Shown: positions 1 to 64,000 of the stretch, in pieces | Position numbering within the stretch: the stretch's first letter is position 1 | Layout: each line of letters opens with the position of its first letter | Virus record (IMG/VR): IMGVR_UViG_3300002855_000001 | Coordinates: 1 to 64,000 of that record | DNA: 64,000 nucleotides | Strand: one strand, 5' to 3' | Source of the DNA: a virus | Notes under the pieces: model-generated | The model's input: the letters and a program-made list of their open reading frames with translations, nothing else | What the model was told of the DNA's origin: nothing | The model's database searches: none | Translations under genes and position numbers: made by a program

Positions 1-2
1 AC

Positions 3-227
3 ATGGATATCTCTCTTATGAAACTAGCTGTGCAGCGTCTAGGAGAAGGAAGCAAAATGATTATCGATGGCGATGATAAAGCGCAAGTTGACGATAAGGC
101 TTTTGCTGGCTCACGGAACGGAATGAAAAGATTGAGCAAAGTATTCCGTGGTGAAGATTTATACGGTGAAGTCGAATTTACTAAGATTTATCGTAGTAGG
201 GCAGCAGAAATAGCAGATAAAATGTAA
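3..227 (+). CDS. PhoH-like NTPase, C-terminal fragment (5' end outside window)
   Basis: ORF open from the window edge. GSKMIIDGDDKAQVD and the downstream pattern resemble the C-terminal part of PhoH-family proteins. Followed by a terminator at 264-291. Confidence 0.5.
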   Translation: MDISLMKLAVQRLGEGSKMIIDGDDKAQVDDKAFAGSRNGMKRLSKVFRGEDLYGEVEFTKIYRSRAAEIADKM

Positions 228-263
228 ATTTTAATTACTAAAAACTAAATAATAAATTTTACA

Positions 264-291
264 GTGGAGATACTTTTTCTCCACTTTTTTT
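264..291 (+). terminator. intrinsic terminator
   Basis: GTGGAGA/TCTCCAC 7-bp stem, 7-nt loop, then a run of 7 T. Confidence 0.7.
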
Positions 292-353
292 ATATGTCGA
301 GATATAGAAATATGGGAGAGTGGCGCACAGGGACTGCCACAAAGAGGTGAGAC

Positions 354-1568
354 ATGAAAAGCATTGATAGATTACCCAATGAAAATTTTAATGACTACCT
401 AATAAGACTAGGCAGTAACATGGAGATTTTAGATTTGAATTGGGTAAGAATAGCAGAAATATTGAATAAGCAACCAGAAATCGAAGAAGATTATTCTGAG
501 TCTAAATATAGAAAAGACTATGCTAGTTACATCAAGTGGAAGAAACACATAATTGAACATTTAGATGACAACGAATTACTCAAAGAAATCGAAGATAAAA
601 CTATTGACTTAAAAAAAGAAAGAGTAAAGCTTCAAAGTGAAAAAGTAGAATATAACAAATTAATTCGTGAACAGGCTAGAAATGAGCTGATAGAAGAGAA
701 AATAATTCAAGCTATCATTAATAGACCTAGTATTAGCGTTCCAAACATCCTTATTAAGAAACAAGAAGTTAAAAAAGATTATCTATTTCCTGTTGCCGAT
801 ATTCACTACTCTGCGGAGTTTACAGTCACTGGTTGGTTTGATGAGATATTAAACCAATACAGTCCTGAAATTGCTCAGAAACGCATGTGGAGTCTATTAG
901 AGCAGTTTGTACTGAGGAATGATCAGGATAAAATTAATCACGTTCACCTGTTTAATTTGGGCGATAGTCTAGACGGTATCTTGAGAATGAGTCAACTTCA
1001 ATGGATACGTTTGGGTAATGTTGATTCTGCTATAGAATTTGCTGAATTCATGTCTCAATGGCTCAACAAACTGTCAGAATACACTTTAATAGATTATTAT
1101 GCTACCGCAGGAAATCATACAGAATTACGTTTGTTAAACGGTCAACGTGGTGACTTCACTCATGAAAATATGGAGAAAGTAGTCTCTCATATTATAAAAA
1201 GCAATTTACAAAATAATGAAAGAATTAATATACATAATTGTAAGAATCACGTATATACCGACATCCTTGGAACAAAAGTGTTAGGTGTTCATGGTCACGA
1301 GGAGAAAAATTTAGAAAATAGCTTAATACAGTATTCGAAAGTTTATGGACATCATGTGGATTTAATGATCTCTGGACATTTACATCATTCACACGAAAAG
1401 ACGATAGGAATGAATGGTCAACGTGACATTAAATATGTCCAAGTACCTAGCATTGTGGGTATAGATGATTACTCTATGAAACTGAAAAAAACTTCCACTG
1501 CCGGAGCAAATTTAATGATAATCGAAGAAAATGTCGGCAGAACTGTGAATTATGAAATTAAATTATAA
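354..1568 (+). CDS. calcineurin-like metallophosphoesterase with N-terminal coiled-coil region
   Basis: SD AGAGGTGAG upstream of the ATG. Motifs LGDSLDG, AGNHTE, GVHGHEE and SGHLHHSH fit the metallophosphoesterase signature. Confidence 0.75.
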   Translation: MKSIDRLPNENFNDYLIRLGSNMEILDLNWVRIAEILNKQPEIEEDYSESKYRKDYASYIKWKKHIIEHLDDNELLKEIEDKTIDLKKERVKLQSEKVEYNKLIREQARNELIEEKIIQAIINRPSISVPNILIKKQEVKKDYLFPVADIHYSAEFTVTGWFDEILNQYSPEIAQKRMWSLLEQFVLRNDQDKINHVHLFNLGDSLDGILRMSQLQWIRLGNVDSAIEFAEFMSQWLNKLSEYTLIDYYATAGNHTELRLLNGQRGDFTHENMEKVVSHIIKSNLQNNERINIHNCKNHVYTDILGTKVLGVHGHEEKNLENSLIQYSKVYGHHVDLMISGHLHHSHEKTIGMNGQRDIKYVQVPSIVGIDDYSMKLKKTSTAGANLMIIEENVGRTVNYEIKL

Positions 1569-1649
1569 CCGAACACAAATCATAGATTAAGCAAAACAAT
1601 TAGAAGAGTTGCGTAGTAGCTCCGAATTTTGATGTAAGGAGATTTTAAT

Positions 1650-2291
1650 ATGAAGCATAAAAAACTTAAACTGTGTGAGCATTCTGCAACCAATGACGTG
1701 AATGAAGATGAGCAAACACTATCACCAGCATTTCTCGATCTAAATGAGTATCAAGAGTTATTCGAACATCAAAATCGTATTATACATATTAATTATGAAA
1801 TTGACGAATCTATATATGATTTAGTGACTAAAAAGATTCACATGTATAACCTAGAAGATGAAATGGCTGATATAGATATCGATGAACGATTACCAATTCA
1901 AATACACATTCATTCTGTTGGTGGAAGCCTTCTAGACGGATTGACAGCTGTTAACGCCATTGTATCTAGTAACACACCTGTATACACATATGCAGAATGT
2001 ACGGTGGCTTCAATGGCTTTTATGCTGTATATAGCAGGTCATTATCGCTTTGCACGTAGATTTAACGACTTCATGTATCATGATGTTTCTTTTGGTACTG
2101 AGGGTACTATCACCGATATTAAACGTGGTACAGACCATATTATAAAACTACGTGATATTTGCGATGATTTTATTATCGAACGTACTAATATTACTATTTC
2201 ACAATTAGATGAAGTCTTAAACAGCAATAAAGATTGGCACTTTTTCAGCGAGGAAGCATTGGAGCTAGGTGTGTGTCACGAAATTATCTAA
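1650..2291 (+). CDS. ClpP-like (S14-type) serine protease
   Basis: SD AAGGAG. HSVGGSLLDG, VASMAF (Ser) and FMYHD (His) align by eye with the ClpP motifs INSPGG / AASMG / HQP. Confidence 0.65.
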   Translation: MKHKKLKLCEHSATNDVNEDEQTLSPAFLDLNEYQELFEHQNRIIHINYEIDESIYDLVTKKIHMYNLEDEMADIDIDERLPIQIHIHSVGGSLLDGLTAVNAIVSSNTPVYTYAECTVASMAFMLYIAGHYRFARRFNDFMYHDVSFGTEGTITDIKRGTDHIIKLRDICDDFIIERTNITISQLDEVLNSNKDWHFFSEEALELGVCHEII

Positions 2292-2307
2292 AATATTCGA
2301 ACAATTG

Positions 2308-2333
2308 AGCCTAAACTTATGTTTGGGCTTTTT
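2308..2333 (+). terminator. intrinsic terminator after ClpP-like gene
   Basis: AGCCTAAAC/GTTTGGGCT stem (one G-U), loop TTAT, then TTTT. Confidence 0.6.
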
Positions 2334-2382
2334 CGTTTGCATATTTTTGCAAAACTGCAAGTTTGTATCTGCTTGAAGAACA

Positions 2383-3699
2383 GTGATAGTGATGCAGCCA
2401 CTCTCCCTAGCTGCATCCTCCTTGCTTTTATTAATTTACGAAGGGAGACATAGAAATTTGACAAGAAGAAAATTTAATTTACCAACTAACGATGATAAAA
2501 AAAATGAAAAAATACTAAAAACAGTAAAAATTACTTGCACTGGAACATGTGGCAAAGAAAAAGCCCCATCACAGTTTTATATAAGTTCTAATCCTTTATA
2601 TAAAAGCACTGGAAGATTTCCTGTTTGCAAGACTTGTATCACAGACAGGCTTCCAGATTATCGAGTAAACCAGCAAAGTGACTTATATAAAGTAATTCAA
2701 GACAGGGGCTTCGTAACTTCTGTTTTGGGGTTACTAAAATCCATGAACTATCCTTTTTTACTTAAACAGTGGACTACTGCGATAAACGAAGCAGAAAAGA
2801 ATGGAAAGCATGTATTCGGCCTGTATATGAAGCACCTTGCTCAAGTTAAAGAATCTCTCACATATGACGATGGTGAAGTTAATTTATCATCAGATGACAT
2901 ATGTAAACTAAGCATTAATCGTGGTATGACACCTTCTACTCTTGAGGATGAAAAGAAAGAAGAAAAGAAAAAAGCAAAAAAAGACAATTTGAAATTTGAT
3001 GATAGCGAGTTAACGATAACTGACGAAGATTTAGAACTACAAAAAGATATTATTAGGTTGCTTGGGTATGATCCTTTCGTTGAGTACTCAGGCTTTGATA
3101 GAAAACAAATGTACCAAGATATAATCCCATATTTAGACGAGGATACACTAGAAGACCAGTTTTTAATATCGATAGTGACTCAAATTGTAAAAAGCAATCA
3201 TCAGATTAAAAAGGTAGATGACGCTATTGCAACATTAGGTTCAACTGTTGAAGATTTGAAGATAAATAGTGTTGAAATAGATAGACTCACAAAAATCAAA
3301 AAAATTTTACAAGAATCAGTCAATACAATAGCAAAAGAGAATAGCATAGCAGTTAAACACAGAAGCGACTCAGGATTAAAAAAAAGTACACTCGGATATA
3401 AAATGAAACATTATCGTGAACTAGGGTTCAAAGATGCCGAGGAAAATTTTTATGATATGAACACCTCCAGAGGTATGCAAATATCGTCTGACATAAGTGT
3501 AAAATCAATATTTAATCAGTTGAAGCTAACGGAAAGTGACTATGCTGATATTATTCAAAAGCAAACACAGGATTGTCTTCAATTAAACAACAAGGTGTTA
3601 GAACTTGAAGAAGAAATTAGAGTTTACAACGTAATAATCGATGCTTATGTTGCAGAATACGGAAAAAACAAAGAGTTGATTGAATATGAAGAAAAATAA
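2383..3699 (+). CDS. Zn-ribbon protein, possible small terminase / DNA-recognition subunit
   Basis: CTGTCGKEK...CKTC zinc ribbon, Lys/Glu-rich linker, helical C-terminus. The 3' end overlaps the terL start by 20 nt. The true start may be TTG 2458 (SD GAAGGGAG at 2440-2447), because the first 25 codons look non-coding. Confidence 0.35.
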   Translation: MIVMQPLSLAASSLLLLIYEGRHRNLTRRKFNLPTNDDKKNEKILKTVKITCTGTCGKEKAPSQFYISSNPLYKSTGRFPVCKTCITDRLPDYRVNQQSDLYKVIQDRGFVTSVLGLLKSMNYPFLLKQWTTAINEAEKNGKHVFGLYMKHLAQVKESLTYDDGEVNLSSDDICKLSINRGMTPSTLEDEKKEEKKKAKKDNLKFDDSELTITDEDLELQKDIIRLLGYDPFVEYSGFDRKQMYQDIIPYLDEDTLEDQFLISIVTQIVKSNHQIKKVDDAIATLGSTVEDLKINSVEIDRLTKIKKILQESVNTIAKENSIAVKHRSDSGLKKSTLGYKMKHYRELGFKDAEENFYDMNTSRGMQISSDISVKSIFNQLKLTESDYADIIQKQTQDCLQLNNKVLELEEEIRVYNVIIDAYVAEYGKNKELIEYEEK

Positions 3700-5515
3700 A
3701 AAAGATATGGCAATCCTAAGTGCCAGAAAAAAAGAATTGTTTAGCTTAGATGCATCCATAATTCAGTTTTGGAGAAGAAATCCTGTCATAGCATGTAAAG
3801 ACTTACTTGGGATTGAACTTTTAGATGCTCAAAAATACATACTTATGGAATCATGGACTAAGCCTTATGCTCTATGGTGTTGTTCTCGAAACTTTGGTAA
3901 AAGCTTGTTAGGTGCAGTTTACATGATGCTCAAATTTCTATTATTTGAAAATCAAAAGATTTATATAGTTGCACCAGCAGGTTCACAATCTCAAGAAACT
4001 TTCAAAAAAATTGAGGATATAGCAAAGAAGAATATCAACTCGATGCCTGATATTGAGGACATATTTTTAAGTGAAGTAGTAACAAATCATAGTAATAAAA
4101 CTGGTTTCGTACATAATCCTGCGAGCTTTACGGTAGCTGGTCACAGTGGTAGTAGGATAAATTCATTGAATGGTAACTACAACAACAATAGATCGAAAAG
4201 GTCTAGTCTGGTATTTTTTGATGAAATAGGCTTTGCCTCTGATGAGCAAATCATGGTAGCAGAAGCATTTGGTGCTCAAAATAGTGATTTCATTATGTCT
4301 ACAAAAGAAAACTTCAACTTAAAATCATTATTTAAGAAAACACCTACTCAGTTGATATATGCTTCATCTGCAAGCTCAACTGATACTTATTTTTATAAAA
4401 AGTACAAAGAGTTTGCTAAAAATATGATTGCAGGAGACAGAAGATATTTCGTTGCTGACATACCTTGTACAATTCCACTCAATCCATTGAAAAATGGAAA
4501 ACCTTTCCCACCTTTGTTGAAGCAAGAACAGGTAGATGACGCAATAGCACAATCACCTGAAAAGGGGCGTAGAGAATATTACAATGAATTCTCTGCTGAT
4601 GGTGGAGATGCACAACCAATCAAAAGACATGTTGTTCTAAGAAACTCAACTAACGTCTTACCTGTTATGTTTAATGAAAATAATAAAGATAAATTCATCT
4701 TTGCATTCGACCCTGCACGTACCTATGATAACTCTATTTGCAGTGTTATGAGAATAGCGCATGATGAAAAAGTAGGGTACTACGGTGAAGTGGTCAATTG
4801 CGTGAGTTTCGTCGATGTTGCGAAAAAGAAGAAAACTCCTATGAAAACACCAGATCAAGTGAAGTACTTCAAAAGAATGCTACTTGACTACAATGGAAAC
4901 AAAAGTCCTGACTATGAAAACATCCTATCTGTGTTAATAGATAGTGGTGCAGGTGGCGGTGGCATTCCGTTGGCAGATGGCTTGCTTGAGGAGTGGAAAG
5001 GTGATGACGGTGAAAAACACAAAGGTCTAATTGACTTAAATCACGAACAATACACCAATGAAAAAAACAACTATCCTGATGCCGTGGGAATTGTACAGTT
5101 AATAAGTCCTAAAAAATACAAAGTACAGATGGTAGAAGAGTTAATTCAATTGCTTAATCTTGATTTAATCAAATTTCCTCAGAACTACGATGGAAAAGAT
5201 TATATAAATATTACTGTTGGTGAGAACTTGGACTATGAAGAATATAAATTGTCCATGGAAGAGCAAATTGCTTTAACTAACATTGATGTCATGAAAGAAG
5301 AGTCTTTTGCTATACGAGAAACTAAAAGCGGTAACAACGTAAGTTACGATCTACCTAAAGACAAGCAAAGCACCATGGGAGATGATAGGTTTTACACCCT
5401 TCTAATGTTGGCACACTTTTTAACTCAATTAAGACGCAAAGATGCTATAAATAAACCAAAACCCAAACAGGATTGGTCTAAAGCTCCTATATTCGTATCT
5501 AAGATTTCATTTTAG
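3680..5515 (+). CDS. terL: terminase large subunit
   Basis: Walker A SRNFGKS, Walker B LVFFDEIG, and C-terminal nuclease-type acidic motifs FAFDPAR and VLIDSGAGGGG. Confidence 0.85.
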   Translation: MNMKKNKKDMAILSARKKELFSLDASIIQFWRRNPVIACKDLLGIELLDAQKYILMESWTKPYALWCCSRNFGKSLLGAVYMMLKFLLFENQKIYIVAPAGSQSQETFKKIEDIAKKNINSMPDIEDIFLSEVVTNHSNKTGFVHNPASFTVAGHSGSRINSLNGNYNNNRSKRSSLVFFDEIGFASDEQIMVAEAFGAQNSDFIMSTKENFNLKSLFKKTPTQLIYASSASSTDTYFYKKYKEFAKNMIAGDRRYFVADIPCTIPLNPLKNGKPFPPLLKQEQVDDAIAQSPEKGRREYYNEFSADGGDAQPIKRHVVLRNSTNVLPVMFNENNKDKFIFAFDPARTYDNSICSVMRIAHDEKVGYYGEVVNCVSFVDVAKKKKTPMKTPDQVKYFKRMLLDYNGNKSPDYENILSVLIDSGAGGGGIPLADGLLEEWKGDDGEKHKGLIDLNHEQYTNEKNNYPDAVGIVQLISPKKYKVQMVEELIQLLNLDLIKFPQNYDGKDYINITVGENLDYEEYKLSMEEQIALTNIDVMKEESFAIRETKSGNNVSYDLPKDKQSTMGDDRFYTLLMLAHFLTQLRRKDAINKPKPKQDWSKAPIFVSKISF

Positions 5516-5539
5516 CAGAAAGGAAGGTGAGTAAACTAG

Positions 5540-7150
5540 GTGAGCAGTGAAAAAGAGAATTTTCAAGTTCTAATAAGTAGTACCGATGACGATTCTACAG
5601 ATGTGATTACAACTATGGAAGGCATTGATTACAATAAAATACTGAGCGCAGCTTGGGATAGATATACAAATAAAAATGGTCATGTGTATTCAGTAATTCC
5701 TAAAGATAATTTCATAGGAAAGTCTGACTTAACAGATGATGAGTATGCACGATTGTCCAAAGACGCTCAATCGAATCTCGCTAGTATATTGAGAATCAAT
5801 CAGCTTTCAAGACAATTTATAAATAAAGACGACTTAATTGGTAAGGTTTATGAAATCATAGGTAGTAATGTAAACAGTAACGTTAGACTTTCGTATGAAG
5901 TTGATAAAACTCTTTCTAACTATGAACAAACAATAGAAAAAGCTAAAAAGATAATCAGTGATTTTAATAAAAAAGTAAAAATTGATAGATTTATTAGAGA
6001 TTCTATACCAATGACATATGCTGAAGGGAACTATGTTTCCTATCTACGTGGCAACAAGTCAACAGGATACTCTATTGATTATTACCCTCTAGGACTCTCT
6101 ATAATTAGTGACTATGAGATAAACGGAGAACCTGTTGTTCTACTTGATTTGAAATATCTAGAATCTGCATTGCAGAAAACAATGGTTAAGACTAAAAAAG
6201 GTAAAGCTTATTTCTTCAATAAAACAGCAGAAGAGATTCAGAAGAGTTATCCTGTAGAAGTTCATAAAGATTATATTAACAAAGAGATTTATTCCAAATT
6301 AGACACCGAAAGAAGCGGTGTTATTAGAATAAACAATCTAAAAAGGAAATATGGTCTAACACCTATTTTTCGCACACTTAAGTCTGCTGGAATGTTAGAA
6401 ATGTACGAGAAAGCAGATAAGCTAAACGCTAGTGCCGTTTCTAAAAAAATCATTATGCAAAAGCTTCATAAGGAGATTATGGGTGATAGTTTTAATGATA
6501 TGGCTTTGGATAAAATGGCTTATGCGCACGAAGCTTTTATTCAGGCATTTAATAATGAAGTCGTTATCTATACAGCTCCACCGTTTGTTGAAGACTTAAA
6601 ATATATTGAGCCAAAAGTAGAAACAAATAATACCAACCAGATTAAGTTGTACCGCAATAAAACTATGACTGCTTTGGGTATTGCGTTTGTTAACAATGAA
6701 ACAGCTCAAACATTCACAGTTGCAAATATATCTATTGCGGAACTATTGAAAGTTATAAATAAGATTTCCGAGCAGGTTGAGAGTTGTATTGAAAAATGGT
6801 ACGAAGTTGTTTTGCGTGAGAATGGAATAGGTTCTGAGTATGTACCAAAGGTTAAAATTATTGATTCAGAAACTTTCAGTAACGATGTAAAAGTACAATT
6901 GGTAGAAGTATTATTCTCAAAAATGAATATGAGTTATAAAACAGCGTTTGAATTACTAGGGTACAGCCTAGAAGAAGAAGTTCAAAGGCGCAGAGAAGAG
7001 AAAGATAACGGTGTCGATGAAGTCTTTACACCTAGATTAAATGCCTACACTGCTTCAGGAGATATTGTTGACAACAACGGTGGTAGACCAGTAGATAACA
7101 ATAATCCAGACAAGCAGAATGAAGACCAAGACAGACGAAAAGCACAATAA
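5540..7150 (+). CDS. portal protein (by size and position)
   Basis: 536 aa directly downstream of terL, with an acidic, low-complexity C-terminal tail. No family motif recognised by eye. Confidence 0.55.
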   Translation: MSSEKENFQVLISSTDDDSTDVITTMEGIDYNKILSAAWDRYTNKNGHVYSVIPKDNFIGKSDLTDDEYARLSKDAQSNLASILRINQLSRQFINKDDLIGKVYEIIGSNVNSNVRLSYEVDKTLSNYEQTIEKAKKIISDFNKKVKIDRFIRDSIPMTYAEGNYVSYLRGNKSTGYSIDYYPLGLSIISDYEINGEPVVLLDLKYLESALQKTMVKTKKGKAYFFNKTAEEIQKSYPVEVHKDYINKEIYSKLDTERSGVIRINNLKRKYGLTPIFRTLKSAGMLEMYEKADKLNASAVSKKIIMQKLHKEIMGDSFNDMALDKMAYAHEAFIQAFNNEVVIYTAPPFVEDLKYIEPKVETNNTNQIKLYRNKTMTALGIAFVNNETAQTFTVANISIAELLKVINKISEQVESCIEKWYEVVLRENGIGSEYVPKVKIIDSETFSNDVKVQLVEVLFSKMNMSYKTAFELLGYSLEEEVQRRREEKDNGVDEVFTPRLNAYTASGDIVDNNGGRPVDNNNPDKQNEDQDRRKAQ

Positions 7151-7194
7151 TATATAAATTTTATTACTACTCTTGAAAGGTGGTGAAGAAGAAA

Positions 7195-8682
7195 ATGGGA
7201 GATATATTAAAGTTAAATAGTCCGATTCAGATTTCAGGTCTTGATGATGACAAACCTTATATTGAATTAACCACCCGATTATGTTGGCTAGATTATGCGA
7301 ATTTGAATGGTGTAGGCTTGGCTTCTGGTAGCGAAGATAGTTACAAATCGCTAGAGGGTATGCCTGTTGTCGCTAAAATTAATGCATCTGGTAATAGTTT
7401 TGGAAGTCATGAAGTAGCGATTGATGATAAAGGTAAATTTATTTTTAACACAAGCGCATATGGTGTACACACTGAAGTTTGGCAAGCTGATGACACGGTT
7501 GATATTCCAGACGTTGGACAAGTAACAGTACCATGTCTGTTTGCAAAAAGTCGAATTTGGAAGAGGTTTAGTTCAGTTGTCAATCTAATCGCAAATAAAA
7601 TGACTGATCCTGACAAGTATAATGGTGGGCTTTGGTCGTCATGGGAACTTCAAGGTGGCGATTACACCACAAATGAAAAAAATCAAAAAATTTATTCTAC
7701 ATACACGTTCTTATCAAATTGTTTAATCGATGTTCCTCCTGCGTATGGTGAGGCATCTAAGACACTGCTAGTAGCTTCTGAGGACTTTGAAAAGCAAATG
7801 GAAGCTGCTTATAGAAGTGATATTGAATTAAGTAACAAGGAGGAAGAAAATAAATTGGGCAAAACAAACGAACAATCTGCTTTAACAACCTATGATTTGC
7901 GTAAAAAGATTAAAGCATCATTAAATAAAAATGGATACAATAGCAACCCTTACTACTATCTTTGGGAGTTGTATCCTACTGAACAAAAAGTATTGGCATA
8001 CAACGAATATCGTGAGTCAGAAGATGACTATGTAGTGGTGTCCTACTCTGTTGAAAACGACGAAGTCACAATTGGTGAAGTTAAAGAAAGAAAACTTAGC
8101 GATCTAATTGCTGAATACAAAATGTATACACCTGAGCAATCATCTGTAAATGTAAACATCAATGTTGAGGACACAGCTAAACTTATTGCTGAAAAGGAAG
8201 CAGAGATTAAGGAACTTAGCGCAAAAATCAAAACACTAACTTCGGAGGCTTCAGAAAAAGACGATAAACTTATCAAAGCAGGTCAAACAATTGTTGAGTT
8301 ACAAGCATCTGTGGATGAATTAACACCATTCAAGGTTAAGGCTGATGAGTTAGCACAAGCAGAACAAGAGCGTCTTGATGAGCAAAAACGTCAGGAGTTA
8401 AAAGAAATCGCTTCTAATAGTGGCTACTTTACAGAAGAAGAGCTGGAAACATCAGAAGAATTGCAAAAACTAATTAGTGAAAAGGATGAAAATGGTCTAA
8501 AGCTAATGATTGCTGAAAAGGTTATTTCTGGCGCAACACCAGTTAAAAAAGTAGGTAAGAACGCTGACGGTGAAGATAGTTTAATCACTTCTTCAAAAGA
8601 TGAAACACTTAGCACAACTACTCTGAATGACAATAACTATCTCGATTTTAAGTCAGTGATGAGTACTTTTCTTAATAAATAA
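7195..8682 (+). CDS. scaffolding protein (N-terminal domain possibly prohead protease)
   Basis: The C-terminal half is a Glu/Lys-rich coiled coil (AEKEAEIKELSAKIKTL...). It lies between the portal and capsid genes. The track ORF starts at GTG 7180 inside the SD AAAGGTGGTG, so ATG 7195 is preferred. Confidence 0.45.
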   Translation: MGDILKLNSPIQISGLDDDKPYIELTTRLCWLDYANLNGVGLASGSEDSYKSLEGMPVVAKINASGNSFGSHEVAIDDKGKFIFNTSAYGVHTEVWQADDTVDIPDVGQVTVPCLFAKSRIWKRFSSVVNLIANKMTDPDKYNGGLWSSWELQGGDYTTNEKNQKIYSTYTFLSNCLIDVPPAYGEASKTLLVASEDFEKQMEAAYRSDIELSNKEEENKLGKTNEQSALTTYDLRKKIKASLNKNGYNSNPYYYLWELYPTEQKVLAYNEYRESEDDYVVVSYSVENDEVTIGEVKERKLSDLIAEYKMYTPEQSSVNVNINVEDTAKLIAEKEAEIKELSAKIKTLTSEASEKDDKLIKAGQTIVELQASVDELTPFKVKADELAQAEQERLDEQKRQELKEIASNSGYFTEEELETSEELQKLISEKDENGLKLMIAEKVISGATPVKKVGKNADGEDSLITSSKDETLSTTTLNDNNYLDFKSVMSTFLNK

Positions 8683-8720
8683 TATATAAAAACTAAACAA
8701 AATTTGGAGGAATTAATAAT

Positions 8721-9176
8721 ATGTTACGTCAATTACAACATGTATCTGGTAAAAACGTAGATGCATCATTCAAGTCTGAAGTTAAAACGGTTCGTGGTCG
8801 CCTAGTTCAAAAAGATCAAAAAAATAAAACATTCAAACTTGCTACTTCTCAAGAGGGAGTTTATTTCCTAGATAAAGAACAAATCCCAAGTGGCATTAAT
8901 GTAATTTTCAACAACATGAGCGACTATCATGAGAACTTTGAAGTTGTTTCACAAGATGAGTTCGCACTATTGGTAGCACCACTAAAAGGTGAACGCTACG
9001 CTACTTCTGAATTTGTAGAAGTAGGACTTGTAGAAGGTGACTACCTAACTATTGAAACTGCTGGTGGTGACGATCAAGGTAAACTTAAGAAACTTGATAC
9101 TGGTACTAGTCAATTTGTTTACGGTGGCATTCACAATGACAATGGCAATGAACTAGCAATCGTTGAAATCGTTTAA
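8721..9176 (+). CDS. hypothetical head-module protein (possible decoration protein)
   Basis: SD GGAGG at 8706-8710. 151 aa between the scaffold and capsid genes. Confidence 0.7.
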   Translation: MLRQLQHVSGKNVDASFKSEVKTVRGRLVQKDQKNKTFKLATSQEGVYFLDKEQIPSGINVIFNNMSDYHENFEVVSQDEFALLVAPLKGERYATSEFVEVGLVEGDYLTIETAGGDDQGKLKKLDTGTSQFVYGGIHNDNGNELAIVEIV

Positions 9177-9226
9177 TAAAAACTAATATATAAAATTTTA
9201 CATAAAAGAAAGAGGTTAATATATTT

Positions 9227-10213
9227 ATGAATACTGAAATTTCAGCTTTAATGAGTCAAGATGGTAAGATGTATGAATGGGCAGAAAAAGTCCAATACAA
9301 GCAAGTCCTAGATGCAGAGGACAAAGAAATCTCCCAAGTTGTCGATGCTTGGGCGAAAGAAATTGGTAAAACAGGTCGTGACAACGAAGGTCAAATCGCA
9401 GCATTTATTCAACGTGTAATTGAACCTGAGATTTACAACGCACCAAACGAAATTCTTGATCTTCTTTTCAACCGTGGCTCTCTAGGTGAGTTTGACACTA
9501 AGATTTATGATGTTGCACCGAAAAATACATTGGTTGTTCATGAAGCAGCTAAAGGTGGTACTGTAGATAAGTCCTTTATCGATATTGGTCATGCTACACC
9601 TACACACCGTCACTTCCAAATTGATACAGAACTTCGTTATTCCGATCTTCGCAGAGATGGTTTCAAAACAATTGCTCGTCTAACTACATATTCTCGTGAA
9701 GCACTTCTTAATAAATTGTTCTATGATGTTTTTGGGAAAGTAGATGCACTTATCGCTGGTGGAGATCAGTTGATCAATGAAACTTCCGCAAATCCTACTA
9801 TGGCTTCAATGGACAAACTAGCAAGCTACCTCAATGATCGTGCGGAGTCTCCTATCGCTATCACTTTGTCTAAATATGCTACAGCTATCGGCTCTATGAG
9901 TGGCTTCAATGCATATATGACAGAAGACATGAAAGGTAAACTAAATCGTACTGGTATCATTGATGTGTACAAAGGTATTCAAATTGGACAAATCTCTGGT
10001 GCTCACAAACTAGCTGATGGTGGCTTGTTGCTACCTGACAAGCGTATTTTCGGTATTGCTGGTAAAATCGGTGATCTTGACATGCGTGGAGAACTTCGTG
10101 TGTATGAAGACTTTGACAACAAAAATGAAAAAGTCGAAATCAAAGTTACTGGCTTTGAATACGATGTTGCGTTTACAGATACAGAGAAAATTGCAAAAAT
10201 TGTACTTGCTTAA
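9227..10213 (+). CDS. major capsid protein (by position and size)
   Basis: 328 aa, SD AAAGAGG. Follows the scaffold/decoration genes and is followed by a strong terminator, as expected for a highly expressed head gene. Confidence 0.6.
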   Translation: MNTEISALMSQDGKMYEWAEKVQYKQVLDAEDKEISQVVDAWAKEIGKTGRDNEGQIAAFIQRVIEPEIYNAPNEILDLLFNRGSLGEFDTKIYDVAPKNTLVVHEAAKGGTVDKSFIDIGHATPTHRHFQIDTELRYSDLRRDGFKTIARLTTYSREALLNKLFYDVFGKVDALIAGGDQLINETSANPTMASMDKLASYLNDRAESPIAITLSKYATAIGSMSGFNAYMTEDMKGKLNRTGIIDVYKGIQIGQISGAHKLADGGLLLPDKRIFGIAGKIGDLDMRGELRVYEDFDNKNEKVEIKVTGFEYDVAFTDTEKIAKIVLA

Positions 10214-10231
10214 TAAATAATATTATATAAA

Positions 10232-10263
10232 AGAGGGGAATAATTATTCCTCTCTTATTTTTT
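10232..10263 (+). terminator. intrinsic terminator after capsid gene
   Basis: AGAGGGGAAT...ATTCCTCTCT stem (one G-U) followed by a T-rich run. Confidence 0.65.
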
Positions 10264-10282
10264 ACAAAAGGGAGAGAATAAA

Positions 10283-11023
10283 TTGAAAAGCACTGAAATT
10301 AATGATAGTACTATGATTGACGTTCTAAATTATTCGGATAGCACTGTTGTACTTGCGACACATTTGAATCCAAATGGATACACAATTGAAGGTGTTCGAG
10401 AAGAGGGTGATCCAGTAATTGAAACGATCAGTTTTGGCGAAATTCGTCAGGCGAACTCTAAAACGAATGCATTTAAGACTGGTATTCTACGCTTCCAGAA
10501 AGAGTATGAGCAAGCTATCTACGAAAGATTGGGCATCAAGAATTGGAAAAACCTGTTGTCATGGGAAGAGATTCGTAAAATTATTCTTAACCCAACACCT
10601 TCTGCTGATGATTATCAAAAAATTATTGCTATTACGGATTCTGCTGACTTTGAACGTGTACGTGGCGAGTATATTATGTTAAAAAATACTAAGTTGTATG
10701 ACCTTTCTTCTCGACTTGGAGAAATTATTAGTAAACGTTACGAGGAATTAAAAGCAGGAAAGACACGTAGTTCAATCACTATTAATGTGCCAACTCGTCA
10801 GAAATCTGAGGATGAAATTCGTGCAGAAGTTAAAGCAGAAACAGATGCCAAACTGAAAGAAAGTGAAGATAAGATGAGTGCAATGCAAGCACAACTTGAG
10901 CAACTTACTCAACTGTTAATGGCACAACAAAGTGCTAATCAAACTGAGAGTGACAAAGATGTTGCAGAAGACGTCAAACAAAAAGCAACTCGTGGTCGTC
11001 CAAGAGTAGAAAAAACTGAATAG
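10283..11023 (+). CDS. hypothetical protein with C-terminal coiled coil and basic tail
   Basis: TTG start with SD AAGGGAGAG. The C-terminus reads KLKESEDKMSAMQAQLEQLTQLL...RGRPRVEK. Confidence 0.7.
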   Translation: MKSTEINDSTMIDVLNYSDSTVVLATHLNPNGYTIEGVREEGDPVIETISFGEIRQANSKTNAFKTGILRFQKEYEQAIYERLGIKNWKNLLSWEEIRKIILNPTPSADDYQKIIAITDSADFERVRGEYIMLKNTKLYDLSSRLGEIISKRYEELKAGKTRSSITINVPTRQKSEDEIRAEVKAETDAKLKESEDKMSAMQAQLEQLTQLLMAQQSANQTESDKDVAEDVKQKATRGRPRVEKTE

Positions 11024-11037
11024 AAGATGGTGATTTC

Positions 11038-11529
11038 ATGACTTCATTTGATGTGATTTACCAACGGTTTTTCAATAAAATTGAAAACGATAGAGATTTC
11101 TTTGTGTATTTCAATGTTACAGATGAAGAAGCTATTGAAATCGCACAAAAAAGAGCAAAAGATTTTCTTATTGAATCTGTAACTCGACTCACATTAGCTT
11201 GTACACCTGATGTCAATTTTCATGATTACAATAGTGAGCGAGAGCAATTTAATTTTGATTTAACAGGCAATGAAATTGAACTTTTATCTGCTTTGATGAG
11301 AGAACAATATTTTCAACGTGATGCCTCAAAACTCAAAGCATTTGCAATTCATTTTTCTCCTAAAGACCTAACCATTTTTTCACCTGCTAACGAGCGTAAA
11401 ACATTTATAGACATGGTAGATAAAATTGTATCTGACAATGATAAAGCAATAAAAAATTACATGTCAATTGACCGATTAACTGGTAAGTATAAAACAATAA
11501 ACTACGCTGCAACAGCATATAAGAAATAG
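11038..11529 (+). CDS. hypothetical protein, possible head-tail adaptor
   Basis: 163 aa, in the position of connector genes downstream of the capsid gene. Confidence 0.6.
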   Translation: MTSFDVIYQRFFNKIENDRDFFVYFNVTDEEAIEIAQKRAKDFLIESVTRLTLACTPDVNFHDYNSEREQFNFDLTGNEIELLSALMREQYFQRDASKLKAFAIHFSPKDLTIFSPANERKTFIDMVDKIVSDNDKAIKNYMSIDRLTGKYKTINYAATAYKK

Positions 11530-11537
11530 CTGATTAA

Positions 11538-12722
11538 ATGGATATTAACTATTATAGGAAAATAAATGGTCTTTACAAAATGAGTAAAAAAAGAGATGCG
11601 GATATTGAGTATACAAAGAGACAAATTTTGCAGTCATTTGATGATAGTATGTTAGCCTTTGAAGTCAGTATAGATGAAAGAGAGCAAACGATTCTCGTTA
11701 CATATTCAGCAAAAGATCAATTGAGTAAAATTATTTCTAAACCCAATGAGACTTTCGATAACGGTGAAATAGTTACTTGGGAAAATGGAAGATACTTGAT
11801 TTATGAAGTTGATCCAGATAAGCGAATATATACTAAAGGTTTAATGAAGAAGTGTGTTGGGACACTGAAGTGGCAAGACGAATATGGTGAAATTCATGAA
11901 GCATGGTTTGCTCGAAAAACAGATGTGTCACCCAACTTTGGTATTGATGACAGAAGTAAAACCTTAACAATGCCAGACGAGAGAAGACAAATAATTATTC
12001 AATCCAATGAACAAACACAGAAGTTCAGGAAAGAACAACGCTTTATTGTTGACGGAAGAGCGTGGAAGATTATTACGTTAGACGATGTTGCAGATGGAGT
12101 AATAAATATCGTATTAGAGGAATCTCGAATCAACCCCGCAAAAGATAATGTTGAATTAAGAGTGGCTGACTATAAAACTGACCTATACAAACTTGTAAGT
12201 AAAACTGATTCAAACATGTCCATAAAGATTGATCAGACGTTGCTGCTAGATGTTACAGGCTATCACAATGGTATTTCAGTTGAAACTAGCGAAATAGATT
12301 TCTCAGTTGATGATATTGAATATGGCACAGTAAGCAAATATGGTGAGTTTACTCCTTCGAAATCAGGACAAGTTAAAGTCACAGCATCTTATCGAGACAG
12401 TTTCATAGAATTCAATATCACAATTAGAGATATTCTTGTTCACAACTACTATGTAGACATCATTGGTGACGATTCGATTAGTTTTGGGCAAACTGCCGAT
12501 TATCAAATTATATTTAAAGACAGTGGTACTGTCATAGACGAAGTACCTCTATTTGTGCTGCAACAAGATAGCGAGTTAGCTACTATTGTCTCAACAATGG
12601 GTAAAACCGTTTCAATTAAGGCCAACAGTAAAAATAAAGCAGGTAATATAACATTGCTTGTTGAGAGTGAAAACAAATTAATAAAAGGTAGTAAATCAAT
12701 AAGAATCAAAGGATATTTTTAA
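11538..12722 (+). CDS. structural protein with C-terminal Ig-like (Big_2-type) repeats
   Basis: The C-terminal third contains GQVKVTASYRDSFIEFNITI-type beta-rich repeats typical of phage Ig-like domains. Confidence 0.5.
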   Translation: MDINYYRKINGLYKMSKKRDADIEYTKRQILQSFDDSMLAFEVSIDEREQTILVTYSAKDQLSKIISKPNETFDNGEIVTWENGRYLIYEVDPDKRIYTKGLMKKCVGTLKWQDEYGEIHEAWFARKTDVSPNFGIDDRSKTLTMPDERRQIIIQSNEQTQKFRKEQRFIVDGRAWKIITLDDVADGVINIVLEESRINPAKDNVELRVADYKTDLYKLVSKTDSNMSIKIDQTLLLDVTGYHNGISVETSEIDFSVDDIEYGTVSKYGEFTPSKSGQVKVTASYRDSFIEFNITIRDILVHNYYVDIIGDDSISFGQTADYQIIFKDSGTVIDEVPLFVLQQDSELATIVSTMGKTVSIKANSKNKAGNITLLVESENKLIKGSKSIRIKGYF

Positions 12723-12743
12723 TATTAGAAAGGTGGAAACGAA

Positions 12744-13256
12744 TTGAGCACTGCTATTAAACGACTAGGTGAGTTGCGTTTTGATTCATTTGTCGAAGGT
12801 ATCAATAATAATTGGTTGGTGTACAAAGCACTTCCAAATGCAAAAATGCATTCTAGCGGTGTGGATGGTTCGGTATTTCTAAGCACAGTTTCTTCAATTG
12901 AAATTGTAGATGCTGATTTGGATGTTCCAATTGAAGGCTATGACTATGCTTATTCTGTGGCCAATGATAACAAGCTGAAGATTGCTTTTAGTAAAGACAA
13001 ACACTCTACTAAAGCAGAGGCAATTGATGCACTTAAGTGTATAAGTGTGACTTACGATATTGGAAATCTGATGCAAAACGGAAATCTCTATGTCCTAACT
13101 GTAAAAAATAGTCGTGGCGAAGAAATTCACCGCACCACTCCTAGCACTCTTGAAAATATTCGAGTTACCATCTCTACTTTCAATGATACACGAGCAATTG
13201 ATTATGATGGTGGCTATTTGGAGTATTCAATTTCTCCAGATTATATTGTCACCTAG
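12744..13256 (+). CDS. hypothetical structural-module protein
   Basis: TTG start with SD AAAGGTGGAAAC. 170 aa in the connector/tail region. Confidence 0.65.
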   Translation: MSTAIKRLGELRFDSFVEGINNNWLVYKALPNAKMHSSGVDGSVFLSTVSSIEIVDADLDVPIEGYDYAYSVANDNKLKIAFSKDKHSTKAEAIDALKCISVTYDIGNLMQNGNLYVLTVKNSRGEEIHRTTPSTLENIRVTISTFNDTRAIDYDGGYLEYSISPDYIVT

Positions 13257-13272
13257 AAGCAGGTGAAGAATA

Positions 13273-13770
13273 GTGAGCGCATTAAAAGAATTAACTGATT
13301 ATCGCAATACTATAATTCAGCGCATAGTCGGAAATCAGAGTATTGTAAAGGCTCTGTATTACAATGATATAGATTTCTTGGATAAACCTGATCTTGATTC
13401 CAAGACAATTAAGAGCAAATTATTGTTTAGCAATATTTTCCCTTTCAATTTTATACCCACTTCTGATGAAGAGTTAAAACTTGCAAAGTCATACATAACT
13501 ATCTCAATTACTGATGTAAAACCAACTCAGAGAGGTGTAAAGTTTAATTCAGGGAGTATTTTTGTTTCCATACTGCTACATAGAGATTCATTTAAAACAG
13601 ACTATGGTTATTTAAGATCAGATTTCTTGATTTCCGAGGTTCACGATTTACTCAACCAGCAAGAGGGTATTGGCATGGGAAAATTGGAGTTCAAGGGAAT
13701 GAGAGAATATTCGATTAATGCTGATTATCATGGGAACATATTGCACTATAGGCCAGTGGATTTTAACTAG
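13273..13770 (+). CDS. hypothetical protein (possible head-closure or tail-completion protein)
   Basis: GTG start with SD AGCAGGTGAAG. 165 aa. Confidence 0.6.
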   Translation: MSALKELTDYRNTIIQRIVGNQSIVKALYYNDIDFLDKPDLDSKTIKSKLLFSNIFPFNFIPTSDEELKLAKSYITISITDVKPTQRGVKFNSGSIFVSILLHRDSFKTDYGYLRSDFLISEVHDLLNQQEGIGMGKLEFKGMREYSINADYHGNILHYRPVDFN

Positions 13771-13780
13771 ATGATGGATA

Positions 13781-14509
13781 GTGATTATTATGATAGATAA
13801 CCGACTCTCGTTATTTCTTGGAAAGCCAGTTCTATTTAATGGTGTGAAAATTAGTTCTCCGAGCATAGAAAAAATAGAACAAATTGGAGAGACAGAATAC
13901 AGAATTAAGTATCTACTATCTACTTTTAATAAAGATAAAACACTAGCTATCTTATTCGAGATGACTGAAAAAGAGTTAGATACCTTTTCTGATATAGATG
14001 ACTATCAGGTTCTTACTAGCGATCAGCGAATAATCAAATTAGTTTGTAACTCAATCTCATTTTTTTTAGACGATGAAATAGAATTTGATTATAGTGTTGG
14101 TGCTTTTACTGTGAACAACAAGCTATTTATTACCTCAGAAAACTATAGGCAGTTTGTCAGTTTACTACATTTGATCAATGGTTCAAATCATACAACGACT
14201 CAAAAGTTAAAATATAAAAACAAACGAGCAGAAATGATGGCCAAGGAACTTGAAAAAATGAGAGCAAAAAACAAAAAGAGCAGCGACGATGGACTAGAGT
14301 TAAAAGACCTTCTATCAATTCTTTGTGCTGACGAGGGCAATGGGATTGATATATTTAATGTTCACAAATTGACAGTCTATCAAGTCACTGAGCAGTTTGA
14401 GCGACTTGGAATTAAATACAACAGAAATACAATTCTTCCAGTTTGGGCAAATGGCCATCTGAAAGAAGGAAGCAAGCTACCAGAATTATTAGTTAAGACA
14501 AAATTTTAA
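13781..14509 (+). CDS. hypothetical protein
   Basis: 242 aa ORF upstream of the major tail gene with a Lys-rich helical centre. The start is ambiguous (MIIMID...). Confidence 0.6.
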   Translation: MIIMIDNRLSLFLGKPVLFNGVKISSPSIEKIEQIGETEYRIKYLLSTFNKDKTLAILFEMTEKELDTFSDIDDYQVLTSDQRIIKLVCNSISFFLDDEIEFDYSVGAFTVNNKLFITSENYRQFVSLLHLINGSNHTTTQKLKYKNKRAEMMAKELEKMRAKNKKSSDDGLELKDLLSILCADEGNGIDIFNVHKLTVYQVTEQFERLGIKYNRNTILPVWANGHLKEGSKLPELLVKTKF

Positions 14510-14541
14510 GAAATACTATATAAAAACGGAGGAAATTTATT

Positions 14542-15297
14542 ATGGATTTAGGTCGTTACGGCTCTCGTGAAATTCTAAAATTACAAGTATACAATGTACT
14601 TAATAAGCCGATCATGTACTTTGACTATGCTAATACAGCTACATATGAGGGCACAAGTTCACGTGTATTCGCGTGGGGTGCAGGACAACGAAGAATCGCA
14701 TTTGACGGTGAAAAAGAATATACACTAGTAGTAGAAACACAAGTATTTACAATGGAGCATTTGGCTATGCTGACTGGCGAATCCATTGTCAAAGGCGCTA
14801 AAGATATTTATAAGGTGGAAGAACCAATTGTTGGGGTTGGTGGCACTATTGAACTAAGTAAAACTCCAATTGGAGGTGCAAGCGGAGTAAGTGTTTACAA
14901 TCTTAAAAACGGAGTGATTGATCATACATCTCCATTAGCAATCGACACTGTTGAGAGTAATACGGTAACACTTAACGCAGATGCTGATTTTGTAGTAGGT
15001 GAAACTGTGCAAGTTTACTACCAGTACTCAACTCCTAAAGCAAACACTATTTCATATACTGCTAAAGGATTCCCTCCATATGTAAAATTAGTAGGTGATT
15101 CATTACTTGCTGATGAAGTGGCACAAGTGATGGTTGCGCAACAAATGATTTTCTATAAAGCAAAATTACAGCCAAACTTCTCTATCTCTATGTCTTCTCA
15201 AGGTGATCCAGCTACTTTGACACTAACTTTTGATTTGTTCCCTGTGAATGTCGATGGCGTAGATACCATCGCTGATCAAATTGTTTACGAGGACTAA
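14542..15297 (+). CDS. major tail (tube) protein, by position
   Basis: Strong SD GGAGG at 14528-14532. 251 aa beta-rich protein followed by tandem terminator hairpins. No sheath-sized gene next to it. Confidence 0.5.
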   Translation: MDLGRYGSREILKLQVYNVLNKPIMYFDYANTATYEGTSSRVFAWGAGQRRIAFDGEKEYTLVVETQVFTMEHLAMLTGESIVKGAKDIYKVEEPIVGVGGTIELSKTPIGGASGVSVYNLKNGVIDHTSPLAIDTVESNTVTLNADADFVVGETVQVYYQYSTPKANTISYTAKGFPPYVKLVGDSLLADEVAQVMVAQQMIFYKAKLQPNFSISMSSQGDPATLTLTFDLFPVNVDGVDTIADQIVYED

Positions 15298-15307
15298 TTG
15301 AATATCA

Positions 15308-15370
15308 AAGGAGAGTTATACTCTCCTTAATAAAAAAGAGAATCTTGCTATTAGGTTCTCTTTTTTATTT
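15308..15370 (+). terminator. tandem terminator hairpins after major tail gene
   Basis: AAGGAGAGT/ACTCTCCTT (15308-15328), then AGAGAATCT/AGGTTCTCT (15337-15361) followed by a T run. Confidence 0.7.
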
Positions 15371-15494
15371 TTACTTGAAATACAATAAAATTCGCATTTC
15401 ATTATCTATTTTATTAAAATCAATACTATATATAGACCGATAATTAATAATGATAACTATATATGGACATTAATATATAAGGGAGAGTATACAT

Positions 15495-16019
15495 ATGTCA
15501 CAAAATAATGCATTAAATATTAACGCCTTAAGAGAAGAAAATAATAATAAGTATAATATCGACACTCAAGTAGCATTAACAGATTCAATCAGTGTAACTG
15601 TTCGGATAAATCCAAGTGAGGACATTATCAGTAAAGTCGTTAAAAATTATGTAGAAATTTTTCAAATAGAAGAAACAGTAGATTTAACAAAAGCAACAAC
15701 AGAAACATTGCAGCAATTTATGATTGGTTCGTTACTCAAGGAAACAACCAATATTGATGTAGAGTTAAATGCGTTTGAAGACTACACGGATATGGTTGTT
15801 CAATTAATTCGTGCTGGCTATTTCAAAAAAATCGTAGAGGCTTATGGTCAAGATTTTGAACGTATTATTAATGACGTTGCTACACAGTTAAACAATGTAA
15901 CAGAGATATTAAATAAAACTAAAAAAGAAATAGCAAAAACAGATAAACCTAAGCGCACCACTCGTAAAAATAAAAAAGAAGAAGCTGCTAACAATGGCAA
16001 ACAACAAGCAACTGAATGA
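15495..16019 (+). CDS. possible tail assembly chaperone
   Basis: SD GGGAGAG. Acidic 174-aa protein with a very basic C-terminal tail, downstream of the major tail gene. Confidence 0.4.
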   Translation: MSQNNALNINALREENNNKYNIDTQVALTDSISVTVRINPSEDIISKVVKNYVEIFQIEETVDLTKATTETLQQFMIGSLLKETTNIDVELNAFEDYTDMVVQLIRAGYFKKIVEAYGQDFERIINDVATQLNNVTEILNKTKKEIAKTDKPKRTTRKNKKEEAANNGKQQATE

Positions 16020-16470
16020 TATATTAAATAAATTGCAAAAGAAAGTAAACCAAGTAATACAAAAGGATAAATCCGAAGTGCAAGAAATGACCATAAAAGT
16101 ATTTCAAGAATCCATTGAAGAGCATGTTTATGATGCGTATAAATCTCCTGCAAAAGACCCCTATGTGAGAGATAGGGAAAAGGGTGGTTTAACTGATCGA
16201 GAAAACTTTGATGTTCAAAAAATCAAGAATGGGGTAAGTATCGAGAACGTTAGAAAAGGCGAAGAGTTCGGTGGTAGAACTGTAAACGTGCTAGAGATTA
16301 TTGAGGGTAAAGAACGATATTCAGTAGAGGATATATGGGGATATGGATTCGAAGCTCCTCGACATGCAGTAGAACCCACAGTAAAAACATTGAAACATAC
16401 AAATGTGCTTACTGATGCTTTGAAGGAAGAATTAAAAAAGGATGGAATCAAGGCCATATATGATAAATAA
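15994..16470 (+). CDS. hypothetical tail-module protein
   Basis: 158 aa. Overlaps the previous ORF by 26 nt in another frame and is followed by a strong terminator. Confidence 0.6.
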   Translation: MANNKQLNDILNKLQKKVNQVIQKDKSEVQEMTIKVFQESIEEHVYDAYKSPAKDPYVRDREKGGLTDRENFDVQKIKNGVSIENVRKGEEFGGRTVNVLEIIEGKERYSVEDIWGYGFEAPRHAVEPTVKTLKHTNVLTDALKEELKKDGIKAIYDK

Positions 16471-16524
16471 GAGTGTTGATTGACTTAAATTATAAGTCGA
16501 TTAGGCACTCTTATTTATTTTTTT
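16469..16524 (+). terminator. intrinsic terminator (long composite hairpin)
   Basis: Outer stem AAGAGTG/CACTCTT enclosing ATTGACTTA/TAAGTCGAT, followed by ATTTATTTTTTT. Confidence 0.7.
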
Positions 16525-16581
16525 AGGAAATAAAACATGCGTTTGATTGGGATATAGCGACAAAGTGAAAGGAAGGATTTA

Positions 16582-17586
16582 GTGAGTGATATTAATAAAA
16601 ACATGCTACGTAGTATTGCTGATAAGCTTCCTCCAGTGGATGACGACAAATGGAGTCTAGTGAACAATGATTATCGCAGCTTGGTTGAAGAGTACATATC
16701 AGTACAGGCTCATAGTCCAAAAACTAAAGAGCAGTATAAGTCAGGCCTACGTCAGTTTGGTTATTACATATACAAGAACATGAATAATAAAAAATTGTAT
16801 AACATCACAAAAAGGGATTTTTTAAGATACATCAGTTATCTCAGAGACACTAGAAAAATGTCTTCTAGTGGAATTGCATTAAAGAAAGCTTGCGTTTCAA
16901 GTCTTTGTAACTATATTGAAAACGTAGTTGCTGAGGATGACAAAAACTACAAGACATTTAGAAATTTTACTCGTGGTTTACCTGCTATAGCTAAAAATCA
17001 TGTGTTCCAAAAAGTGAAAATTAGTAAAGATGACTACGATTTAATGATGCAAACTTTGCTAGATGATGAGAATTATCTTGGAGCTGCTTGGGTTGCTTTT
17101 GCTTTTAACGTGGGTGCACGTAGAGCAGAGATACCTCAATTTAAGTCTGAAATTGTTAACTATGCGATTCCAGAAGGACAAAGTTATGTTATGTCACACA
17201 TAGTTCGCTTGAAAGGCCGTGGTGAGGATGGCAAGCAAGAGCCTTACATGATCAATGAGGAAGCACTTAAGTATGTGAACCTATGGCTAGAAAAGCGTGG
17301 GTATGAACATGAGCATATATTTACCGTTCGATACAATGGTCAGATCAATCCAGTTTCTGAAACTTGGGCAAATGATTTTTGTAAAGAAACACTATCTAAC
17401 ATATTAGGTCGCAGAATCAATCCACACTTATTTAAAGCAAGCTGTGTGACTTATCTATTAGAAGTTAAGAAAATACCAATTGAGCTTGTATCTAAGTTTG
17501 TAGCACATCATGAGAACATTGCTACAACTATTGCACACTATGATTTACGTGATTTTGCTGAAGAGAAGAATAAGATATTTGGGTGA
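16582..17586 (+). CDS. tyrosine recombinase (XerD/phage-integrase family)
   Basis: GTG start with SD AAAGGAAGGA. N-terminal SAM-like core-binding region. Box I is GARRAEI; box II is HLFKASCVTYLL...AHHENIATTIAHY with a terminal Tyr. Confidence 0.8.
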   Translation: MSDINKNMLRSIADKLPPVDDDKWSLVNNDYRSLVEEYISVQAHSPKTKEQYKSGLRQFGYYIYKNMNNKKLYNITKRDFLRYISYLRDTRKMSSSGIALKKACVSSLCNYIENVVAEDDKNYKTFRNFTRGLPAIAKNHVFQKVKISKDDYDLMMQTLLDDENYLGAAWVAFAFNVGARRAEIPQFKSEIVNYAIPEGQSYVMSHIVRLKGRGEDGKQEPYMINEEALKYVNLWLEKRGYEHEHIFTVRYNGQINPVSETWANDFCKETLSNILGRRINPHLFKASCVTYLLEVKKIPIELVSKFVAHHENIATTIAHYDLRDFAEEKNKIFG

Positions 17587-17590
17587 TTAA

Positions 17591-18703
17591 TTGCTTAAAA
17601 TTGATGAGATTGGCCTATCTCTATTGGAGAATAAATGTGACAGAAACATTTACATAGACAAACATGGGTATCAATACGCTTTATCTGAAAGCAATTTAAA
17701 TGTAATAAAAAGAAGAAATAGCGTTCCTGCTCAATTCTTTCGGAACAATCCTTTTACGATTGAAAACATTAAAAATTATCTCAGTAGGAACTGTTCAACT
17801 GTAAAACTGATTTCAGATAGCGTAGAAACAGCAACTGAAGATATGGAGTTTGAATGCAATGCACATGGCATCTTTAAGAAAACTTGGAATGAAATCAAAA
17901 ATGGTGCTTATTGTACTATTTGTGGACGAACAAAAGGAAATGAAAATCGAAAGAGAAGCATTGATGAAGTCAAACAAGGATTTGAAAATAGAGGTTATTT
18001 ATTACTAACAGATACCTATATAGATAACGAAACCAAAATGCCTTACAAATGCTACAAGCATATTAAAGCAGAAACTCAATTCATTGCTTGGGGCGGAATT
18101 GTCAGTGGAAAAGGCTGCAAGCATTGTGCTAGAGAAAGTCGCATTAAAAAACAAACAAAGTCGCACAGCGTATTCCTTTCGGAAATAGAGAGTTTACATG
18201 GAAATAAATTGAGTGTCACAAGCAAATATGTCAATTCTAAAACTAAAGTCAAGGTTTTTTGCAATGATTGCAATAGTCAGTTTAGCTCAAAACCCAACCA
18301 TTTACTTGATGGACATTTGGGGTGTAATTGTAGACCTGTTTCATTGGGCGAAGAAAAAATTAGGGGTTATTTCGAAGAACAACAAATTCCATTTGAGCAA
18401 CAGTACAGATTTTCAGATTGTCGTAATAAGAAACCATTGCCTTTCGATTTTGCAGTTTTCGATGGGGATGGGAATTTGCGCTGTCTAATAGAATTTCAGG
18501 GCAAGCAACATTATGAAGGGACTACAACAAAATGGAGTTCTGATATTAATAAATCGATTAAGGCGTTTGAACAGCAACAAATAAACGACAATATAAAACG
18601 TAATTATTGTCAAAAGAAAAAAATTAAATTAGTTGAAATACCTTACTGGAAACTCAGTAACATTGAACAATTACTTTCCGAATTAATAAAAAACATAATA
18701 TAA
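17591..18703 (+). CDS. Zn-ribbon repeat protein with C-terminal PD-(D/E)XK nuclease-like domain (putative site-specific or homing endonuclease)
   Basis: Three C/H-x2-C...C-x2-C modules (CNAHG..CTICG, CYKH..CKHCA, CNDCN..CNC). The C-terminus PLPFDFAV...IEFQGKQH fits a D...E-x-K nuclease core. Confidence 0.5.
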   Translation: MLKIDEIGLSLLENKCDRNIYIDKHGYQYALSESNLNVIKRRNSVPAQFFRNNPFTIENIKNYLSRNCSTVKLISDSVETATEDMEFECNAHGIFKKTWNEIKNGAYCTICGRTKGNENRKRSIDEVKQGFENRGYLLLTDTYIDNETKMPYKCYKHIKAETQFIAWGGIVSGKGCKHCARESRIKKQTKSHSVFLSEIESLHGNKLSVTSKYVNSKTKVKVFCNDCNSQFSSKPNHLLDGHLGCNCRPVSLGEEKIRGYFEEQQIPFEQQYRFSDCRNKKPLPFDFAVFDGDGNLRCLIEFQGKQHYEGTTTKWSSDINKSIKAFEQQQINDNIKRNYCQKKKIKLVEIPYWKLSNIEQLLSELIKNII

Positions 18704-18781
18704 AATTTCCCTTTTATGGCGTTATACAAGCCCAATTATAGCAAGGGAAAATAAACCATAGAGGGATGTGAGATTAAGCGT

Positions 18782-21700
18782 ATGGATGATTTAAAGATTT
18801 TACTCAGTGCTGATGTCAATAAGGGTAAATCCATTGGAGATATCAACAAAACAATAAAAGAAATACAAAAGTCAGGCATGTTGAAATCCCTTAATCTCAA
18901 TGTGGATGTCAATCAAAGTTTTCAAAAGTCTATAAAAGAGTTTACTAAAGCTGCTAATCAGTTAAATAAAATTATTCAAGAGCAAAATAAAGTTATTAAA
19001 ACTGAGACAGTAAGTATTAAAAATGCCAATGGTGAAATTGTTAACCAAACTAAAAAGCACCTTGCCAATGGTGAAGTTATCACCGAAGTCACAAAGAAGA
19101 TAGAAAAATCTGTTGACACACAAAAGAGAGAAATTAAAACAACAGAAGAATTAACTCAACAAATTAACGAGTTAACAAATGCACGTAAAAAAGCTTCGAG
19201 TGTAAGTCTCAATGATGATGGTAGTGTGAAGAGTCGAACCACTCAATATGGTGATGATTATAGTACGTTATCTACCACAGTTAATCAAGGTGGCAATACA
19301 ACTCATAGAATCGATGAAAACTATGATAAACGATATCAAGAAGAATTAAAACTACAGCAAGCTATTGAAAACATTGAGAAGCAAAGAATACAAAATGTCG
19401 ATGCTGCTGAATACTCTGCATACCAAGAAAAAGAACGCAGGGAAAAGCATTTACATGGTAATCGCATCCAAGATCAAAAACGTGCTTATGATTTAGCTCT
19501 AATTGAAGATAACCAGTTTAATCAAAAGAGACTTCTAAATGAGCAAAATTTCTCACGTAAACAGCAAGATAGTCTTAATAAGCTAGCAATTGCTCAACAA
19601 AAATTTGGTCATCATAATCAAGTAAAAGCAAATTTAACTGGAATCGAAGATCAAATTAAATCTATCACAGTTGCAAATAAAGATTGGGATAGTAGCTTTA
19701 AGAACATCAATACTCAAATTGCCAAGTCCACAGTCGGTTTCAGAGCACTGAGACAGGAATCTATCAGTATGGGAGATGCATTAAAGCAAGCATTTTCTAA
19801 ATTTCCTGTATGGCTAGTGGCTTCTACCGCCATTTTTGCGCCCCTCCGTGGGATGCAAGCTGCTGTAGACACCATCTTGGAAGTAGACAAGCAAGTAACA
19901 GAATTAAAACGAGTAATGGATCAGGATACTAATTTTGACAATTTGCTAAGTGGTAGTATTGAATTAGCAAAGGAATTAGGTCGTTCTATTACTGAGGTAA
20001 ACGTTGCTCTAACTGGTTTTGCTAGACAAGGATTCGATGAGAGTCAAATTCTCAATCTAACTGAATCTGCAACATTAGCTCAGAATATTTCTGAGTTGAC
20101 GGCAGATGAAGCTATGGATGCTTTGACTGCTGCTATGACAGTTTTTAATATTGAAGCTAGAGATAGTATTGGCATTGTAGATATGTTTAACGAAGTTGAT
20201 AACAACTTCAGTGTAACGACGCAAAACTTAGCAATTGGTATGCAAAAATCAGCTTCAGCCGCAAAAACCTTTGGAGTTTCTATTGAGGAGTTGACAGGAG
20301 ACCTCACAGGAATTATGGTTCAGACTCGTGAGAGCGGATCAGTTGCTGGGAACAGCTTAAAAACAATTTACTCTAGATTAACAACCATGCAACCAGCAAT
20401 AGACGCACTAGCTGATTTAGGTATCAATATACACGAATCAAATGGAGAATTAAAAACAGCAACAAAAATCCTAGATGAAGTTGCTTTAGCATATGAAAAT
20501 GTAAACGATGAAACTAAACAAAATACAGCAGTTGCAATTGCTGGTCGCTATCAACTTTCGAGGTTTTTGGCATTAGTTTCCAATAGAAATATAGCCCACG
20601 AAGCTACAGCTAAAGCCATTAACTCTGAAGGCTCAGCTATGCGAGAGAATGCGGCATATATGGAGTCATATGAAGCACGTATCAATCTTATGAAAACGGC
20701 TTGGCAAGAGTTTTCACTTGCTATGGGCGATGCAATTATTGGTGATACAATTGTTGCTCTAACTAATGGTTTAACTTGGTTTGCAAATGTGTTTACAAGT
20801 GTTGTTGATTCGGTTGGGGTTGTTCCACCTTTGCTTGGTATCTTAGGCTTGGCACTGGGTGGATTAAGCAAGAATTTCAGAGACACTACAATTGCAATAG
20901 TATCAATGGGAAAAGGCATTGACTCACTAGGAGTATCCTCAGATGTGGCAAAGACTAAATTAAAAGGCTTATTTTCTACAACTGTTGTAGGAGCTGCATT
21001 TGTTGCTTTAGGCTTTGTACTAGAAGGTTTGATTGGTAAGTTTGCTGATTACACGGAGCAATTAAAAAAGACTCAAGCAGAGCAGGAAAAGGGAATTGAG
21101 TCACTTTCTAAATCACCAGATAAAATCGCTGAACTGACTGTTGAGTATGAGAAATTAAGCACTAAAACAAGTTTAAATGCAGAAGAAGGCGACAGGCTTC
21201 TTACGGTTCAGAACGAGTTATATAAATTACTACCTGCTGTTGCAATTGCTGTTGATGAGACAGGTCAAGCACATCTGCGCAATGCTGATTACATTGCCCT
21301 CGAAGTGGAGCGTTATAAAGAGCTACGTAAAGAGAAAGATGAGCAAGTTAAGAGAGATCGTGAAAAAAATAGAGATTCTTTGTTTAACGATATATCCAAA
21401 ACTCAAAGGGAACTTGAAGAGCGGAGACAGTATTTAGAAGATACTAAACTTGGACTTACAATGGATTATATTGATCCACAGAGTATTGCAAATATTGAGT
21501 CGCAGATAAGTGAGTTAGAATATGAGTTAAATGTTAAATTTCTTGATCTAGGCACAGAAGGTATTAGTAAGTATGTAGAGTCGGTAATGAATCTAAGTTA
21601 TTCGTATGACCTTTTGACGGATAGTGATAAACGTTATTTGCAGCAACTTGCATCCACAGAAGCAAAAACAATTGACGTTAACCAATCGATTAATGATCAA

Positions 21701-24700
21701 AAAAAAGCCTATGATGACATCCAGACTTCTATTCTTGCATCTGGAGAAGCTATCGCAAGTATGCGTGAGACATTGGGTTCTACTGCTTCATCTCTAAGTG
21801 CAGAGGAAATATTAAATTTTTCAAAAGATCAAATTCAGGCAATTGAAAACGTTAAGTCAAGTATTAAAGACAATCAAGCTGGTCTAAAAGAATATAGCGA
21901 TGCATTAATAAAGAGTGGATTGAGTGCAGAACAAGCGAACAAAATGCTCGTCTCCTTGTCAGGAACAGTAAACAGTTCTTTTAAATTTCAGGTTATCGAT
22001 CAAGCTGGAGTTGTTCTAGGAGAATTTGCCAATGAAGCCGAAGCTGCTGAAAAAGGAATTACCCTACTTGATGAAAGTGTGGAGATTCTAGAGGATGGAA
22101 CAGTGCAATATACTGCTGTTCAAAAGACTTCAATAGAACTCATGGAAGATTATGCTAAAATCATTGACTCCACAATTTCTGAGCTATCCGAATTAAATAA
22201 TATAATTTATAAAGTGTCCCAAGGTGAATCTCTAAATGGTGCTGAAGTCTCTAAACTCATTCGTGCTTATCCTGAATTAGAAAAGAGCATTATAAAAACT
22301 GCTGACGGATATAGCATTGAAGAATCGGCATTAGAACTGGTTCGTCAAGCTAAATTAGAGCTACTAAAAACTACTCAAATGGCTGAGGCAGGTATTACTA
22401 CTGCGGTTTATGATAACTTAAACGCTCGATTGAAAAATTATGGTATAGAACTAAAATCAATTGAAAGTCTTGCAGATGCTAAAAGAGCATTGGCTGCTAT
22501 TACTGCCGTAGAATCTGCACAAAGTATGTTAGGTGGAGCGATAGGTCTTACCAATCCGTGGCAATTAGAATTAGTTAAGATGACTGAACAATTAAATACT
22601 ATCGCAGGGATTAGAGAAACATTTAACACCCTGTATGCCTCACCCGCATTCGGTGTTACACCAAGTAAATCGTCGTCATCTGGTTCAAAATCGTCAAACA
22701 ACAAAGAAGCAAATAAAGACGATCCAAAACTTCAAGATGCTACAGATGCTCGTATCAATGCTATTAATAAAAAGGCTGATGCACAGGCCAGAGATAATCA
22801 AATTACTAAAGATTCTATTGATACTGATCAATCTCTAAGTGTTCAAATTAAAAAGACAAACAATCTTTACACCGGACAACTTGAAGAAATTGAGTTGCTG
22901 AGAAGTGCTATCATGAAGCTTCGCTCTGAAAGAGAGCAAATTCAAAAAAATAGCAAATATTCAGAAGCTCAAATGAATTCTTGGATTGATGAAAATGGCA
23001 AGGCTACCACTTCGTTTATCAAACTTTATAACTCCATGAAGACAGGTTCAGCTCAAGAAGAGTTACAAGCCTTGTACGACAAGTATCATAAGTACACTTT
23101 GGCTATTCGAGAGAATCGAGCTTCTATTGCCGACCTTCAAGCAGAAAACAAAGAGTTATTGAAATCGCTTCAAGCATTGCGTGAGGAAAACACTCGTGAC
23201 TGGTTAGAGAAGAAAACAGAAGCTTATCAAAAGTATCAGGATGCCATCATTGCGTCTCAACGTGCTCAAATGCGTTACCATGAAGAGGGTTCTGATGGAT
23301 GGTTCAAGGAACAGCAGAAGCAGATTGATACATACAAGCAATGGCAAGAAGCACTTAGTAAAGATAATGACATTTATCGTGCTCGTATCAAACAAAGTGA
23401 ATCAGGTCGTGAAGAAGATGCGCTTACTGAACAGCAATTAAAGGACTTAGAAGCTCAAATAAAAGCTAACTCTGATGCTTGGTGGGATTATGAACAAGCA
23501 ATTATTAATGCTAACAAAGCGATAAAAGATCAGCGTGAGCAAGCAGCTAATAAGATTGTTGAAAACTTCAAGAAGATGCTTCAGAAACAGAAAGAGTTGG
23601 AGCTAAAAGCAATCGATGCAAGAATGAAAGCCGAAGATGAACGCCATCAGAAAGTCATGAAACATTATGATGATGAACTAAGTGCTTTTAGAGCAATCAT
23701 TAATGCTCAGCTCGATGCACTTGATAGAGAAAATGATACTGAAGATTATGAGCGTGAGTTAAGTAAATTGCTTGATGAGCAAGCAGAAGTACAAAGCAAA
23801 ATCAATGTAATTGCTAATGATGATTCATATGAAGCGAAGGCTAAACGTAAAGAGCTACATGAACAGTTGCGTGAAATACAAGAGAGAATCGAAGAAAAGC
23901 AACGTGACCGATCACGCTACCTAGACCGTCAAGCTTTAGAAGATCAACTCTCTGATCGTGAGAAATACATTGATAACTTGAAAGACTTGGAAGATGAATC
24001 TCACAATAAAATCAAAGAGAACCTAGATGCTGAAAAAACGTTACGTGAAGAATATTGGAATTCTATTATAGAAAATGAACAATATTTTTCTAAATTGAGG
24101 CAAGACTTAATGAGCAACGATGTATCAGTGGTCGAGTCAACATTAGGGCTTATTCGATCTAAGTATGATTCTTTCTTCTCTTACTTGGGAACTCAGGCTG
24201 AATCATTAGGTGAAATGTTTAAGACGATCAATGACAATTTCAAAGTTGATTATGATAACATCAAAATGCCTACTGTTACCGCTCCCACGAACAATAGTGG
24301 AAGTAATAATTCAACTAGTGGACAATCATCAGCTCAAGATTTAGCATCTGCTGAAGTGGTAAACGCTTGGAGCGAATACTTATTAAACAAGCAAAGAGCA
24401 GAAGCGATGGGAAGTAAAAAGGGTGCTGAGTTTGACAGACTTAAGGCTAGAAATGATGAGTTGAGATCAAAGTATGGTTTCAAAGATGGTTCTTACTCAC
24501 AGTTAAAATCTAGAGAACCTATTTTCACAGCAGAAACTGGTGGGATGACTGCTGCTTGGGGCAAAGAGGGTAAGTTTGCGCTTCTTCATGAAAAGGAACT
24601 TGTACTCAATAAAACTGACACTTCCAACGTCTTAAATATTGTTAACGTAGCTAGAAACATTGTGGATTCTGTTAAACAGCTTGATTTCACTAAGATGTTC

Positions 24701-24853
24701 TCAACTCCAAGTCCTGTTTTAACAGATAGTGGCACTACCATTAATCACCTTAGCATCGAGATTAATGGCTCACAAATTAAAGATGGTCGAACTGCTGCTG
24801 ATGAAATAGTTGGCGGCTTATTAAAACGTGGAATAAAAATTGGCAGAGGCTAG
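18782..24853 (+). CDS. tail tape measure protein (2023 aa)
   Basis: TP901-type TMP core (ELKRVMDQDTNF...ALTGFARQGF...MDALTAAMTVFNI), hydrophobic segments and long coiled coils. At about 0.15 nm per residue this implies a tail of roughly 300 nm. Confidence 0.9.
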   Translation: MDDLKILLSADVNKGKSIGDINKTIKEIQKSGMLKSLNLNVDVNQSFQKSIKEFTKAANQLNKIIQEQNKVIKTETVSIKNANGEIVNQTKKHLANGEVITEVTKKIEKSVDTQKREIKTTEELTQQINELTNARKKASSVSLNDDGSVKSRTTQYGDDYSTLSTTVNQGGNTTHRIDENYDKRYQEELKLQQAIENIEKQRIQNVDAAEYSAYQEKERREKHLHGNRIQDQKRAYDLALIEDNQFNQKRLLNEQNFSRKQQDSLNKLAIAQQKFGHHNQVKANLTGIEDQIKSITVANKDWDSSFKNINTQIAKSTVGFRALRQESISMGDALKQAFSKFPVWLVASTAIFAPLRGMQAAVDTILEVDKQVTELKRVMDQDTNFDNLLSGSIELAKELGRSITEVNVALTGFARQGFDESQILNLTESATLAQNISELTADEAMDALTAAMTVFNIEARDSIGIVDMFNEVDNNFSVTTQNLAIGMQKSASAAKTFGVSIEELTGDLTGIMVQTRESGSVAGNSLKTIYSRLTTMQPAIDALADLGINIHESNGELKTATKILDEVALAYENVNDETKQNTAVAIAGRYQLSRFLALVSNRNIAHEATAKAINSEGSAMRENAAYMESYEARINLMKTAWQEFSLAMGDAIIGDTIVALTNGLTWFANVFTSVVDSVGVVPPLLGILGLALGGLSKNFRDTTIAIVSMGKGIDSLGVSSDVAKTKLKGLFSTTVVGAAFVALGFVLEGLIGKFADYTEQLKKTQAEQEKGIESLSKSPDKIAELTVEYEKLSTKTSLNAEEGDRLLTVQNELYKLLPAVAIAVDETGQAHLRNADYIALEVERYKELRKEKDEQVKRDREKNRDSLFNDISKTQRELEERRQYLEDTKLGLTMDYIDPQSIANIESQISELEYELNVKFLDLGTEGISKYVESVMNLSYSYDLLTDSDKRYLQQLASTEAKTIDVNQSINDQKKAYDDIQTSILASGEAIASMRETLGSTASSLSAEEILNFSKDQIQAIENVKSSIKDNQAGLKEYSDALIKSGLSAEQANKMLVSLSGTVNSSFKFQVIDQAGVVLGEFANEAEAAEKGITLLDESVEILEDGTVQYTAVQKTSIELMEDYAKIIDSTISELSELNNIIYKVSQGESLNGAEVSKLIRAYPELEKSIIKTADGYSIEESALELVRQAKLELLKTTQMAEAGITTAVYDNLNARLKNYGIELKSIESLADAKRALAAITAVESAQSMLGGAIGLTNPWQLELVKMTEQLNTIAGIRETFNTLYASPAFGVTPSKSSSSGSKSSNNKEANKDDPKLQDATDARINAINKKADAQARDNQITKDSIDTDQSLSVQIKKTNNLYTGQLEEIELLRSAIMKLRSEREQIQKNSKYSEAQMNSWIDENGKATTSFIKLYNSMKTGSAQEELQALYDKYHKYTLAIRENRASIADLQAENKELLKSLQALREENTRDWLEKKTEAYQKYQDAIIASQRAQMRYHEEGSDGWFKEQQKQIDTYKQWQEALSKDNDIYRARIKQSESGREEDALTEQQLKDLEAQIKANSDAWWDYEQAIINANKAIKDQREQAANKIVENFKKMLQKQKELELKAIDARMKAEDERHQKVMKHYDDELSAFRAIINAQLDALDRENDTEDYERELSKLLDEQAEVQSKINVIANDDSYEAKAKRKELHEQLREIQERIEEKQRDRSRYLDRQALEDQLSDREKYIDNLKDLEDESHNKIKENLDAEKTLREEYWNSIIENEQYFSKLRQDLMSNDVSVVESTLGLIRSKYDSFFSYLGTQAESLGEMFKTINDNFKVDYDNIKMPTVTAPTNNSGSNNSTSGQSSAQDLASAEVVNAWSEYLLNKQRAEAMGSKKGAEFDRLKARNDELRSKYGFKDGSYSQLKSREPIFTAETGGMTAAWGKEGKFALLHEKELVLNKTDTSNVLNIVNVARNIVDSVKQLDFTKMFSTPSPVLTDSGTTINHLSIEINGSQIKDGRTAADEIVGGLLKRGIKIGRG

Positions 24854-24874
24854 GGATTCTTCCCTAGTCTTTTT
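24850..24874 (+). terminator. terminator-like hairpin overlapping the TMP stop codon
   Basis: CTAGGGA/TCCCTAG stem, loop TTCT, then TCTTTTT. Confidence 0.45.
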
Positions 24875-24885
24875 CATTTTAGGCG

Positions 24886-25500
24886 GTGATTAAAATTACA
24901 ATTAAAGACTCGCTTTATTTCTCATTCAATGGAATTCAATCAAAAGAACTTTATATGATGAACGTTAATCCAGATGGTGGAATGCAAGAGGAGTATTTTG
25001 CAGCGTCTCAATCTATCGTAGAAAACAAAACTAGAGGTCGGAATAAACCCTACTTTCATGGCTTAGAGAAAGAACCAATTAATCTGACAGTTAACTTCGC
25101 TTTTGAAAATGGATGGGATAAAGAGGAACTTAGAAAAATACGCAGATGGCTGACCTCTCCAAAATATTATGCACCTCTAATTTTTTCAAATGAGCCAGAG
25201 AAAATATACTATGCCCTATATATTGATGAGCCAGTTTTGCTTCATAATTCAATGTCACAAGGATATATCACTATTCGATTCAGATGTAATGGATGCTATG
25301 CGTACACACCATTAATGACAACCCCTGAGTATACATGGACTGATACTGACCTAAATGTAAATGTAACTAACTTCTCCGTGGGTGAACGTGTTAATGTTAC
25401 TTTGACATCTGGAAATAAGATTCAATTAAATAGTGCTGATAAAAAATGGTCTGACATATTGGCTGGCAATAAAACTTGGTATCAATTATTTAATGAATGA
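24886..25500 (+). CDS. distal tail protein (Dit / siphovirus tail-component family), N-terminal part
   Basis: Directly after the TMP. FSFNGIQSKELYMMNV and RKIRRWLTSPKYYAPLIFSNEPEKIYYALY match the usual Dit pattern. Confidence 0.55.
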   Translation: MIKITIKDSLYFSFNGIQSKELYMMNVNPDGGMQEEYFAASQSIVENKTRGRNKPYFHGLEKEPINLTVNFAFENGWDKEELRKIRRWLTSPKYYAPLIFSNEPEKIYYALYIDEPVLLHNSMSQGYITIRFRCNGCYAYTPLMTTPEYTWTDTDLNVNVTNFSVGERVNVTLTSGNKIQLNSADKKWSDILAGNKTWYQLFNE

Positions 25501-25515
25501 AAGGCGGTGCAATAA

Positions 25516-26151
25516 TTGGCATTAACTACTACTAAATTACAATTGGTTAGACCTGATATAAGTGATTTTGGTGCACAAACACTGATTGACTTAGCTAACA
25601 ACTTTCAAAAACTGGATGATACGTGTAGTGCGCTTGGAACAGGTGAGCCTGTAAATGGATATTGGAAAGCTGGTAGCAAGGTAGATTATACTAATCCAGT
25701 TGCAGGTGGATATGTGGGGCTTATCAATCTACGCAGTGGGATGGCTGCACCTAAATGGTCTGCATTAAAGCAGTTCAACGTTGGAGACTTAATATTACCT
25801 AATACAAATAATGGTCATTATTATACTTGCACTCAATCAGGCACTAGTGCACCACTAGAACCACAATGGCTAGTAGCAGCTCAAACTGTTACAGAAGATA
25901 CCCGTGGTAAAACAACTTGGCAACCTTCTAAAAGTTATAAGCTTCATGATGTTGTTGTTCCAAGTGTGCCTAATGATAGATTCTATGTTTGTGTTACAGC
26001 AGGTACTTCAGGTATTACTCAACCTGCATGGTCAACAACAAATGGAATTGCGACAACAGATGGACAAGTTGTTTGGCTGACCTATCGGATTGTAAAGTGG
26101 AAAGAATCAGGCGTATCCATTAATTTTAGACCATATGGAAAAATTGAGTAG
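25516..26151 (+). CDS. tail protein with two CBM5/12-like carbohydrate-binding repeats
   Basis: The repeats W..LKQFNVGDLILP...GHYYTCTQSGTSAPLEPQW and W.PSKSYKLHDVVVP...DRFYVCVTAGTSGITQPAW resemble chitin-binding type-3 modules. Confidence 0.4.
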   Translation: MALTTTKLQLVRPDISDFGAQTLIDLANNFQKLDDTCSALGTGEPVNGYWKAGSKVDYTNPVAGGYVGLINLRSGMAAPKWSALKQFNVGDLILPNTNNGHYYTCTQSGTSAPLEPQWLVAAQTVTEDTRGKTTWQPSKSYKLHDVVVPSVPNDRFYVCVTAGTSGITQPAWSTTNGIATTDGQVVWLTYRIVKWKESGVSINFRPYGKIE

Positions 26152-26160
26152 GTGTGAATT

Positions 26161-26802
26161 ATGGCTAAAACATGGGCAGATATAATAGGAAAAAGTGGGT
26201 ATTACCAGTCTAATCCAATACTATTGAATGCTGAGGGAAATGGTTCACTTTCATCTGTTACTTGGGATGGAACGACAACCAGTAACAACAAGATAAGATT
26301 ATTCACTTCGCTATCCTTTAACGGTGGCTACGACTGGACTGAATGGAAAGAAGTACAAAAAAATGCAAGCGTCCCCGACCTAAAAGTAGAAACTCCTTTG
26401 AATAATGTTTATTTACGCTACAGGGCGTTTTTAGAAACAACCATTTTAACTGAAACACCCATATTAAACTCAGTTACTTTCAGTTTTGAGCCTGTTCTTG
26501 TAATTGACAATATAGGGGACGATGTTTGTTACCCTGAAGTTTGGATAACTAAAACAGGCGCAGGTAATATATCTTTAATCAATACAAGCAATGACAATGA
26601 AGAGTTTGCATTCACTGGATTAAACAGCACTGAAACAGTCTACATAAATAATGAACGTGAGTATATAGAATCTAGCTTGGCCATGACTACTAGATATAAA
26701 AATTTCAATGATAATTACATGCAATTACCAATAGGTAAAAATGTATTCAGAATTAACGGTAAAGCAAAGTTGCAATTTCGTTTTCAGTTTCCATTAATAT
26801 AA
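26161..26802 (+). CDS. tail protein resembling the C-terminal half of Dit
   Basis: IDNIGDDVCYPEVWITKTGAGNISLINTSN..FAFTGL..TVYINNE resembles the C-terminal beta-sandwich of Dit proteins. Confidence 0.4.
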   Translation: MAKTWADIIGKSGYYQSNPILLNAEGNGSLSSVTWDGTTTSNNKIRLFTSLSFNGGYDWTEWKEVQKNASVPDLKVETPLNNVYLRYRAFLETTILTETPILNSVTFSFEPVLVIDNIGDDVCYPEVWITKTGAGNISLINTSNDNEEFAFTGLNSTETVYINNEREYIESSLAMTTRYKNFNDNYMQLPIGKNVFRINGKAKLQFRFQFPLI

Positions 26803-26832
26803 AAAAATAAAATATAAAAGGATGGTGTCAAA

Positions 26833-29800
26833 GTGTTAGGAGATATAGACTATAATTTAAAGCCGATAGAACCTAAGATTTTTTTACACAAACCGAATGA
26901 AGAATATGTTGGTAAACTATCAGAGGCTTATAATATAAATCGAAAAACTTCTTTAACCGAGCTTTTTTCGCTATCCTTTGAATTGCCGTATTACGTAACA
27001 GAGAATAACCAACTTGTTCGCAATAGAAACATTGATTCAATTAAAGATCGATACTATGTAAAAGTTGTGATTGGTGCAAAAGTTGAATGGTATATCATAA
27101 CAAAAATTACTGAATCAATGAGCGATAGTGGAAACAGCAAAAAAGTTGAATGCATTTACTTACCACAAGAATTGAACGATAAAAATATTAGCGCATATAC
27201 TGCTGAATCCAAACATGCTGGACAAGTATTGAATGACATTCTATCATTAACAGCACTGTGGTCAGTAGGTTCGATTGATCCTGACTTCCTGCTTTCATAT
27301 CGTTCTTGGGAATTTCCAGATAGCACATTGTTAGATGCTATTTTCAAAATAGCAGAACGATACAATGCAATCATTGAATGGGATACTGTTAATCGTAGTT
27401 TTGACTTCGTAAAACCTGAACTTCATGGGCAGAATCGATTAGGAACAATATCACATCGTAAATGGCTAAAAACACTGGAGAAAGAGAAGAATAGTGAAAG
27501 AGTAATTACAAGAATTGTGCCTAAAGGTAAGGACGGTTTGGGTATCCAAAGATTGACTACAAATGGTGCTAATTACATTGAAGACTTTAGTTATTGGATG
27601 TTCCCATTTGAAAGAGATGCAAACAAAAATTTAATTAAACACAGTGATTACATGAGCGATAGCTTGTGTCATGCTATACTTGATTATCAAGATAAGGCTA
27701 AATCACTTGATGGTCAGTATAAAAACTTATTAGTACAGATGGACACTCAAACAAAATTACTTGCTCAAAAACAAGTTGAATTAACAACTCTGAAGAATCA
27801 AATGTCTGAAATTACACAGATTCAACTTGCACAACAATTTGATGAAGTCATGTTTTTCGATAAATCTCAATATAGTGGTAGCTCTAAGACTGTTAACTTT
27901 GATGTTAATAGTCTTTATTTATATGCTGTTTTGATTAAAGTTGGAAACGCAACAGGAAAAACAGTAGTGATCAATGGCTCAACTGGTACATTAAGAAGTG
28001 GCGAATGGGTAGTAGCTAGAAAAATTAATAAAGGTGCTTCCAATATCTCTGTAGGCATTACTGGCTCTGGTGCTACAGAAGTTTTTATTCAAGTTGCAAA
28101 CATTAGTCAAAGTGAGTACGACACAGCTAATAATAGCTATGAAATTGTTAATAAATACAACTTTGATAATAAACAAGCACAGATTACTGCAAAAGAATCA
28201 GAGATCGTTACAGTACAGAATGCGATTAAAAACATTCAAACTCAAATGAGCAATATTAATACTCAACTTTCTGCTGTAAACAACTTTACCCAAGCACAAA
28301 GAGAAGAGTTAGATCGCTATATTCTTCATGAAAATTTTAGTGATGACACTTTAATAGATGATGAAGACTTATTAGAGGAAACTAAAAAAAGATTCGACGA
28401 GTTAAAGATTCCGCAGCTACATATGAATGTTTCCATTGAAAACTTCTTGACTCTAATTGAAGAACAGAGAAATTGGGACAAGCTAATTCTTGGAGACAGG
28501 ATTATAGTTAAATATGAGCCATTTGATTTAAAGATTGAAGCCAAGATTATTGAAATTGAATTTGATTATGAAAACGATGATATAAAATTAACAATTGCTA
28601 ATTTTAAGAATCTTAATACCAATGAAGAAATGCTTTATAAATACATTTACGATTCTAAAAATACGACAACCATTGTTAATGATGATAAGCATAAATGGAA
28701 TCAGTCTCTTGTTGATACAAGTGACATGAGCAAACTGTTTGATAATTTTTGGGATAAAGTTACGAATCAGATTAACATGGCGATCAATCAGACGGTAGAT
28801 ATTAATGATGCAGGTATCACTGTGATCGATCATAATGATCCACTTAGGTTTATTCGTTTGACGAATGGGGCAATTGGACTTACTCGCAGTGGTGGATTAC
28901 GCTATGAAACTGCGTTGACAGCCGATGGAATCATTGCTGAGATGATATTAGGTAAAATTTTACTCGGCAGTAGAGTGGTTATTGGTGATGATGACGGTAT
29001 ATGGATGACTGAAGGTGCAAAAACAACGATTACTGACCGTTGTGGTAGAGTTGCAATGAAACTTGGGCTATATGAAGAAAATCCTGACTTATTTGGCATG
29101 GTTATTAATCGCTATAATGACATAATTCCCTGCTCTCCCGAGCTGCTTAATAAAATTATTGCTAACTCAGAAGATGGTTTCAAGATTCAACAGTGGAATG
29201 GTTCACAGTTTGTAGACAAATTTTCGATAGATAATAACGGTTTTTTACAGGCAGTCGATATGACTGCAAAGCGTTTAACTATTAAATCAGGTGAAGATGA
29301 ACTACTTCTTGATAGTTATACAAAGTACATGGACATCGGTAAGTTTGAAAACATTATCATGGATGGTAAACTGACAGCTATTGAGAAATTACAAGTACTG
29401 GGTGAACGCACTCGCATTATTTCTGAATATGACAAACTACTAAGTCAAGCAATTGCTTACAAAACAACAACCAGGGATTCGTCCATTCGCATTGATACTA
29501 CCAATTTTACTGATAGTTACTATGATCTGATGGACTATCTTGCACCTTTACTTGCAGATATGGAGGCTACAACTAATATTGATCGTGATGAATTTATCAA
29601 TAAGTTCAAAGCCTATTATGATGAAGTCACAAATATTATCAATGCTATCAATGATTCTATTAAATATTCGAGTGTTCAATTTGGTCAAATGTTCAACCAA
29701 ATAATTATCGATTACATAAATGGGATCACCGCAACTCGAAGTGACACAAAATTTCGCTCGATCATGAATGCTACTCGTGGTTTTATTATTCAACGTAACG

Positions 29801-31494
29801 ATGGCACAGTTCAGAACCCCATTTGGACGGATATTTTTTATGCTGATATTTCTGGGAATCTTGTTGCCCAAAATATGACTGCAAAAAGTCTAAAAATCGT
29901 TTCCGATACTGATGAGTTACTACTCGATGGAAACTCAAAATACATGGATATTGGTAAATTCGAGAATATAATTATTGACGGCAAGTTGACTGCTATTGAA
30001 AAGTTGCAAATTCTAAGTGAGCGTACACGCATTGTTTCCGAATATACTAAGCTACTCACTCAAGCTCACGAGTATGCAACATCAGATCGAGACGACTCCA
30101 TTCTAATCAATACTACTAATTTTACTAAAGTATATGAAGCACTAATTAATTATCTCGCACCTTTATTGGCTGACATGGATGTGACTTCAAATATTGATAG
30201 AGATGTATTTATTAAAAGGTTTAAGGATTACTATGATGAAGCTACTAATATTATCAATGCAATTAGTGACTCGTTAAAGTATTCGAGCGTACAATTTGGG
30301 CAAAAATTCGGAAATAATGTCTTAATCGATTATATTATGGGCGTTGTCGCCACAAGAAGTGATAATATGTATCGCTCAATTATGAATGGTACTCAAGGCT
30401 TCATAATTGAACAGAATATTGGAACTTCAGCTAATCCGAATTGGAAAAGAGTGTTTTGGGCTAATACTTCTGGTATTTTGCATGCCCAAGGTCTGAGAAT
30501 AGCAGAAGGCTTGTTCAGTGAAGGTGGCATTGAGAATTCCTACTTAATACTTCGTGACAACTTTGGAGGTATAGGAAAGTGGTTTCCAACATTGGGGCTT
30601 TTCATGGGAGCAGAGCAGCCTGAAGACAGTGGTTTTTGGGTTACGCCTGATGGGAAACTTAAGATTAAAGGTAATGCAGGTGCTGTTTTCATTGACACAG
30701 AAGCAGGTTATATGGACATGGGAAATCTTGAAATTCGAGGGGTCTCAAGAATGTCTGGCGATACTATTACAGTCAACAATGTGATTGCTGGGAGCGGTTT
30801 CATAAACAGATTAACTGTTGACAAGCTCATAACGTATGGCAAAAAAGAAGAGCTTAATCAAGTAACTGATTACATACATGTGCAGGACAATTACTTCACA
30901 TTGAAGACAGGAAGGATTACCAATAGAACTCAGACTGTCGTCAATGGAAAACCTTTGTATTGGACTAACGCCTCAAAAACTACAGCAACAGAGGAAGTCA
31001 CTCCTTATCCAATGTGGAACTTGGAAATCGATGATATAACTAAATTTATCATCGACCACAAAGGAACTGGCGATACAGCATATCCACGAATAGCTTTAGG
31101 CAGAGGTGACGGAGTAATAAAAGATCCATGGGTTGCAGATGAGCACATTGTTGACGACCCATCCAAACAGAATATTAAATCAGGTAGAGGATTCATTGAA
31201 AAACCAAATGGTAGCTTTGATCAATACTATTTCAATACATCGTATGGTAGAGAACGGAGTGTTAGACTTAAAGACGATGGTATATATCTATTCTCTGAAA
31301 ACGGAGATATTGACCAATATGCCAAAAATCTAAACTTTACTATTGACGGTGGTAAACTTAATATTACAAATTTGACAGGCACAAAGATTACTATCGACAC
31401 TTCTGGAAACATGGGAATAGAAGTCGCAGGAAATGTAAACGTAAAAGCAACAGGCTCAATTAATTTTGAAGGAAACTCATATAATTTTGCGTAA
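26833..31494 (+). CDS. tail-associated lysin-like / minor structural protein (Tal), 1553 aa
   Basis: GTG start with SD GGATGGTG. The N-terminus resembles the prophage-tail endopeptidase/Tal family. Contains coiled coils and a large internal tandem duplication. Confidence 0.65.
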   Translation: MLGDIDYNLKPIEPKIFLHKPNEEYVGKLSEAYNINRKTSLTELFSLSFELPYYVTENNQLVRNRNIDSIKDRYYVKVVIGAKVEWYIITKITESMSDSGNSKKVECIYLPQELNDKNISAYTAESKHAGQVLNDILSLTALWSVGSIDPDFLLSYRSWEFPDSTLLDAIFKIAERYNAIIEWDTVNRSFDFVKPELHGQNRLGTISHRKWLKTLEKEKNSERVITRIVPKGKDGLGIQRLTTNGANYIEDFSYWMFPFERDANKNLIKHSDYMSDSLCHAILDYQDKAKSLDGQYKNLLVQMDTQTKLLAQKQVELTTLKNQMSEITQIQLAQQFDEVMFFDKSQYSGSSKTVNFDVNSLYLYAVLIKVGNATGKTVVINGSTGTLRSGEWVVARKINKGASNISVGITGSGATEVFIQVANISQSEYDTANNSYEIVNKYNFDNKQAQITAKESEIVTVQNAIKNIQTQMSNINTQLSAVNNFTQAQREELDRYILHENFSDDTLIDDEDLLEETKKRFDELKIPQLHMNVSIENFLTLIEEQRNWDKLILGDRIIVKYEPFDLKIEAKIIEIEFDYENDDIKLTIANFKNLNTNEEMLYKYIYDSKNTTTIVNDDKHKWNQSLVDTSDMSKLFDNFWDKVTNQINMAINQTVDINDAGITVIDHNDPLRFIRLTNGAIGLTRSGGLRYETALTADGIIAEMILGKILLGSRVVIGDDDGIWMTEGAKTTITDRCGRVAMKLGLYEENPDLFGMVINRYNDIIPCSPELLNKIIANSEDGFKIQQWNGSQFVDKFSIDNNGFLQAVDMTAKRLTIKSGEDELLLDSYTKYMDIGKFENIIMDGKLTAIEKLQVLGERTRIISEYDKLLSQAIAYKTTTRDSSIRIDTTNFTDSYYDLMDYLAPLLADMEATTNIDRDEFINKFKAYYDEVTNIINAINDSIKYSSVQFGQMFNQIIIDYINGITATRSDTKFRSIMNATRGFIIQRNDGTVQNPIWTDIFYADISGNLVAQNMTAKSLKIVSDTDELLLDGNSKYMDIGKFENIIIDGKLTAIEKLQILSERTRIVSEYTKLLTQAHEYATSDRDDSILINTTNFTKVYEALINYLAPLLADMDVTSNIDRDVFIKRFKDYYDEATNIINAISDSLKYSSVQFGQKFGNNVLIDYIMGVVATRSDNMYRSIMNGTQGFIIEQNIGTSANPNWKRVFWANTSGILHAQGLRIAEGLFSEGGIENSYLILRDNFGGIGKWFPTLGLFMGAEQPEDSGFWVTPDGKLKIKGNAGAVFIDTEAGYMDMGNLEIRGVSRMSGDTITVNNVIAGSGFINRLTVDKLITYGKKEELNQVTDYIHVQDNYFTLKTGRITNRTQTVVNGKPLYWTNASKTTATEEVTPYPMWNLEIDDITKFIIDHKGTGDTAYPRIALGRGDGVIKDPWVADEHIVDDPSKQNIKSGRGFIEKPNGSFDQYYFNTSYGRERSVRLKDDGIYLFSENGDIDQYAKNLNFTIDGGKLNITNLTGTKITIDTSGNMGIEVAGNVNVKATGSINFEGNSYNFA
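29260..29874 (+). repeat. tandem duplication unit 1 inside the Tal gene (about 205 codons)
   Basis: MTAKRLTIKSGEDELLLDSYTKYMDIGKFENIIMDGKLTAIEKLQVL... is repeated in unit 2. Confidence 0.85.
29875..30492 (+). repeat. tandem duplication unit 2 inside the Tal gene
   Basis: MTAKSLKIVSDTDELLLDGNSKYMDIGKFENIIIDGKLTAIEKLQIL... is collinear with unit 1 along its whole length, with many synonymous differences. Confidence 0.85.
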
Positions 31495-31503
31495 ACTAGT
31501 GAA

Positions 31504-31560
31504 ATCCTTCCAATTGTGTGTTACACTAATATAAAGAATAAAATATAAAATTGGAAGGAT
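31504..31560 (+). promoter_or_regulatory. 12-bp perfect inverted repeat able to sequester the SD and start of the ankyrin gene
   Basis: ATCCTTCCAATT (31504-31515) and AATTGGAAGGAT (31549-31560). The right arm contains the SD GGAAGG and the first ATG. Confidence 0.5.
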
Positions 31561-31567
31561 GAATTAT

Positions 31568-32290
31568 ATGAGTTCAAAATTAAAGCATAAGGCACAACTG
31601 GCAATAGCTTTTCTATGTGGGGCGTTTCTCTTTTCTGCGGCAGGAGCTTACGCTGCAACAGAGATAATTGCAAAACAATCATCTTATAAAGTTAAAGTTG
31701 ATGGAATTGAACAAAAGCTATCCAACAAACCAGTTACTATTAATGGAAGTGCTTATCTGCCAGTTCGTGAAGTTGCTAGTATTACAGGCTATGACGTTAA
31801 ATTTGATGGTAAATCAGGCACTATTAATTTACTTGGAGAAGGCTACGTCGAATCTTCCGCTGAAAAAACAAGCAATCCAAACAAGGATGGAGTATATGTG
31901 AAAAACCTAAGCACTAAGTACAACAACGATAAAGATCAACTAGACGCTTCTCTGCTAAAGGAAGCTATCAAATCAGGAGAATTGAATGTAAATGCCCAAG
32001 ATCAAGACACAGGAGAAAGTTTATTTCATCTTGTGATCAAACAAAACAATTTTCCTGCTTATGAAGTAATTAAAGCAAATAAGATTAATCCCAGCCTGAA
32101 AGACAATGAAGGGTTGACACCTTTACATGTTGCAGTGATCGAGGAAAATAGCTTTTACTATGGTGAATTAAAAAATGAATTCAATGTCAAGCAACACAAG
32201 GATAACAGTGGAAAATATCCAATTGACTATGCAGGTGGAGTCTCTTCGACTTTTCATCGCTCGTTGTTACATGTAGATAAAGCTGAGTGA
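31568..32290 (+). CDS. secreted protein: signal peptide + Cu-amine-oxidase-N-like wall-binding domain + ankyrin repeats
   Basis: LAIAFLCGAFLFSAAGAYA signal peptide. VTINGSAYLPVREVASITGYDVKFDGKSGTINL matches the endolysin C-terminal repeats. GESLFHLVIKQNN and GLTPLHVAVIEEN are ankyrin-type. The track start 31559 abuts the SD, so ATG 31568 is preferred. Confidence 0.6.
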   Translation: MSSKLKHKAQLAIAFLCGAFLFSAAGAYAATEIIAKQSSYKVKVDGIEQKLSNKPVTINGSAYLPVREVASITGYDVKFDGKSGTINLLGEGYVESSAEKTSNPNKDGVYVKNLSTKYNNDKDQLDASLLKEAIKSGELNVNAQDQDTGESLFHLVIKQNNFPAYEVIKANKINPSLKDNEGLTPLHVAVIEENSFYYGELKNEFNVKQHKDNSGKYPIDYAGGVSSTFHRSLLHVDKAE

Positions 32291-32381
32291 TTGATCAAAA
32301 CAATAATTCAATTATTGACCACTTTTCACAAATAAGGTAGAATTGTGTAGATTTTACTTTATAAAACGAGGAGTGGTCTTT

Positions 32382-33014
32382 TTGGATAATTTAGAACTTG
32401 GCTCAGAAGAAATAAACAGCAATCCAGCATCGGTTAAAAAAACAAACTGGTTAAGAATCAGTGTTCGTTTTATTGCAGTTTTACTAATTTTAGGTTCAAT
32501 CTTTTTTGTGTACAACAAATTTCTATCAGAAGAAGCAAAAGTAAAAAGAGTAGTAGCCAAGTATGTAAAAGCAATTCAACGTGGAGAAAGTACTTATGAT
32601 TACAAGAAAAGTCTTTCCATGGACGATTTTATCGATATTATTGATTATAAATACATTCGAGTAGTATCCAAAGAGAAAAGAGAAGTTACTCTAACAGTTG
32701 ATAGAAAAATGTACGATAGCTATGTTAAATATGAAATAGGCTCTGCTAAGGATTTTGACACTTTTGAAGAATTTTTCGAACACGAAAGAAGTGAAGCAGC
32801 GAAGAGAGAAGCGCAAGAAAATACTAAGTATGAAGTTTTATACGAAACCGATTCCTCGTTCACTTATACTTGGGGGAGTACATATGACGAATATGAATTA
32901 CTTTATGACATGCAATTGACCAATGGTTTGGGCGGTTTAGTTTATAAAAAAGTGTACTTTACTATAGATAATGAAGAGCGTGACACCTTTAAGATTTCGA
33001 GCACATATTATTAA
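32382..33014 (+). CDS. membrane-anchored protein, paralog of 35551-36138
   Basis: One N-terminal TM helix (WLRISVRFIAVLLILGSIFFVY). Shares the motifs KYVKAIQRGES and VYFTIDNEE..FKIS with the paralog. TTG 32382 lies 8 nt after the SD GAGGAG (track start 32343). Confidence 0.55.
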   Translation: MDNLELGSEEINSNPASVKKTNWLRISVRFIAVLLILGSIFFVYNKFLSEEAKVKRVVAKYVKAIQRGESTYDYKKSLSMDDFIDIIDYKYIRVVSKEKREVTLTVDRKMYDSYVKYEIGSAKDFDTFEEFFEHERSEAAKREAQENTKYEVLYETDSSFTYTWGSTYDEYELLYDMQLTNGLGGLVYKKVYFTIDNEERDTFKISSTYY

Positions 33015-33057
33015 ATATCACTGAAGTATCATTATTAGGCAATTAAATATCAGCAAT

Positions 33058-33095
33058 AAAAAGAACTCATTCTGCATTGAATAGAGTTCTTTTTT
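33058..33095. terminator. bidirectional terminator between convergent genes
   Basis: A-run, AAGAACTC...GAGTTCTT stem, T-run. Lies between 32382-33014 (+) and 33147-33329 (-). Confidence 0.7.
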
Positions 33096-33146
33096 ATATT
33101 TACTTTTTTATCACTTTAATGAACTATTGATACTTTGTAAAAACTA

Positions 33147-33329
33147 TTATTTTTCATTTTTGGGAAGAACACCGATTTCTTTAAAGTAAAGATCAAAAGC
33201 GTTATCAAAAAGCCTAGATTTTGTTATCCCAGTTTTTTCGGAATACTCATCCAGTAATGTGTATAAATCATTTCGTAGTGTATTTGTGAATTGCACTCGG
33301 CTTTTAAGTTTTTTCTTGCTCATGTGCAT
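33147..33329 (-). CDS. ribbon-helix-helix (CopG/Arc-like) DNA-binding protein, candidate repressor
   Basis: Beta strand SRVQFTNTL followed by two helices (RNDLYTLLDEYSEKTG, TKSRLFDNAFDLYF). SD GGAGG. Divergent from 33518-34519. Confidence 0.55.
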   Translation of the reverse strand: MHMSKKKLKSRVQFTNTLRNDLYTLLDEYSEKTGITKSRLFDNAFDLYFKEIGVLPKNEK

Positions 33330-33360
33330 TAACCTCCATTAACTATAATTGACTTCATTT

Positions 33361-33389
33361 ATCATAACATAAAAACAAGGAATGGTAAA
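33361..33389 (-). promoter_or_regulatory. candidate sigma-A-type promoter for the RHH gene
   Basis: On the minus strand: -35 TTTACC (33384-33389), 17-nt spacer, -10 TATGAT (33361-33366). Confidence 0.4.
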
Positions 33390-33400
33390 ATATCAAAATA

Positions 33401-33460
33401 TCAAATGACTGTAATTATGTATAAATAAAAATAATTATTTATACTTGAAGTCAAATGACT
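33401..33460. repeat. operator-like repeats in the divergent control region
   Basis: Direct repeats TCAAATGACT at 33401-33410 and 33451-33460 flank the palindrome GTATAAATAA-N6-TTATTTATAC (33419-33444). Confidence 0.6.
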
Positions 33461-33473
33461 CCAATGATATAAT
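33445..33473 (+). promoter_or_regulatory. candidate sigma-A-type promoter for 33518-34519
   Basis: -35 TTGAAG (33445-33450), 17-nt spacer containing the second TCAAATGACT copy, TG-extended -10 TATAAT (33468-33473). Confidence 0.55.
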
Positions 33474-33517
33474 CGTCTCAAGAAACAATAACATTTGTAT
33501 TATAAGGAGAGATGATT

Positions 33518-34519
33518 ATGTTGCAACAAGAACAATTGTTAGAATCAGTGGAACTGAGAAACAAAATGATCCAAAACACTAGTGTACTAGATAAGGTGAA
33601 AATCTTATCAATGCTTCCTAACGGTGAGCATTTGACAACAATCATGATTGCCCACTATTACGAAGTGAGCGAAGAAGTTATTAATATGGTTGTAAAACGA
33701 CACAGAGACGAATTGGAACTAGATGGGATGGAAGTTGCGTCAGGGGAAAGACTAGTGTACATAAAGTACACTTGTGAAATGAAGTCAAATAAGGCACGAC
33801 AAATGATCATATTCAACCGCAGATGTGTCTTACGTATTGGAATGTTACTACGTGATAGTAAAGTTGCAAAGCAGCTCAGAACCTATCTTCTTAACATTGA
33901 AGAACAAGCGACTCAACAACAAAAATCAAAAGCAACAAGAGGTAGTCGATGGGATGGTAAAGACTTGATTCTATATGATCGAATTGTTGTGGGTATTAAC
34001 GAAGGAAAAACTCTCAGTCAAATCTGTGAAGAGGTAGCTCCAACAATTAACGAAACCTCAACAGCTTGTAGAAACAGATACACACAAAAAATTAAGACAA
34101 TGATTTCTAATAAAGAGTTAGTTACTAAGATAGAGAGTAATCGAGGAAGCCATCTTCGTGTAGTCGAAACGAAAATAGAGAAAAATGATACACCTGCTGA
34201 TGCTCGTGGTATCGAAATACCAACTTGGGCTGAAACTTATCTTAATCATGTTGTCCAGATGAACATTGAAACCAATGAGTTAATCAAAAAAGCAAATGAT
34301 GATCTAAAAGAATTAACTGAAAGTAAGATAAGCAATTTAGAGGAGTTATTACAACAAAAAACCGAAGAACTCAAACTTGTAAAATCTCGTAATAGAAAGT
34401 TGGCTGAAGAGCTTAAACAAACAAGGGCAGTAATTGCTTCTGCTGTAAAAATTGGTGTAAACGAAACTATCCAACAAACTTTCAAAATGAGCAAAAATGG
34501 GAACTTGGAACGATTGTGA
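33518..34519 (+). CDS. DNA-binding regulator: anti-repressor/ORF6N-like N-terminus + RsfA-type Myb-like domain + coiled coil
   Basis: HLTTIMIAHYYEVSEEVINMVVKRHRDEL resembles ORF6N/Ant-type domains. RWDGKDLILYDRIVVGINEGKTLSQICEEVA...TSTACRNRY resembles the RsfA Myb-like repeat. Second ATG 33518 is preferred over 33512. Confidence 0.5.
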   Translation: MLQQEQLLESVELRNKMIQNTSVLDKVKILSMLPNGEHLTTIMIAHYYEVSEEVINMVVKRHRDELELDGMEVASGERLVYIKYTCEMKSNKARQMIIFNRRCVLRIGMLLRDSKVAKQLRTYLLNIEEQATQQQKSKATRGSRWDGKDLILYDRIVVGINEGKTLSQICEEVAPTINETSTACRNRYTQKIKTMISNKELVTKIESNRGSHLRVVETKIEKNDTPADARGIEIPTWAETYLNHVVQMNIETNELIKKANDDLKELTESKISNLEELLQQKTEELKLVKSRNRKLAEELKQTRAVIASAVKIGVNETIQQTFKMSKNGNLERL

Positions 34520-34608
34520 ACTGTCGAACGATTTACATATGAGGCAATGTCTCAAGCGGTAACTGATCATTAATTCTCAAAATCAAAGAAAGTTGAGGGA
34601 TATGTATC

Positions 34609-35022
34609 ATGAATAGTAACGTACATCTTCAGCAAGTTTATGAATTAAATCAGCAGTTTGTCAGTTCTAATAAAAATTTCAAATGGGATTTTATTGAACA
34701 AGTTCTAGCTATATTGCCTAAAATTTCGGAAGATGTTGAGACTTCAACAATGCTCGTTAAGCCAATTTATGTGTATTATTTCTTTAATTCGGAGGGAGAG
34801 TGTTTATTTGAACTTACTGATGATGAAGAGGTTGCGCAGCAAAGCGGTGAAGAATATGAAGTCGCAAGTTTAGAGCAATTGAATGAGAATCTTGGTAATG
34901 GAAATGATGATGTTTATCAAGGGATACTGTTCACGTCTGACGGTTTATGTGAATACATTGAAGACGTTGTATATTTTAATGGCTGCACAAAGATTACTAA
35001 GTGTGAGTATAAACCTATTTAA
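34609..35022 (+). CDS. small strongly acidic hypothetical protein
   Basis: SD GAGGGA. 137 aa with Asp/Glu-rich stretches (TDDEEVAQQSGEEYEVASLEQLNENLGNGNDD). Confidence 0.65.
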   Translation: MNSNVHLQQVYELNQQFVSSNKNFKWDFIEQVLAILPKISEDVETSTMLVKPIYVYYFFNSEGECLFELTDDEEVAQQSGEEYEVASLEQLNENLGNGNDDVYQGILFTSDGLCEYIEDVVYFNGCTKITKCEYKPI

Positions 35023-35026
35023 CCTT

Positions 35027-35061
35027 AAAGCTAGCAAGAGCTAATTTCTTGCTAGCTTTTT
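35027..35061 (+). terminator. intrinsic terminator
   Basis: Perfect 12-bp stem AAAGCTAGCAAG/CTTGCTAGCTTT followed by a T run. Confidence 0.75.
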
Positions 35062-35144
35062 CAAAATAAAGTAAACTAGTCAAAACGAATTAATACTAAA
35101 TGTGTTCTAATCAATAAAAAATGTTAGCAGGGAGATGTTGACTA

Positions 35145-35372
35145 ATGTGTAACGAGGATAAGACAGACACATCAACACTACAAGATAAACTCAAAGTAGC
35201 TAATGATAAAGTTGATGCACGTATTGATGACATTTGGGCTGAAGCTGAAGAAAATCTTCGGAAGCTTGCAAACAAAAACACTAAAAAGAATGAACAAGGG
35301 CAAACAGTTTTATCTTCAGATAGTCCATATCGTAAGGAAGAAGGATGGGAATATTCAACTAAAGATGAATAA
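35145..35372 (+). CDS. small hydrophilic hypothetical protein (75 aa)
   Basis: SD GGGAG about 10 nt upstream of the ATG. Normal residue composition, unlike the overlapping minus-strand 152-aa ORF. Confidence 0.4.
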   Translation: MCNEDKTDTSTLQDKLKVANDKVDARIDDIWAEAEENLRKLANKNTKKNEQGQTVLSSDSPYRKEEGWEYSTKDE

Positions 35373-35461
35373 CGTATATCAAATCCTGTGAACTTCCTAT
35401 TGATTACAATGACAAATAGAAACTGGGGTAAACATGAATAGATAAGGCTATTTGCATTTGA

Positions 35462-35544
35462 TTTAGATAATATTTTACACTTCCTTAAAAATTTACAAGG
35501 AAAACCTCTCAATATGTCGAATTGATATGAGACTAAGGGAGGAG
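35462..35544 (+). repeat. conserved promoter/leader element, copy A (upstream of membrane-protein paralog)
   Basis: The first 18 nt, TTTAGATAATATTTTACA, are identical to copy B, and roughly three-quarters of the whole element is identical by eye. Contains TAGATA-16 nt-TAAAAA, anti-SD CCTCTC (35505-35510) and SD AAGGGAGG. Confidence 0.6.
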
Positions 35545-35550
35545 AACAAG

Positions 35551-36138
35551 ATGTCGAGTGCATTTTCAAAAACGGTTAACAGAAAAGGTATTCTTTTGGG
35601 GTTGGTGGGGTTTGTTATATTGGTGCTGGCTGTTTGTTTGTATTTCATAAACTCTGCTTCTTTCGAACAGCAGTCTAAAAAACTTGTGCATGGCTATTTA
35701 AAAGCAGTTCAAAACAAAGATACAGAAAGAGCAAAATCAATGATAGATGAATTTGTTGACGACTTGAGGGATGTTAATAAATTCAAGTTCAAAGAAGCAT
35801 TGGATTATCAAGTAGTTGACAAGACTAATGTCATTAATGAGGAATTATATAGATTTTATAAAGATAACAATAGCTCGACTGTAAAATACTATGATAACTT
35901 TGAACAATTTTATCAAAGTGAAACTGATAAGATCAAAGAGATGGCAAAAATCAATCCGAACTTCAAAGTTATTCGTGACGAAGAAAACGAATTTGTTTAC
36001 ACCAATGGAAAACCTTATGAAGAAATAGCAATTGTTTTTGAGGTGGGCTTTCTAGAGGGAGTTGGAGATATAGTATATAGAGATGTTTATTTTAACGTTG
36101 ATGACAAAGATGGGCTTAAAATCACATTGATTTATTAA
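35551..36138 (+). CDS. membrane-anchored protein, paralog of 32382-33014
   Basis: TM helix GILLGLVGFVILVLAVCLYFI. Motifs GYLKAVQNKDTERAK and VYFNVDDKDGLKITLIY parallel the paralog. The track start 35527 lies upstream of the SD AAGGGAGGAG, so ATG 35551 is preferred. Confidence 0.55.
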   Translation: MSSAFSKTVNRKGILLGLVGFVILVLAVCLYFINSASFEQQSKKLVHGYLKAVQNKDTERAKSMIDEFVDDLRDVNKFKFKEALDYQVVDKTNVINEELYRFYKDNNSSTVKYYDNFEQFYQSETDKIKEMAKINPNFKVIRDEENEFVYTNGKPYEEIAIVFEVGFLEGVGDIVYRDVYFNVDDKDGLKITLIY

Positions 36139-36360
36139 TTAGCTTTAAGTTTTGTAAAGAATGAAGTTATTGACACAGAAACACGATACCTATCATCTGA
36201 TCAATTAAGTCCTAACGAACAGAAACAATTTGAAATTATTTCAAAATATACGAATGAAGTATCTAACTTCAGAGTTGAGATATCAGACTATATGTTTCAA
36301 TAGAATAATTCTCTGAAATGCTTGAATCTAAGTATATCTACTTATATAACATAATGAAAT

Positions 36361-36440
36361 TTTAGATAATATTTTACATTTTTCTAAAATTAACAAGGAA
36401 TTCCTCTTTTTGTGTCGAAAGTAGTAGGACTAAAGGGAGG
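36361..36440 (+). repeat. conserved promoter/leader element, copy B (upstream of NYN gene)
   Basis: Collinear with copy A: TAGATA-16 nt-TAAAAT, ACAAGGAA, anti-SD CCTCTT (36403-36408), TGTCGAA, GACTAAAGGGAGG. Confidence 0.6.
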
Positions 36441-36453
36441 TATTTATCAAAAA

Positions 36454-37221
36454 ATGAAAAATGTAGCAATTTACTGGGATTTTGACAACATTCAACTTAG
36501 TATTCAGAGGCATTATGGACAATCTGCTGAAAACATAGCTAAGTTGATTCAGAAAATCGAAGAAATCTATTCTAATGACTCAATTCGAATTCATAAGGCT
36601 TTTGCTGATTTTGAAAAAATCACTAAAACTCAAACGGATTTACAAAAGAAGAAAGTAACCCCTATCCATGTATTTAGTAGCAACTCTGGTAGCGAATCTA
36701 GAAAAAATGCCAGCGACATCGAGTTATGTTTAGATGTTCTAGAAACTGCTCTGACTAACGAAGATATCAACGAATTTGTAATTGTATCTGCTGACAAAGA
36801 TATGATCCCTCTATTATCAAAGCTAAGGTATCATGGTAAAAGAACATTCTTAATTTACTTGGATAAAACTATTGCTGAAGACAAATTGCTAATCAATTTT
36901 GCTAACCAATCAAGCTCGATTGAAGAGTTAATTGAGATGAAGCTGCCTGACCCAAGTGAATTAACAAGAGAAAAAATAGAGGCTTATTCAGAAGAAATAG
37001 TGAATATTGCAACTGCATTTTTTGACAGAAATAAATTTAAGCCTACCATCTTCTTAGGCAAGACAGTTTTTGTTAAAGAGATTACTGACAAAATAGGTCT
37101 ACCAGTGGAGATTGTCGAGCAAATTATTACTCATTGTATAGACACAGATAAACTAACTTTAGTTGAATTTGATGGTGGTAAGATCAAATACGAATTAGCA
37201 AAAAAATTAACAGTGGTTTAA
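36454..37221 (+). CDS. NYN-domain (LabA/DUF88-like) putative ribonuclease
   Basis: VAIYWDFDNI, IRIHKAFADF, ASDIELCLDVLE and FVIVSADKDMIPLLSKLRYHGKR match the NYN/PIN-like acidic motif order. ATG 36454 follows the SD AAAGGGAGG (track start GTG 36412 lies upstream of the SD). Confidence 0.65.
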   Translation: MKNVAIYWDFDNIQLSIQRHYGQSAENIAKLIQKIEEIYSNDSIRIHKAFADFEKITKTQTDLQKKKVTPIHVFSSNSGSESRKNASDIELCLDVLETALTNEDINEFVIVSADKDMIPLLSKLRYHGKRTFLIYLDKTIAEDKLLINFANQSSSIEELIEMKLPDPSELTREKIEAYSEEIVNIATAFFDRNKFKPTIFLGKTVFVKEITDKIGLPVEIVEQIITHCIDTDKLTLVEFDGGKIKYELAKKLTVV

Positions 37222-37230
37222 TTCTATTGA

Positions 37231-37259
37231 TTGACAACAAATGTTAAAAGTGGTATCAT
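37231..37259 (+). promoter_or_regulatory. strong sigma-A-type promoter
   Basis: -35 TTGACA (37231-37236), 17-nt spacer, TG-extended -10 TATCAT (37254-37259). Confidence 0.6.
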
Positions 37260-37265
37260 TGACTT

Positions 37266-37355
37266 ATCAAATTCAGATTGTTTTTCATTTTTATTTCAGT
37301 TTTGGTTTCAGGGTTAGTTTCAGATAGAATCCGACTTTTCAATCGGATTCTTTTT
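37266..37355 (+). ncRNA. candidate short terminated leader RNA (about 90 nt)
   Basis: Predicted from the promoter at 37231-37259 to the terminator at 37326-37355. Contains four TTCAG motifs (37272, 37295, 37307, 37319), the last three spaced 12 nt apart. No ORF. Confidence 0.4.
37326..37355 (+). terminator. intrinsic terminator 1 upstream of the receptor-binding cluster
   Basis: AGAATCCGA/TCGGATTCT 9-bp stem, 8-nt loop, then TTTT. Confidence 0.7.
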
Positions 37356-37408
37356 CATTTTACAGGCATATTGTTTGTTTTATAGAACTAAATACATACT
37401 AATAAAAC

Positions 37409-37432
37409 GACACTTTCATAGTGTCTTTTTTT
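37409..37432 (+). terminator. intrinsic terminator 2 upstream of the receptor-binding cluster
   Basis: GACACT/AGTGTC stem, loop TTCAT, then a run of 7 T. Confidence 0.55.
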
Positions 37433-37460
37433 GTTTTAAATAAAAATTTGAGGTGGTTTT

Positions 37461-37934
37461 ATGGCTAATGTGGCTGTAAATGGCTCGGAAATTACACCTG
37501 CTACAAAATCAGGACATGTTACCTATGATATTGAAAGATATGTTTGTGTTGACTGGGATGAAGAAACGGGAGAGTGCATAAGTCGTAGTTGGAGAGGTGA
37601 TGGCTCTGGATCAACAGGAGCTAAAGTAACAACGGGAACAATTTCTGCAAACTCTAAAATGAAAATCAATGGTACGAGTGTAGCAAAAGTAGGGGATACA
37701 GTTAACTACAGTTGGGTTGCCGATCCACCAGTTCCCAGTAACACCACAAACACAAGATATGTAAACATTTCTCCAGCAACTTCAGGGAGTGGCACAGGAA
37801 CGATCACAGGTGGCAGCAACAAAGGAAAGCTTGGTGGTCAATCCATTGCCTTAGTAGGAAGTGAAGTTTCGTTGGACATAGGAGTGACAACAACAATTTC
37901 TGATGGCGTATCTAAAATGAAATTCAATAGCTGA
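37461..37934 (+). CDS. Gly/Thr-rich beta protein with PAAR-like repeats (possible spike-tip protein)
   Basis: SD GAGGTGG. The repeats VNGSEITPATKSG, INGTSVAKVGDTV and LGGQSIALVGSEV resemble PAAR-type strands. Confidence 0.3.
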   Translation: MANVAVNGSEITPATKSGHVTYDIERYVCVDWDEETGECISRSWRGDGSGSTGAKVTTGTISANSKMKINGTSVAKVGDTVNYSWVADPPVPSNTTNTRYVNISPATSGSGTGTITGGSNKGKLGGQSIALVGSEVSLDIGVTTTISDGVSKMKFNS

Positions 37935-37947
37935 GGGAGGTGAATAA

Positions 37948-39120
37948 ATGCCAAATTTAAGAACATATCTAGAGTATAATAATCCACTAGCCATCATTTA
38001 CAGAACGGGGAGTACAGACGACCCTTTTGTACCCAGAATTAACAGTATGCCCGTAATCAATAATTTGATCACATTATTAGAAGTTCCTTCTGAGGCTCAC
38101 GGTGTACAGATAGCAGGATTTACTGAGATAACCAGAGATAAATATGATAGAACATTATTTATAGGTGAGAATGAGTTTCTTGTAAACTACTCTATTGGTA
38201 ATATTCAATTTAATCCTATTCATGATGGTAAAACATTTACTTGTTCTTTCATGTCTCGCGGATTAATTATGTACCCAGCATCAAGAATTTACACATTAGC
38301 AAGAGAAAATCCAGATATAGTTGTAACATTGCAGGACTACATAGATTCCCTTAATAATTATCAGAATGTTATTAATCTTAAACTAGATGAAATTAATAAG
38401 GCAATTACTCGGTCTATTGAGACTACAAATGATGCTAATGCTGCGATAGACAATGCTAATATTGCAACAAAGGATGCCAAAGATGCAACCAATGCCGCAT
38501 TAGAAGCTGCTAGAACAACATATACAATCAGAAAACCCCCAGTGGATGAATATAAAGATTTGGCAACTACCTACCCTAAGCCTGAAAACGGGTGGCAGGT
38601 TACGTTAAATACCACAGGTGATATTTATCGTTTTAATGGGTACTCAGGCCAGTGGGAACTGGTGGGCAATTTAATTGGTGGTGCGATCCCATATGCTTCA
38701 GAAGTGTCGGATGGAATTATTAAAAAGGAAGATTATAAAAACTTCGTAACTAGACCTGCATTCTTTAGTGTCCAAAAAGTGCTATCCCAAGGTGTCCAGC
38801 CTGTGGGATTTTTTCGTATGCCATCTGATGGACAAATACTTGCAGTAGAGGCTTATTGCACAGAGGTTGGATTAGTTAACTCTACAGAGATATCAATTGA
38901 TCGCATATCTAGGTATGACCTTGAAAACGGTGGTAGTTGGGACAATATTTTTTCAAAGAATTTAATTATTTCACCGAGAAGTCCAATATCTACAGGCGGT
39001 ACTATTGCTGATAAAATTGCAATGAAAGATGATCTTTTTAGGGTGAATATATCGCAGTATGATGATGCAGTTAGAGGAATCTCAATAGTGATGACAATTA
39101 ACACTACATACACAGAGTAA
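37948..39120 (+). CDS. tail-fibre / baseplate-like structural protein with central coiled coil
   Basis: SD GGGAGGTG. Central Ala/Asn-rich heptads (NDANAAIDNANIATKDAKDATNAALEAA) and a beta-rich C-terminus. Confidence 0.4.
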   Translation: MPNLRTYLEYNNPLAIIYRTGSTDDPFVPRINSMPVINNLITLLEVPSEAHGVQIAGFTEITRDKYDRTLFIGENEFLVNYSIGNIQFNPIHDGKTFTCSFMSRGLIMYPASRIYTLARENPDIVVTLQDYIDSLNNYQNVINLKLDEINKAITRSIETTNDANAAIDNANIATKDAKDATNAALEAARTTYTIRKPPVDEYKDLATTYPKPENGWQVTLNTTGDIYRFNGYSGQWELVGNLIGGAIPYASEVSDGIIKKEDYKNFVTRPAFFSVQKVLSQGVQPVGFFRMPSDGQILAVEAYCTEVGLVNSTEISIDRISRYDLENGGSWDNIFSKNLIISPRSPISTGGTIADKIAMKDDLFRVNISQYDDAVRGISIVMTINTTYTE

Positions 39121-39150
39121 TAATAGAAATAGAATAGGAGAATGATACAA

Positions 39151-39615
39151 ATGGCAGTACAAATATCATGGTGGAAGCAAGATAACTTGAGTCAATGGGC
39201 AAATTGGGCAGTTGGTACGGTTGATGCAGGTTCAACATCACAAAATAGCATATTTCTAATTTGGAATAACCGTGGTGGATCAACTGCAATCAGTAATGCT
39301 GAGAGTTGCACACTAACTACTAAGGATGTTGCTGGTGGAGATACTGGTGAGCTAGTTACGGATAAATGGATTTGGGCTAGAGTTGACACAATGGGTGAAA
39401 CATCAACATTTGCGGCAATAGGTGGCACAAGCACTAAGGCTATTAAAGCAGGTGGCACAGCTCCAGCAGGTACAATTAGTGGTGCAGCCAACGATGGAAC
39501 AGTTGCTAACGCCAAGAATAATTTCGCTCAAGTAACTCTGCAAGCAAGACCTACTGTAACAGCAACAGCAGGGAATGTAAACTTCCTACTTAGATTACAG
39601 TATACTTTCCAGTAA
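39151..39615 (+). CDS. hypothetical beta-rich structural protein
   Basis: ATG 39151 lies 10 nt after the SD GGAG (track start 39142 abuts the SD). Gly/Thr/Ala-rich. Followed by a terminator. Confidence 0.6.
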   Translation: MAVQISWWKQDNLSQWANWAVGTVDAGSTSQNSIFLIWNNRGGSTAISNAESCTLTTKDVAGGDTGELVTDKWIWARVDTMGETSTFAAIGGTSTKAIKAGGTAPAGTISGAANDGTVANAKNNFAQVTLQARPTVTATAGNVNFLLRLQYTFQ

Positions 39616-39640
39616 AATATATAATATAAAATCAATAAAA

Positions 39641-39678
39641 ATGGACTAGGAATTTATTATTCTTAGTCCATTTTATTT
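39641..39678 (+). terminator. intrinsic terminator
   Basis: ATGGACTAGGAAT/ATTCTTAGTCCAT 13-bp stem (one G-U), then TTTTATTT. Confidence 0.7.
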
Positions 39679-39693
39679 AAGGCGAGTGATGAC

Positions 39694-40308
39694 ATGGATA
39701 ATAAGTTGCTACTACATAGCCCTGTAACAGATCAGGACTTTATTTGGATAGCATCATATATGGATGGAACATATTTATCAGAGATTTCTTATGATACCAA
39801 AATTACAAATCCGTTTGATAGTGTTAACAGAAATAGTTTAATCAGATTTGGTTTAGTTGGACAAGGAATGAACCTCTATTTTGAGGTCTATGGTGGCGAA
39901 TACAAATTAGCTGGCAGAGTTGTTGAGATACTATACAAAGATAAGAAAACTAATAAAGAATATAATTTAACAGGCCACGGTTTACTTCCATACAATAATA
40001 TTCATCAACATAAAAATGGTGAAACATCATTTAATTCTTTAGACAACAGTGGTTATGGAAGTGGTGTGATAACTCAATACAATTTTGGATACACAAAAAA
40101 TCTACTGATAGATGACGTTAATTTCACACTGAAAACTACATGCTGCATACCGTATGGAAGATTAATTTATATAAACATTGAATTAACAGCAGATAGAGAT
40201 TTCGAAGATGGACTAATAGTCTTTAGAAAAAATGGAATCGAGAACATTGAATTGGACGCACCTTTAGAGAGTGGTCAAACATGCAGTGGTGACTGGACAG
40301 TAACTTAA
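39694..40308 (+). CDS. hypothetical protein (receptor-binding cluster)
   Basis: SD GGCGAGTG. 204 aa. Confidence 0.6.
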   Translation: MDNKLLLHSPVTDQDFIWIASYMDGTYLSEISYDTKITNPFDSVNRNSLIRFGLVGQGMNLYFEVYGGEYKLAGRVVEILYKDKKTNKEYNLTGHGLLPYNNIHQHKNGETSFNSLDNSGYGSGVITQYNFGYTKNLLIDDVNFTLKTTCCIPYGRLIYINIELTADRDFEDGLIVFRKNGIENIELDAPLESGQTCSGDWTVT

Positions 40309-40321
40309 GGCAGGTGAAGAT

Positions 40322-40882
40322 ATGGCAACACAAGATATACAAATAAATGTTGATTTATCGACAGGACAATTTTTTAATACTGTATTCAAAAATGGAAAAT
40401 TGCAACTAAAAGAAGTCGGAGTAGATAGTTTAGCTCAGATTATCTATGAGGACAGTGGGTACTGGATTTCAGCACCAATTGAACACGCAGATAAATTTAA
40501 AGAATATAAACCATTTCAATTTTCATTAGATCAACTTGCAGGAAGTCAATATAAAATATCAGTTTCATCGTCTAATGATAATGTAACTTGGAGTAATTTT
40601 GTTGAGGTTGGCGCATTACATGATATGAAGAACACTCCAAGTAGATATATTAAAGTGAAGATTGAATTGACATCTGCGAAGAAGAATGCTCAATTTATAA
40701 TTGATTCATTTACAACAAATAGTTATAACAATGATCAAATTATTGTTGAGGAAGGAAAACTGAAACTAAACAAAGCTCAAATGTTGAATTCTGCTGTCTT
40801 GGTTGAAACTGGCGGTTACATTAAGCGATTTGCAATCAATAAAGCCATATACAAGAAAGTTTCTAGAATAAGGGGTGGATAG
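40322..40882 (+). CDS. hypothetical beta-sandwich-like protein
   Basis: SD AGGCAGGTGAAG. The pattern YKISVSSSNDNVTWSNFVEV...RYIKVKIEL resembles galactose-binding-like folds. Confidence 0.55.
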   Translation: MATQDIQINVDLSTGQFFNTVFKNGKLQLKEVGVDSLAQIIYEDSGYWISAPIEHADKFKEYKPFQFSLDQLAGSQYKISVSSSNDNVTWSNFVEVGALHDMKNTPSRYIKVKIELTSAKKNAQFIIDSFTTNSYNNDQIIVEEGKLKLNKAQMLNSAVLVETGGYIKRFAINKAIYKKVSRIRGG

Positions 40883-40886
40883 CGAA

Positions 40887-41654
40887 ATGCCAAATTTGAA
40901 ATACCTGATTCATGACGATGGATTTTATAAGAAGTGGATTGAGGGTGCGCCTGAAGTACTAGAGAAATATGAAAATATTGTACCTATTATGACCTCTAAT
41001 ACCACTCCTAGCGGAATTGCTAGTGCGAGTACTGCATATGGTAATGCTCCAGGATATCTGGCTCATAGAGCGTTTAATGAAGTTCTAAATGATGCAAACA
41101 ATGCTTGGTTGTCTCAAGGTGTGACCGGTGCAGATTGGCTAGCCTACCAGTCTCCTTCTCCAGAAAGAGTGACGAGATATGCTATTGCACCCAACATGCT
41201 AATGAATGGCAGTCAGCCTAAATCTTGGAGATTTGAAGGATACAATGGTTCAACTTGGACTACCCTTGACACAAGAGAAAATATTACTTCTTGGACTGCA
41301 CAACAATATAATGTCTATAATATTACCAATGCTAATTCATATGCTGCACACAGGTTGTTTGTTTTGAGTAACAACGGATTAAGTAGTTATGTTTCGATTG
41401 CTGGATTTCGAATATTTAAATACATACCATACTCACCGCCTACTTTCAGTGGTTGGGTGAATGTGTCTTCTACACTACCATCCAAAGAAACTTTTGATCA
41501 AGAAGGATTTGACAAATTTGATTTTTTAGATAGAAAATCAAAAACTTTGAACAATCAATCCACTCTAGTTAATACACTCTCAAATGGGAAGGTCTATAAG
41601 ACCACAATTGATCTTAATAAAATAATTGAACTGAAATCCATACGAGTAGAGTAA
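40887..41654 (+). CDS. discoidin / F5-8 type C-like carbohydrate-binding protein
   Basis: PIMTSNTTPSGIASAS..AHRAFN..AWLS..DWLAYQ..VTRYAI..SWRFEGYNGSTWTTLD...HRLFVL is the usual phage discoidin-like pattern. ATG 40887 lies 7 nt after the SD AAGGGGTGGA (track start GTG 40875). Confidence 0.5.
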   Translation: MPNLKYLIHDDGFYKKWIEGAPEVLEKYENIVPIMTSNTTPSGIASASTAYGNAPGYLAHRAFNEVLNDANNAWLSQGVTGADWLAYQSPSPERVTRYAIAPNMLMNGSQPKSWRFEGYNGSTWTTLDTRENITSWTAQQYNVYNITNANSYAAHRLFVLSNNGLSSYVSIAGFRIFKYIPYSPPTFSGWVNVSSTLPSKETFDQEGFDKFDFLDRKSKTLNNQSTLVNTLSNGKVYKTTIDLNKIIELKSIRVE

Positions 41655-41701
41655 TCTACATCTATGGATTTTTATGTTTTGAATAAGCGAGGTAATGCTT
41701 A

Positions 41702-42481
41702 ATGAAACAAATTATAACATGGGACACAGTAAACAAGGGAACAAACGTTACATCGTTTAGTAATAACAATTTAACTGTTTCTCTTGTTAATGCTTTCGGT
41801 TCAGCGAGAGCGACAGCAGGAAAAGTAAGTGGGAAATGGTATTGGGAAGTAAAAGTTGATATTAATAATGCTCCAATGATTGGGATTGTCTCTAAGTCAG
41901 GCGATCTAAATGCCAACCTTGCAACTACTACCGAAGCTAGATTGTACTATGGTTCTAACGGAACTATTTATCCAAGCGGAGTTAACTATGGTGGTTCTTA
42001 TGGTGCAGGAAGTATTATAGGTCTTGCGTTAGATTTAGATGTCGGAACGCTCACATATTACGTTAATGGAGTTAGTAAAGGTGTAGCTTTTAATAATATC
42101 TCCTCATTAGGAGAAGTTTTTCCTGTAGTTTCAAGTGGAAGCTCGTCAGGTGGTGGGACATTTACTGCAAACTTTGGTGCAACTGCTTTTGCTCATCCTA
42201 TTCCAAATGACTATGCTCCCTATTCTGGAGACAATAATAGATATCTGCTTTCGAGTAGCAAAGTGTTTTCTAGTAAAAATGAAAAAATTATAGAGATTGA
42301 TAATCAGCAAGAAAACTCATTTATTAATTATGGCTTGCGTGGCTACGAATCTATCTCTACTTCTACCATATACAATGGAGTAACAAACGTAGTAACACAA
42401 AGTCAGCCACTAGGTAATGGCAAGACATTTACACACACAATTGATTTAGATAAATGGAGAGGTAAAAAGATAATCCTATAA
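41702..42481 (+). CDS. SPRY (B30.2-like) domain protein
   Basis: GKWYWEVKV, IGIVSKS, GSIIGLALDLDVGTLTYYVNGVSKGVAF, VFPVVSSG and ANFG give a full SPRY motif series. Confidence 0.75.
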   Translation: MKQIITWDTVNKGTNVTSFSNNNLTVSLVNAFGSARATAGKVSGKWYWEVKVDINNAPMIGIVSKSGDLNANLATTTEARLYYGSNGTIYPSGVNYGGSYGAGSIIGLALDLDVGTLTYYVNGVSKGVAFNNISSLGEVFPVVSSGSSSGGGTFTANFGATAFAHPIPNDYAPYSGDNNRYLLSSSKVFSSKNEKIIEIDNQQENSFINYGLRGYESISTSTIYNGVTNVVTQSQPLGNGKTFTHTIDLDKWRGKKIIL

Positions 42482-42545
42482 GACACTCTGAAGTTATAGA
42501 ATGAGTGTTTTATAGGATTATTTATATTAGAAAGGAAGTGAGAGT

Positions 42546-44450
42546 GTGGCGACAATTGGTCAGCCCTTAACTGCTCCTGAAAATGGTTGGAGAAGATACG
42601 ATGATAATGATTTATTTCTAAAATACAGTGGAATTTGGACTAAAGTTAGTTTTTCAGGTTTTTGGGGTAGTGCGCAAGCATCTACTACTGAACTTGGCGC
42701 AAAAGTAGAGTTTTATTTTACAGGAACAAAATTAAGACTCTTAGGACAGTCTTTTTCTAATGGTGACGGGAGTGTAAAAATCAGCATTGATGGAAATATT
42801 GAAACATTCTCTCAACAAGGGACTGATATTTATCAAGTGTTGTTTTTTGAAAAAACAGGTCTAACTAATAAAACTCATAAAGTAATTATAGAAAAAACAT
42901 CAGACAGCACAAAATATATTCGATTAGATGCAATAGATATAGAGAGCACAGGAGTCCTTAAAGACCCTAATAAACCATATGACAATAAAATCTTGATTTC
43001 ATCTGGTGGAACTTATAAATACTTCAATGGAGCAAATTGGATAAACCTGTCTGACATTGTTACTGAATCTGACTATTTAACCTATGGTATGGATGGGTCA
43101 GTAATTCCACAAATATCAATACGGGAATTAGAAGGAGTAATTAAAGTCCACCATTACACTGATAATACAGATCAGACTGAATCATCAATAACATTAGAAA
43201 CCGAACCTCTTACATTGGAAGACTACCTAGAGGGAAGTCAATCATTAGATGTCTTAACTTATACTGATAGCGATGAAGTTCCTACTGTAAAAACAGAGGT
43301 TGGTTACAGTCCTATTGATGAACTATCTGATACGTTTGACATTGTGACATTCGTTGAAACTAGTAGTGAATCAGAAAATATTAATGTAACTGCAAATGTC
43401 ATTCCGAAAAATCAATTTGTCACTAAGGCAAGCAATATTCTATACTACGGTGATATACAGTCGTTCGTTACAAGCATTACTTCAAGCAGTCCAGATTTGA
43501 GCAAAATTAGGTTTCTATTATCGTTTGACAATGGTTCTACATGGAAATCGTTCGTACACGATAAATGGAAAGATGTAAATATCAGTAATAAATTTGACAT
43601 TCTTTTGCATGGAATGCGATCAAATGATATTAACTCTATACCAAAAGAGCAATTTAACAATGTTCTAACTAATGGAATGAGAATTGGATACTATATCGAA
43701 GAAAGAGCGTGGACTGATGATAGCGAATCAGTAAATGTTACCAAACTGAACACGAATGCCTCTATTAACGATATAAAAATTTCTAATCTACTTTATTTTG
43801 TAGTTAATACTTTAGCGGTTATTGATGCAAACGTGGCAGGAAATAAGGTGTTAGGAAGTATCACCGATGAGGACTTGGGCAAAGTTCAGTATCGAGTCAA
43901 ATTGAATGGTGAATTCATTTATCCGCTTGATGGTGCATACACACTACTTGCTGACACACCATTAGATTTAGATGTTCAAATCGACAATAAGAAAATCATA
44001 CTTGGTGCCAATAATACAATTCAAGTCGATTTCAAAGACGGATGGGGTAATCTCGATTCTTGGTCAACCTCATTTTTTGGTAAGCCTGTAGGATTGATTT
44101 TCTCCACTCCAGCAGGACAATATTATTCCAATGCATTTGGTGAGATATTAAGATATTTGAACTTTGGAACTATGATTGCTGGTCAAACAACTGTTGATGA
44201 AAAGGTTGTTCTATCCAATACATTGCCGTTTAAGGTTAAAGATGTTGTTCTTACAACAGAAATAAACGCCCAAGGTGTTGAGATTCAACTGAGTAAAACA
44301 GCGAACCCTTTTATTGCTCAAGAGGGATTAATATATAACGAAGAGCTAAAGACAGATGATAGCGTAGATTTCTATGTACGATTAAAATTGAATGACAATG
44401 CAGTAGGCAATCATTTATTCGATATTAATGCTAGTGCCGATCCTGCTTAG
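42546..44450 (+). CDS. receptor-binding protein with N-terminal CBM-like jelly-roll domain
   Basis: LTAPENGWRRYDDND..LKYSGIW...AKVEFYFTGTKLRLLG...VKISIDG...THKVIIEK...IRLDAIDI is a pattern common in Gram-positive phage minor structural proteins. Confidence 0.45.
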   Translation: MATIGQPLTAPENGWRRYDDNDLFLKYSGIWTKVSFSGFWGSAQASTTELGAKVEFYFTGTKLRLLGQSFSNGDGSVKISIDGNIETFSQQGTDIYQVLFFEKTGLTNKTHKVIIEKTSDSTKYIRLDAIDIESTGVLKDPNKPYDNKILISSGGTYKYFNGANWINLSDIVTESDYLTYGMDGSVIPQISIRELEGVIKVHHYTDNTDQTESSITLETEPLTLEDYLEGSQSLDVLTYTDSDEVPTVKTEVGYSPIDELSDTFDIVTFVETSSESENINVTANVIPKNQFVTKASNILYYGDIQSFVTSITSSSPDLSKIRFLLSFDNGSTWKSFVHDKWKDVNISNKFDILLHGMRSNDINSIPKEQFNNVLTNGMRIGYYIEERAWTDDSESVNVTKLNTNASINDIKISNLLYFVVNTLAVIDANVAGNKVLGSITDEDLGKVQYRVKLNGEFIYPLDGAYTLLADTPLDLDVQIDNKKIILGANNTIQVDFKDGWGNLDSWSTSFFGKPVGLIFSTPAGQYYSNAFGEILRYLNFGTMIAGQTTVDEKVVLSNTLPFKVKDVVLTTEINAQGVEIQLSKTANPFIAQEGLIYNEELKTDDSVDFYVRLKLNDNAVGNHLFDINASADPA

Positions 44451-44482
44451 TTTTCTCAAAATAGCAGTGAGGAGGTGCAAGT

Positions 44483-46135
44483 TTGGATGGCATAGAAAAT
44501 TTATCTGGTGGTATTTTTATTAAACCTAGAAACAAGATGACTGGTCGAATTAATATTATTGGTATCGGTAGCGAAACTATGGGTGGTTCAATACTTGTTA
44601 AAAAGTATGTTGAACTTCCATCTCAAATGATTGTTTACTCTGATGAAGTAATAATTAATCCATCATACCCTCCAGTCGTTGGGAATCAGCGTAAGGGAAA
44701 TATGACGATTCCTTATCGATTAGACATTTCTGGTAATATCAAAATACCACCAAAAAACAAAATGACGGGTACAGTGGAAGTCCTTGAGCCTCCTACGTAC
44801 TATTTAGAGATAGAATCAGAAAAAGATACATTCGTAAGAAGTCAGATACCAACTTTGAACTATGGTGACACTCAGAGTATGGTTGTTGGATACAGAGTTG
44901 CTGATAACGATGTATTTCGTTCACTGGTTAAGTTTGATACAGAGCAAATACCTGAAAATGCAGACATTAAATCAGTCAAACTTCGACTTTTCAATCGACA
45001 GAATAATGCAAGGACTCATCAAGTAGGTGTGTATTCCGTTTCTAGTGATTGGCTAGAGTATGGTACTACATGGATAAATCAACCTGCAATTAAAGATATA
45101 ATAACAATCGCAGATGTAGGTGAACTTGGTTACACAGATATAGATGTAACAAATATCGTAAAACGTTGGTATGACAAAAAAGAGGATAATTACGGTTTCC
45201 TTTTACGAGCGTTGAACGAGACAGTCAATCAAGATGAGCAGTTCTCTACTCGTGAAAATTCGGTAAATAAACCATTTTTAGATATTGAGTATAAACTGAA
45301 TATTATCTATAGCGTAGGCAGAAGTTCTCTCGAATCGAGTATTTTTGTATATGCTTATGGTAAGTCAGATTTAAAAGGATCGATAAACATTCCTCAATTT
45401 GACGCTGATAAGAATATGCCATCAAGTATTCACATAAGAAACCTTAATTGGATGTTAGAAGCTGATATTCTAATAAGCAAGCCTGATTTGCCTTCATCAA
45501 TTGTCATTAAAAGAACTGAAGAAAATGCTCTTGAAGCAAATCTCTCCGTAAGAGTTAAGGGTGGACATCTGCCTAGTGACAACTTGAACTCTAATATTGG
45601 CATTAGCAAACCTTGGCTAGATGCAAGTATGAATGTGCGTAGGCCAATCATCAGTGAATGGAGATCAATTGATGGAAACATTATTGTTAGCAAGCCTATT
45701 CTTACAGCAAGTCTAACTGTAAAGCGAAAAAATGATGACGATCTCAATTCAAGTATGACTGTTATGTTTAGCAAGGATTTGCAATCTGAAATGATTGTAA
45801 ATAAACCTATACTGTCAGGTTCGATGCTTGTTACATATTACGATGGACTAAATTCAAGTATCACAATTAAGAATACGAGCGATATAGAATCCAGTATCGT
45901 GATACCTTATAGAAAAGACCTCAATAGTAATTTAACTATTCTTAACGCAAGTAAATTAGAAGGCTCTATTCAAGTTCTTTCAGGTTTTCTGAGGGCAAGT
46001 ATCGTAGTCCCACATCATGGTGATTCAATCAAAATGGCTAACATGACTGTTAGAGTCGTGGGAATATCAGAATTAAATTCTAGTATTAATGTAGGTGGAG
46101 ACAATATTCTTGGTGGCTATGTATACTTATTCTAA
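44483..46135 (+). CDS. DNRLRE-type (CBM96-like) domain protein with repetitive C-terminus
   Basis: TLNYGDTQSMVVGY..FRSLVKFDTEQIPENADIKSVKLRLFN...VYSVSSDWLEYGTTWINQP matches the DNRLRE domain pattern. The C-terminal half has repeated S(I/M)xV...KP(I/D)L units. Confidence 0.6.
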   Translation: MDGIENLSGGIFIKPRNKMTGRINIIGIGSETMGGSILVKKYVELPSQMIVYSDEVIINPSYPPVVGNQRKGNMTIPYRLDISGNIKIPPKNKMTGTVEVLEPPTYYLEIESEKDTFVRSQIPTLNYGDTQSMVVGYRVADNDVFRSLVKFDTEQIPENADIKSVKLRLFNRQNNARTHQVGVYSVSSDWLEYGTTWINQPAIKDIITIADVGELGYTDIDVTNIVKRWYDKKEDNYGFLLRALNETVNQDEQFSTRENSVNKPFLDIEYKLNIIYSVGRSSLESSIFVYAYGKSDLKGSINIPQFDADKNMPSSIHIRNLNWMLEADILISKPDLPSSIVIKRTEENALEANLSVRVKGGHLPSDNLNSNIGISKPWLDASMNVRRPIISEWRSIDGNIIVSKPILTASLTVKRKNDDDLNSSMTVMFSKDLQSEMIVNKPILSGSMLVTYYDGLNSSITIKNTSDIESSIVIPYRKDLNSNLTILNASKLEGSIQVLSGFLRASIVVPHHGDSIKMANMTVRVVGISELNSSINVGGDNILGGYVYLF

Positions 46136-46136
46136 A

Positions 46137-46168
46137 GTGTTGTTCGATCTAATCGAGCAGCACTTTTT
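46137..46168 (+). terminator. intrinsic terminator before the lysis cassette
   Basis: GTGTTGTTCGAT/ATCGAGCAGCAC 12-bp stem (two G-U), loop CTA, then TTTTT. Confidence 0.6.
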
Positions 46169-46192
46169 ATTTTGTGAAGGAGGTGAATACAA

Positions 46193-46603
46193 ATGCCTTC
46201 TGATTTCAATCAATTTTGGGTAGTAGTAGTAGGTATCGTGGGATTAGCTGGAACAATCTATACACTGTACTCAAATATTCAGCGCAATAAAAAAGAAGAG
46301 ACTAAAGATGCTTTGTTGGATTCAAAGAAGATTATTATTCTTGAAAACAACGTAGATCACATAAGACGAAACACTGATGAATTGAGAGTAGAACATCGTG
46401 AACAAGGTAGACAACATAGTGAAAAATTCGATAAGTTCGCTGAGACTATTAACAAAAAACATGATGAACTATCTAAGGATTTATTGTCTCTTCGCTCTGA
46501 TTTTCAAACGCATGTAGAATTACAAGTTAAGCAAGACAAAATTTTTGACAAACGTATTTCCGATTTAGAAAGAAATAGAAACAACAATCAAACTCAAAAA
46601 TAA
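46193..46603 (+). CDS. membrane-anchored coiled-coil protein (possible lysis accessory, XhlA-like in composition)
   Basis: SD GGAGGTG. N-terminal TM helix FWVVVVGIVGLAGTIYTLY followed by a charged coiled coil. Immediately upstream of the holin. Confidence 0.35.
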   Translation: MPSDFNQFWVVVVGIVGLAGTIYTLYSNIQRNKKEETKDALLDSKKIIILENNVDHIRRNTDELRVEHREQGRQHSEKFDKFAETINKKHDELSKDLLSLRSDFQTHVELQVKQDKIFDKRISDLERNRNNNQTQK

Positions 46604-46617
46604 GGAGACGATGAAAC

Positions 46618-46899
46618 ATGGATTTCATTTTAAATAACGAGATATATTTATTCTTATCGCAATACATTGATGTAGGTATGACTGTGGTTATTCCAGTGCT
46701 TATCTTTATTGGCTACCTACTAAAGAACACGCCTAAAGTTCAAGACTGGATGATTCCTTATACTCTAATTGTACTTGGTATTGTAGCAGGTATTTCTATT
46801 CTTGGCACTGTGGCAACTGGTATCATCCAAGGTATTCTCGTAGCTGCTGTTGCTGTATTGGCTCACCAACTGTACAAGCAATGGAAAGATAAAAAATAA
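46618..46899 (+). CDS. holin
   Basis: 93 aa with hydrophobic segments (MTVVIPVLIFIGYLL, LIVLGIVAGISILG, GILVAAVAVLA) and a charged KQWKDKK tail, next to the endolysin. Confidence 0.75.
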   Translation: MDFILNNEIYLFLSQYIDVGMTVVIPVLIFIGYLLKNTPKVQDWMIPYTLIVLGIVAGISILGTVATGIIQGILVAAVAVLAHQLYKQWKDKK

Positions 46900-46914
46900 A
46901 GCATTGTAAATTAG

Positions 46915-46951
46915 ATGGCTGTCATTCATTTGAGTGATAGCCATTTTATTT
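46915..46951 (+). terminator. hairpin with weak T-tract between holin and endolysin (attenuator or partial terminator)
   Basis: ATGGCTGTCA/TGATAGCCAT stem (one G-U) followed by TTTTATTT. Confidence 0.35.
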
Positions 46952-46972
46952 CAAGGAAAGAAGTGAATAAAT

Positions 46973-47755
46973 TTGGCTTACACATATAGACAAGATCACA
47001 TCCCAAAATCAACACAATATAACCGTAGACCTGCATTGAAAATGAATGCAGAGTTTATTGTAATTCACAATACAGGCAATCCTACATCAACCGCTGCCAA
47101 TGAGTGTGCGTGGCTCACTAATCCAAGCAATAGTCGAACAGCGTCTTATCACATTGTAGTTGATGACAAAGAGGCTATCGAAGTTATCCCATTAAATGAG
47201 AATGCTTGGCATTCTGGCGATGGTTCTGGTGTTAATAGTGGAAATCGCAAGGGAATCGGAGTAGAAATTTGTGAGCGCAACTATGAAAAATCACTAGAAA
47301 ACGCTATTGAATTGGTCGCTAAGCTATTAAAAGAACGTAATTGGGGTATTGATCGATTGCGTCGTCATTATGACCAAAGTGGAAAATTGTGTCCACGCAA
47401 GATGAATACTGACGGTAAATGGACTGGTTGGTATGACTTCCTTAAAAAAGTTGAGTCAAAACTTAAGGAAAACACCGATAAGAAAGTAGATGTAATTGTT
47501 AACGGTAAACTGCTTTCCGTACAAGGTCTGTTAATTGATAATCTTACCCACGTTCCCCTTCGTGCCATTGGTGAAGCCATTGGTGCTAAGATTGGTTGGA
47601 ATCAAGCGACACACGATGCTAGTATAAATGGTCAAATTGTTGATGGTTTCGTTACTAGCGGCACAACATATGTTCCTTTGCGTGTACTAGGAAATACTAT
47701 TGGTGCTACAGTTAAATGGGATCAGAAAACATACACAGCTACTTTTAATACTTAA
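46973..47755 (+). CDS. endolysin: N-acetylmuramoyl-L-alanine amidase (Amidase_2/PGRP type) + two Cu-amine-oxidase-N-like wall-binding repeats
   Basis: FIVIHNTGNP..AN, SYHIVVDD, AWHSGDG and GIGVEICE are amidase_2 motifs. The C-terminus carries LTHVPLRAIGEAIGAKIGWNQ and TTYVPLRVLGNTIGATVKWDQ repeats. TTG start. Confidence 0.85.
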   Translation: MAYTYRQDHIPKSTQYNRRPALKMNAEFIVIHNTGNPTSTAANECAWLTNPSNSRTASYHIVVDDKEAIEVIPLNENAWHSGDGSGVNSGNRKGIGVEICERNYEKSLENAIELVAKLLKERNWGIDRLRRHYDQSGKLCPRKMNTDGKWTGWYDFLKKVESKLKENTDKKVDVIVNGKLLSVQGLLIDNLTHVPLRAIGEAIGAKIGWNQATHDASINGQIVDGFVTSGTTYVPLRVLGNTIGATVKWDQKTYTATFNT

Positions 47756-47760
47756 TTTTC

Positions 47761-47804
47761 ACACCCTAAACACTTAAATTTTATTGTGTTTAGGGTGTTT
47801 TTTT
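47761..47804 (+). terminator. strong terminator ending the plus-strand late region
   Basis: Perfect 13-bp stem ACACCCTAAACAC/GTGTTTAGGGTGT followed by a T run. Confidence 0.8.
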
Positions 47805-47904
47805 ACCCTTTTTTTCTCTAAAACGTCATCCTTGAACAATTCGTACTCCCCCTGTAAAACAGCCAATCAACCTCCCTCAAGGAAAATATTCATATTTCGT
47901 CTTG

Positions 47905-48252
47905 TCATCCTAGAGTCCAATAAGTTTGCTGGGTATCACTGAAATAACTTTTTGTTCCATCGGTATAATAAATAGTTAACTCATTCGTATCAGGATTGAA
48001 AGTGATCTGCTTAAGGTAGTTATTCATGTCCTGTTCCACGTGAAATGAATTATAAAGTTCTGGTCTATTTAGTTGAATATCCTTATGATCGTTAATTAAG
48101 CTAACAATAAGTCCTTCTTCTATCACTTTGCGAACGCATTTTCTGTGATTGTGGTAGGTAGAGCAAACATATTTAGGTTTATTTCTTTCTCGAATACCAC
48201 GAAAATTTCCGCCACAAGACAAACATTTAATCTTCTTGCTAAAAATATACAA
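47905..48252 (-). pseudogene. orphan C-terminal fragment of a large serine recombinase (zinc beta-ribbon region only)
   Basis: KIKCLSCGGNFRG....KYVCSTYHNHRKCVRKVIEEGL matches the recombinase zinc-ribbon domain. No resolvase catalytic domain lies upstream, because the rep-like gene stop is only 17 nt away. TTG start with SD AAGGATG. Confidence 0.55.
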
Positions 48253-48268
48253 TACAACACATCCTTTT

Positions 48269-49561
48269 TTAGAAAGGTAGTTCTGACTGAATATTTGGTG
48301 AGCTGCTATTGTTACCTAGCTTTATGGCTAATTCTTTATACTCTTCTATCATCAATGCTTGTTCACATTCCAACCTGTGTTTATTGAAAGTCAGTTCTTC
48401 ATAGTGTTCTGCAATGTACTTTGTTACGTTTTCATCTTGTTTGTTAGCTACTTGACTTAGTACTTGCTCCTTTAGTTCAGAATAGCCGATGTTGGAATTT
48501 ATTTTAGTAAATTGGTTTTCAAGCTTATATACAATCTCATTGCAGTATATACTTAATTGTAAGTCGCTGAACATGCCCTTGGTTGACTCCCTCTCATGGC
48601 CATCGTGCATTTTCGTATGCTTATGAGGGGGTAATAAAACATAAGTTTGATTGGAATTGAAGTCATATTCTAGGTCTATTTCAGGTGATTTTAACTCAGT
48701 TTCGACTAAAAATTCTTGTGAAATATGCTCATAAGCCATGTTTAAAGCAGTTTTATATGTGTATCCAGCCAACTGATCATCTTTCATCTTAAGATGTTTT
48801 TTAGATTTAATGATCTGAAAGCAAGTATTTTTTGCAATTATGTATAAAGAGTCTTTGGTGAGCATAGGATGTTTAACATACTTGAAAGCCTGAGATACTT
48901 TCACCCAAATAGTTTTCAATTTATTACCGAGTTCATTTAGAAACATTTTATTAATAACTTTTGGAACAAATTGAATGAAATTGGGGCGTTCTACTTTAGG
49001 ATGTATATCTTTAATTTCTTTAGGTAAATAATTAGGTAAGTTATAGGTAGAAGGAATATCGTCGCTCAAATTCCTTGCTACACAAAGCTTTTCACTGTTT
49101 TCAGGTTTCTCATCAAGGTTCTCATTATAATTCTCATCTGTCGTAAAATTGATAAACTCATTAAACCTTTGAAAGTATGGATGGCTTTTGAAAAAATAAA
49201 CAGCGCAACCTAGGCCATTATGCTTAACTGACTCAAAGTTTTTCTTAACAAGCACACCTTCATCAAGTAGCGTCTTGAGGAGTCTATATATAGTCTTTTC
49301 CGAAATTCCATGTTTTGCTGCTGTCTTGCTTGCTGAAGCATAGAAATAACCTTTTTCAGTTGAGAGAAAACATACAAAATCAAATGCTTTTTGTGTACCT
49401 TCTTTCATCCTGTACCATGAGCATCCAAATGTTTTTTTTATCTCATCCAATAAAGTGCCCTTGATTTGATTGAACTCTTTTCTTTTGGATTTAGTAATGT
49501 ATGCAGGTGTACTAATTATGTAATCTAATTGGTCTTGTGTTAACTTATTCGTACTTTTCAT
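48269..49561 (-). CDS. rep-like protein with winged-helix domain (putative replication initiator)
   Basis: ASKTAAKHGISEKTIYRLLKTLLDEGVLVKK is a wHTH motif. Large protein next to the ORF-free AT-rich region and the par genes. ATG 49561 (MKSTNKL) is preferred over the track TTG 49663. No clear SD. Confidence 0.4.
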   Translation of the reverse strand: MKSTNKLTQDQLDYIISTPAYITKSKRKEFNQIKGTLLDEIKKTFGCSWYRMKEGTQKAFDFVCFLSTEKGYFYASASKTAAKHGISEKTIYRLLKTLLDEGVLVKKNFESVKHNGLGCAVYFFKSHPYFQRFNEFINFTTDENYNENLDEKPENSEKLCVARNLSDDIPSTYNLPNYLPKEIKDIHPKVERPNFIQFVPKVINKMFLNELGNKLKTIWVKVSQAFKYVKHPMLTKDSLYIIAKNTCFQIIKSKKHLKMKDDQLAGYTYKTALNMAYEHISQEFLVETELKSPEIDLEYDFNSNQTYVLLPPHKHTKMHDGHERESTKGMFSDLQLSIYCNEIVYKLENQFTKINSNIGYSELKEQVLSQVANKQDENVTKYIAEHYEELTFNKHRLECEQALMIEEYKELAIKLGNNSSSPNIQSELPF

Positions 49562-49622
49562 GTTAAGTTGACAGAGTGAACAAATTACCAATTTTATATA
49601 TAACAAATAAGCCTTTCTATTC

Positions 49623-49651
49623 TTTACGAAAAAAAGGTTAAGTGTTACAAT
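49623..49651 (+). promoter_or_regulatory. candidate promoter for an antisense RNA
   Basis: -35 TTTACG (49623-49628), 17-nt spacer, TG-extended -10 TACAAT (49646-49651). It is on the strand opposite to all neighbouring genes. Confidence 0.45.
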
Positions 49652-49657
49652 AGAATC

Positions 49658-49784
49658 AATCAATAAAGTTTTTTCAATACTAAAGAGAGTGCGAATCTCA
49701 GTAGTATCTGTATCAATTCTATAAGTACTGGTTACTGGTAATTCTCTTAGATCCTCTTGCAGTGCGAATGCAAGGGGATTTTTT
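49658..49784 (+). ncRNA. candidate countertranscript antisense to the rep-gene leader (about 125 nt)
   Basis: No plus-strand gene lies nearby. The predicted RNA holds a GAGA/TCTC hairpin (49685-49699) and a CCTCTTGCA/TGCAAGGGG terminator hairpin (49753-49777, then A+T6). Both have the loop GTGCGAA. Confidence 0.4.
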
Positions 49785-49798
49785 CTGTCTTCCTCCTT

Positions 49799-50188
49799 TT
49801 ATAATAGTGATTTTAATGGTGTTTTCAATCTATTTGATTTGATCTGCTGAAGCTGTACAATGCGTATTTGTTTTTTGAATGGTGAAAAATCATAACCTAC
49901 ATTTTTCTTACCCTTCTTTATAACCTCTAAATAGTTTTTCTCACGCATGTCAGTTAATATCATATGGAGCTGCCTTTCTGATAGACCTATGATTTGACCT
50001 AACTCTTTTACTGATGGCATTACTCTTCCTTCTTTATTAATGGATTCAATTAAACTGAATACAGTCCATTCATTGGGCTTCATTCCAATAAGAAATGCTG
50101 TAGTTATAAATTGATATGGAACAGTAATTTGATCTGAGTCATTTTTCAGTTCAGATATTATTGAGTCTAAAGCAAATTCTGTAGCCAT
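49799..50188 (-). CDS. winged-helix DNA-binding protein (replication-organiser N-terminal-like)
   Basis: WTVFSLIESINKEGRVMPSVKELGQIIGLSERQLHMILTDMREKNYLEV is a wHTH motif. First gene of the minus-strand rep-like operon. Confidence 0.45.
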   Translation of the reverse strand: MATEFALDSIISELKNDSDQITVPYQFITTAFLIGMKPNEWTVFSLIESINKEGRVMPSVKELGQIIGLSERQLHMILTDMREKNYLEVIKKGKKNVGYDFSPFKKQIRIVQLQQIKSNRLKTPLKSLL

Positions 50189-51305
50189 TAAGTAATCATC
50201 CTCTCTAGCAGCTTTAATTTAATCCTATACGATTTTCTTTTCAAAGTAAACATATATGATGAATTTTTCTCTTTACTTGGCGATTTTTTTATAGTATAAT
50301 ATTCAAATTTTGCTTTGGTATACGTATGTAAAAAACTAATGCTAATAGTTTTAGTATTAGTTTTTTTGTTCGTTTAAGTAGGCCTTTTCAATGATCTAAT
50401 TGTGTATCTACTTAGAATCAACCGCTGAATTAATTATATGCTCTTAATCTTTAACGTAATCAATTCTTTAATCCATCTTATAAGCATATCTGCTTAAGAA
50501 AACCTTTCAAAAAAACTATTCCTATTAGTGCATGAACTTAATTCCGTATTCCATTAAATATTAGTATACAAATTTGATTAGAATTAAAACTATGTTTACA
50601 CATTCACTTCTAATTAAGTAATAGTAAACAGATATTACTATATAAATGTTTATCTATGTTTAAGCACTTCTAAAATGATAACTATATACACGTTCTAAAT
50701 TAACATTAAATGTGAACACACAATCAAAAATCTAAACTTCTATGTAATTATGGATGTTTGTAAAATGATAAAAGTAATTAAAGATGAATTACAAACTATA
50801 AACAAAATACATTACTATTATACAACGATAATTGATTACACAATTTGAATTGAAAAAGCTTAACTAATCATAAACATGTATATTTAAATAAATATATATA
50901 GATGTTAAAACAAAATTTGAATTTAAACTTGATACGAACATACAATTAATTTAGAGGTCGTAAACACAAACAAAATAAAACTAATAAGCGAATACGAAAT
51001 AACAATCAAATCACAACACTATTTCAAAACAGAAAACTAAAAAGATTTTTCAAACATATACAAAATCTGATCCACTTATAAGTATGTATCGAAATTGCAA
51101 AACGTTTTGATTGCTTGAAACAAAATTATAGATAGGTATAATTCAGAATACGTAATAAGTATCCAAAACTACTACATACACAAATATGTAATAGTGTACT
51201 ATTTTAATTATGTATACAAAAAAGTGTACTTTTTTATTGCATGATAAAATTATCATGTGTGGTTGACAAAGATTGGATATGCCTATAAGATAGTAGATAT
51301 ATATT
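50189..51305. other. 1.1-kb ORF-free, very AT-rich region; candidate plasmid-type origin and control region
   Basis: No ORF of 60 aa or more in any frame. The top strand is G-poor from about 50560 to 51060. Holds ATACGAA-type repeats (50932-50947, 50992-51007), the palindrome CAAAACGTTTTG (51098-51109) and AGTGTACT direct repeats (51193-51200, 51223-51230). Confidence 0.4.
51240..51291 (+). promoter_or_regulatory. parA promoter with adjacent palindromic operator
   Basis: CATGATAA-AA-TTATCATG (51240-51257), -35 TTGACA (51263-51268), -10 TATAAG/TAAGAT (51284-51291). Confidence 0.5.
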
Positions 51306-51326
51306 ATGTGTAGAGGGAGTGTTTTT

Positions 51327-52235
51327 GTGGCAATAACGATAACTGTAGGAATTCAGAAGGGCGGTTGTGGAAAAACGCTTACTTCTGGGATACTCGCACA
51401 CCTTCTCAGTCAACGTGGATACAAAGTTCTTGCTGTAGATATGGACTCACAAGGAAATTTAACTCAATTACTTACTGAGGTAGAAGATATATATGTTTTT
51501 CGTGGAAGAACAATTATGGATGCAGTAAAAAATGGATTATCTGAGGATCATATAGTGGTAGTAGACGATAATCTTCATATCATACCTTCCAATGATTTAC
51601 TAGCTTTGTATTCAAGCTATATTGCAACGGCTAAAGCAAAGAATAGTACCAATTTTGATTTTAACATGACATTGAGCTACGTTTTAGCCCCTGTTCAAGA
51701 TAGATATGATTTTATTATTATAGATACACCACCAGCTCTATCAGAACAAACATTGAACTCAATGGCTGCTAGTGATTATATTATCACAATGTTTGAAGCT
51801 AGTAACTTTTGTCTAGCAGCAATCCCAAGATATTTTGAAACTTACATCAGATTAAAAGAAAAGGTCAACCCAAATCTTAAGATGCTAGGTGTTGTTAGAA
51901 CTTTAATCGATGTTCGTAGAGTTGATAATAACATGTTGATCAACACTATTGATGAAATGATTGAAGGGGTTTGTTTTAGAAACATCATCAACAGAACAGC
52001 GGCAGTAGGAAGGATAGGTTTGAGAGGGTTTAAGAATAATGATGAACTAAAGAAAGCGCTAGAGCAGCACGAAGTACTTTTAGATGAAATACTAGGAAGA
52101 ATAGTTGAAGAAGATGATTACTTTGGAAAAATTGATAATACGATTGAGGATTACTTAGTGAAGGACTTTGAACGACTAGAGCAACTGGAGAAACAGATGA
52201 ACACAAGAGTGGAGGGAGAGGTTGTAGATGGCTAA
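51327..52235 (+). CDS. parA: ParA/Soj-family partition ATPase (short, type Ib-like)
   Basis: Deviant Walker A IQKGGCGKT, LAVDMDSQGNLT, Walker B FIIIDTPP. GTG 51327 lies 7 nt after the SD GAGGGAG (track start ATG 51306). Confidence 0.9.
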   Translation: MAITITVGIQKGGCGKTLTSGILAHLLSQRGYKVLAVDMDSQGNLTQLLTEVEDIYVFRGRTIMDAVKNGLSEDHIVVVDDNLHIIPSNDLLALYSSYIATAKAKNSTNFDFNMTLSYVLAPVQDRYDFIIIDTPPALSEQTLNSMAASDYIITMFEASNFCLAAIPRYFETYIRLKEKVNPNLKMLGVVRTLIDVRRVDNNMLINTIDEMIEGVCFRNIINRTAAVGRIGLRGFKNNDELKKALEQHEVLLDEILGRIVEEDDYFGKIDNTIEDYLVKDFERLEQLEKQMNTRVEGEVVDG

Positions 52236-52839
52236 GCCTAAAACACTGGAAGAAAAATTGGCCGAAAAACTTAAAAGTAGAGATGCTATAACCCCTCATA
52301 ATCGTCTCATAGATAATAGCAGGACAGAGCCAATAAATTCACAGCCTATAGTTTCCTCTGATGAAGAAATCATAGCCAATCAAACCAAAGGAACATCTTC
52401 GCCTGAATATATCGAAGAAAAAAAGAATCAACAGGCAGATGTTAAACTTAATGAAATTAAAAACAATAGTCCTGTTGAAACACATGTAAAGATTCAGAAC
52501 AATGGAGTAACAAAGGAGCAACCATCAGAAAGCGCAATAACGCCAGTTAATCAAGAATTAGTCACTGTTAAAAAAAGAAGAGTTCCGACAACTTTTAAGA
52601 AGGTTCAACCTAATAAATCAGATCGGTACACACCAAAAACTTTTAGAGTGGACGTAGAAGTTTTAGAAATGTTTGAAAAGTACATGGATATAAAACATGG
52701 CGACTATCAAAAGATTATTAATTTGTCGCTGATAAACGCTATGCTGAGCGATGAATTCATATCTCAAAGAATACTCGAACAAAGTGTGGAAGAATATAAT
52801 CGATTAATTGAGTTAGAAGAAGAATATCAGGAAATGTAG
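52228..52839 (+). CDS. centromere-binding partner, ParG-like (disordered N-terminus + C-terminal ribbon-helix-helix)
   Basis: The start overlaps the parA stop. The C-terminus KTFRVDVEVLEMFEKYMD...YQKIINLSLINAML fits a strand-helix-helix fold. Confidence 0.5.
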   Translation: MAKPKTLEEKLAEKLKSRDAITPHNRLIDNSRTEPINSQPIVSSDEEIIANQTKGTSSPEYIEEKKNQQADVKLNEIKNNSPVETHVKIQNNGVTKEQPSESAITPVNQELVTVKKRRVPTTFKKVQPNKSDRYTPKTFRVDVEVLEMFEKYMDIKHGDYQKIINLSLINAMLSDEFISQRILEQSVEEYNRLIELEEEYQEM

Positions 52840-52865
52840 AACTCTTTTATAAGAGTTCTTTTTTT
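52838..52865 (+). terminator. intrinsic terminator after the par operon
   Basis: AGAACTCTT/AAGAGTTCT 9-bp stem, loop TTAT, then a run of 6 T. Confidence 0.7.
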
Positions 52866-52866
52866 A

Positions 52867-52926
52867 TAGGTAAACCTAGTAAACTAGGTAAACCTACTGT
52901 ATAATATAGGTAATCTAGTAAACCTA
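52867..52926. repeat. centromere/operator-like repeat array
   Basis: Five TAG(G)TAA(A/T)C(C) units: TAGGTAAACCTAGTAAAC (52867-52884), TAGGTAAACC (52885-52894) and TAGGTAATCTAGTAAACC (52907-52924). A TATAAT at 52900-52905 lies between the blocks. Confidence 0.6.
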
Positions 52927-52933
52927 AAAGGAA

Positions 52934-53821
52934 GTGATGCCAGTGTCAAAAGAAACGAAATCTTATAAGGTAAGTTCTGATTTTAAGGCAAAGCTTGAAA
53001 ATTTATTTCTTGAAAGCGGATTTGAAACACAAGAGGCATTTTTGGAGCATGTTGCATTGCTCTACGAAATGCAACAACTAAAGAATGGGATGGCATCAGG
53101 ATACCACAAGCAATTAGATGAATTAGAGTATCATTCAAAAAGAAATGTAGAATTGTTCTTAGGAATGATACAAACAGAAGCAGCTACGCATATGCAAATG
53201 ACACAACAGTACGAGGAGACAATTAATCAACGTGCTGAAACAATCATAACACAAGAAAGAGAAATAACTAGACTTGAAAAAGAGTTGTCGCAAGTACTAG
53301 AGAAGGTGGAACAAATCAACAAGGAAAACGAATCATTAAATAAACAGATTGAGCAACAACAGGAAATTTCTAAAAAAGACAATCTACTTGTTGATGAATA
53401 TAGAGCAAAATTGGATACGTTAACTGGATTAGTTAACGAATATAAAGAGGCGGCTAGTGAAAATAAAGAATTAAAATCAAAGCTTAATGAGATCGATATG
53501 ATTCAAAAAGAACTCACTAAAGAAATTGATGAGTTGAATTCTAAATTAGTAGAAAAAGATATCACACTAAAGACTCACATTGATGACATGGAGTCTAAAA
53601 TGAAACAAGATCAAGAAAGACTCTCAGAAAGAAAAGATATCGAAAAAGAAAGAGAGTTACTGAAACTCCGCACCGAATACCAAGAAAAGTTAGAACAAAG
53701 CCAAACTGAGGCAACAGCCAAGATACGTGAGCTTTATGAGCAAATAGAAAAACTGCGACAGCAGCATGAAAATGAAATAGAGTTACTGAAACAGAATATG
53801 AACAAAAGAGAAGAGAAGTGA
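52934..53821 (+). CDS. RHH-like N-terminus + about 250-aa coiled coil (KfrA-like architecture)
   Basis: KSYKVSSDFKAKLENLFLESGFETQEAFLEHVALLYEM fits strand-helix-helix. The rest is Glu/Lys/Gln heptad-rich. The start is ambiguous (GTG 52934, ATG 52937 or GTG 52943). Confidence 0.4.
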   Translation: MMPVSKETKSYKVSSDFKAKLENLFLESGFETQEAFLEHVALLYEMQQLKNGMASGYHKQLDELEYHSKRNVELFLGMIQTEAATHMQMTQQYEETINQRAETIITQEREITRLEKELSQVLEKVEQINKENESLNKQIEQQQEISKKDNLLVDEYRAKLDTLTGLVNEYKEAASENKELKSKLNEIDMIQKELTKEIDELNSKLVEKDITLKTHIDDMESKMKQDQERLSERKDIEKERELLKLRTEYQEKLEQSQTEATAKIRELYEQIEKLRQQHENEIELLKQNMNKREEK

Positions 53822-54001
53822 TGAAAATTCACATCTTTTTTTGATATGGAGGCAGTAAGTTCATCATTGAGTATTATACTATTAAAAACAATATATAAGT
53901 AAACCAATAGGAATAGTGGGACATATGTACAAAACACGACTTTTATGCAGTAGTGCATTAAAGCGTTAATATAATAAAGTATATGCATATTGATTAATGT
54001 C

Positions 54002-54079
54002 CGTTCAACCCAATGTGGTTGCATAACCTAAAACCCTATGATAAACAAAGGATTTTATGCAACCACTCTGGGTGAAACG
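54002..54079. repeat. long imperfect inverted repeat (25-nt arms, 21 paired) between convergent genes
   Basis: CGTTCAACCCAATGTGGTTGCATAA (54002-54026) pairs with TTATGCAACCACTCTGGGTGAAACG (54055-54079). TTATGCA/TGCAT motifs also occur at 53943-53949, 53954-53958 and 53983-53989. Confidence 0.6.
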
Positions 54080-54087
54080 TACAATTA

Positions 54088-54119
54088 ATAAAAAAGACCA
54101 AGGTAAAACCTCAGTCTTT
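54088..54119 (-). terminator. terminator for the recU-like gene
   Basis: On the minus strand: AAAGAC..AGGT / ACCT..GTCTTT hairpin overlapping the stop codon, followed by TTTTTATT. Confidence 0.5.
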
Positions 54120-54773
54120 ATTACTATTAACGTAATCATGGAGATAGCTAATAACTTCTTTAGTCTGCTTTACTTTATCAGTGTTCCAGTTATGATTGAG
54201 CATATAGTATTCAGACGTTAATTGAATAAAAGAGTTAATATTATATGTATAATTTGTTCTCAATTTTTTCATTGGTATGGAGATTCCTATACACTTAGCA
54301 TCAGAACGAGAGATGCTTCTTTTACCGCAGTTTTGGGCAAATCGTATAAAATCATTAATTTCAATAAAGAATAGTTCGTTTGAGAACGTCTCCCTGCTTT
54401 TTGCTTCTTCTCTGTAGTTAAGTAGTAAGCCAGCAATATTGCCATCAGATGTTGATGCCTCTAGTAATCCGCTAACTTGATGTGGTTTAATATCAAAAGT
54501 CTTACCCTTTTCCTTTACTGTTGGTGTAGAACCATTAAAACTTAACGCTCTGCCATTTGAGCTTTTTAGTTCCAGTGACCAAACAAAAGGAAAACTCTGC
54601 ATAAGTACATCAAACTTGTTCTCTGGTGTAAACCTAGTCGCTAAATTAGACTTATCACCAGAGTTGAATTTATTTGAATCAATTAATCTCAATAGATATG
54701 TATCATACTTGGCGCAGCTATTCTTCCATTGTTCTTCAAGTTTTTTGCCTTCGTTTTTACTCAATTGTCTCAC
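54111..54773 (-). CDS. recU: RecU-like Holliday-junction resolvase (PD-(D/E)XK)
   Basis: KFDVLMQSFPFVWSLELKSS (D...E-x-K), HQVSGLLEA, GLLLNY and RSISRSD parallel B. subtilis RecU (DYNGIY...IDFEAKET, HQIEHM, GRKSIRK). Confidence 0.55.
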   Translation of the reverse strand: MRQLSKNEGKKLEEQWKNSCAKYDTYLLRLIDSNKFNSGDKSNLATRFTPENKFDVLMQSFPFVWSLELKSSNGRALSFNGSTPTVKEKGKTFDIKPHQVSGLLEASTSDGNIAGLLLNYREEAKSRETFSNELFFIEINDFIRFAQNCGKRSISRSDAKCIGISIPMKKLRTNYTYNINSFIQLTSEYYMLNHNWNTDKVKQTKEVISYLHDYVNSNKD

Positions 54774-54999
54774 CTGCGTATTGTGTTACACGGTGAAGAT
54801 TGTAATATTCTATTAGTACTTGTTTATCATCTAGTAAAATAACTCCTTCAGGCGTTTCCAAGTAAGAGTCGCCATCTCTAATAGGTTTACCAGTAGACTG
54901 ACAATAAGCAACAACCTTTTTAGAGTAATCATATTTTTGTTTAGATTTATAGTTTTCGCCTGTAACACCAAAATCTATATTATTGTTACTATTCATCAT
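54757..54999 (-). CDS. hypothetical protein
   Basis: 80 aa. Its 3' end overlaps the recU-like start by 17 nt. Same strand as the module. Confidence 0.55.
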   Translation of the reverse strand: MMNSNNNIDFGVTGENYKSKQKYDYSKKVVAYCQSTGKPIRDGDSYLETPEGVILLDDKQVLIEYYNLHRVTQYAGETIE

Positions 55000-55018
55000 G
55001 TTCTCCCTCTTCTCATGT

Positions 55019-55270
55019 TTATAGACTATTTAGCTTACCGAATCCTTCTAAAGAAATTGATGAACCAGTGTGTCCGAACAAGCTTCTAAGCATTGTTCCT
55101 GTGGTATCTTGTTTCTTCTTAATAGGTGTAAAAGAAATTTGCACAATATCTTCTTTTTTTACCTTGTAATCTTTAATATGTTTTTCCAATGATTTTTCAG
55201 AACGAAACTTCATAATGTATGTATCTTCAACTCCATCAACATAAAACTCCATGTAAATATTATTGTCCAT
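55019..55270 (-). CDS. hypothetical protein
   Basis: 83 aa. SD GGGAGA immediately after the dnaE stop. Confidence 0.6.
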   Translation of the reverse strand: MDNNIYMEFYVDGVEDTYIMKFRSEKSLEKHIKDYKVKKEDIVQISFTPIKKKQDTTGTMLRSLFGHTGSSISLEGFGKLNSL

Positions 55271-55284
55271 TTTTATATTCTCCC

Positions 55285-58200
55285 TTATATTTTTATTCTT
55301 TCATCTAACACAGTTAACTGTCCATCATCTGATACATTTGTAATAAGCATTGTTGTGTGCTGCGAGAAAGAGTCATTGTATTTTTGTGGTCTGAACTGCG
55401 ATCCTCTACGGAAGCCTTGAATGTATAATTTGTTACCACGAGTAAACCAACTCTTCTCTAGAGTCTCTTTTGTTCCATCAGGTCTAATTCTTGAAATGTT
55501 TTTATTGCAGTGTGCAAAGGCTCCATCATAATACTTAACAATAACAACACCTTCAGGAGTTAAGAGTGTAACAGTATGCTTATTCTTATCCTTGTGAATT
55601 ACTGTCCCAACAATTCCATATAGTTTGTACTTAGGTCTGGTATTATTGTTTCTATAAATCATGTATTGCTCAACTATAGGTTCTTCAGGCATTTCATTGT
55701 AACTGGATATTTTGTATTTTTCCTTGTTGACATTGGCAAGCTCGTGTTCATTGTAGTAGAAGCACAATGAGTCCATTTCCCATTTACTTATTGAACCTGA
55801 AGCATGTTTCTGCCATAATTCATCAAACAATTTATTATTATATAAAATCAATGTTTCATTGGCTGAAATGTAGCTTTTTATAGGTTCTAGAAGTTTTTTA
55901 TAGGCTTTTTCAAAGTATTTTTCCTCGAATTTAATAGAGTTTTGATCATAAGTGTGCTCTACTTCTGAAAAATGGGTTAAGAAATAATTCTTAGGGTGCT
56001 CATCTGTTAGTTGGTACACCTTCTTTTTACCATTAACACTTGAAATGACACATTGCTCATTAAGATACTTTCTAAAGTTTGTGTGCCGCTTAATTTGATC
56101 GTATTCACTTGGAATTAAGTCTGCTTTACATAAACCATCAAAGTTACGCATGTTCAATTCTTTTTTAGGCTCATGCAATAGATTTAGAAACTGTGTCATT
56201 ATCTCCACTCTGTCTCCAAACTCATCAAATGAACCTGCTTTGATTAATTGAACCATCTGAGAATTTTTAAGTAGTGGTTTATTTGGATTATCGACATCTT
56301 TGATATAGTTCTTATTTAGAAAGTCCTCGAATGAAGTATAAGGTCTGTTTTCAATAACAAGTCTAGCTGCATCATCTCCTATGCCAATCATACCTTTTAG
56401 ACCAAATACAATTTGTTGGTTTTTTACATCTGGCTTAAATCCGAAATCAGCATTGTTGATATTAGGCAAAGACACATTTACTCCATGAGATCGAATTGTT
56501 CCAATCGCATATGCTACTTTTCCATAGTCAGTAGATTTTCCTTTACTCTTAACTGTGGAATCAGGTTCGAATTCCTCATTGTCGGAAGTTAAGACTTCAA
56601 ACTCGTCCTCGTCATTGCTTGCTGCGTTAACCGATAACACTGACGTATTCCAGTATATTGGGTCATAGTTCAGGTAAAGTTGAATCCCTTGTAGCGCTTC
56701 GATTGTATATCCAATATTGTGTAAGTCAGAAAATGAGTAGCCTAGTTGTCTTCTAATTTGGACGTTCCAAGTGTAATTTAATACATTTTCACTTGTTCCA
56801 TTCTCTAGACCTTTTTTATAAAAATTACGTCTAACCTCTTCAATAACTTTAGCTTTCTTTTTAGCTATGCCTTTTCTTAGGCCGTTGGCATCTTTTACTG
56901 AGAAATTTGCAATCTTTTCATCCATAGCTAATAACATTGCTGATTCTTGAGAGTCAGCCACACCATATTTGTGTTTCAAATGCTTCTCAAAAACTTGAAT
57001 CTCTTCTTCAGTAAGTCCGAAATCTCTCATTTCTTTATACCAAAGGGAGATATCTTTACGGAATCTAGCATATGCATCCGAAGGTTGCTCATCCCCTTGT
57101 TCTGCCATTAACCGCATGAGAGAGTTTGCTACGGACATTTCAGCGACAGATCGAGGTTTAACTTTTTTTATGGTTTCCATGCCCACTTGCGTATTAAATT
57201 GAAATAGATCAATCATTTCACTGTTAGTAGCAACCTCCCACACCCTTTCGTTCGTCAAATCCAATGTATCTGGTCGTAGGTAGTGGTAGTATGTTTCTTT
57301 CAGAGAGCCTTTGTATTCCATAAGTTTGTCTTTTAGTAGGAAGTCAATTGTAGTACGTTTTTTGTCTAGGAACTCAACCGTGAGCATGTCGTATTTCTGG
57401 CCACCCATGTAGTCACTATCTTCCATAGAAAATTGAGTAGTCCATTGACCTTTTGGTGATGTCATCATAGCGTTGTAATCAGTGAAATCTTCATTGAAAA
57501 CATACACACCACTTGCATGAATGCCTCTGCCTGAGACCAAATTTTCAATCTTCAACACTGTTTCTCTTAAGCGTGGGTACTTGTCAATCTCAGTAATGAA
57601 TTCCTGAATTGGTTTTCTGTCTTTTTCTTCGTTTCCATATAGGCAGTCACCTATAGACCAAGTTTCACCACGTTCGAAAGGGATTAACTGAGACAAATGT
57701 TGTGCAACGTCTATATCAATTTTCAATCCTCTGCAACTTGTATGTATAGCACTTCTAGACTTCTCTGTTTTGAATGTACAGATATTTAAGACTTGACGAT
57801 ATCCAAACATATTTTTTAATCCCTGTAAAATGCGTTGTCTCTTGGCTGCCTCGGTGTCTATGTCGATATCTGGCATCTCTGGTCTGGATTTGTGCAAGTG
57901 CCTCCAGTGAGGTAAATTATAATCCATAGGATTTACTTGGATAATATCGAGTAAATAGTTTATATAGAATCCCACAGCAGAACCTCTGCCAGCTCCAACA
58001 ATGCTATTTCCTCCGCATTCATCATCCCAAATCATCAGAATTATTTCACGCATTGTAACGTAATAAGCAGGTACACGATCATTAACTGTTTCAGATATGT
58101 GCCATAATTCTTCAAACTCTACATTTATACGTGCCAATATTTCATGAAACTTTTCCTTCGAAAGTGTGTTTCTCGGAACTTTTTCAATAAAGCCGTCTTC

Positions 58201-59343
58201 AACAAGTTTTAATAAGTATCTATCTTGTTCGTACTCAGAATAGGCAAGTTTCTCAATATAAGAGTACTGATCATACGCTCTCCCAAATAAATGACGTAGC
58301 TCAAACTTAGGTAGTTTTATTTTGGGTACAGATATGTCCCTTTTTAGATCGTAATCCTCTACCATGTCTCTCAATAGCAACGTATTGTTAATGGATTCAA
58401 TTACAACTTCTCTATCCAAATTTCCATTGTAAGTCATACGTTCCATAATCTCGTCAGTTGTTTGTAAGAAACAAGCTTCATAAAATGATTCTGTTTCTCT
58501 ATCTTCGTCTTTAGAGTTTAGAAACGCTTTGTGAATTTGCAAGTCTTCGGGTCTGAGAAAGTGCGCATCAGTGGTAATGATTGTTTTTAATTCGTAAGCC
58601 TTAGCTAATTCCACTGCTTTCTTATTGAAAATTAACTGTTCCTGTGAGAATGCTGGCTGCAACTCAATGAAAAAGTTGTCTTTAAGAAAAGTATTTATAC
58701 ACCAATTTATAAAATTATGAATTTCTCTTTTTATTTTTATAATGTTAATTTCATCGTTGTTTTCTTCGTATTGATATAACTCTAAACATTTGATTGCTAA
58801 CTCAGAGCCAAGACAAGCTGTTGACGCTATTAAATGGCCTTTATTATCTCCAATAATTTCTTCGACTTCTTTCTTGCTGATTGGTACACGCTCCATTAGT
58901 CCAGTAACAAAACGATTTTCCCATGCCTTGGATGATAGTTTTCTTAATAAGGCGTGTCCTTCAGGGTTTTTAGCAAGTAATAGGAAATGAGGAAATTTTG
59001 TAATTTTACTTTTGTAATTGTCCCTTACTTCGTCTACCGAGTCTACCAAGTAAATTTCATTGCCTAGGATTAACTTGAAGTCTTTTGGTAACTCGCCATT
59101 TAATTTCATTTCGCTTGCAGTTTTCAGTGTTTGAACATGCGCAGATAAGCATTCGTGATCAGTAATAGCTATTCCAGAATATTTTAATTGACCAGCAGTT
59201 TTTAATAAGTCCTTAATTTTGTTAATGGAGTCTATCAATCTTCCGTTGCTGAACTCGGTATGCAAATGCCCATTGATGAAACCCTTAATACAAGAACAGT
59301 TCTCACTATGTAAATCTGAATTCAAACTTCCCACCTCTTTCAT
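55285..59343 (-). CDS. dnaE: DNA polymerase III alpha subunit (DnaE-type)
   Basis: PHP domain GHLHTEFSNG, ITDHECLSAHV, TTDAHF. Polymerase core GRGSAVGFYINYLLDIIQVNP...PDIDIDTE. 1352 aa. An in-frame SD GAGGTGG after the first ATG allows an alternative TTG start 18 nt downstream. Confidence 0.9.
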   Translation of the reverse strand: MKEVGSLNSDLHSENCSCIKGFINGHLHTEFSNGRLIDSINKIKDLLKTAGQLKYSGIAITDHECLSAHVQTLKTASEMKLNGELPKDFKLILGNEIYLVDSVDEVRDNYKSKITKFPHFLLLAKNPEGHALLRKLSSKAWENRFVTGLMERVPISKKEVEEIIGDNKGHLIASTACLGSELAIKCLELYQYEENNDEINIIKIKREIHNFINWCINTFLKDNFFIELQPAFSQEQLIFNKKAVELAKAYELKTIITTDAHFLRPEDLQIHKAFLNSKDEDRETESFYEACFLQTTDEIMERMTYNGNLDREVVIESINNTLLLRDMVEDYDLKRDISVPKIKLPKFELRHLFGRAYDQYSYIEKLAYSEYEQDRYLLKLVEDGFIEKVPRNTLSKEKFHEILARINVEFEELWHISETVNDRVPAYYVTMREIILMIWDDECGGNSIVGAGRGSAVGFYINYLLDIIQVNPMDYNLPHWRHLHKSRPEMPDIDIDTEAAKRQRILQGLKNMFGYRQVLNICTFKTEKSRSAIHTSCRGLKIDIDVAQHLSQLIPFERGETWSIGDCLYGNEEKDRKPIQEFITEIDKYPRLRETVLKIENLVSGRGIHASGVYVFNEDFTDYNAMMTSPKGQWTTQFSMEDSDYMGGQKYDMLTVEFLDKKRTTIDFLLKDKLMEYKGSLKETYYHYLRPDTLDLTNERVWEVATNSEMIDLFQFNTQVGMETIKKVKPRSVAEMSVANSLMRLMAEQGDEQPSDAYARFRKDISLWYKEMRDFGLTEEEIQVFEKHLKHKYGVADSQESAMLLAMDEKIANFSVKDANGLRKGIAKKKAKVIEEVRRNFYKKGLENGTSENVLNYTWNVQIRRQLGYSFSDLHNIGYTIEALQGIQLYLNYDPIYWNTSVLSVNAASNDEDEFEVLTSDNEEFEPDSTVKSKGKSTDYGKVAYAIGTIRSHGVNVSLPNINNADFGFKPDVKNQQIVFGLKGMIGIGDDAARLVIENRPYTSFEDFLNKNYIKDVDNPNKPLLKNSQMVQLIKAGSFDEFGDRVEIMTQFLNLLHEPKKELNMRNFDGLCKADLIPSEYDQIKRHTNFRKYLNEQCVISSVNGKKKVYQLTDEHPKNYFLTHFSEVEHTYDQNSIKFEEKYFEKAYKKLLEPIKSYISANETLILYNNKLFDELWQKHASGSISKWEMDSLCFYYNEHELANVNKEKYKISSYNEMPEEPIVEQYMIYRNNNTRPKYKLYGIVGTVIHKDKNKHTVTLLTPEGVVIVKYYDGAFAHCNKNISRIRPDGTKETLEKSWFTRGNKLYIQGFRRGSQFRPQKYNDSFSQHTTMLITNVSDDGQLTVLDERIKI

Positions 59344-60008
59344 CAGTAATGCAGCAGTGATAACATCCTTGTATCATTTTCATAATATTTTCTTAGTTTA
59401 TGTATTGTTCTTTTGAAAACTGCATCGACAGCTTGACGAGTTTTATTTTGCTCTAAAGCAATGGTACATCTTGATTTGTTATTATAGTAATAATCCATGA
59501 TAACTTCATATTGACTCTCTTTTAAGAAGCCAACTTGATATAATCGCTTGATCTCAGAAGTAATAAATTGATAATCAGTTTTCTTTTCAAACTCATCATA
59601 TTCAGAATTCTCTAATTGAGTCAGAAAGTTCATAATATCATCAGCGAACGAAGATTCATCATTGCTCATCTCTCTTTTGTGACCATCCAGCCTCAGAATT
59701 GCAAATTTTGAATCATCTCTAAATATTGCTTTATTGTCTCTTATTAAGTTGTAGAACATATATGTTACCGATCTTCCAAGAAACGTGGAAAATTTGCAAT
59801 CGATGTCACTATTGTAGCTTTCAACACATAAATACCATTGAACGTTTGCTTCAGCTAGTAAATCATTAAATTCCCATTTACGCAGCGACTTGCTGAACTG
59901 ATTACAAATGAGTTTTAATAGTTTAACTGTTTGTTCATAAAGTGTATTTAAATGGAAATTGTTGTTTGTTTCTTTATACAATTTAATTAATTCTTCATTA
60001 GTAGACAT
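59343..60008 (-). CDS. sigma-70-family sigma factor (phage-encoded)
   Basis: Region 2-like FSTFLGRSVTYMFYNLIRDN. Region 4 HTH RCTIALEQNKTRQAVDAVFKRTIHKLRKYY. Its stop overlaps the dnaE start (TGATG). Confidence 0.6.
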   Translation of the reverse strand: MSTNEELIKLYKETNNNFHLNTLYEQTVKLLKLICNQFSKSLRKWEFNDLLAEANVQWYLCVESYNSDIDCKFSTFLGRSVTYMFYNLIRDNKAIFRDDSKFAILRLDGHKREMSNDESSFADDIMNFLTQLENSEYDEFEKKTDYQFITSEIKRLYQVGFLKESQYEVIMDYYYNNKSRCTIALEQNKTRQAVDAVFKRTIHKLRKYYENDTRMLSLLHY

Positions 60009-60032
60009 AACTATTTTTATGTTGTCCTTTCT

Positions 60033-60371
60033 TTAGTTGAATGTGAATTCTTGAAAATTGCAACAATCTATTTCTGGATTCATGATTTTAATAAAATGAT
60101 CTACTATTTTGTTCAATATGTCGTGGCCAATGAATGAGTGAAGGCTTAGTAAAATATTGTCTTGTTTTGGATGAATGCTTACAGTAAAGCAAGCTTGTTC
60201 ACTCATGTAATTGTAAGCATATGATTGCTCCACCTCACCTGAGAAAATGAGATTGTTGCTACTTATATTTGCACAAGATGCACTCATTAAGCATGTGCGC
60301 TCGATAAATTTTCTATTTATTAATATTCCAGTTTCAATTCCTTTTAAAGATACTGACTGTACAAAAAGCAT
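60033..60371 (-). CDS. hypothetical protein
   Basis: 112 aa, SD AAAGGGGAA, same strand as the module. Confidence 0.6.
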   Translation of the reverse strand: MLFVQSVSLKGIETGILINRKFIERTCLMSASCANISSNNLIFSGEVEQSYAYNYMSEQACFTVSIHPKQDNILLSLHSFIGHDILNKIVDHFIKIMNPEIDCCNFQEFTFN

Positions 60372-60403
60372 ACGAATGTAATTCCCCTTTATTTAAGTTT
60401 TGA

Positions 60404-60646
60404 CTATACTGTTTTTGCAACCTGTGGCTGTAAGCTTATTAATAAAGATTTAAAGTTTTCTGTAACATCTTCACCCTTCTCATAAAAACGAAAAGGATAA
60501 TTCTGTACTTGTAATCTATATGTATAATTATGATTTACTTCAGATGATTGCCTAGCCACCTCACGAGCTAAACGGTAGTTACGTGATGAATGTACTAGCT
60601 CCTCGTCACCAGTTAAATCATAGCGATAGACAGAACATTGCGTCAT
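60404..60646 (-). CDS. hypothetical protein
   Basis: 80 aa, SD AAAGGAG. Confidence 0.6.
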   Translation of the reverse strand: MTQCSVYRYDLTGDEELVHSSRNYRLAREVARQSSEVNHNYTYRLQVQNYPFRFYEKGEDVTENFKSLLISLQPQVAKTV

Positions 60647-60694
60647 ATTTATGTACTCCTTTTATATTGTATATTTTATAATTACCGTTTCAAC

Positions 60695-61309
60695 TTATAG
60701 TATGTATTCACCAATTGAATTTAAGCCCTTAATCGTTTTCACCTTTGACCTTTCAATTTCTTTCAATTCGCTTTCGTAGGCCATTCTAGTTAAATGAATA
60801 GCAGTCATTCTAGCTTCGCAACTAAGTTTGACTGACTTGGATTTCGTCTTATGGATTCGGAGTTGTAATTGAGCATGTTCGACAGCACTATGTAAATTAA
60901 ATTCTTCTATTCTCTTTTTGAGTGCGTTGAAACTTCGATCAAGCTTGCGAATCTCAGTCGAATATAAATCTTTAACTTTGCTGCTAAATTGTTTTTGCTG
61001 CTCATTTACTTCAACCAATTTAGCTGATCTTTCATCTGTTGTGTAAATGGTCTTTAGAGTTCTCAGGTCTAAATCGAGATAAAGTAAAAAACCGTTATTC
61101 ATGAAACAGTGTGCATACTTTCCTTCTTCATCAGAAGTTATTCCGCAGTAACTACCACCTACAATTGCATCTACACTATACTTCCTAGCATCTTTTGCAT
61201 CTGGCAATCTTTCTTTAAACCGCTTTAGGTAATGATTGCTCAATGTAATTTCATTTGTTTTAATATCTGGACGTTTAATAATATCGCTGTTCATATTTTC
61301 AACCTCCAC
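60695..61309 (-). CDS. hypothetical protein with C-terminal coiled coil
   Basis: 204 aa, SD GTGGAGG, preceded by a sigma-A-like promoter. Confidence 0.65.
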   Translation of the reverse strand: MEVENMNSDIIKRPDIKTNEITLSNHYLKRFKERLPDAKDARKYSVDAIVGGSYCGITSDEEGKYAHCFMNNGFLLYLDLDLRTLKTIYTTDERSAKLVEVNEQQKQFSSKVKDLYSTEIRKLDRSFNALKKRIEEFNLHSAVEHAQLQLRIHKTKSKSVKLSCEARMTAIHLTRMAYESELKEIERSKVKTIKGLNSIGEYIL

Positions 61310-61330
61310 TTTTTTATATAATATATTCTA

Positions 61331-61367
61331 TAAGAAAATAAGGACAAGCTCATTTGCCTATCCTTAT
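61331..61367 (-). terminator. terminator after the thyA-dfrA operon
   Basis: On the minus strand: ATAAGGAT...GTCCTTAT hairpin followed by TTTCTTAT. Confidence 0.45.
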
Positions 61368-61394
61368 TCTACTATCGACATACCATTATGTCAA
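61366..61394 (-). promoter_or_regulatory. sigma-A-type promoter overlapping the terminator
   Basis: On the minus strand: -35 TTGACA (61389-61394), 17-nt spacer, -10 TAGAAT (61366-61371). Confidence 0.5.
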
Positions 61395-61415
61395 TGTTTT
61401 TTTATATTATATATT

Positions 61416-61910
61416 TTATTTTTGATAGATTCTAAATGTTAAGTTTACATCAGCTTTATCATCATATGTAGTTTTACTGTATGTCTCTTTAAGTTTTAAG
61501 TTTCTATGAGTGCTAAAGTAAGCATCACATTTGTATTGAGCATCAACTTCAGTCACATAAAAACGTGAGACATAAGGTAGAAATAGATTGTATACTTGTG
61601 CTCCTCCAATAACTACGAGTTCAAATGGTTCACTATAATAAAATTTAATGAGGTGATTAATTGACGTAGCTAAGTAACATTTTTCGAACTGGTTAACTGG
61701 ATAGTTTGGATTTTTTGTTAAGATGATTGAATTTCTACCTTTTAGTGGACTACCAATTGATTCAAATGTATTTCTACCCATCACGACTGTTTTACCAAGA
61801 GTATGTTCACGAAACCATCGCATATCTTCAGCAAAAGGCTTTCCCCAAGGTAGCTGATTATTAAGGCCGATTCCACTATTTTTATCGTGAGCTACTACTA
61901 ACGAGATCAA
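61416..61910 (-). CDS. dfrA: dihydrofolate reductase
   Basis: ISLVVAHDKNSGIGLNNQLPW, VVMGRNTFESIGSPLKGRNSIILT and LVVIGGAQVY are canonical DHFR motifs. The TTG start overlaps the thyA stop (TTGA). Confidence 0.85.
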   Translation of the reverse strand: MISLVVAHDKNSGIGLNNQLPWGKPFAEDMRWFREHTLGKTVVMGRNTFESIGSPLKGRNSIILTKNPNYPVNQFEKCYLATSINHLIKFYYSEPFELVVIGGAQVYNLFLPYVSRFYVTEVDAQYKCDAYFSTHRNLKLKETYSKTTYDDKADVNLTFRIYQK

Positions 61911-62875
61911 GTGGACATTTCTCCTTTGATAGATGGATGTGATTTGTAGTCTACAATCTCGAAGTCATCAAGTGTTGCATTAACTGTAGTTGTAAATGAA
62001 TCTTTAATGATAAGCTTAGACAGTTTATAAGGTCTGCGTGATAGTTGTTGCTTTACTTGCTCCAGATGATTTAAATAGATATGACTGTCTCCAACAGAGT
62101 AAATCAAATCTCCTACCTCAAGGTCACATTCGTGCGCAATGTGATGAGTTAACAAAGCATAACTTGCAATATTAAAAGGCAAACCCAAGAATACGTCATT
62201 CGATCTCATGTAGAAATGGCAACTCAACTTTCCTTCAGATACATAGAATTGAAATAGTGGATGACATGGGGGCAACACTAAATCACTAGCTATATCTGAA
62301 TCCCAAGAAACAACCATATGTCTTCGTGAGTCTGGTCTGCTTTTAATAGAATGAATAACTTCCTGTAGTTGATCTACTTGCTTTTTTCTCCATTGGTAGC
62401 CATATGTCATTCCCAATTCCGCATACTCATTTGCAAATTCTTCATCATCTTTTACTTTTTGAATATATTCATCATAAGTTAGTATCTGGTGATTCATTGG
62501 TAAAATGTCATCATAAATTTGCTTCTTAACTTTATCTTTATATCCTCTATAGGCATCTTTGTTCCAAATATTGCAGTTTTGCAGCACCAATGGTCGTATG
62601 TTTGTCTCGCCACGAATAAACCATAATAATTCAATTGCAACCATCTTGAACGGTACTTTTTTGGTTGTCAAAAGTGGAAAACCTTCAGAAAGCGGAATTC
62701 TCATTTGATAACCAAATGTTGAAATAGTACCTGTTCCAGTACGATCACTTTTAACAATTCCTTTCTCAAGAATATGTTTAAGTAGTTTTTTGTATTCTTT
62801 ATCTACTGTGTTCTTTGCTGGCAACAGTCTTTTTATTAGTCCATAAACAGACCTGAACAAACTGATAATGCGCAT
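61907..62875 (-). CDS. thyA: thymidylate synthase (ThyA type, with insertions)
   Basis: DRTGTGTISTFGYQMR, FPLLTTKK, YGYQWR, LPPCHPLFQFYV and MRSNDVFLGLPFNIASYALL are canonical ThyA motifs. SD AAAGGAGAA. Confidence 0.9.
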   Translation of the reverse strand: MRIISLFRSVYGLIKRLLPAKNTVDKEYKKLLKHILEKGIVKSDRTGTGTISTFGYQMRIPLSEGFPLLTTKKVPFKMVAIELLWFIRGETNIRPLVLQNCNIWNKDAYRGYKDKVKKQIYDDILPMNHQILTYDEYIQKVKDDEEFANEYAELGMTYGYQWRKKQVDQLQEVIHSIKSRPDSRRHMVVSWDSDIASDLVLPPCHPLFQFYVSEGKLSCHFYMRSNDVFLGLPFNIASYALLTHHIAHECDLEVGDLIYSVGDSHIYLNHLEQVKQQLSRRPYKLSKLIIKDSFTTTVNATLDDFEIVDYKSHPSIKGEMST

Positions 62876-62887
62876 AAAATTCTCCTT

Positions 62888-63481
62888 TTATTGTGTACTA
62901 AAGCTTTCTAATGGCTCATATCGAGGCTCATAATTCTCCCATAGCTCGTCTTCTGGTGTTGACTCAAGCTTATCTATGTCTACACCGATTAGAGCCATTA
63001 TCCATTCTCTCGTGTAGGGTTGTTTAATTTTATATTTATCTTCGTCATTAACATTAAATAACTCCAATGATTTTCTCCAAGCCTTACTTTGAATAGGATA
63101 GAACTTAAAATCTGTATAATAGACAACTATTTTAATATTTTTTGCATTACAAATATCAATAATTTTTCTTTTCTCACTTAAAGATAAGTTTAGTTCATCG
63201 TCTATAATCAAATATTTAGCTTGTTCAAGTTCCTGAAAGAATAGTTCCTTAACTTTTTGTTTGTACTCCTCACCTAGGTAGTAAGGGTCTTTTTTTACTA
63301 ATTCTTCAGGATACTTTACGTTCCAACTTGAGACAAAAACACGCTTATTAATCCAGTCAGACGGGAAACGACCATTACTGGAAGATAAGCAAATACTCCC
63401 TTCATTGTGAAGCATCTTGATTATCACCTCTGTAGTTTTTCCACTCCAACTAAGCCTATTGTGGTATATGACATCGCTCAC
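62888..63481 (-). CDS. P-loop NTPase of unknown function
   Basis: Walker A-like SWSGKTT, Walker B-like YLIIDDE. GTG start with SD AAAGGAGAC. Confidence 0.45.
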   Translation of the reverse strand: MSDVIYHNRLSWSGKTTEVIIKMLHNEGSICLSSSNGRFPSDWINKRVFVSSWNVKYPEELVKKDPYYLGEEYKQKVKELFFQELEQAKYLIIDDELNLSLSEKRKIIDICNAKNIKIVVYYTDFKFYPIQSKAWRKSLELFNVNDEDKYKIKQPYTREWIMALIGVDIDKLESTPEDELWENYEPRYEPLESFSTQ

Positions 63482-63496
63482 TTTTATGTCTCCTTT

Positions 63497-63874
63497 TTAT
63501 AATTTCATAATATGTATAGCTTGGCCATTGAAAAGCTCGTATCTACCTCTTAAAACAATCATGGTACTGCCATCCTTAAACGCTTTTATTTGTGATACTG
63601 TCAAATTATTATCACCAAAAATCCCATCTTTGTTTTTTAGCAAATATTTTTTCATGTTAATTGTATCGTAGATATGTATGTCCATGAATAGCGCATCAAT
63701 ATATCCATTCAAATTACCATCTTGATCATACGTATCCTTGGTGGGATATAAGTGTATAATAGGATTTTGTATGTAACGTTCAAAATGTTGGTCTTGCACG
63801 TACTTACCAAATACATCATCCATGTAATCAACGCTCTTTTGGTGAATTATGAATGAGTTTGTTATTGTTTTCAT
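63497..63874 (-). CDS. hypothetical protein
   Basis: 125 aa, SD GAGGTGAAA. Confidence 0.6.
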   Translation of the reverse strand: MKTITNSFIIHQKSVDYMDDVFGKYVQDQHFERYIQNPIIHLYPTKDTYDQDGNLNGYIDALFMDIHIYDTINMKKYLLKNKDGIFGDNNLTVSQIKAFKDGSTMIVLRGRYELFNGQAIHIMKL

Positions 63875-64000
63875 ATTATTTTCACCTCGTTTTTATATTT
63901 TCAGCCAATAAAAGTATTCTTTCATTGTCTATTTTATATATAAACTTTCTTTTACAATTTGTACCTCTTGATCCTTTAAGTCCTTAAAACTGCTTCTGCC

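Follow-up and report, generated by a model that had tools for sequence, protein, structure and literature searches.

What does a block of eight non-structural genes do within the tail genes of a temperate phage, and do these genes belong together? The question is posed by the window analysed here, that is, the whole stretch of 64,000 nucleotides of IMG/VR record IMGVR_UViG_3300002855_000001, which derives from an SPbeta-like temperate siphophage of Paenibacillaceae/Bacillales. Positions 31495-37460, between a Tal/YomG-like tail-tip gene and a PAAR-like/YomF-like baseplate cluster, hold eight non-structural ORFs (g1-g8); all eight had been placed there by an initial annotation made from the sequence and all exist, their preferred starts having been chosen by inspection of the ribosome-binding sites (RBS) in the sequence. 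The features of the region are as follows.

26833-31494, + strand: upstream flank, Tal/YomG-like tail-tip protein, 1553 aa (TIGR01665 phage tail spike, E 4.6e-13)
31504-31560, + strand: hairpin, the 3' arm of which holds the g1 Shine-Dalgarno (SD) sequence GGAAGGA
31559/31568-32290, + strand: g1, likely start ATG 31568
32315-32343: promoter-like site ahead of g2
32382-33014, + strand: g2, predicted single-pass (N-in) membrane protein
33058-33094: bidirectional terminator-like hairpin between the convergent g2 and g3 (z -2.2)
33147-33329, - strand: g3, reversed gene for a ribbon-helix-helix (RHH, Arc/Mnt-like) small DNA-binding protein
33361-33473: control region between the divergent g3 and g4, with their promoter-like sites back to back
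33389-33361: g3 promoter-like site, TG-extended
33445-33473: g4 promoter-like site, 10/12 matches, TG
33518-34519, + strand: g4, ORF6N-type N-terminal domain, RsfA/YlbO (Myb-like) middle, coiled-coil tail
34609-35022, + strand: g5, acidic orphan, 137 aa, co-oriented with g4
35027-35059: terminator after g5 (-18.8 kcal/mol, z -4.7)
35145-35372, + strand: g6, small hydrophilic orphan, 75 aa
35551-36138, + strand: g7, predicted membrane protein
36166-36303, + strand: ORF remnant of 45 codons without start context, as read from the sequence
36454-37221, + strand: g8, predicted NYN-domain RNase with a C-terminal domain of ~95 aa
37231-37361, + strand: small-RNA-like gene directly 3' of g8
37231-37259: its promoter, TTGACA-17-TATCAT with TG
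37272-37331: about five tandem 12-nt units, core TTCAG
37326-37351 plus U tract: its terminator
37409-37432, + strand: backbone terminator-like hairpin GACACT...AGTGTC plus T run, just 5' of the PAAR-like gene (hairpin 37409-37425, z -3.6)
37461-37934, + strand: downstream flank, PAAR-like protein
37948-39120, + strand: downstream flank, YomF/BppU-N-like baseplate protein

The insertion junction extends from the Tal stop codon to the backbone terminator hairpin ahead of the PAAR-like gene, and the same hairpin is found between Tal and PAAR in the island-free locus L011, the closest relative, whose YomF is 81% identical to that of the window. In L011, as well as in Sundance and Perkons, Tal is joined straight to PAAR. 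Among 36 related loci tabulated, PAAR stands alone at the junction in 15, and 11 more combine it with Dit-like structural genes that have been relocated; these counts and those given below are not fully independent, the compared loci being kin. Other Paenibacillus prophages carry alternative cargo at this place: RelE-like or PemK/MazF-like toxins (the latter in three loci), a Ser/Thr kinase or an antirepressor of P22 type (P22_AR_N+ANT). In L012, DNA similarity runs through g1-g2 up to 33017, just 5' of the hairpin at 33058-33094, and returns at 37399, a 0.9-kb RelE-like module taking the place of the intervening 4.4 kb. The GC content of the island is 0.323 vs 0.350 upstream and 0.358 downstream. 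The flanking Tal, homologues of which bear YOMG_N and Prophage_tail domains, contains an internal tandem duplication of ~205 aa (29260-29874 / 29875-30489, 52% identity). The synteny comparisons show a hot spot for cargo at the Tal-PAAR junction, which is probably recombination-prone; the 6-kb non-structural block occupies a swap-prone site within the tail genes. The initial annotation had taken the block for moron-like cargo that breaks up the late tail operon and contains no virion genes, and had proposed to check synteny across related phages; the check, with near and distant relatives lacking the island and others carrying different cargo, bears out this reading and the variability of the island.

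The most detailed anatomy is found next to the PAAR-like gene. The product of g8 matches NYN (PF01936, E 6.8e-22) and phrog_21480 (E 4e-38), and its residues D9, N12, D88, D94, D114 and D116, which include the catalytic acidic ones, are invariant among the homologues. The NYN RNase had been recognised before, but as a lone gene, whereas it is paired with a downstream repeat-RNA-like gene that had been overlooked inside the coordinates of the island. The promoter of this RNA gene matches at 11/12 positions, compared with 9/12 at the best-matching site ahead of g8, and the repeats have a period of 12 according to TRF, with a lag-12 autocorrelation of 0.62 vs 0.41 in shuffles (p<0.001). In 11 of the 12 homologous loci, the NYN gene is followed by a promoter close to the consensus, some five tandem units of 12-14 nt and a terminator, L052 being the sole locus without a clear repeat-RNA element; in 64 generic NYN genes serving as control, an equally good promoter follows the stop codon once (1/64) and no periodicity was found after the stop (Fisher p 2e-7 for the comparison). 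A search of Rfam gave no match to the element. The core motif tracks the relatedness of the protein, being TTCAR in the window and L134, ATCAA in L006 and L007 and ATTCGYT in five loci; L005 has the core TTTCY, yet its protein is closest to that of the ATCAA-type L006. Judging from this architecture, g8 and the RNA gene seem to form a conserved two-part unit, in which the repeat RNA may keep the g8 RNase in check, and we propose an RNase with a repeat-RNA antitoxin or sponge, similar to type III toxin-antitoxin systems but not a member of them.

In the type III systems (ToxIN, CptIN, TenpIN), the ToxI repeats are 36 nt long (PMC3401426). The unit described here resembles them in the tight linkage of a predicted endoribonuclease gene to a promoter-driven array of direct repeats that ends in an intrinsic terminator, in its occurrence on phages, plasmids and chromosomal islands and in the co-variation of repeat sequence and protein. 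It differs in that the protein is NYN (PIN-like) instead of ToxN-fold, that the repeats, at about 12-14 nt vs about 36 nt, fall far below those of known type III antitoxins in length, the 12-nt units making pseudoknots impossible, and that the RNA lies downstream of the protein gene with its own promoter and not upstream of the toxin; the terminator therefore does not stand between repeats and toxin. A short RNA that repeats a 5-7-nt core motif several times at close spacing in an otherwise unstructured stretch and ends in a terminator is also reminiscent of protein-sequestering RNAs and repeat-binding proteins, such as CsrB/RsmZ with CsrA and TRAP with its GAG/UAG repeats. Here, however, the partner would be the RNase whose gene directly precedes the RNA, and homology to CsrA or TRAP is lacking.

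Could the repeats act as DNA or as a regulatory leader instead of a free antitoxin RNA? Direct repeats with a period of roughly 12 nt right after a promoter could be protein-binding DNA sites, for example iterons or operators for the C-terminal domain of the NYN protein, and an array followed by a terminator is the layout of protein-controlled attenuators such as the trp leader with TRAP and hut with HutP, which would fit the second terminator and downstream gene that follow in several loci. Against this stands the fact that the genes 3' of the unit differ at every locus and that the next gene in L006 is convergent, which argues that the element is not a leader. Moreover, no copy of the motif lies 5' of the NYN gene, the place at which an operator for autoregulation should be found; all copies lie on the coding strand and are confined to the element, and the last unit runs into the intrinsic terminator in most loci. 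We consider a role as DNA or leader unlikely.

At the other end of the island, g1 combines Cu_amine_oxidN1 (E 1.5e-8) with about three ankyrin repeats, the latter call being firm (PDB DARPins, E 9e-14), and its N-terminus resembles a signal peptide. It is predicted to be a secreted protein with a wall-binding-type domain, the same domain type as forms the C-terminal module of the phage endolysin. Homologues of g1 are the first gene past Tal in 12 other SPbeta-like loci; in L018 and L026, g1-like genes form arrays of 3-5 copies, and in the L018 array the ankyrin part is more divergent than the wall-binding part (67% vs 95% identity). The hairpin ahead of g1 (MFE -19.4 kcal/mol, z -4.4, 0/200 shuffles as good) has an AT-rich loop containing the -10-like box TGtTACACT. 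Hairpins of different sequence occupy the same place in relatives; pairing involves part or all of the SD in 11 of 12 loci and the complete SD in 9/12 vs 3/39 control genes (Fisher p 1.3e-5). In phage T4, gene e (lysozyme), soc and I-TevI reportedly combine an RBS-sequestering hairpin with an internal promoter. Likewise, the SD of g1 is predicted to be buried by the hairpin in a long read-through transcript, and the promoter-like box inside the hairpin would yield a shorter, translatable transcript without the 5' arm. The timing for g1 would be the reverse of that in T4, a host-type promoter serving in lysogeny or early infection vs late read-through, and the g1 promoter is a consensus match only.

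These signals bear on whether the island genes are instead lytic-cycle functions for host takeover or counter-defence, with the NYN RNase breaking down RNA of the host or of a competitor and an acidic g5 protein inhibiting host defence. Such a role would agree with the position within the late region and possible read-through from Tal, with the strong acidity of g5 and with NYN homologues that, in other phages, directly precede terS or follow the lysis genes. It is at odds with the presence of a reversed gene, of promoter-like sites of host type and of four terminator hairpins on the + strand, and with the predicted sequestration of the g1 SD precisely in read-through transcripts. Own terminators had been claimed for the island and are upheld, since the hairpins at 33058-33094, 35027-35059, 37326-37351 and 37409-37425 beat shuffled sequences; as for own promoters, the total of promoter-like sites, which are consensus matches, is not above chance (35 vs 33.4 expected), although 4/5 of the best sites (>=10/12 matches) lie in or at intergenic positions. 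The NYN-RNA unit also occurs outside phages, in an ICE-like element, in a chromosome beside a type I R-M system and on a plasmid, and the relatives' cargo at the same junction is of toxin-antitoxin type. Lytic-cycle functions are, in our estimate, quite improbable.

The middle of the island is built around g3 (RHH_3, E 2e-10; phrog_3180 Arc-like repressor, E 1.7e-9) and the divergent g4, separated by a control region with a 21-nt direct repeat at 33401 and 33451. The C-terminal half of g4 is YlbO/RsfA-like (E 1.5e-6), with further matches to phrog_2657 and PDC-M59A (E 1.7e-14). ORF6N is found in 4/17 members of its family, and the N-terminal domain is of a type common to ORF6N- and ANT/KilAC-containing proteins and elsewhere fused to ANT or HNH. 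The earlier label of anti-repressor holds for this N-terminal domain type only, as searches of g4 for ANT/KilAC and P22_AR_N found neither. The cassette is conserved: g4 homologues with a divergent RHH or HTH gene occur in three other phage lineages (four loci, L047-L050), the g3 homologue of L047 being 71% identical, and the cassette lies at the same junction in L047 and L048 and upstream of the tape-measure gene in L049/L050.

In phage P22, the sieA - mnt/arc/ant (immI) region separates the ejection-protein genes from tailspike gene 9. The adjacency of sieA, orf59a and mnt and the properties of SieA have been described (PMC10883804). The island is similar in that its accessory genes are set into the late operon, with DNA-delivery/tail-tip genes on one side and a receptor-binding gene on the other, in that they include a putative membrane protein for exclusion, an RHH repressor gene in reverse orientation and, divergent from it, a gene of antirepressor type, in the mnt/arc-ant arrangement of its g3/g4 cassette and in its variation between relatives. 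Unlike P22, it has no sequence homology to SieA, its g4 carries ORF6N and an RsfA/Myb-like region in place of P22_AR_N and ANT/KilAC, its host is Gram-positive, and neither its wall-binding, secreted ankyrin protein nor its NYN-RNA unit has an equivalent in P22.

The remaining genes are less telling. g2 and g7 are paralogous to each other (27% identity over 182 aa, E 2e-20), and each has a single hydrophobic helix at the N-terminal end; their family comprises only 69 representative clusters, the L012 homologue of g2 is 90% identical, and the ectodomain matches no Pfam family. No informative homologues or folds were found for g2/g7, g5 and g6, and no family matches for g6. An upstream region of ~90 nt is duplicated, copy A lying ahead of g7 (from 35462) and copy B ahead of g8 (from 36361), and its 18-nt motif TTTAGATAATATTTTACA has exact matches in the window only at these two positions. 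The remnant at 36166-36303, which matches no family, is probably a relic of an earlier cargo gene. The acidity of g5 (pI 4.05; 25 D+E vs 7 K+R) had suggested a DNA mimic, a notion that finds no support, with neither family nor homologue and an AF2 model of pLDDT 43.6. The other domain calls of the initial annotation were confirmed (signal peptide with Cu_amine_oxidN1 and ankyrin, membrane paralogues, RHH, regulator, acidic protein, NYN), its treatment of the genes as a single combination was not. By distribution, the island appears to be a patchwork of at least four independent modules and not one system:

Module A: g1 and g2, cell-surface
Module B1: g3 and the divergent g4, plus g5, regulatory switch
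Module B2: g6 and g7, orphan cargo
Module B3: g8 and the RNA gene 37231-37361, two-component unit

Thus, g1 occurs alone in L020 and L043, g1+g2 without g3-g8 in L012, g3/g4 without g5-g8 in L048 and apart from g1 in L049/L050 (the L047 sequence is cut off after g4), and eleven loci have NYN but none of the other island genes. That all eight genes form one integrated defence system, with surface sensor, regulator and RNase effector, is suggested by their contiguity and the duplicated upstream region common to g7 and g8, but is highly improbable given the separate distribution of each module and the PADLOC search, in which the island matched no system, the only partial match being that of g4 to candidate PDC-M59A. 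As had been stated before, no described defence system is matched, and no island protein matches validated defence, exclusion or anti-defence families. That they are conserved virion or assembly components of the lineage, as the position inside the tail module and the frequent adjacency of g1-like genes to Tal might imply, is scarcely credible, since they are missing from L011, Sundance and Perkons, g1 has a predicted Sec signal peptide, g2 and g7 are predicted membrane proteins, and no island protein matched a structural PHROG category.

Lambdoid phages carry morons in their tail regions, and receptor-blocking genes such as llp of T5 and cor of phi80/N15 stand beside receptor-binding genes. 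The island shares with these the insertion of independent transcription units (promoter-like site, terminator) between structural genes, presence or absence among relatives, a slightly different AT content and a surface-protein gene adjoining the adsorption apparatus; it differs in being a multi-module patchwork of 6 kb and not a single gene, and its g1 product is no lipoprotein but a predicted ankyrin protein secreted by Sec and bearing a wall-binding domain of the endolysin type. The region is thus probably best described as a composite moron-type island at a recombination-prone junction, made up of surface, switch, orphan and NYN-RNA modules, the biochemical and phenotypic steps of which we infer, every one, as follows. 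The g1 protein would be exported by Sec, held on the wall by the domain type of the endolysin's wall-binding module and display its ankyrin repeats at the surface, where it may mask or capture something that incoming related phages need, resulting in superinfection exclusion or protection from lysis from without. Its translation would proceed only off the host-type promoter in the hairpin loop, the hairpin concealing the ribosome-binding site in late read-through transcripts. The g3 RHH repressor and the divergent ORF6N/Myb-like regulator g4 would constitute a switch cassette, and g7 and g8 would share a common upstream control region. The NYN endoribonuclease, weakly expressed, would be restrained by an abundant RNA of ~95 nt, in which some five short motifs in tandem would serve for binding or cleavage, and both together may act as a type III-like toxin-antitoxin or abortive-infection device: should host transcription collapse, e.g. 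when another phage infects the cell, decay of the labile RNA would set the RNase free.

The window carries the late region of a large siphophage (~34% GC), whose structural genes run on the plus strand from ~350 to 47,755 and end with a holin-like gene and the endolysin gene (46973-47755), which encodes an Amidase_2 domain and a C-terminal Cu_amine_oxidN1 domain. Eight ORFs, of which one is reversed, occupy the stretch between the tail-tip gene and a PAAR-like gene, at the place where the initial annotation had seen an island separating the tail-tip genes from a second receptor-binding cluster; every domain statement made there was reproduced. The features discussed below are:

26833-31494 (+), tail-tip protein (Tal), 1553 aa, TIGR01665
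31559/31568-32290 (+), g1, secreted ankyrin/wall-binding protein
32382-33014 (+), g2, membrane protein
33147-33329 (-), g3, ribbon-helix-helix (RHH) protein
33518-34519 (+), g4, Myb-like protein
34609-35022 (+), g5, acidic protein
35145-35372 (+), g6, small protein
35551-36138 (+), g7
36454-37221 (+), g8, NYN-domain protein
start 37461 (+), PAAR-like gene
start 37948 (+), YomF/BppU-N-like baseplate gene, phrog_11315 (E 2.5e-104)

No nucleotide match to 31000-38000 was found by blastn among 50,697 phage records, an exact-sequence look-up retrieved neither g8 (ATG start) nor the PAAR-like protein, and a scan for tRNA genes found none. The YomF-like protein ties the phage to Brevibacillus phage Sundance, Psychrobacillus phage Perkons and the SPbeta group, its nearer relatives being Paenibacillus prophages; to recover the loci of these relatives an alignment was required, the single-sequence search being unhelpful.

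Comparison of gene order in these loci makes it very probable that the region is variable accessory cargo, since the junction of Tal and PAAR is empty or differently filled in relatives. A gap of 4-20 bp separates the Tal equivalent from the PAAR-like gene in Sundance and Perkons, where the YomF-like gene comes next, and in L011, the closest relative with genomic context (YomF 81% identical), a 66-bp spacer joins Tal to PAAR. The prophage locus L012 (YomF 78%) holds a 2.4-kb island composed of g1 and g2 homologues, a small ORF and a RelE-like gene, and L013 (YomF 54%) has a Cu_amine_oxidN1 protein and a PemK/MazF-like toxin at the junction. Across 36 related loci, a PAAR-size gene stands alone in 15 and is accompanied by relocated Dit-like structural genes in 11 more. 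In the remaining Paenibacillus loci a g1-like gene always comes first and varied cargo follows it, including three MazF-like toxins, a Ser/Thr kinase, an antirepressor with P22_AR_N and ANT domains (found at the junction of L035) and multi-pass membrane proteins. Cargo is thus present at this junction in some genomes and absent from it in relatives (L011, Sundance, Perkons), which bears out the proposed accessory island and the variability to be expected of it; as a moron island, the region is a familiar kind of thing. A terminator-like hairpin directly 5' of PAAR (37409-37425) is kept in the island-free L011, and cargo therefore inserts between the Tal stop codon and this backbone hairpin. 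Junction cargo was also seen in L016 (6445-8009; a 162-aa protein and a Ser/Thr kinase) and in the Vallitalea metagenome-assembled genome L045 (5978-8989), where a putative radical-SAM-like protein of 447 aa lies beside a Cys-rich repeat protein of 332 aa.

Some further observations concern the surrounding late region. A segment of ~205 aa in Tal is tandemly duplicated with 52% identity (29260-30489), and double blastn matches to L011 and L012 indicate the same two-copy arrangement there. Dit-like genes precede Tal in the window (24886-26802), and three (~205-213 aa) lie between Tal/PAAR and YomF in distant Paenibacillus prophages; a permuted tail-tip order was observed in L021, L027-L030, L033 and L040-L042 (about 7500-10000) and in L034, L036 and L038. 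Directly upstream of the tape-measure gene, within the tail module, are genes for a tyrosine recombinase (16582-17586; Phage_integrase, E 3e-7) and a zinc-ribbon-like protein of 370 aa (17591-18703), and at the corresponding place in L049/L050 a cassette of an RHH gene and a g4 homologue lies beside the recombinase; the place looks like another hot spot for cargo. Downstream of the lysis genes, we found a DnaD-N-like protein (49799-50188), a ParA-type ATPase (51306-52235) and a PolIII-alpha of 1352 aa with PHP, NTPase, finger and HHH regions (55285-59343). Because of these three genes and the reported contig size of 180.5 kb, the phage may replicate or partition like a plasmid prophage.

The island itself is a patchwork. 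DNA similarity to L012 extends from Tal through g1 and g2 to 33017 and resumes at 37399, leaving 4.4 kb (g3 to g8) unique to the window, and the modules within this part have, in their turn, separate histories. A region of ~90 nt is duplicated upstream of g7 (35462-35550) and g8 (36361-36453) with ~75% identity, including the exact 18-nt TTTAGATAATATTTTACA, and a related stretch (CCTCTT..TGTCGAA) precedes the NYN gene in L007, an SPbeta-like phage. The duplication may represent a shared operator or leader; a phage-wide promoter was ruled out, as the 18-nt motif is present at those two sites only. Together with an ORF remnant of 45 codons (36166-36303), which matched no family, it is a scar of earlier rearrangements. 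As expected of a moron, the island is slightly AT-richer than its surroundings, the difference being modest (GC 0.323, and 0.319 for the unique part 33018-37398, against 0.350 and 0.358 in the flanks). Downstream of g2, g5 and g8 there are terminator hairpins that clearly exceed shuffled sequence, and the best promoter-like sites (10-11 of 12 matches) are intergenic, the total count of such sites being at chance level. The statement that the combination of genes matches no described system agrees with a search of PADLOC-DB v2, which gave no complete system, nothing for g2, g5, g6, g7 or g8 and, as its sole match, g4 residues 17-134 with the candidate PDC-M59A (E 1.7e-14).

The g1 protein consists of a Sec-type signal peptide (MSSKLKHK...AGAYA/A), one Cu_amine_oxidN1 domain and about three ankyrin repeats. 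That both g1 and the endolysin of this phage carry the Cu_amine_oxidN1 domain hints that they may bind the same wall component, the two copies being only 27% identical. A g1-like gene is the first after Tal in 12 other loci, and all g1-like proteins inspected have an N-terminal hydrophobic signal sequence. Tandem arrays follow Tal in L026 (five copies, 4403-9344) and L018 (three copies, 3494-7224, interleaved with duplicated PAAR-like and Dit-like fragments), and in both arrays divergence is greater in the ankyrin part than in the wall-binding part (identities of 67% vs 95% in L018 and 66% vs 74% in L026).

The spacer between Tal and g1 (31504-31560) is predicted to fold into a stable hairpin (-19.4 kcal/mol, z -4.4), which carries the Shine-Dalgarno sequence (SD) of g1 in its 3' arm and, according to folding and sequence, forms only in the longer transcript. 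The SD of g1-like genes is fully paired with the upstream arm in 9/12 loci, against 3/39 of the other genes of the window (Fisher p 1.3e-5), and SD hairpins are found in the spacers of the window and of L012, L013, L016, L018, L020, L026, L031, L035, L043 and L044. The arrangement is preserved in relatives with a different hairpin sequence (for example, CCGATATAGT...ACTATATCGGAGG), and since the arms differ between loci, the changes are compensatory. At most loci the 5' arm or the loop contains boxes resembling a -10 element (TATAAT, TATAGT, TATACT, TACAAT), the one in the window being weak (TGtTACACT). An SD hidden in the long transcript and free in a transcript from an internal promoter is the known logic of T4 gene e, soc and I-TevI, which the g1 hairpin may follow. 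The ribosome-binding site of g1 would accordingly be hidden in late read-through transcripts and exposed in those starting inside the hairpin, and the conserved hairpin appears to silence g1 translationally in late transcripts. The gene would then be a compact example of a moron residing inside an essential operon without expression at the wrong time.

Its neighbour g2 encodes a single-pass membrane protein of a rare family (69 representative clusters in 1.84 billion proteins), 15/38 members of which have an N-terminal zinc ribbon. It belongs to no Pfam family and matched no PDB fold; its AF2 model had a pLDDT of 64.8 and retrieved nothing better than E 1.7 with Foldseek against PDB. Exclusion genes such as P22 sieA (PMC10883804), T5 llp and phi80 cor are located beside adsorption genes, as g1 and g2 are here. 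By this analogy g1 and g2 could form a surface module that hinders related phages from adsorbing or entering, or interferes with lysis from without, a role in exclusion which we propose only tentatively.

The reversed gene g3 encodes an Arc/Mnt-type RHH protein (RHH_3, E 2e-10; Arc-like repressor phrog_3180, E 1.7e-9), the type of repressor found in the P22 immI antirepressor module. The divergent g4 has three parts, namely an N-terminal domain, which elsewhere is annotated as ORF6N or occurs fused to ANT/KilAC or HNH, an RsfA/YlbO-like Myb-type middle and a coiled coil. Full-length g4 homologues always lie divergent from a small DNA-binding gene within SPbeta-like tail modules:

L047: Tal, Cu_amine_oxidN1 protein, then HTH and RHH genes divergent from g4 (RHH 71% identical to g3)
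L048: Tal, g1-like gene, T5orf172 gene, HTH gene divergent from g4, 104-aa ORF, PAAR
L049/L050: RHH gene divergent from g4, directly upstream of the tape-measure gene

On this gene order, g3 and g4 make up a two-gene regulatory cassette that is conserved. It is placed and laid out in the manner of P22 mnt/arc-ant, but g4 differs from P22 Ant in containing neither P22_AR_N nor ANT (KilAC). PDB sequence searches with g4 and g5 gave nothing, and the g4 family profile yielded only coiled-coil and marginal Myb matches in PDB. Both g5 and g6 are orphans. Some of the functional guesses of the initial annotation found no support: nothing favours the acidic g5 as a DNA mimic, and its AF2 model (pLDDT 43.6) was unusable.

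The g8 protein is an NYN protein (PF01936, 79 bits, cut-off 24.2) with five active-site Asp residues (D9, D88, D94, D114, D116) invariant across 13 homologues and, in PDB, a weak match to the NYN domain of MARF1. Its close homologues align along the entire protein, the C-terminal ~95 aa among it, with 29-52% identity, and are accompanied by no other gene of the island. They occupy diverse contexts, given here with the coordinates of the adjoining element described below:

Window: g8; element 37231-37361
L004: after the lysis genes of Brevibacillus phage Jimmer1; element 9815-9973
L005: ICE-like element; element 10766-10900
L006: Bacillus chromosome, beside a type I R-M system; element 10769-10910
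L007-L010: upstream of terS in other SPbeta-like phages; element 10790-10910 (L007)
L134: between the tape-measure region and Dit; element 1358-1490
L135: Alicyclobacillus plasmid
L051, L053, L131, L164: metagenomic and viral contigs

In 11/12 loci the stop codon of the gene for the NYN and C-terminal domains (NYN-CTD) is followed on the same strand, within about 25 nt or with overlap, by an element composed of a near-consensus promoter, tandem units of 12-14 nt and an intrinsic terminator; as a rule the last unit extends into the terminator. The promoter in the window (TTGACA-17-TATCAT with TG) shows 11 of 12 matches, and at least 10 of 12 are reached in at least eight loci. There are four or five units per element (two in L135); in the window TRF reports a period of 12, and the lag-12 autocorrelation is 0.62 against 0.41 in shuffled sequence. 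Sixty-four generic NYN genes used as a control were without such promoter and periodicity (p 2e-7). The core motif is TTCAR in the window and in L134, the closest homologue, TTTCY..AAG in L005 and L051, ATCAA in L006 and L007, and ATTCGYT in all five members of the distant clade. As the L005 protein is closest to that of the ATCAA-type L006 (66%), the motif of the first clade changes quickly. Motif copies are restricted to the element, always on the same strand. A reverse search of IMG/VR with ATTCGYT was noisy and returned 119 matches, mostly unrelated coding repeats; only two were preceded by an NYN gene, and one of these, L164, was new.

Several other explanations of the element were considered. 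Small ORFs within it have no ribosome-binding site and are not conserved, and were rejected as coding; the annotated 53-aa CDS 'gp41' of Jimmer1 is probably a mis-annotation, because the RNA element overlaps it. Antisense (type I-like) pairing with the start of the NYN gene was likewise rejected, cognate duplexes showing no advantage over shuffled or non-cognate ones. Nor is the element a leader, because the downstream genes are unrelated between loci and the next gene in L006 is convergent; this and the lack of a conserved small ORF favour a self-contained RNA gene. Rfam gave no match at the gathering threshold for the whole window and none at E<=1 for the island. The conserved association suggests instead that the element is a functional partner RNA of the NYN protein, which we regard as reasonably probable. 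A strongly transcribed, unstructured multi-motif RNA would bind the NYN protein and hold it inactive, possibly being cut by it, and the pair would work like a type III toxin-antitoxin/abortive-infection system or like a CsrB-type sponge.

That the pair is a toxin-antitoxin or Abi device is possible, and from the sequences we consider this clearly less probable than the partnership as such. Compared with type III systems (PMC3401426), it differs in toxin fold, repeat length and the position of repeats and terminator: g8 is an NYN protein and not a ToxN/CptN/TenpN homologue by sequence or structure, and the repeats lie downstream of it under their own promoter, with the terminator after them. 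Our literature search found no paper tying NYN proteins to type III toxin-antitoxin systems, phage defence or such an NYN-RNA system.

Three things are new here: the NYN-repeat-RNA unit, which is conserved across loci; the family of secreted ankyrin proteins encoded next to Tal, with the hairpin that occludes their SD; and the cassette of divergent RHH and ORF6N/Myb genes that recurs in tail operons. In the most far-reaching reading, to which we give rather less than even credence, NYN-CTD and its RNA would constitute a new protein-RNA toxin-antitoxin/abortive-infection class, with a PIN-like/NYN RNase as toxin and, as antitoxin, a short 'sponge' RNA that carries several motifs and is transcribed from a strong promoter of its own; in Bacillota such a module would move among phages, ICEs, plasmids and defence islands. 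Independently of this, the ankyrin family with its hairpin may be a new Gram-positive superinfection-exclusion family. If the NYN-RNA unit is a toxin-antitoxin/Abi device, RNA-antitoxin systems would extend past the ToxN fold and past the search layout of 'repeats upstream', and a gene annotated just as 'NYN domain-containing protein' or 'hypothetical' would be explained. The NYN-RNA unit and the secreted ankyrin protein g1 are the two testable units of the island. More generally, SPbeta-like phages have a defined hot spot at the Tal-PAAR junction, where toxin-antitoxin, kinase, antirepressor and surface-protein cargo is exchanged, and this makes the junction worth mining for new defence or exclusion genes in spore-forming Bacillota.

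Follow-up and report, generated by a model that had tools for sequence, protein, structure and literature searches.

A plasmid-type maintenance region in a large tailed phage, probably that of a plasmid prophage

Organization of the block and the rep operon

The sequence analysed here (the window) comprises 64 kb of a 180.5-kb contig and belongs to a large tailed phage that infects a low-GC Gram-positive bacterium; the complete late region of this phage (terminase, portal, protease, tape measure and endolysin) is included. No nucleotide similarity was found between this phage and the Brevibacillus phage Sundance (NC_028749) or any other deposited phage, and its wider kin is the group formed by SPbeta, E3, Perkons, the Tyroviruses and Sundance. 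With SPbeta-like phages it has in common a YorL-type Pol III alpha (52% identity), the tyrosine recombinase of the structural (tail) module (64-67% identity) and, in the case of plaBV1, TerL (51% identity) together with exonuclease, tape-measure, ThyA and DHFR genes; the window contains, however, neither a serine integrase nor arbitrium genes. The recombinase of the tail module occurs throughout the lineage and, being this similar to the version carried by integrating SPbeta phages, is uninformative on lifestyle. The plus-strand late (lysis) operon ends at a GC-rich hairpin followed by T7 (47762-47808, recognized by direct reading of the sequence and by a terminator scan, and placed at 47761-47804 in a preliminary description of this DNA), which forms a convergent junction with the minus-strand rep operon. 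The block under study (47905-53821) consists of two divergent units flanking a 1.1-kb, ORF-free spacer of 24% GC, and it adjoins the lytic replication module, with its resolvase and Pol III alpha. All the ORFs of the block are intact, and every feature of the preliminary description was located again, at most a few bases away.

The first gene of the rep operon (49799-50188, minus strand) encodes the 129-aa winged-helix protein that had been announced there. The protein is DnaD_N-like (Pfam, 2e-4, under the cut-off), it matches O-like and DnaD-like PHROG families, and it is 32% identical to Sundance gp006 and 78% identical to its counterpart in the relative L038; it could be an initiator accessory protein or a repressor. 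The last gene (47905-48252, minus strand) encodes a 115-aa protein whose zinc-ribbon domain is of the type seen in recombinases (Pfam Zn_ribbon_recom, 5.3e-8, 33.6 bits versus a curated cut-off of 25.3). Its match to the phrog_95 integrase family is limited to residues 2-49, and comparison with serine recombinases of the SPbeta type gave nothing convincing. The domain had been correctly named in the preliminary description, where the ORF was called an orphan; it is a conserved gene and not a decayed remnant, found in relatives (117 aa, 77% identity), also downstream of rep.

Between both lies rep (48269-49561, minus strand), encoding a 430-aa wHTH initiator-like protein, whose start agrees with the public gene call P0004 and which lacks a Shine-Dalgarno sequence. 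In HMM searches, its HTH matches in Pfam are weak and none of the Pfam Rep families was matched; the PHROG search returned three replication initiation families (phrog_1835, 428 and 678), which are phage O-like initiators. Homologs were found on 59 PLSDB plasmids (55 of them from Priestia), and the sole match among 50,697 phage records was Sundance (gp004, 35% identical). The N-terminal ~280 aa are common to the plasmid proteins, and the C-terminal ~150 aa are specific to the phage versions. In two plasmids of 8.2 and 9.8 kb, the homolog is apparently the sole Rep candidate among the listed genes, and plasmid-size contigs of Priestia endophytica carry multiple copies. This concentration on Priestia plasmids, several per strain, recalls the theta replicons of Priestia megaterium (ori100/repM100 family), described in strain QM B1551 as a family of compatible replicons on multiple plasmids; the likeness to RepM100 is one of distribution, and the phage protein has the extra C-terminal region. 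By sequence, Rep is a member of a wHTH family of putative initiators whose other representatives occur on Bacillaceae plasmids and in phage Sundance, and its function as an initiator is inferred from this distribution and not from a characterised homolog.

The rep leader and the non-coding elements

The 237-nt rep leader (49562-49798, minus strand) is conserved, structured and untranslated. Its alignment in four relatives and Sundance, analysed with RNAalifold, revealed a pair of hairpins that share the loop UUCGCAC, as well as a long-range helix and a further hairpin that is a candidate attenuator. A promoter scan, together with this alignment, delimited a predicted countertranscript (ctRNA) gene on the opposite strand (49623-49790, plus strand), with a promoter at 49623-49651 (TTTACG-17-TGnTACAAT), a start near 49659, stem-loops at 49677-49707 and 49750-49780, and a T6 terminator tail. 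Both promoter hexamers are invariant in the relatives, in contrast with the variable spacer between them. The 22 base pairs of the hairpins are 96.6% paired, and four of them present compensatory changes, which indicate selection. In helix 2, the antisense strand is 100% paired, whereas the sense strand contains C-A mismatches, and the T6 tail is exclusive to the antisense strand. The Sundance leader retains hairpin 1 and the AAAGGCTTATTTG box; no Rfam family matched the leader or the ctRNA. The conserved antisense promoter, the two covarying hairpins and the antisense-strand terminator, as seen in four or five related sequences, led us to predict that the leader encodes a countertranscript of ~130 nt acting as a plasmid copy-control device. 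These elements had not been perceived in the preliminary description, and a control of rep of the countertranscript type would be one more plasmid hallmark of the block.

The countertranscript layout of Inc18 and pT181 plasmids offers a suitable comparison. In these Gram-positive systems (RNAIII of pIP501 and pSM19035, RNAI/II of pT181), a constitutive antisense promoter is found inside the rep leader, as predicted here, and the RNA has two stem-loops and an intrinsic terminator, like the ~130-nt RNA predicted in the phage. The candidate attenuator hairpin of the phage lies directly before rep, as in these plasmids, and the small DNA-binding protein gene located upstream is reminiscent of CopR/CopS. 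However, the phage leader has no sequence or Rfam similarity to these systems, and its candidate attenuator is not a clear terminator. By analogy with pSM19035, partition and copy-control elements would be joined in one maintenance region.

The spacer (50189-51326) agrees with its earlier description as AT-rich (23.8% GC) and ORF-free, save for a minus-strand ORF of 59 aa at the right end, the only one that reaches 40 aa. Conservation is limited to ~110 bp on the left and ~150 bp on the right, adjoining the flanking genes. A search for iterons yielded no repeat family above shuffled controls, and no DnaA boxes were found in the spacer, which is the candidate replication origin. Upstream of the rep operon, within a conserved island, lies a 22-nt box, TTGAATATTATACTATAAAAAA (50285-50306, minus strand), which has a second copy at 53867-53888 on the plus strand; these are exactly the two matches in the window, versus 0.03 expected. 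On the right side, alignment of four relatives, a promoter scan and motif positions defined the parA control region (51194-51292, plus strand), with GTGTAC/GTATAC/GTGTAC repeats at 51194, 51212 and 51224, the palindrome CATGATAAAATTATCATG at 51240-51257, and a promoter formed by a -35 TTGACA (51263) and a -10 TAAGAT. This region is near-invariant in the four relatives, whereas the DNA further upstream diverges, and it is a candidate operator or centromere for the adaptor described below. A candidate second centromere is the conserved non-coding element GACATATGTACAAAACACGACTTT...TAAAGCGTTAA (53919-53975), which separates the partition cassette from the convergent resolvase gene; it is conserved between the window and the relatives L006, L007 and L041, irrespective of the intervening genes.

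The partition cassette and the third protein

The plus-strand unit starts with parA (51327-52235), encoding a type Ib Walker-type partition ATPase, short and devoid of an N-terminal HTH. The early recognition of a short ParA with the deviant Walker A motif KGGCGKT was corroborated by Pfam (AAA_31, 1.2e-34; CbiA, 1.9e-18) and by phrog_164 (3.4e-52). The closest PDB structure is delta of pSM19035 (2oze, 5.8e-26), and the top NCBIfam match, under the cut-off, is PrgP. The protein is 53% identical to Sundance gp007 and 44-47% identical to ParA proteins on 1134 plasmids. Its likely start is the GTG at 51327, downstream of a AGAGGGAG ribosome-binding site, and not the ATG at 51306; gene calls in relatives are of 299-300 aa.

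The next ORF (52228-52839, plus strand) overlaps parA by 8 nt and encodes a candidate centromere-binding adaptor of 203 aa, always found directly after parA in the relatives. Alignment with its counterparts in Sundance, L010 and L012, and a low-confidence AF2 secondary structure, indicate a basic helix, conserved, at the N-terminus, then ~120 aa of disordered linker, and at the C-terminus a strand-helix-helix (KTFRVDV...) with an extra helix. When the family profile was compared with the whole PDB, the omega repressor alone was matched (2bnw and 1irq), in the RHH region, at E-values of 0.31-0.47. Hence, of the overlapping protein with a C-terminal ribbon-helix-helix proposed before, the overlap stands, and the RHH domain is a weak assignment. 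An intrinsic terminator (52838-52859, plus strand; terminator scan and sequence) closes the operon, and the cassette is retained in Sundance, L006-L008 and L041.

The delta/omega system of pSM19035 (Inc18, Streptococcus pyogenes; type Ib) is the evident reference. ParA of that plasmid likewise has ~300 aa and no N-terminal HTH, the closest ParA structure and the adaptor profile match both come from this one plasmid, and short repeats occupy promoter regions in both systems. Omega-type repeats are WATCACW heptads; those of the phage are GTGTAC plus a palindrome, or 9-bp TAGGTAAAC units. The adaptor differs from omega (71 aa) in its size, its linker and its extra C-terminal helix, and the similarity between both is not statistically significant.

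The 9-bp units form an array (52867-52925, plus strand) of five TAG(G)TAA(A/T)C copies in 60 bp, which hold 5 of the 14 matches in the whole window; three units precede and two follow a TATAAT -10 box. It is followed by the gene for a third protein of 292 aa, starting at 52943 (or 52934) and ending at 53821 (plus strand). The same 3+2 layout is found in L008 and L041, with the unit changed to GTTAAC, and L006 and L007 have neither the array nor the gene. The presence of the array and the changes in its unit go together with the third protein rather than with the ParG-like adaptor, with which the preliminary description had grouped these iterated sites; the array probably serves the third protein, as the operator of the downstream gene. 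The AF2 model of this protein (pLDDT 85.4, from a 23-sequence alignment) gives a short N-terminal coil, two helices and then a single helix of ~235 residues, in agreement with an N-terminal RHH-like strand-helix-helix followed by a coiled coil. All Foldseek matches are insignificant, the top ones being RHH folds, so that the RHH assignment in this model is weak, and the adaptor and the third protein are matched to each other by hhalign with a probability of 0.25%. The family comprises 33 members in plasmid-like and phage contexts of Paenibacillus and Brevibacillus. The third protein is an accessory component, absent from some relatives.

Related phages and the maintenance of the prophage

The synteny of the block is retained in metagenomic relatives and in Sundance, where gp004-gp009 have the same order and orientation: an HTH/Rep-like and a DnaD-like gene, a ~0.9-kb spacer, ParA, an overlapping adaptor and a further regulator, unrelated to the RHH/coiled-coil protein. 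The Sundance block occupies the physical left end, where it borders a terminal repeat of 323 bp, and a XerD-like recombinase comes after it. The original paper mentions ParA solely among factors of host or virulence type, and treats the phage as possibly integrating; the phage had been isolated from plaques, and lysogens were not reported. A second parallel is plasmid unnamed1 of Paenibacillus sp. JNUCC32 (NZ_CP062261.1), a complete circular record of 62,871 bp that is in its entirety a tailed-phage genome, without any gene annotated as an integrase. Its lysis genes are immediately followed by those for a wHTH Rep homologous to that of the window (hhalign 95.9%), a ParA (46% identity) and a small protein with a C-terminal RHH. 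This 63-kb genome differs in being of myovirus type and of higher GC, in having Rep and ParA on the same strand, preceded by FtsK/SpoIIIE and replication-relaxation genes, and in lacking a DnaD_N-like gene, an RHH/coiled-coil gene and a recognisable ctRNA leader. Tyroviruses, which carry plasmid-type genes (ParM and an RHH protein), have been proposed to be plasmid prophages; they use ParM, and the phage studied here a ParA system instead. The homologies of ParA and Rep, the weak omega match of the adaptor, the synteny and the circular Paenibacillus phage-plasmid all back the plasmid-type reading of the block in the preliminary description. Most likely, it provides a full set of plasmid-style functions to replicate the DNA, to control its copy number and to segregate it, and we consider it likely, on this comparative basis, that it maintains a plasmid prophage during lysogeny.

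Could the phage instead integrate, or alternate between integration and an episomal form, with an integrase and attP in the other 116 kb, and use the rep/par block transiently, for instance before integration, after excision or in a carrier state? The earlier statement that no integrase is present holds within the window, that is, for 64 of 180.5 kb. Sundance, with the same block, has two further tyrosine recombinases, the XerD-like one beside it and a separate one annotated as integrase, so that an integrase could lie outside the window here. Moreover, integration and plasmid stages were both proposed for Tyroviruses, which carry partition genes and three tyrosine recombinases. However, the slot that the serine recombinase of plaBV1 occupies, between the RecU-type resolvase and the late genes, is taken by the block. 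In addition, steady-state maintenance is the purpose of devices such as a copy-control countertranscript and a complete partition cassette, and the JNUCC32 cassette accompanies a free circular phage genome with no annotated integrase. This alternative is therefore regarded as unlikely.

It is very unlikely that the phage is essentially lytic and has no plasmid prophage, Rep and the DnaD_N-like protein recognizing the lytic origin, and ParA and the adaptor positioning genomes or interfering with the host. Such a role would suit the vicinity of the resolvase and Pol III alpha genes, the O-like initiator matches of Rep and the plaque-forming Sundance, but antisense negative copy control would be counter-productive for runaway replication, the kin of Rep are plasmid and not lytic-phage proteins, and ParA-RHH cassettes of this type are overwhelmingly plasmid-borne. 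That the block is passenger DNA, a captured plasmid fragment no longer functional for the phage, might be suggested by the fall to 24% GC in the spacer, the two switches of gene orientation and the irregular presence of the third gene among relatives; it is hardly credible given the intact ORFs, the leader covariation, and an order and regulatory DNA conserved across relatives, a cultured phage included, whose Rep proteins are 35-66% identical.

For the plasmid prophage, the following model can be drawn from anatomy and homology. A promoter at the left end of the spacer would transcribe the DnaD_N-like gene, the leader with rep, and the Zn-ribbon gene, and Rep would fire an origin probably located in the spacer. 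The constitutive antisense RNA would throttle the supply of Rep: its stem-loops, with the same 7-nt loop, would base-pair with their complements in the loops of the leader as it is being transcribed, and promote a fold immediately before the rep start that acts as an attenuator or blocks translation, in a negative feedback like that of Inc18 or pT181 plasmids. A second, rightward promoter would express parA and the adaptor, whose C-terminal RHH dimer would bind the repeats and palindrome of the parA promoter, the element at 53919-53975, or both, and whose basic N-terminal helix would stimulate the ParA ATPase, as omega does on delta and ParG on ParF. Phage plasmids of low copy number would then take up positions over the nucleoid and pass to each daughter cell. 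The optional RHH/coiled-coil protein would bind its own array, regulating itself, and may bridge or pair DNA. With such a kit in the place of its relatives' integration genes, the phage most likely persists as a free plasmid and not inserted into the chromosome, and since SPbeta-like relatives hold a serine integrase unit in this same slot, we propose that this lineage may have swapped integration for episomal maintenance.

The phage setting of the block

The window, with a GC content of 34%, holds in its plus-strand late region (354-47755) a complete tailed-phage morphogenesis and lysis set, comprising protease, terminase, portal, tape measure and endolysin. In order, this region encodes an exonuclease, the head protease, the large terminase, the portal, a tyrosine recombinase and an HNH nuclease (both standing ahead of the gene for the 2023-aa tape-measure protein), tail proteins and an amidase endolysin. 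The block is located at 47905-53821, and beyond it lies a minus-strand module for replication and nucleotide metabolism, with genes for a resolvase, Pol III alpha (1352 aa, 52% identical to YorL of SPbeta), a sigma factor, DHFR and ThyA. All the features that the preliminary description had named for the block were confirmed to be present in the sequence. Megablast comparison of the block with phage and plasmid collections revealed no nucleotide-level similarity, and its proteins occur a single time in the public protein collection, on a JGI contig of 180,502 bp, so that the window would be about one third of a genome that is large, phage-like and of uncultured origin.

The large terminase (3680-5515) is without a close relative among 50,697 phage records, the best match there reaching 31% identity over 39% of its length, which suggests that the structural module is poorly represented in sequenced phages; its best match overall, at 51% identity, is that of the SPbeta-like plaBV1 of B. 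velezensis. The tyrosine recombinase is found within the structural module, just 5' of the tape-measure gene (in the stretch 16582-18703), and is directly followed by an HNH homing-type endonuclease ORF (17591-18703). The tail region also includes a moron-like stretch (31559-37221) with several ORFs devoid of family assignment, a protein combining Cu_amine_oxidN1 and ankyrin repeats (31559-32290), a single minus-strand ORF (35111-35569) and an NYN-domain nuclease-like protein (36412-37221).

The predicted replication unit and the leader of rep

The left part of the block is the minus-strand operon anticipated in the preliminary description, made of genes for a DnaD_N-like winged-helix protein (49799-50188, 129 aa), a large rep-like protein (48269-49561, 430 aa; denoted here as rep) and a Zn-ribbon protein (47905-48252, 115 aa). 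It is followed by the expected AT-rich spacer of 1.1 kb (50189-51326, 23.8% GC), which lacks any ORF of at least 40 aa save one of 59 aa at its right edge. Within this spacer, mismatch-tolerant k-mer repeat families never rose above shuffled controls, and not a single DnaA box was found.

The profile searches assigned ParA firmly and the adaptor weakly, while for rep they returned weak HTH matches and PHROG replication initiators, with no match to any Pfam Rep family. In the phage collection the sole match of rep is gp004 of the cultured Brevibacillus phage Sundance (NC_028749), and matches are found on 59 PLSDB plasmids, 55 of them from Priestia. These homologs include those of a 9.8-kb P. 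megaterium plasmid and of the 8.2-kb Bacillus badius plasmid pPM8, neither of which carries another annotated initiator candidate. Among species-representative genomes, rep homologs were detected in Priestia endophytica only, where each strain has three to five paralogs, located on contigs of plasmid size; such a distribution is that of a compatible multi-replicon plasmid family. The homology spans the N-terminal ~280 residues, the phage versions being longer by ~150 residues. A theta replicon family, ori100/repM100, is on record in P. megaterium, and the likeness of rep to such RepM-type replicons (RepM100 and RepM400) is one of distribution on Priestia plasmids. From the membership of both proteins in families common to plasmids, we infer that rep and ParA are probably plasmid-type initiator and partition genes.

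The last gene of the operon encodes a stand-alone serine-recombinase zinc-ribbon domain, lacking the catalytic domain, whose first ~50 residues match the recombinase zinc-ribbon model above the Pfam cut-off. That it might be the remnant of a SprA-type integrase was ruled out, since it shows no significant alignment to the plaBV1 recombinase and is kept in the relatives as a conserved 117-aa gene with 77% identity. The protein could serve in DNA binding at the origin or as a recombination accessory.

Between the DnaD_N-like gene and rep lies a leader of 237 nt (49562-49798), which is strongly conserved among relatives whose Rep proteins are only 59-66% identical. Here the most informative new feature came to light: on the plus (antisense) strand, the stretch 49623-49790 holds a promoter, a pair of covarying hairpins and a terminator, which together predict a countertranscript of ~130 nt (49659-49790). 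The promoter reads TTTACG-17-TGnTACAAT/TAAAAT (TGnTAMAAT), with both hexamers invariant and a variable spacer, and the two hairpins 3' of it carry identical 7-nt loops. A T6 run follows the second hairpin on the plus strand only, as would be expected of an intrinsic terminator of the antisense RNA. Among the 22 pairs of the hairpins, 96.6% of the cells were paired and four pairs showed compensatory changes, compared with 30-51% pairing when the partners were slid as a control. Furthermore, all of helix 2 pairs (100%) on the antisense strand, where its G-U positions correspond to C-A mismatches on the sense strand; this strand-specific pairing suggests that selection has acted on the structure of the antisense RNA. 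Sundance retains both the AAAGGCTTATTTG box close to rep and hairpin 1, the stem of the latter differing in most of its sequence. The Sundance gene gp005 (NC_028749, 2820-3122) overlies the leader-homologous region, including hairpin 1, and may be a spurious gene call.

The sense strand of the leader is also structured. The rep gene lacks a Shine-Dalgarno sequence, and RNAalifold revealed a covarying hairpin and a long-range helix near its start; the covarying hairpin, at ~49600-49645, precedes TTATTTGTT and, as a terminator on the sense strand between the target and rep, is not canonical. At the 5' end of the leader, the invariant AAAAGGAGGAAGACAG resembles a Shine-Dalgarno sequence with no start codon behind it. 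In pPM8, a strong terminator-like hairpin on the sense strand (5617-5657), with a 17-bp stem and a T-run, is found ~30 nt 5' of the Rep homolog, which suggests that attenuation in the leader may be a family-wide form of control of this initiator.

In its layout, with an antisense promoter and a terminated stem-loop RNA inside the rep leader, the element resembles the countertranscript-controlled plasmids of the Inc18 and pT181 types, from whose initiators (RepR/RepS or RepC) and RNAs (RNAIII/RNAI) it is set apart by the absence of a Pfam Rep match for the initiator and of any Rfam family for the leader at E values up to 1. Copy control would work as it does in those plasmids, by analogy and without homology to, or membership in, their family. 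A pattern scan for leader homologs in genome contigs yielded none, as did a gapped pattern in viral contigs; the gapped pattern in metagenome contigs gave eight loci, seven being chance matches and one an already-known relative. The replicon control element predicted in the rep leader is undescribed so far.

The probable partition pair, the third protein and the candidate centromeres

The plus-strand half of the block begins with parA, which probably starts at the GTG at 51327, behind AGAGGGAG, and encodes a protein of ~302 aa. The deviant Walker A motif KGGCGKT, already recognised in the preliminary description of a short ParA, occupies residues 11-17 of this form, and the matches to AAA_31 and CbiA extend over the protein from its residue 4, which is residue 11 in the 309-aa ORF. 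Its best solved relative is delta of plasmid pSM19035 (2oze, E 5.8e-26, residues 2-262), followed in rank by chromosomal and plasmid Soj/ParA proteins; among NCBIfam models, PrgP of pCF10 scored best, far short of its equivalog cut-off. Relatives at 44-47% identity were found on 1134 PLSDB plasmids, chiefly from Bacillales and Lactobacillales.

The adaptor ORF (203 aa) overlaps parA by 8 nt, is directly followed by a terminator (52838-52859, plus strand) and remains paired with parA in five relatives. The preliminary description had given this overlapping protein a C-terminal ribbon-helix-helix (RHH). The adaptor sequence by itself gave no family matches, and full-library phmmer with its C-terminal domain retrieved five proteins only. 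In an alignment built from few relatives, together with the proteins 3' of ParA in Sundance and two IMG/VR elements, conservation is seen at the N-terminus, in a basic segment, and at the C-terminus, where a K-T-F-R/W-V/I strand precedes two helices; the low-complexity linker between them varies. The profile derived from this family matched two of 177,635 PDB sequences, both of them the omega repressor of pSM19035 (2bnw and 1irq), exactly over the RHH although weakly (E 0.31-0.47). Single-sequence AF2 placed a helix-helix after the KTFRVDV segment with low confidence, and Foldseek found no significant match for the model. The conserved basic N-terminal helix (residues 7-18) and the ~120 disordered residues that follow would fit, by analogy, the flexible ParA-stimulating tail of type Ib adaptors. 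As in the type Ib systems ParF-ParG and delta-omega, the ATPase is a short Walker-type ParA (KGGxxK[ST]) devoid of an N-terminal HTH, and the candidate gene for a small centromere-binding protein lies directly downstream in the same operon. ParA is thus firmly assigned as a partition ATPase, the RHH fold of the adaptor tentatively so, and the two probably constitute a delta/omega-like type Ib pair.

Just beyond the adaptor, at 52867-52925, a TATAAT box is flanked by an array of five TAG(G)TAA(A/T)C units. These iterated sites had been counted as part of the segregation kit; they are indeed present, but they track the third gene and not the adaptor. The 9-bp array is absent from two metagenomic relatives (L006 and L007) that also lack the third gene, and in another one (L041), where the third protein has diverged to 67% identity, the 3+2 layout around the -10 box is retained with the unit changed to GTTAAC. 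This co-occurrence and co-variation make it unlikely that the array is the centromere of the adaptor and argue that, most simply, it would be the operator of the RHH-like/coiled-coil protein.

The third protein itself (~292 aa) begins, in its AlphaFold model (pLDDT 85), with a short coil and two helices, which are followed by a single helix of 235 residues. It had been described earlier as an RHH plus coiled-coil protein; for the RHH half, Foldseek gave no significant match with the model, the profile retrieved coiled-coil matches only from the PDB, and hhalign between the two RHH candidates, the adaptor and the third protein, was not significant. The family has 33 members, and its contexts include a syntenic phage, a plasmid-like contig that is mobilisable and carries a relaxase and, in Brevibacillus halotolerans, the vicinity of an RPA-type initiator. 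The third protein, therefore, appears to be a maintenance-associated accessory outside the core partition pair.

Two other non-coding sequences are candidates for the centromere. The ~130 bp 5' of parA are nearly invariant in four relatives, the sequence diverging farther upstream, and contain GTGTAC, GTATAC and GTGTAC, the perfect palindrome CATGATAAAATTATCATG and a promoter (TTGACA/TAAGAT); the GTGTAC-type repeats and the palindrome are one candidate centromere. The second candidate, for a centromere or another protein-binding site, is a non-coding element at 53919-53975 (GACATATGTACAAAACACGACTTT...TAAAGCGTTAA), in the stretch separating the partition cassette from the convergent resolvase gene, and it is conserved in four relatives irrespective of the intervening genes. 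Just 3' of it, a large imperfect inverted repeat (53998-54083) consists of arms of 29 nt that are 83% complementary and stand 28 nt apart; its sole Rfam match, Glutamine-II, is at chance level (E 0.98). In addition, the 22-nt box TTGARTATTATACTATWAAAAA occurs exactly twice in the 64 kb, against 0.03 expected: the copy at 50285-50306 (minus strand) lies 5' of the rep operon, and that at 53867-53888 (plus strand) faces right beyond the third gene, with no plus-strand gene after it. The box could be a promoter or operator common to both ends of the block, or the promoter of a small RNA.

Relatives of the block and the lifestyle of the phage

From their predicted functions, the genes and control elements of the block would form three layers of plasmid-type maintenance, namely replication initiation, antisense control of copy number and type Ib partition, accompanied by an accessory DNA-binding coiled-coil protein. 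The arrangement of the block recurs in relatives. Sundance carries the entire block in the same order and orientation, adjoining its terminal repeat, and metagenomic relatives place endolysin, Zn-ribbon, Rep and DnaD_N on one side and ParA, adaptor, resolvase and polymerase on the other. The most telling relative is plasmid unnamed1 of Paenibacillus sp. JNUCC32, a complete circular record of 62,871 bp that amounts to an entire genome of myovirus type, without an annotated integrase. Its lysis genes are directly followed by genes for FtsK and replication-relaxation proteins; next in line is a homolog of Rep, a wHTH protein (hhalign 95.9%, E 5e-9), beyond which come a ParA 46% identical to that of the window and then a small C-terminal RHH protein.

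The best reading of these data, and a fairly probable one, is that the phage would persist as a plasmid prophage. The alternative is integration into the host chromosome, as in the SPbeta-like phages, with which the window shares the YorL polymerase (52%) and the structural-module recombinase (64%). The latter was ruled out as a marker of lifestyle, being a lineage-wide gene with 64-67% identity to those of SPbeta, phi3T, E3 and Perkons. In contrast to those phages, the window has no SprA-type integrase unit, holding only the 115-aa Zn-ribbon ORF, and gives no megablast match. The earlier statement that no integrase is present holds for the 64 kb covered, out of 180.5 kb, where none was found beyond the structural-module recombinase. 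Sundance imposes a reservation on the plasmid-prophage reading, as in it the block coexists with extra recombinases; the Sundance paper names ParA only among host-type factors and takes an integrase encoded outside the block as the sign that the phage is temperate.

A further comparison is offered by plaBV1 (NZ_CP097468.1), a 122,487-bp record from B. velezensis deposited as a circular plasmid, which is an SPbeta-like phage with the AimR/AimP arbitrium genes and a large serine recombinase. It carries neither ParA nor Rep, and instead of a plasmid it is probably a prophage that was excised or misassigned. Its serine recombinase fills the slot between a RecU-type resolvase and the late genes, that is, the position of the block in the window. 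A more far-reaching proposal, which we advance as possible but tentative, is that an uncharacterised replicon family (a wHTH initiator, its DnaD_N-like partner and the new two-hairpin countertranscript), found both in large phages of the SPbeta supergroup and in Priestia multi-plasmid systems, took the place of the serine-integrase unit in this slot in the present lineage, and that the RHH/coiled-coil protein and its co-evolving array would act as a second, ATPase-independent factor of DNA pairing or segregation. If true, this would be a clean natural example of a switch from integrative to episomal lysogeny by module swap in a temperate phage.

As a probable phage-plasmid with ParA/RHH partition, the phage would be of a kind already known. 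Phage-plasmids are well documented in enterobacteria and poorly charted in Bacillota. The predicted countertranscript and the initiator make a compact replicon of ~2.5 kb that might become a low-copy vector backbone for Bacillales, and about 60 plasmid genes annotated as "transcriptional regulator" gain a functional annotation, as they are probably replication initiators. Together, the block, Sundance and the Paenibacillus element suggest that large Bacillales phages with plasmid-type lysogeny form a group that has gone unrecognised, and, judging from the comparison with the SPbeta-like phages, the integration unit and the plasmid maintenance unit may be interchangeable cassettes in one genomic slot.

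Follow-up and report, generated by a model that had tools for sequence, protein, structure and literature searches.

The best reading of the sequence comparison reported here is that a countertranscript controls a split ribosome-binding site upstream of a rep-like gene, and we give this reading a probability of roughly 45%. The gene lies on the minus strand of a viral DNA stretch of 64,000 nucleotides (hereafter the window). More tentatively, we propose that rep throughout a clade of large Bacillota phage-plasmids has no local ribosome-binding site, that its only Shine-Dalgarno (SD) sequence, 217-451 nt upstream, would be carried to the AUG by a leader folded into a three-way junction, and that a countertranscript encoded inside the leader would set copy number by dismantling this junction; such a ribosome-binding site would be discontinuous, long-range and gated by antisense RNA.

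Each sequence feature of the initial annotation was found at its given position. The open reading frames between 47.9 and 50.2 kb are all on the minus strand, as the initial annotation of the window had claimed, and the gap between the winged-helix (wHTH) gene and the rep-like gene, which it had given as 235 nt, measures 237 nt (49562-49798). The rep-like gene (48269-49561, minus strand, 430 aa) starts at an ATG (49559-49561) that lacks an SD (+1.0 kcal/mol), and the upstream gene (49799-50188, minus strand, 129 aa) is preceded by an SD of -10.1 kcal/mol and encodes a winged-helix protein similar to the N-terminal domain of DnaD. Because a pattern scan of the loci of the window's type found neither a conserved promoter between wHTH and rep nor a sense-strand terminator in the leader, we infer that the two genes are co-transcribed, probably as one minus-strand operon with a structured intercistronic leader of 237 nt. 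The rep-like protein has weak PHROG matches to replication initiators (E = 3.5e-6 to 3e-3); its best PHROG match (E = 3e-10) is to a family named only as HTH DNA-binding protein, and none of the curated Rep families of Pfam and NCBIfam matched, the Pfam matches being to generic HTH domains only. Homologues of 27-35% identity are found in small Priestia and Bacillus plasmids (8-10 kb) and in Brevibacillus phage Sundance, and in the 5.8 kb of plasmid pPM8 that we inspected there is no replication gene besides the rep homologue. The synteny of rep with the DnaD-like gene and parA is kept, and plasmid-type maintenance genes are also present in the large phage that holds the rep locus.

For comparison we assembled a small sample of 9-10 related loci that fall into three sequence types (4 + 3 + 3), with the loci within each type being kin: the window type, consisting of four close loci (the window, L001, L002 and L005), the L017 type and the Sundance type. 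Blastn of the 2.1-kb region against phage and plasmid collections gave no match, a Rep-seeded protein search of viral and genome contigs found no close relatives, and an alignment-seeded locus search returned Sundance only. Rfam gave no family match in the window (E <= 10) or in eight loci (E <= 0.1); the trpB motif, the only match over the interval (E = 5.4), was driven by the terminator and was discarded. Pattern scans also returned L006, L007 and L008, which lack the hairpin and match by chance in GC-rich DNA, and 13 of the 16 matches to the motif of hairpin H1 are unrelated, five of these 13 (L021, L022, L025, L034 and L035) resembling tRNA genes. The notion of an intergenic region better conserved than the genes proved wrong, since pairwise nucleotide identity averages 63.6% in the leader and 67.9% in rep; conservation of the leader comes in blocks.

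The most informative feature had been a side remark of the initial annotation, a start-less AAAGGAGG just past the wHTH stop codon (49799-49801). This orphan SD (49792-49799, minus strand) is where it was said to be, 230 nt upstream of the rep AUG, and the next possible start is a TTG 18 nt further on, inside a hairpin stem. It is invariant in the four close loci, and its predicted pairing with the 16S 3' end (-12.2 kcal/mol) is stronger than the median of the 52 open reading frames of the window (-9.4 kcal/mol). An orphan SD of -12.2 to -15.3 kcal/mol is found in all nine loci, 217-451 nt upstream of the rep AUG, and the AUG itself is without an SD in each of them (+1.9 to -2.1 kcal/mol), whereas the plasmid relatives have contiguous SD sequences of -9.1 and -9.4 kcal/mol. 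No conserved start codon follows the orphan SD in any of the nine loci, and the leader contains no conserved short open reading frame that could encode a leader peptide. The leader-peptide starts that we considered (TTG at +18, TTG at 49606 and, in L017, ATG at +16) are absent or at once followed by a stop in sister loci. Alternative rep starts at TTG 49663 and TTG 49606, the latter preceded by a weak GAAAGG, were rejected as well; the extension is not conserved, and in L001, L002 and L005 only 2-8 codons separate the alternative TTG from a stop. SUNDANCE_5 was rejected as a genuine gene of the gap, since stops interrupt the corresponding frame in L014 and L015. Two sense promoters were also set aside: a rep-proximal one in L002 (1055-1082) mirrors the antisense promoter hexamers (9/12) and would give an SD-less leader of 48 nt, and TAGAAA-17-TAAAAT in the window is not conserved.

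The orphan SD and the AUG can be joined by a long-range helix, LR1, whose 5' strand GACAGA (49784-49789, minus strand) begins 2 nt past the SD and whose 3' strand UCUGUC (49570-49575, minus strand) ends 8 nt before the AUG. CTGTC of this helix is kept in the four close loci within an otherwise variable stretch. LR1 is found in all nine loci, 2-3 nt past the SD (n1) and 7-10 nt before the AUG (n2), across linear SD-AUG distances of 217-451 nt, and the unpaired spacers sum to 9-12 nt, compared with 8-9 nt in the plasmid relatives with a contiguous ribosome-binding site. Its sequence depends on the type, GACAG/CUGUC in the window type and AUUAGGC/GCCUAAU in the relatives, with cognate duplexes of -7.3 to -12.7 kcal/mol and cross-type duplexes of 0 to -4 kcal/mol apart from one at -6.0. 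For the Sundance type, none of 1847-2400 background windows and none of 1000 shuffles was as good; for the window type, where LR1 has only 5-6 bp, 14-172 background windows were individually as good (~1.4-7%). Because the loci are related within each type, LR1 amounts to just two independent sequence solutions. In L017, a weak GGCAA/UUGCC helix was rejected as LR1 in favour of the one that goes with the homology-supported start codon.

The minimum-energy fold of every single leader closes with LR1, and RNAalifold gives the same topology in two types. In this consensus a second long-range helix, LR2, pairs GAGAAUUACCA (49736-49746, minus strand), inside the antisense target, with UGGUAAUUUGUUC (49578-49590, minus strand), corresponding to alignment columns 63-73 and 223-233. 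LR2 is paired in 92.5% of cells, with one pair changed on both sides, and because 8 of its 40 cells are G.U, the helix is specific to the sense strand. A further sense hairpin (49598-49648, minus strand; stems UAACA/UGUUA and CCUU/AAGG, RNAalifold helices 4 and 5) surrounds the -35 element of the antisense promoter; it is 100% paired with two pairs changed on both sides, is followed by no regular U-tail and is not called a terminator by the scan. Overall, the sense structure is 92.7% paired, compared with 40-45% when the partners are slid, and eight pairs are changed on both sides. The probability of LR1 is 0.93-0.99 in the free leader and 0.02-0.72 with the antisense target masked, so that LR1 stays fairly probable in some loci even then (0.72 in L023). 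In the model, LR1, hairpin H1 and LR2 meet in a three-way junction, and the antisense RNA targets the inner strands of this junction. All nine loci combine the features by which a split site would be recognized, namely an SD-less start, a strong upstream SD without a start codon, and a conserved helix joining them at a usable spacing.

The orphan SD could instead be a stabilizer of the STAB-SD type, in which a parked 30S subunit shields the rep mRNA from 5'-3' decay, the antisense RNA mainly creates an RNase III substrate that leads to decay, and rep translation is SD-independent. The cry3A STAB-SD of Bacillus thuringiensis is described as pairing with the 3' end of 16S rRNA and as a barrier to RNase J1 (PMC4113751). 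The two share an SD-like GAAAGGAGG that stands far ahead of the gene's start codon and has none to itself, in a Bacillus-group mRNA, and the start-less (A/G)AAGGAGG matches the published description (PMC4113751). Furthermore, in every locus the orphan SD can pair with the 16S 3' end and lies at the leader's 5' edge, and in the window a promoter-like site (49828-49801, minus strand) ends right before it. That site, however, is not conserved, and cry3A differs in having a normal SD at its own start and no helix to the STAB-SD, whereas the rep leader has no other SD and a conserved helix joins SD and start. A stabilizer does not explain why rep is SD-less in nine of nine loci when the plasmid relatives have an SD, nor why SD-adjacent and AUG-adjacent segments pair at constant spacing with type-specific sequence. 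We consider it unlikely, and the stabilizing and split-site roles are mutually compatible.

The antisense RNA would be transcribed from the plus strand of the same leader. The promoter proposed in the initial annotation is at 49623-49651, with a -35 element TTTACG (49623-49628), a 17-nt spacer and an extended -10 element TGtTACAAT (49643-49651), and the pattern scan scores it 9/12 plus the TG. In the four window-type loci the -35 element is invariant, the -10 element is TA(C/A)AAT preceded by TGT, and 17 nt separate the two. The window has no more promoter-like sites than its shuffles (17 vs 21.6 +/- 5.1), so the match by itself proves nothing; terminator-like sites number 2 against 1.3 expected, and the promoter and the other elements exceed chance only through the comparison with related loci. 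The predicted intrinsic terminator, H1' (49749-49784, plus strand), has a stem of 12-13 bp, of which CCTCTTGCA (49753-49761) and TGCAAGGGG (49769-49777) flank the loop GTGCGAA (49762-49768), followed by an A and T6 (49779-49784); the scan reports it with 13 pairs at 49749-49781. The second hairpin, H2', had been described as GAGA (49685-49688) and TCTC (49696-49699) around the loop GTGCGAA (49689-49695). Its core stands, and the stem actually extends to ~10 bp (49677-49707, plus strand), the RNAalifold consensus giving 6 bp, a 2x2 internal loop and 4 bp. The predicted countertranscript (49658-49786, plus strand) would be ~125-129 nt long, with its 5' end placed 7 nt past the -10 element and its 3' end at the T-run, and it contains neither an ATG nor an SD. 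When both strands were folded, as had been suggested, the predicted RNA had z = -2.5 (6 of 200 shuffles at least as good) and the sense leader z = -3.7 (0 of 200). In all loci of the three types an antisense promoter lies 115-153 nt upstream of the antisense terminator hairpin, the RNAs predicted from them being 115-153 nt long; in Sundance (L010) the predicted RNA would have ~115 nt and run from 2730 down to 2612. The two more distant types have a functionally equivalent promoter and terminator of different sequence. The candidate countertranscript opposite the rep leader is supported by this conservation, its promoter and terminator being kept in all four close loci and matched by equivalents in the two distant types. 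A short structured RNA from the strand opposite the rep leader is the general mark of countertranscript control, and this is what the loci appear to encode.

The initial annotation had likened this arrangement to pIP501, pAMbeta1 and pT181, in which the antisense RNA acts on the nascent leader and lets a terminator form before rep. Such transcription attenuation needs a rho-independent attenuator in the sense leader, and rep in these plasmids has its own SD. The window type, with its predicted RNA, does share with pIP501 RNAIII, pT181 RNAI/II and pAMbeta1 an antisense RNA that is encoded in cis, has several hairpins and faces the rep leader of a Gram-positive replicon, and in pIP501 two loop pairs kiss simultaneously (PMC4485353). 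The antisense promoter and terminator are conserved, as attenuation would have it; the distant plasmid homologue L012 has an antisense-strand promoter-like site (as does L011) and a sense terminator directly before its contiguous SD; and the window type has an invariant UUUAUUUGUU after a covarying hairpin. In the Sundance type, a long sense hairpin followed by U-runs lies ~80 nt before the AUG and could be an attenuator, an observation that would count against a split site there. The comparison nevertheless does not carry over to the window type, whose leader has neither a sense-strand attenuator nor a rep SD and for which no Rfam countertranscript family and no curated Rep family was matched. 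No sense-strand terminator-like site is present in the leaders of the window, L002, L017 and L023, UUUAUU is an internal loop in the consensus fold rather than a tail, and the L001 hairpin has just 4 bp and an 18-nt loop. Attenuation also accounts for none of the orphan SD, the SD-less AUG and the geometry of LR1, and we regard it as quite unlikely.

The identity of the two hairpin loops, to which the initial annotation had drawn attention, is real: GTGCGAA occurs twice on the plus strand of the 64-kb window, and both occurrences are these loops. The loops also change together, from C to G at position 7 in both in L002 and L005, and to TTAGCAG in both in the Sundance type. We also considered, and dropped, a pseudoknot that the UUCGCAC loops would form with the start of rep, since the GUACGAA of the window (codons 3-5) is not kept, by eye, in the other loci. 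In the Sundance type a further hairpin, H0, carries the same loop beyond the antisense overlap, which suggests that the loop also recognizes a non-overlapping site; the split-site model leaves the identity of the two 7-nt loops unexplained. H0 would fit a plus-strand small RNA whose main job is elsewhere, as a trans-acting phage sRNA or in transcriptional interference that decouples wHTH from rep, with its overlap of the leader being incidental. However, the position of the RNA relative to the SD, LR1, H1 and LR2 is kept in three types with otherwise unrelated sequences, which ties it to the rep leader and makes such a role very improbable.

The base changes within the helices indicate on which strand each of them works. 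H1 is paired in 48 of 48 cells on the antisense strand and in 41 of 44 on the sense strand, with three pairs changed on both sides, and the terminator stem thus shows compensatory changes. Among six distinct variants (the window, L001, L005, L017, L023 and L030), all eleven H1 stem mismatches on the sense strand are G·U on the antisense strand, sense C.A mismatches corresponding to antisense G.U pairs, and there are none the other way. This one-way signature implies that the hairpin belongs to a plus-strand transcript of the window. H2' leans the same way (92.5% of cells paired on the antisense strand vs 86.4% on the sense strand), and LR2, with its eight G.U cells on the sense strand, has the signature opposite to that of H1, so that both strands appear to work as RNA. 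That the hairpins act as DNA, as an origin, a single-strand initiation site or protein sites with heptamers read by Rep or wHTH, and that no regulatory RNA is made, is barely credible: the region lies within the replication module, and the co-changing of the loops is something that a common binding factor would need and a cis-antisense pair would not, but the stems vary by compensatory changes around fixed loops, as in a hairpin and not a duplex operator, the promoter and T-run are correctly placed in three sequence types, the interval contains no iterons, and H1, fully paired on one strand, and LR2, on the other, require two different single-stranded molecules.

Under countertranscript control of a split site, folding of the leader would bring the remote SD close enough to the rep AUG to work, and rep would therefore be translated only when the leader is folded. 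The predicted countertranscript would have its complements in H1, in H2 and in the 5' strand of LR2, and none in the SD or LR1. It would dock by its 7-nt loops and then pair along its whole length, which would open the junction, part the SD from the AUG and stop Rep synthesis; an RNase III substrate may also arise between the SD and the AUG on antisense pairing. Since more gene copies mean more antisense RNA, this control would restrain the copy number of the phage-plasmid. A point against a split site is that the ribosome must accommodate a domain of 200-450 nt between the SD and the AUG.

Antisense control of rep is textbook biology, and its known mechanisms are few: primer maturation, attenuation, direct block of the ribosome-binding site and block of a pseudoknot. 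In the IncI-alpha (ColIb-P9), IncB (pMU720) and IncL/M plasmids, a pseudoknot near the repZ/repA ribosome-binding site activates translation and Inc RNA prevents the contact, which is a loop-to-linear pseudoknot of a few base pairs that needs translation of a leader peptide, the SD of rep itself being sequestered. The proposal made here resembles these systems in that rep translation would need a long-range RNA contact that an antisense RNA blocks, and differs in that two ordinary helices close a domain of 200-450 nt, no leader peptide is conserved and the SD is a distant element. Split ribosome-binding sites are known from phage T4 genes 38 and 25, where the insert is structured and folding restores the geometry. 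To our knowledge, the inserts of known split sites are single hairpins of ~20-40 nt, and none is an antisense target. Escherichia coli thrS also has a split ribosome-binding site, as a work cited in PMC3936740 describes. In contrast to T4 38/25 and thrS, the insert here would be a multi-helix domain of 200-450 nt that contains the antisense RNA gene.

By analogy, the layout is closer to pMV158 than to pIP501, pAMbeta1 or pT181. RNAII of pMV158 is a countertranscript against the intercistronic region of the copG-repB operon and acts on translation; it is a single-hairpin RNA of 48 nt whose pairing site lies immediately before the initiation signals (PMC4485353). In both cases a small DNA-binding-protein gene and rep share one operon, and a countertranscript with its own promoter and intrinsic terminator covers the intergenic region upstream of atypical rep initiation signals. 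Here, however, the predicted RNA has ~125 nt and two hairpins, its target lies 90-215 nt from the AUG, and the SD is beyond the target. The proteins differ as well: the Rep is of the HTH type and not an HUH nuclease, with no match to Rep_2 or HUH, and the upstream protein resembles the DnaD N-terminal domain and not the ribbon-helix-helix CopG, with no RHH match.

If true, the proposal describes a new mechanism in which an SD and an AUG hundreds of nucleotides apart are joined only by folding and the regulator is encoded in the insert, and it implies that a large folded domain within a ribosome-binding site need not keep bacterial ribosomes from using the site. One consequence would concern gene calling: the starts of genes that lack an SD are often placed wrongly, as the annotations of Sundance and the L017 type show. 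Another would concern how RNA-gated expression switches are designed. The homologous element is carried by a sequenced isolate, Brevibacillus phage Sundance, which makes the system directly testable.

A minor observation concerns the DNA just upstream of the -35 element of the antisense promoter, where the plus strand carries an invariant block, AACAAATAAA (49604-49613), which may be an UP element.

The window derives from a large, novel phage with a Bacillota host and carries genes for terminase, portal, tail, holin, amidase, a PolC-like polymerase and thymidylate synthase. A plasmid-type module adjoins the lysis genes and comprises parA (51306-52235), a 1.1-kb AT-rich non-coding stretch and three minus-strand genes, which encode a 129-aa product similar to the DnaD N-terminal domain, an HTH protein of 430 aa that weakly resembles phage replication initiators, and a 115-aa zinc-ribbon fragment. 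Homologues of the 430-aa protein, at 27-35% identity, occur on small Priestia/Bacillus plasmids and in Brevibacillus phage Sundance, and none of the curated Rep families matches it, so the name rep used here is a well-founded inference and not a demonstration. The AT-rich stretch (50189-51305), which separates the wHTH gene from the divergent parA, contains no long ORF and is overlapped by three short ones of 32-59 aa. It carries several direct and inverted repeats (e.g. 50311-50349/50491-50529, 50330-50366 and 51190-51236) and may serve as a replication origin or as a partition site. The 115-117 aa ORF directly 3' of rep, in the window (47905-48252, minus strand) and in the related locus L002 (2439-2792), holds the zinc beta-ribbon domain of serine recombinases and nothing else, and could be either a stand-alone remnant or a small accessory protein. 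L002 also has an HNH endonuclease gene (NUMOD4/HNH_3; 3820-4374) between the holin and amidase genes, where the window has none.

Nucleotide searches of phage and plasmid collections returned no relatives. Protein searches gave three close loci with 59-66% identity (L001, L005 and L002, the last being the same locus as L003 and L004) and the more distant Sundance (L010), a B. laterosporus contig (L014), L015/L016 and L017; L023 and L030 were recovered by scanning for the hairpin motif. These form three sequence types, the window type (four loci), the Sundance type (three) and the L017 type (three), with members related within each type, and in all of them rep is preceded by a non-coding gap of ~230-500 nt. 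The leader is overall no better conserved than the genes (mean nucleotide identity 63.6% vs 67.9%), and its conservation is arranged in blocks.

The rep start codon was set by homology (MKSTNKL aligned with MTQNRKI and MTKNRKV). No Shine-Dalgarno (SD) sequence precedes it in any of the nine loci that reach it (+1.9 to -2.1 kcal/mol with the 16S 3' end), and the window's rep has the weakest SD score among 52 ORFs (median -9.4). A strong SD (-12.2 to -15.3) is located 217-451 nt upstream of the rep start, and no conserved start codon was found after it; in the window this orphan SD is AAAGGAGG (49792-49799, minus strand), immediately 3' of the wHTH stop codon. In two distant relatives on plasmids the SD is contiguous and of the ordinary kind, 8-9 nt 5' of the ATG. 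We regard the candidate long-range ribosome-binding site as the most interesting element of the locus.

The initial annotation had listed, in the 237-nt gap between the wHTH gene and rep, a plus-strand promoter, two hairpins with the same loop, a terminator and the start-less SD, and all of these are present in the sequence. On the plus strand, TTTACG (49623-49628) is followed after 17 nt by TGtTACAAT (49643-49651), then by a small GAGA/TCTC hairpin with the loop GTGCGAA (49685-49699; ~10 bp when extended to 49677-49707) and by a hairpin CCTCTTGCA/TGCAAGGGG with the same loop (49753-49777), an A and six T. A pattern scan detected both the promoter (9/12 plus TG) and the terminator; in 4 kb there are 17 promoter-like sites vs 21.6 in shuffles, which puts the promoter match at chance level in a single sequence. 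The fold z-scores are -2.5 for the predicted countertranscript and -3.7 for the sense leader. Across the window type the -35 is invariant, the -10 is TA(C/A)AAT after TGT and the spacer is 17 nt (4/4 loci), and the equivalent position holds TTGATT-17-TATAAT in the Sundance type and TTGCAT-16-TGcTATAAT in the L017 type. A hairpin and T-run lie 115-153 nt downstream of each promoter on the same strand, and the scan recovered the terminator in the window, L002, L017 and L023. Its stem shows compensatory changes, with 48/48 cells paired on the antisense strand vs 41/44 on the sense strand. Among six distinct variants (window, L001, L005, L017, L023 and L030), all 11 sense-strand stem mismatches are G.U on the antisense strand, with no converse case. 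Such an asymmetry is expected if selection acts on the hairpin as an RNA transcribed from the plus strand of the window. The amidase gene, the closest plus-strand gene upstream, has a terminator of its own (47792-47809), and the hairpin at 49749-49781 therefore has no other transcript to terminate. No Rfam family matches the window or eight related loci. The conserved promoter and terminator and the strand signature support, at the level of sequence comparison, the general reading of this region as encoding an antisense RNA. The antisense promoter hexamers are nearly palindromic, so that a mirror-image sense-direction promoter-like site, TTAACA-16-TAAAGT, overlaps them (L002 1055-1082, sense strand; window about 49620-49650, minus strand); transcription from this site, should it occur, would yield a 48-nt rep leader lacking an SD.

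In every locus, bases from 2-3 nt past the orphan SD complement bases ending 7-10 nt before the AUG, and we call this helix LR1. Its strands are GACAG(A)/(U)CUGUC in window-type loci, AAUUAGGCAA/UUGCCUAAUU in Sundance-type loci and AUUAGGC/GCCUAAU in L017-type loci. Cognate LR1 duplexes have energies of -7.3 to -12.7 kcal/mol, and cross-type ones 0 to -4, with one at -6.0. The Sundance-type LR1 is equalled by none of 1847-2400 background windows and none of 1000 shuffles; the window-type LR1 is short and individually weak, with 14-172 background windows as good (~1.4-7%), and the independent LR1 sequence solutions number only two. Computed leader by leader, LR1 closes the minimum-energy fold of each. 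Just inside it sit H1, to which the antisense terminator is complementary, and a further long-range helix, LR2. The LR2 strands are GAAUUACCA/UGGUAAUUC in window-type loci, AUGGCAAA/UUUGCCAU in Sundance-type loci and CAAAUAGG/CCUGUUUG in L017-type loci, and the helix has compensatory changes in L005 and L023. Eight LR2 cells are G.U on the sense strand, and the strand under selection in LR2 is thus the opposite of that in H1. In the window type, the sense structure reaches 92.7% pairing vs 40-45% with the partners slid.

We infer that LR1, H1 and LR2 form a three-way junction, which would bring the orphan SD to 9-12 unpaired nt from the AUG, close to the 8-9 nt of the plasmid relatives' contiguous sites. 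The predicted countertranscript is complementary to H1, the LR2 5' strand and H2 (the sense complement of its other hairpin), and it ends exactly at the A-run adjoining LR1, so that neither the SD nor LR1 is covered. A thermodynamic model gives a P(LR1) of 0.93-0.99 for the free leader and of 0.02-0.72 with the antisense target unavailable. On these grounds we propose that the antisense RNA dismantles the split ribosome-binding site and so represses Rep synthesis; RNase III cutting of the duplex may add to the repression, because a cut would sever the SD from the coding region. With the target masked, the freed LR2 3' strand is predicted to pair with rep codons 4-8 (window 49540-49595, minus strand) and would shut the AUG inside a hairpin, which might serve as a second layer of repression. 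In IncI-alpha and IncB plasmids, antisense RNA blocks activation, and the logic proposed here would be the same. The layout of the locus is that of pMV158 (PMC4485353), and the proposed split site, though much larger, is similar to that of T4 gene 38 and to that of thrS (PMC3936740).

It is plausible, and compatible with a split site, that the orphan SD acts as a STAB-SD (PMC4113751), but this leaves both the SD-less AUG and LR1 unexplained. The initial annotation had likened the antisense RNA to the pIP501/pT181 kind; attenuation of that kind is not supported for the window type, since no sense-strand terminator was found in the leader and the hairpin around the antisense -35 lacks a proper U-tail. 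The attenuation layout is present in the plasmid relatives, and an attenuator may be retained in the Sundance type. The distant rep homologues of Priestia filamentosa pBEH2 (L011 2200-2445) and Bacillus badius pPM8 (L012 2270-2500) share a conserved leader unlike the window's (CACCGTGA..CACGGTAAACAC and GTGTTTACCG..CGGTAAATA) with a promoter-like site on the antisense strand and, in pPM8, a sense-strand terminator immediately 5' of a normal SD, which looks like classical countertranscript attenuation. Action of the hairpins at the DNA level is unlikely given the opposite strand signatures of H1 and LR2.

Both 7-nt loops have one and the same sequence and vary in step (the window and L001 have TTCGCAC, L002 and L005 have TTCGCAG, and the Sundance type has TTAGCAG twice); the L017 type has a single such loop. 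Loop identity is not required of a cis-antisense pair; it suggests that a single antisense loop can dock on either of the two target loops, or that the loops are recognised by a protein. In the Sundance type a further hairpin, H0 (L010 2548-2582), stands between the stop codon of the DnaD-like gene and the orphan SD, 5' of the SD and beyond the reach of the predicted antisense RNA; its loop, TTAGCAG, equals that of H1, and it is not a terminator on either strand. The loop of the Sundance-type H2 (L010 2695-2726, sense strand) shows CCCCUUCC, complementary to the orphan SD region GGAAGGAGG, and the antisense RNA loop therefore displays an SD-like GGAAGGGG.

Some gene calls overlap these leaders. 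The annotated CDS SUNDANCE_5 (L010 2596-2898; KT151959, reverse complement) lies wholly within the structured leader, its reading frame is broken by stops in both L014 and L015, its sister loci, and it is unlikely to be a gene. SUNDANCE_4 is probably annotated with a start (L010 2911) that is 30 codons too early (2911-3000), because homology begins at 3001. The rep homologues of L017 and L023 are called 17 codons too early (MTDFLF...), the homology-supported ATG being the second; the extra 17-codon stretch (L017 3001-3051; L023 4649-4699) is the 3' strand of LR2, and its conservation is therefore at the RNA level.
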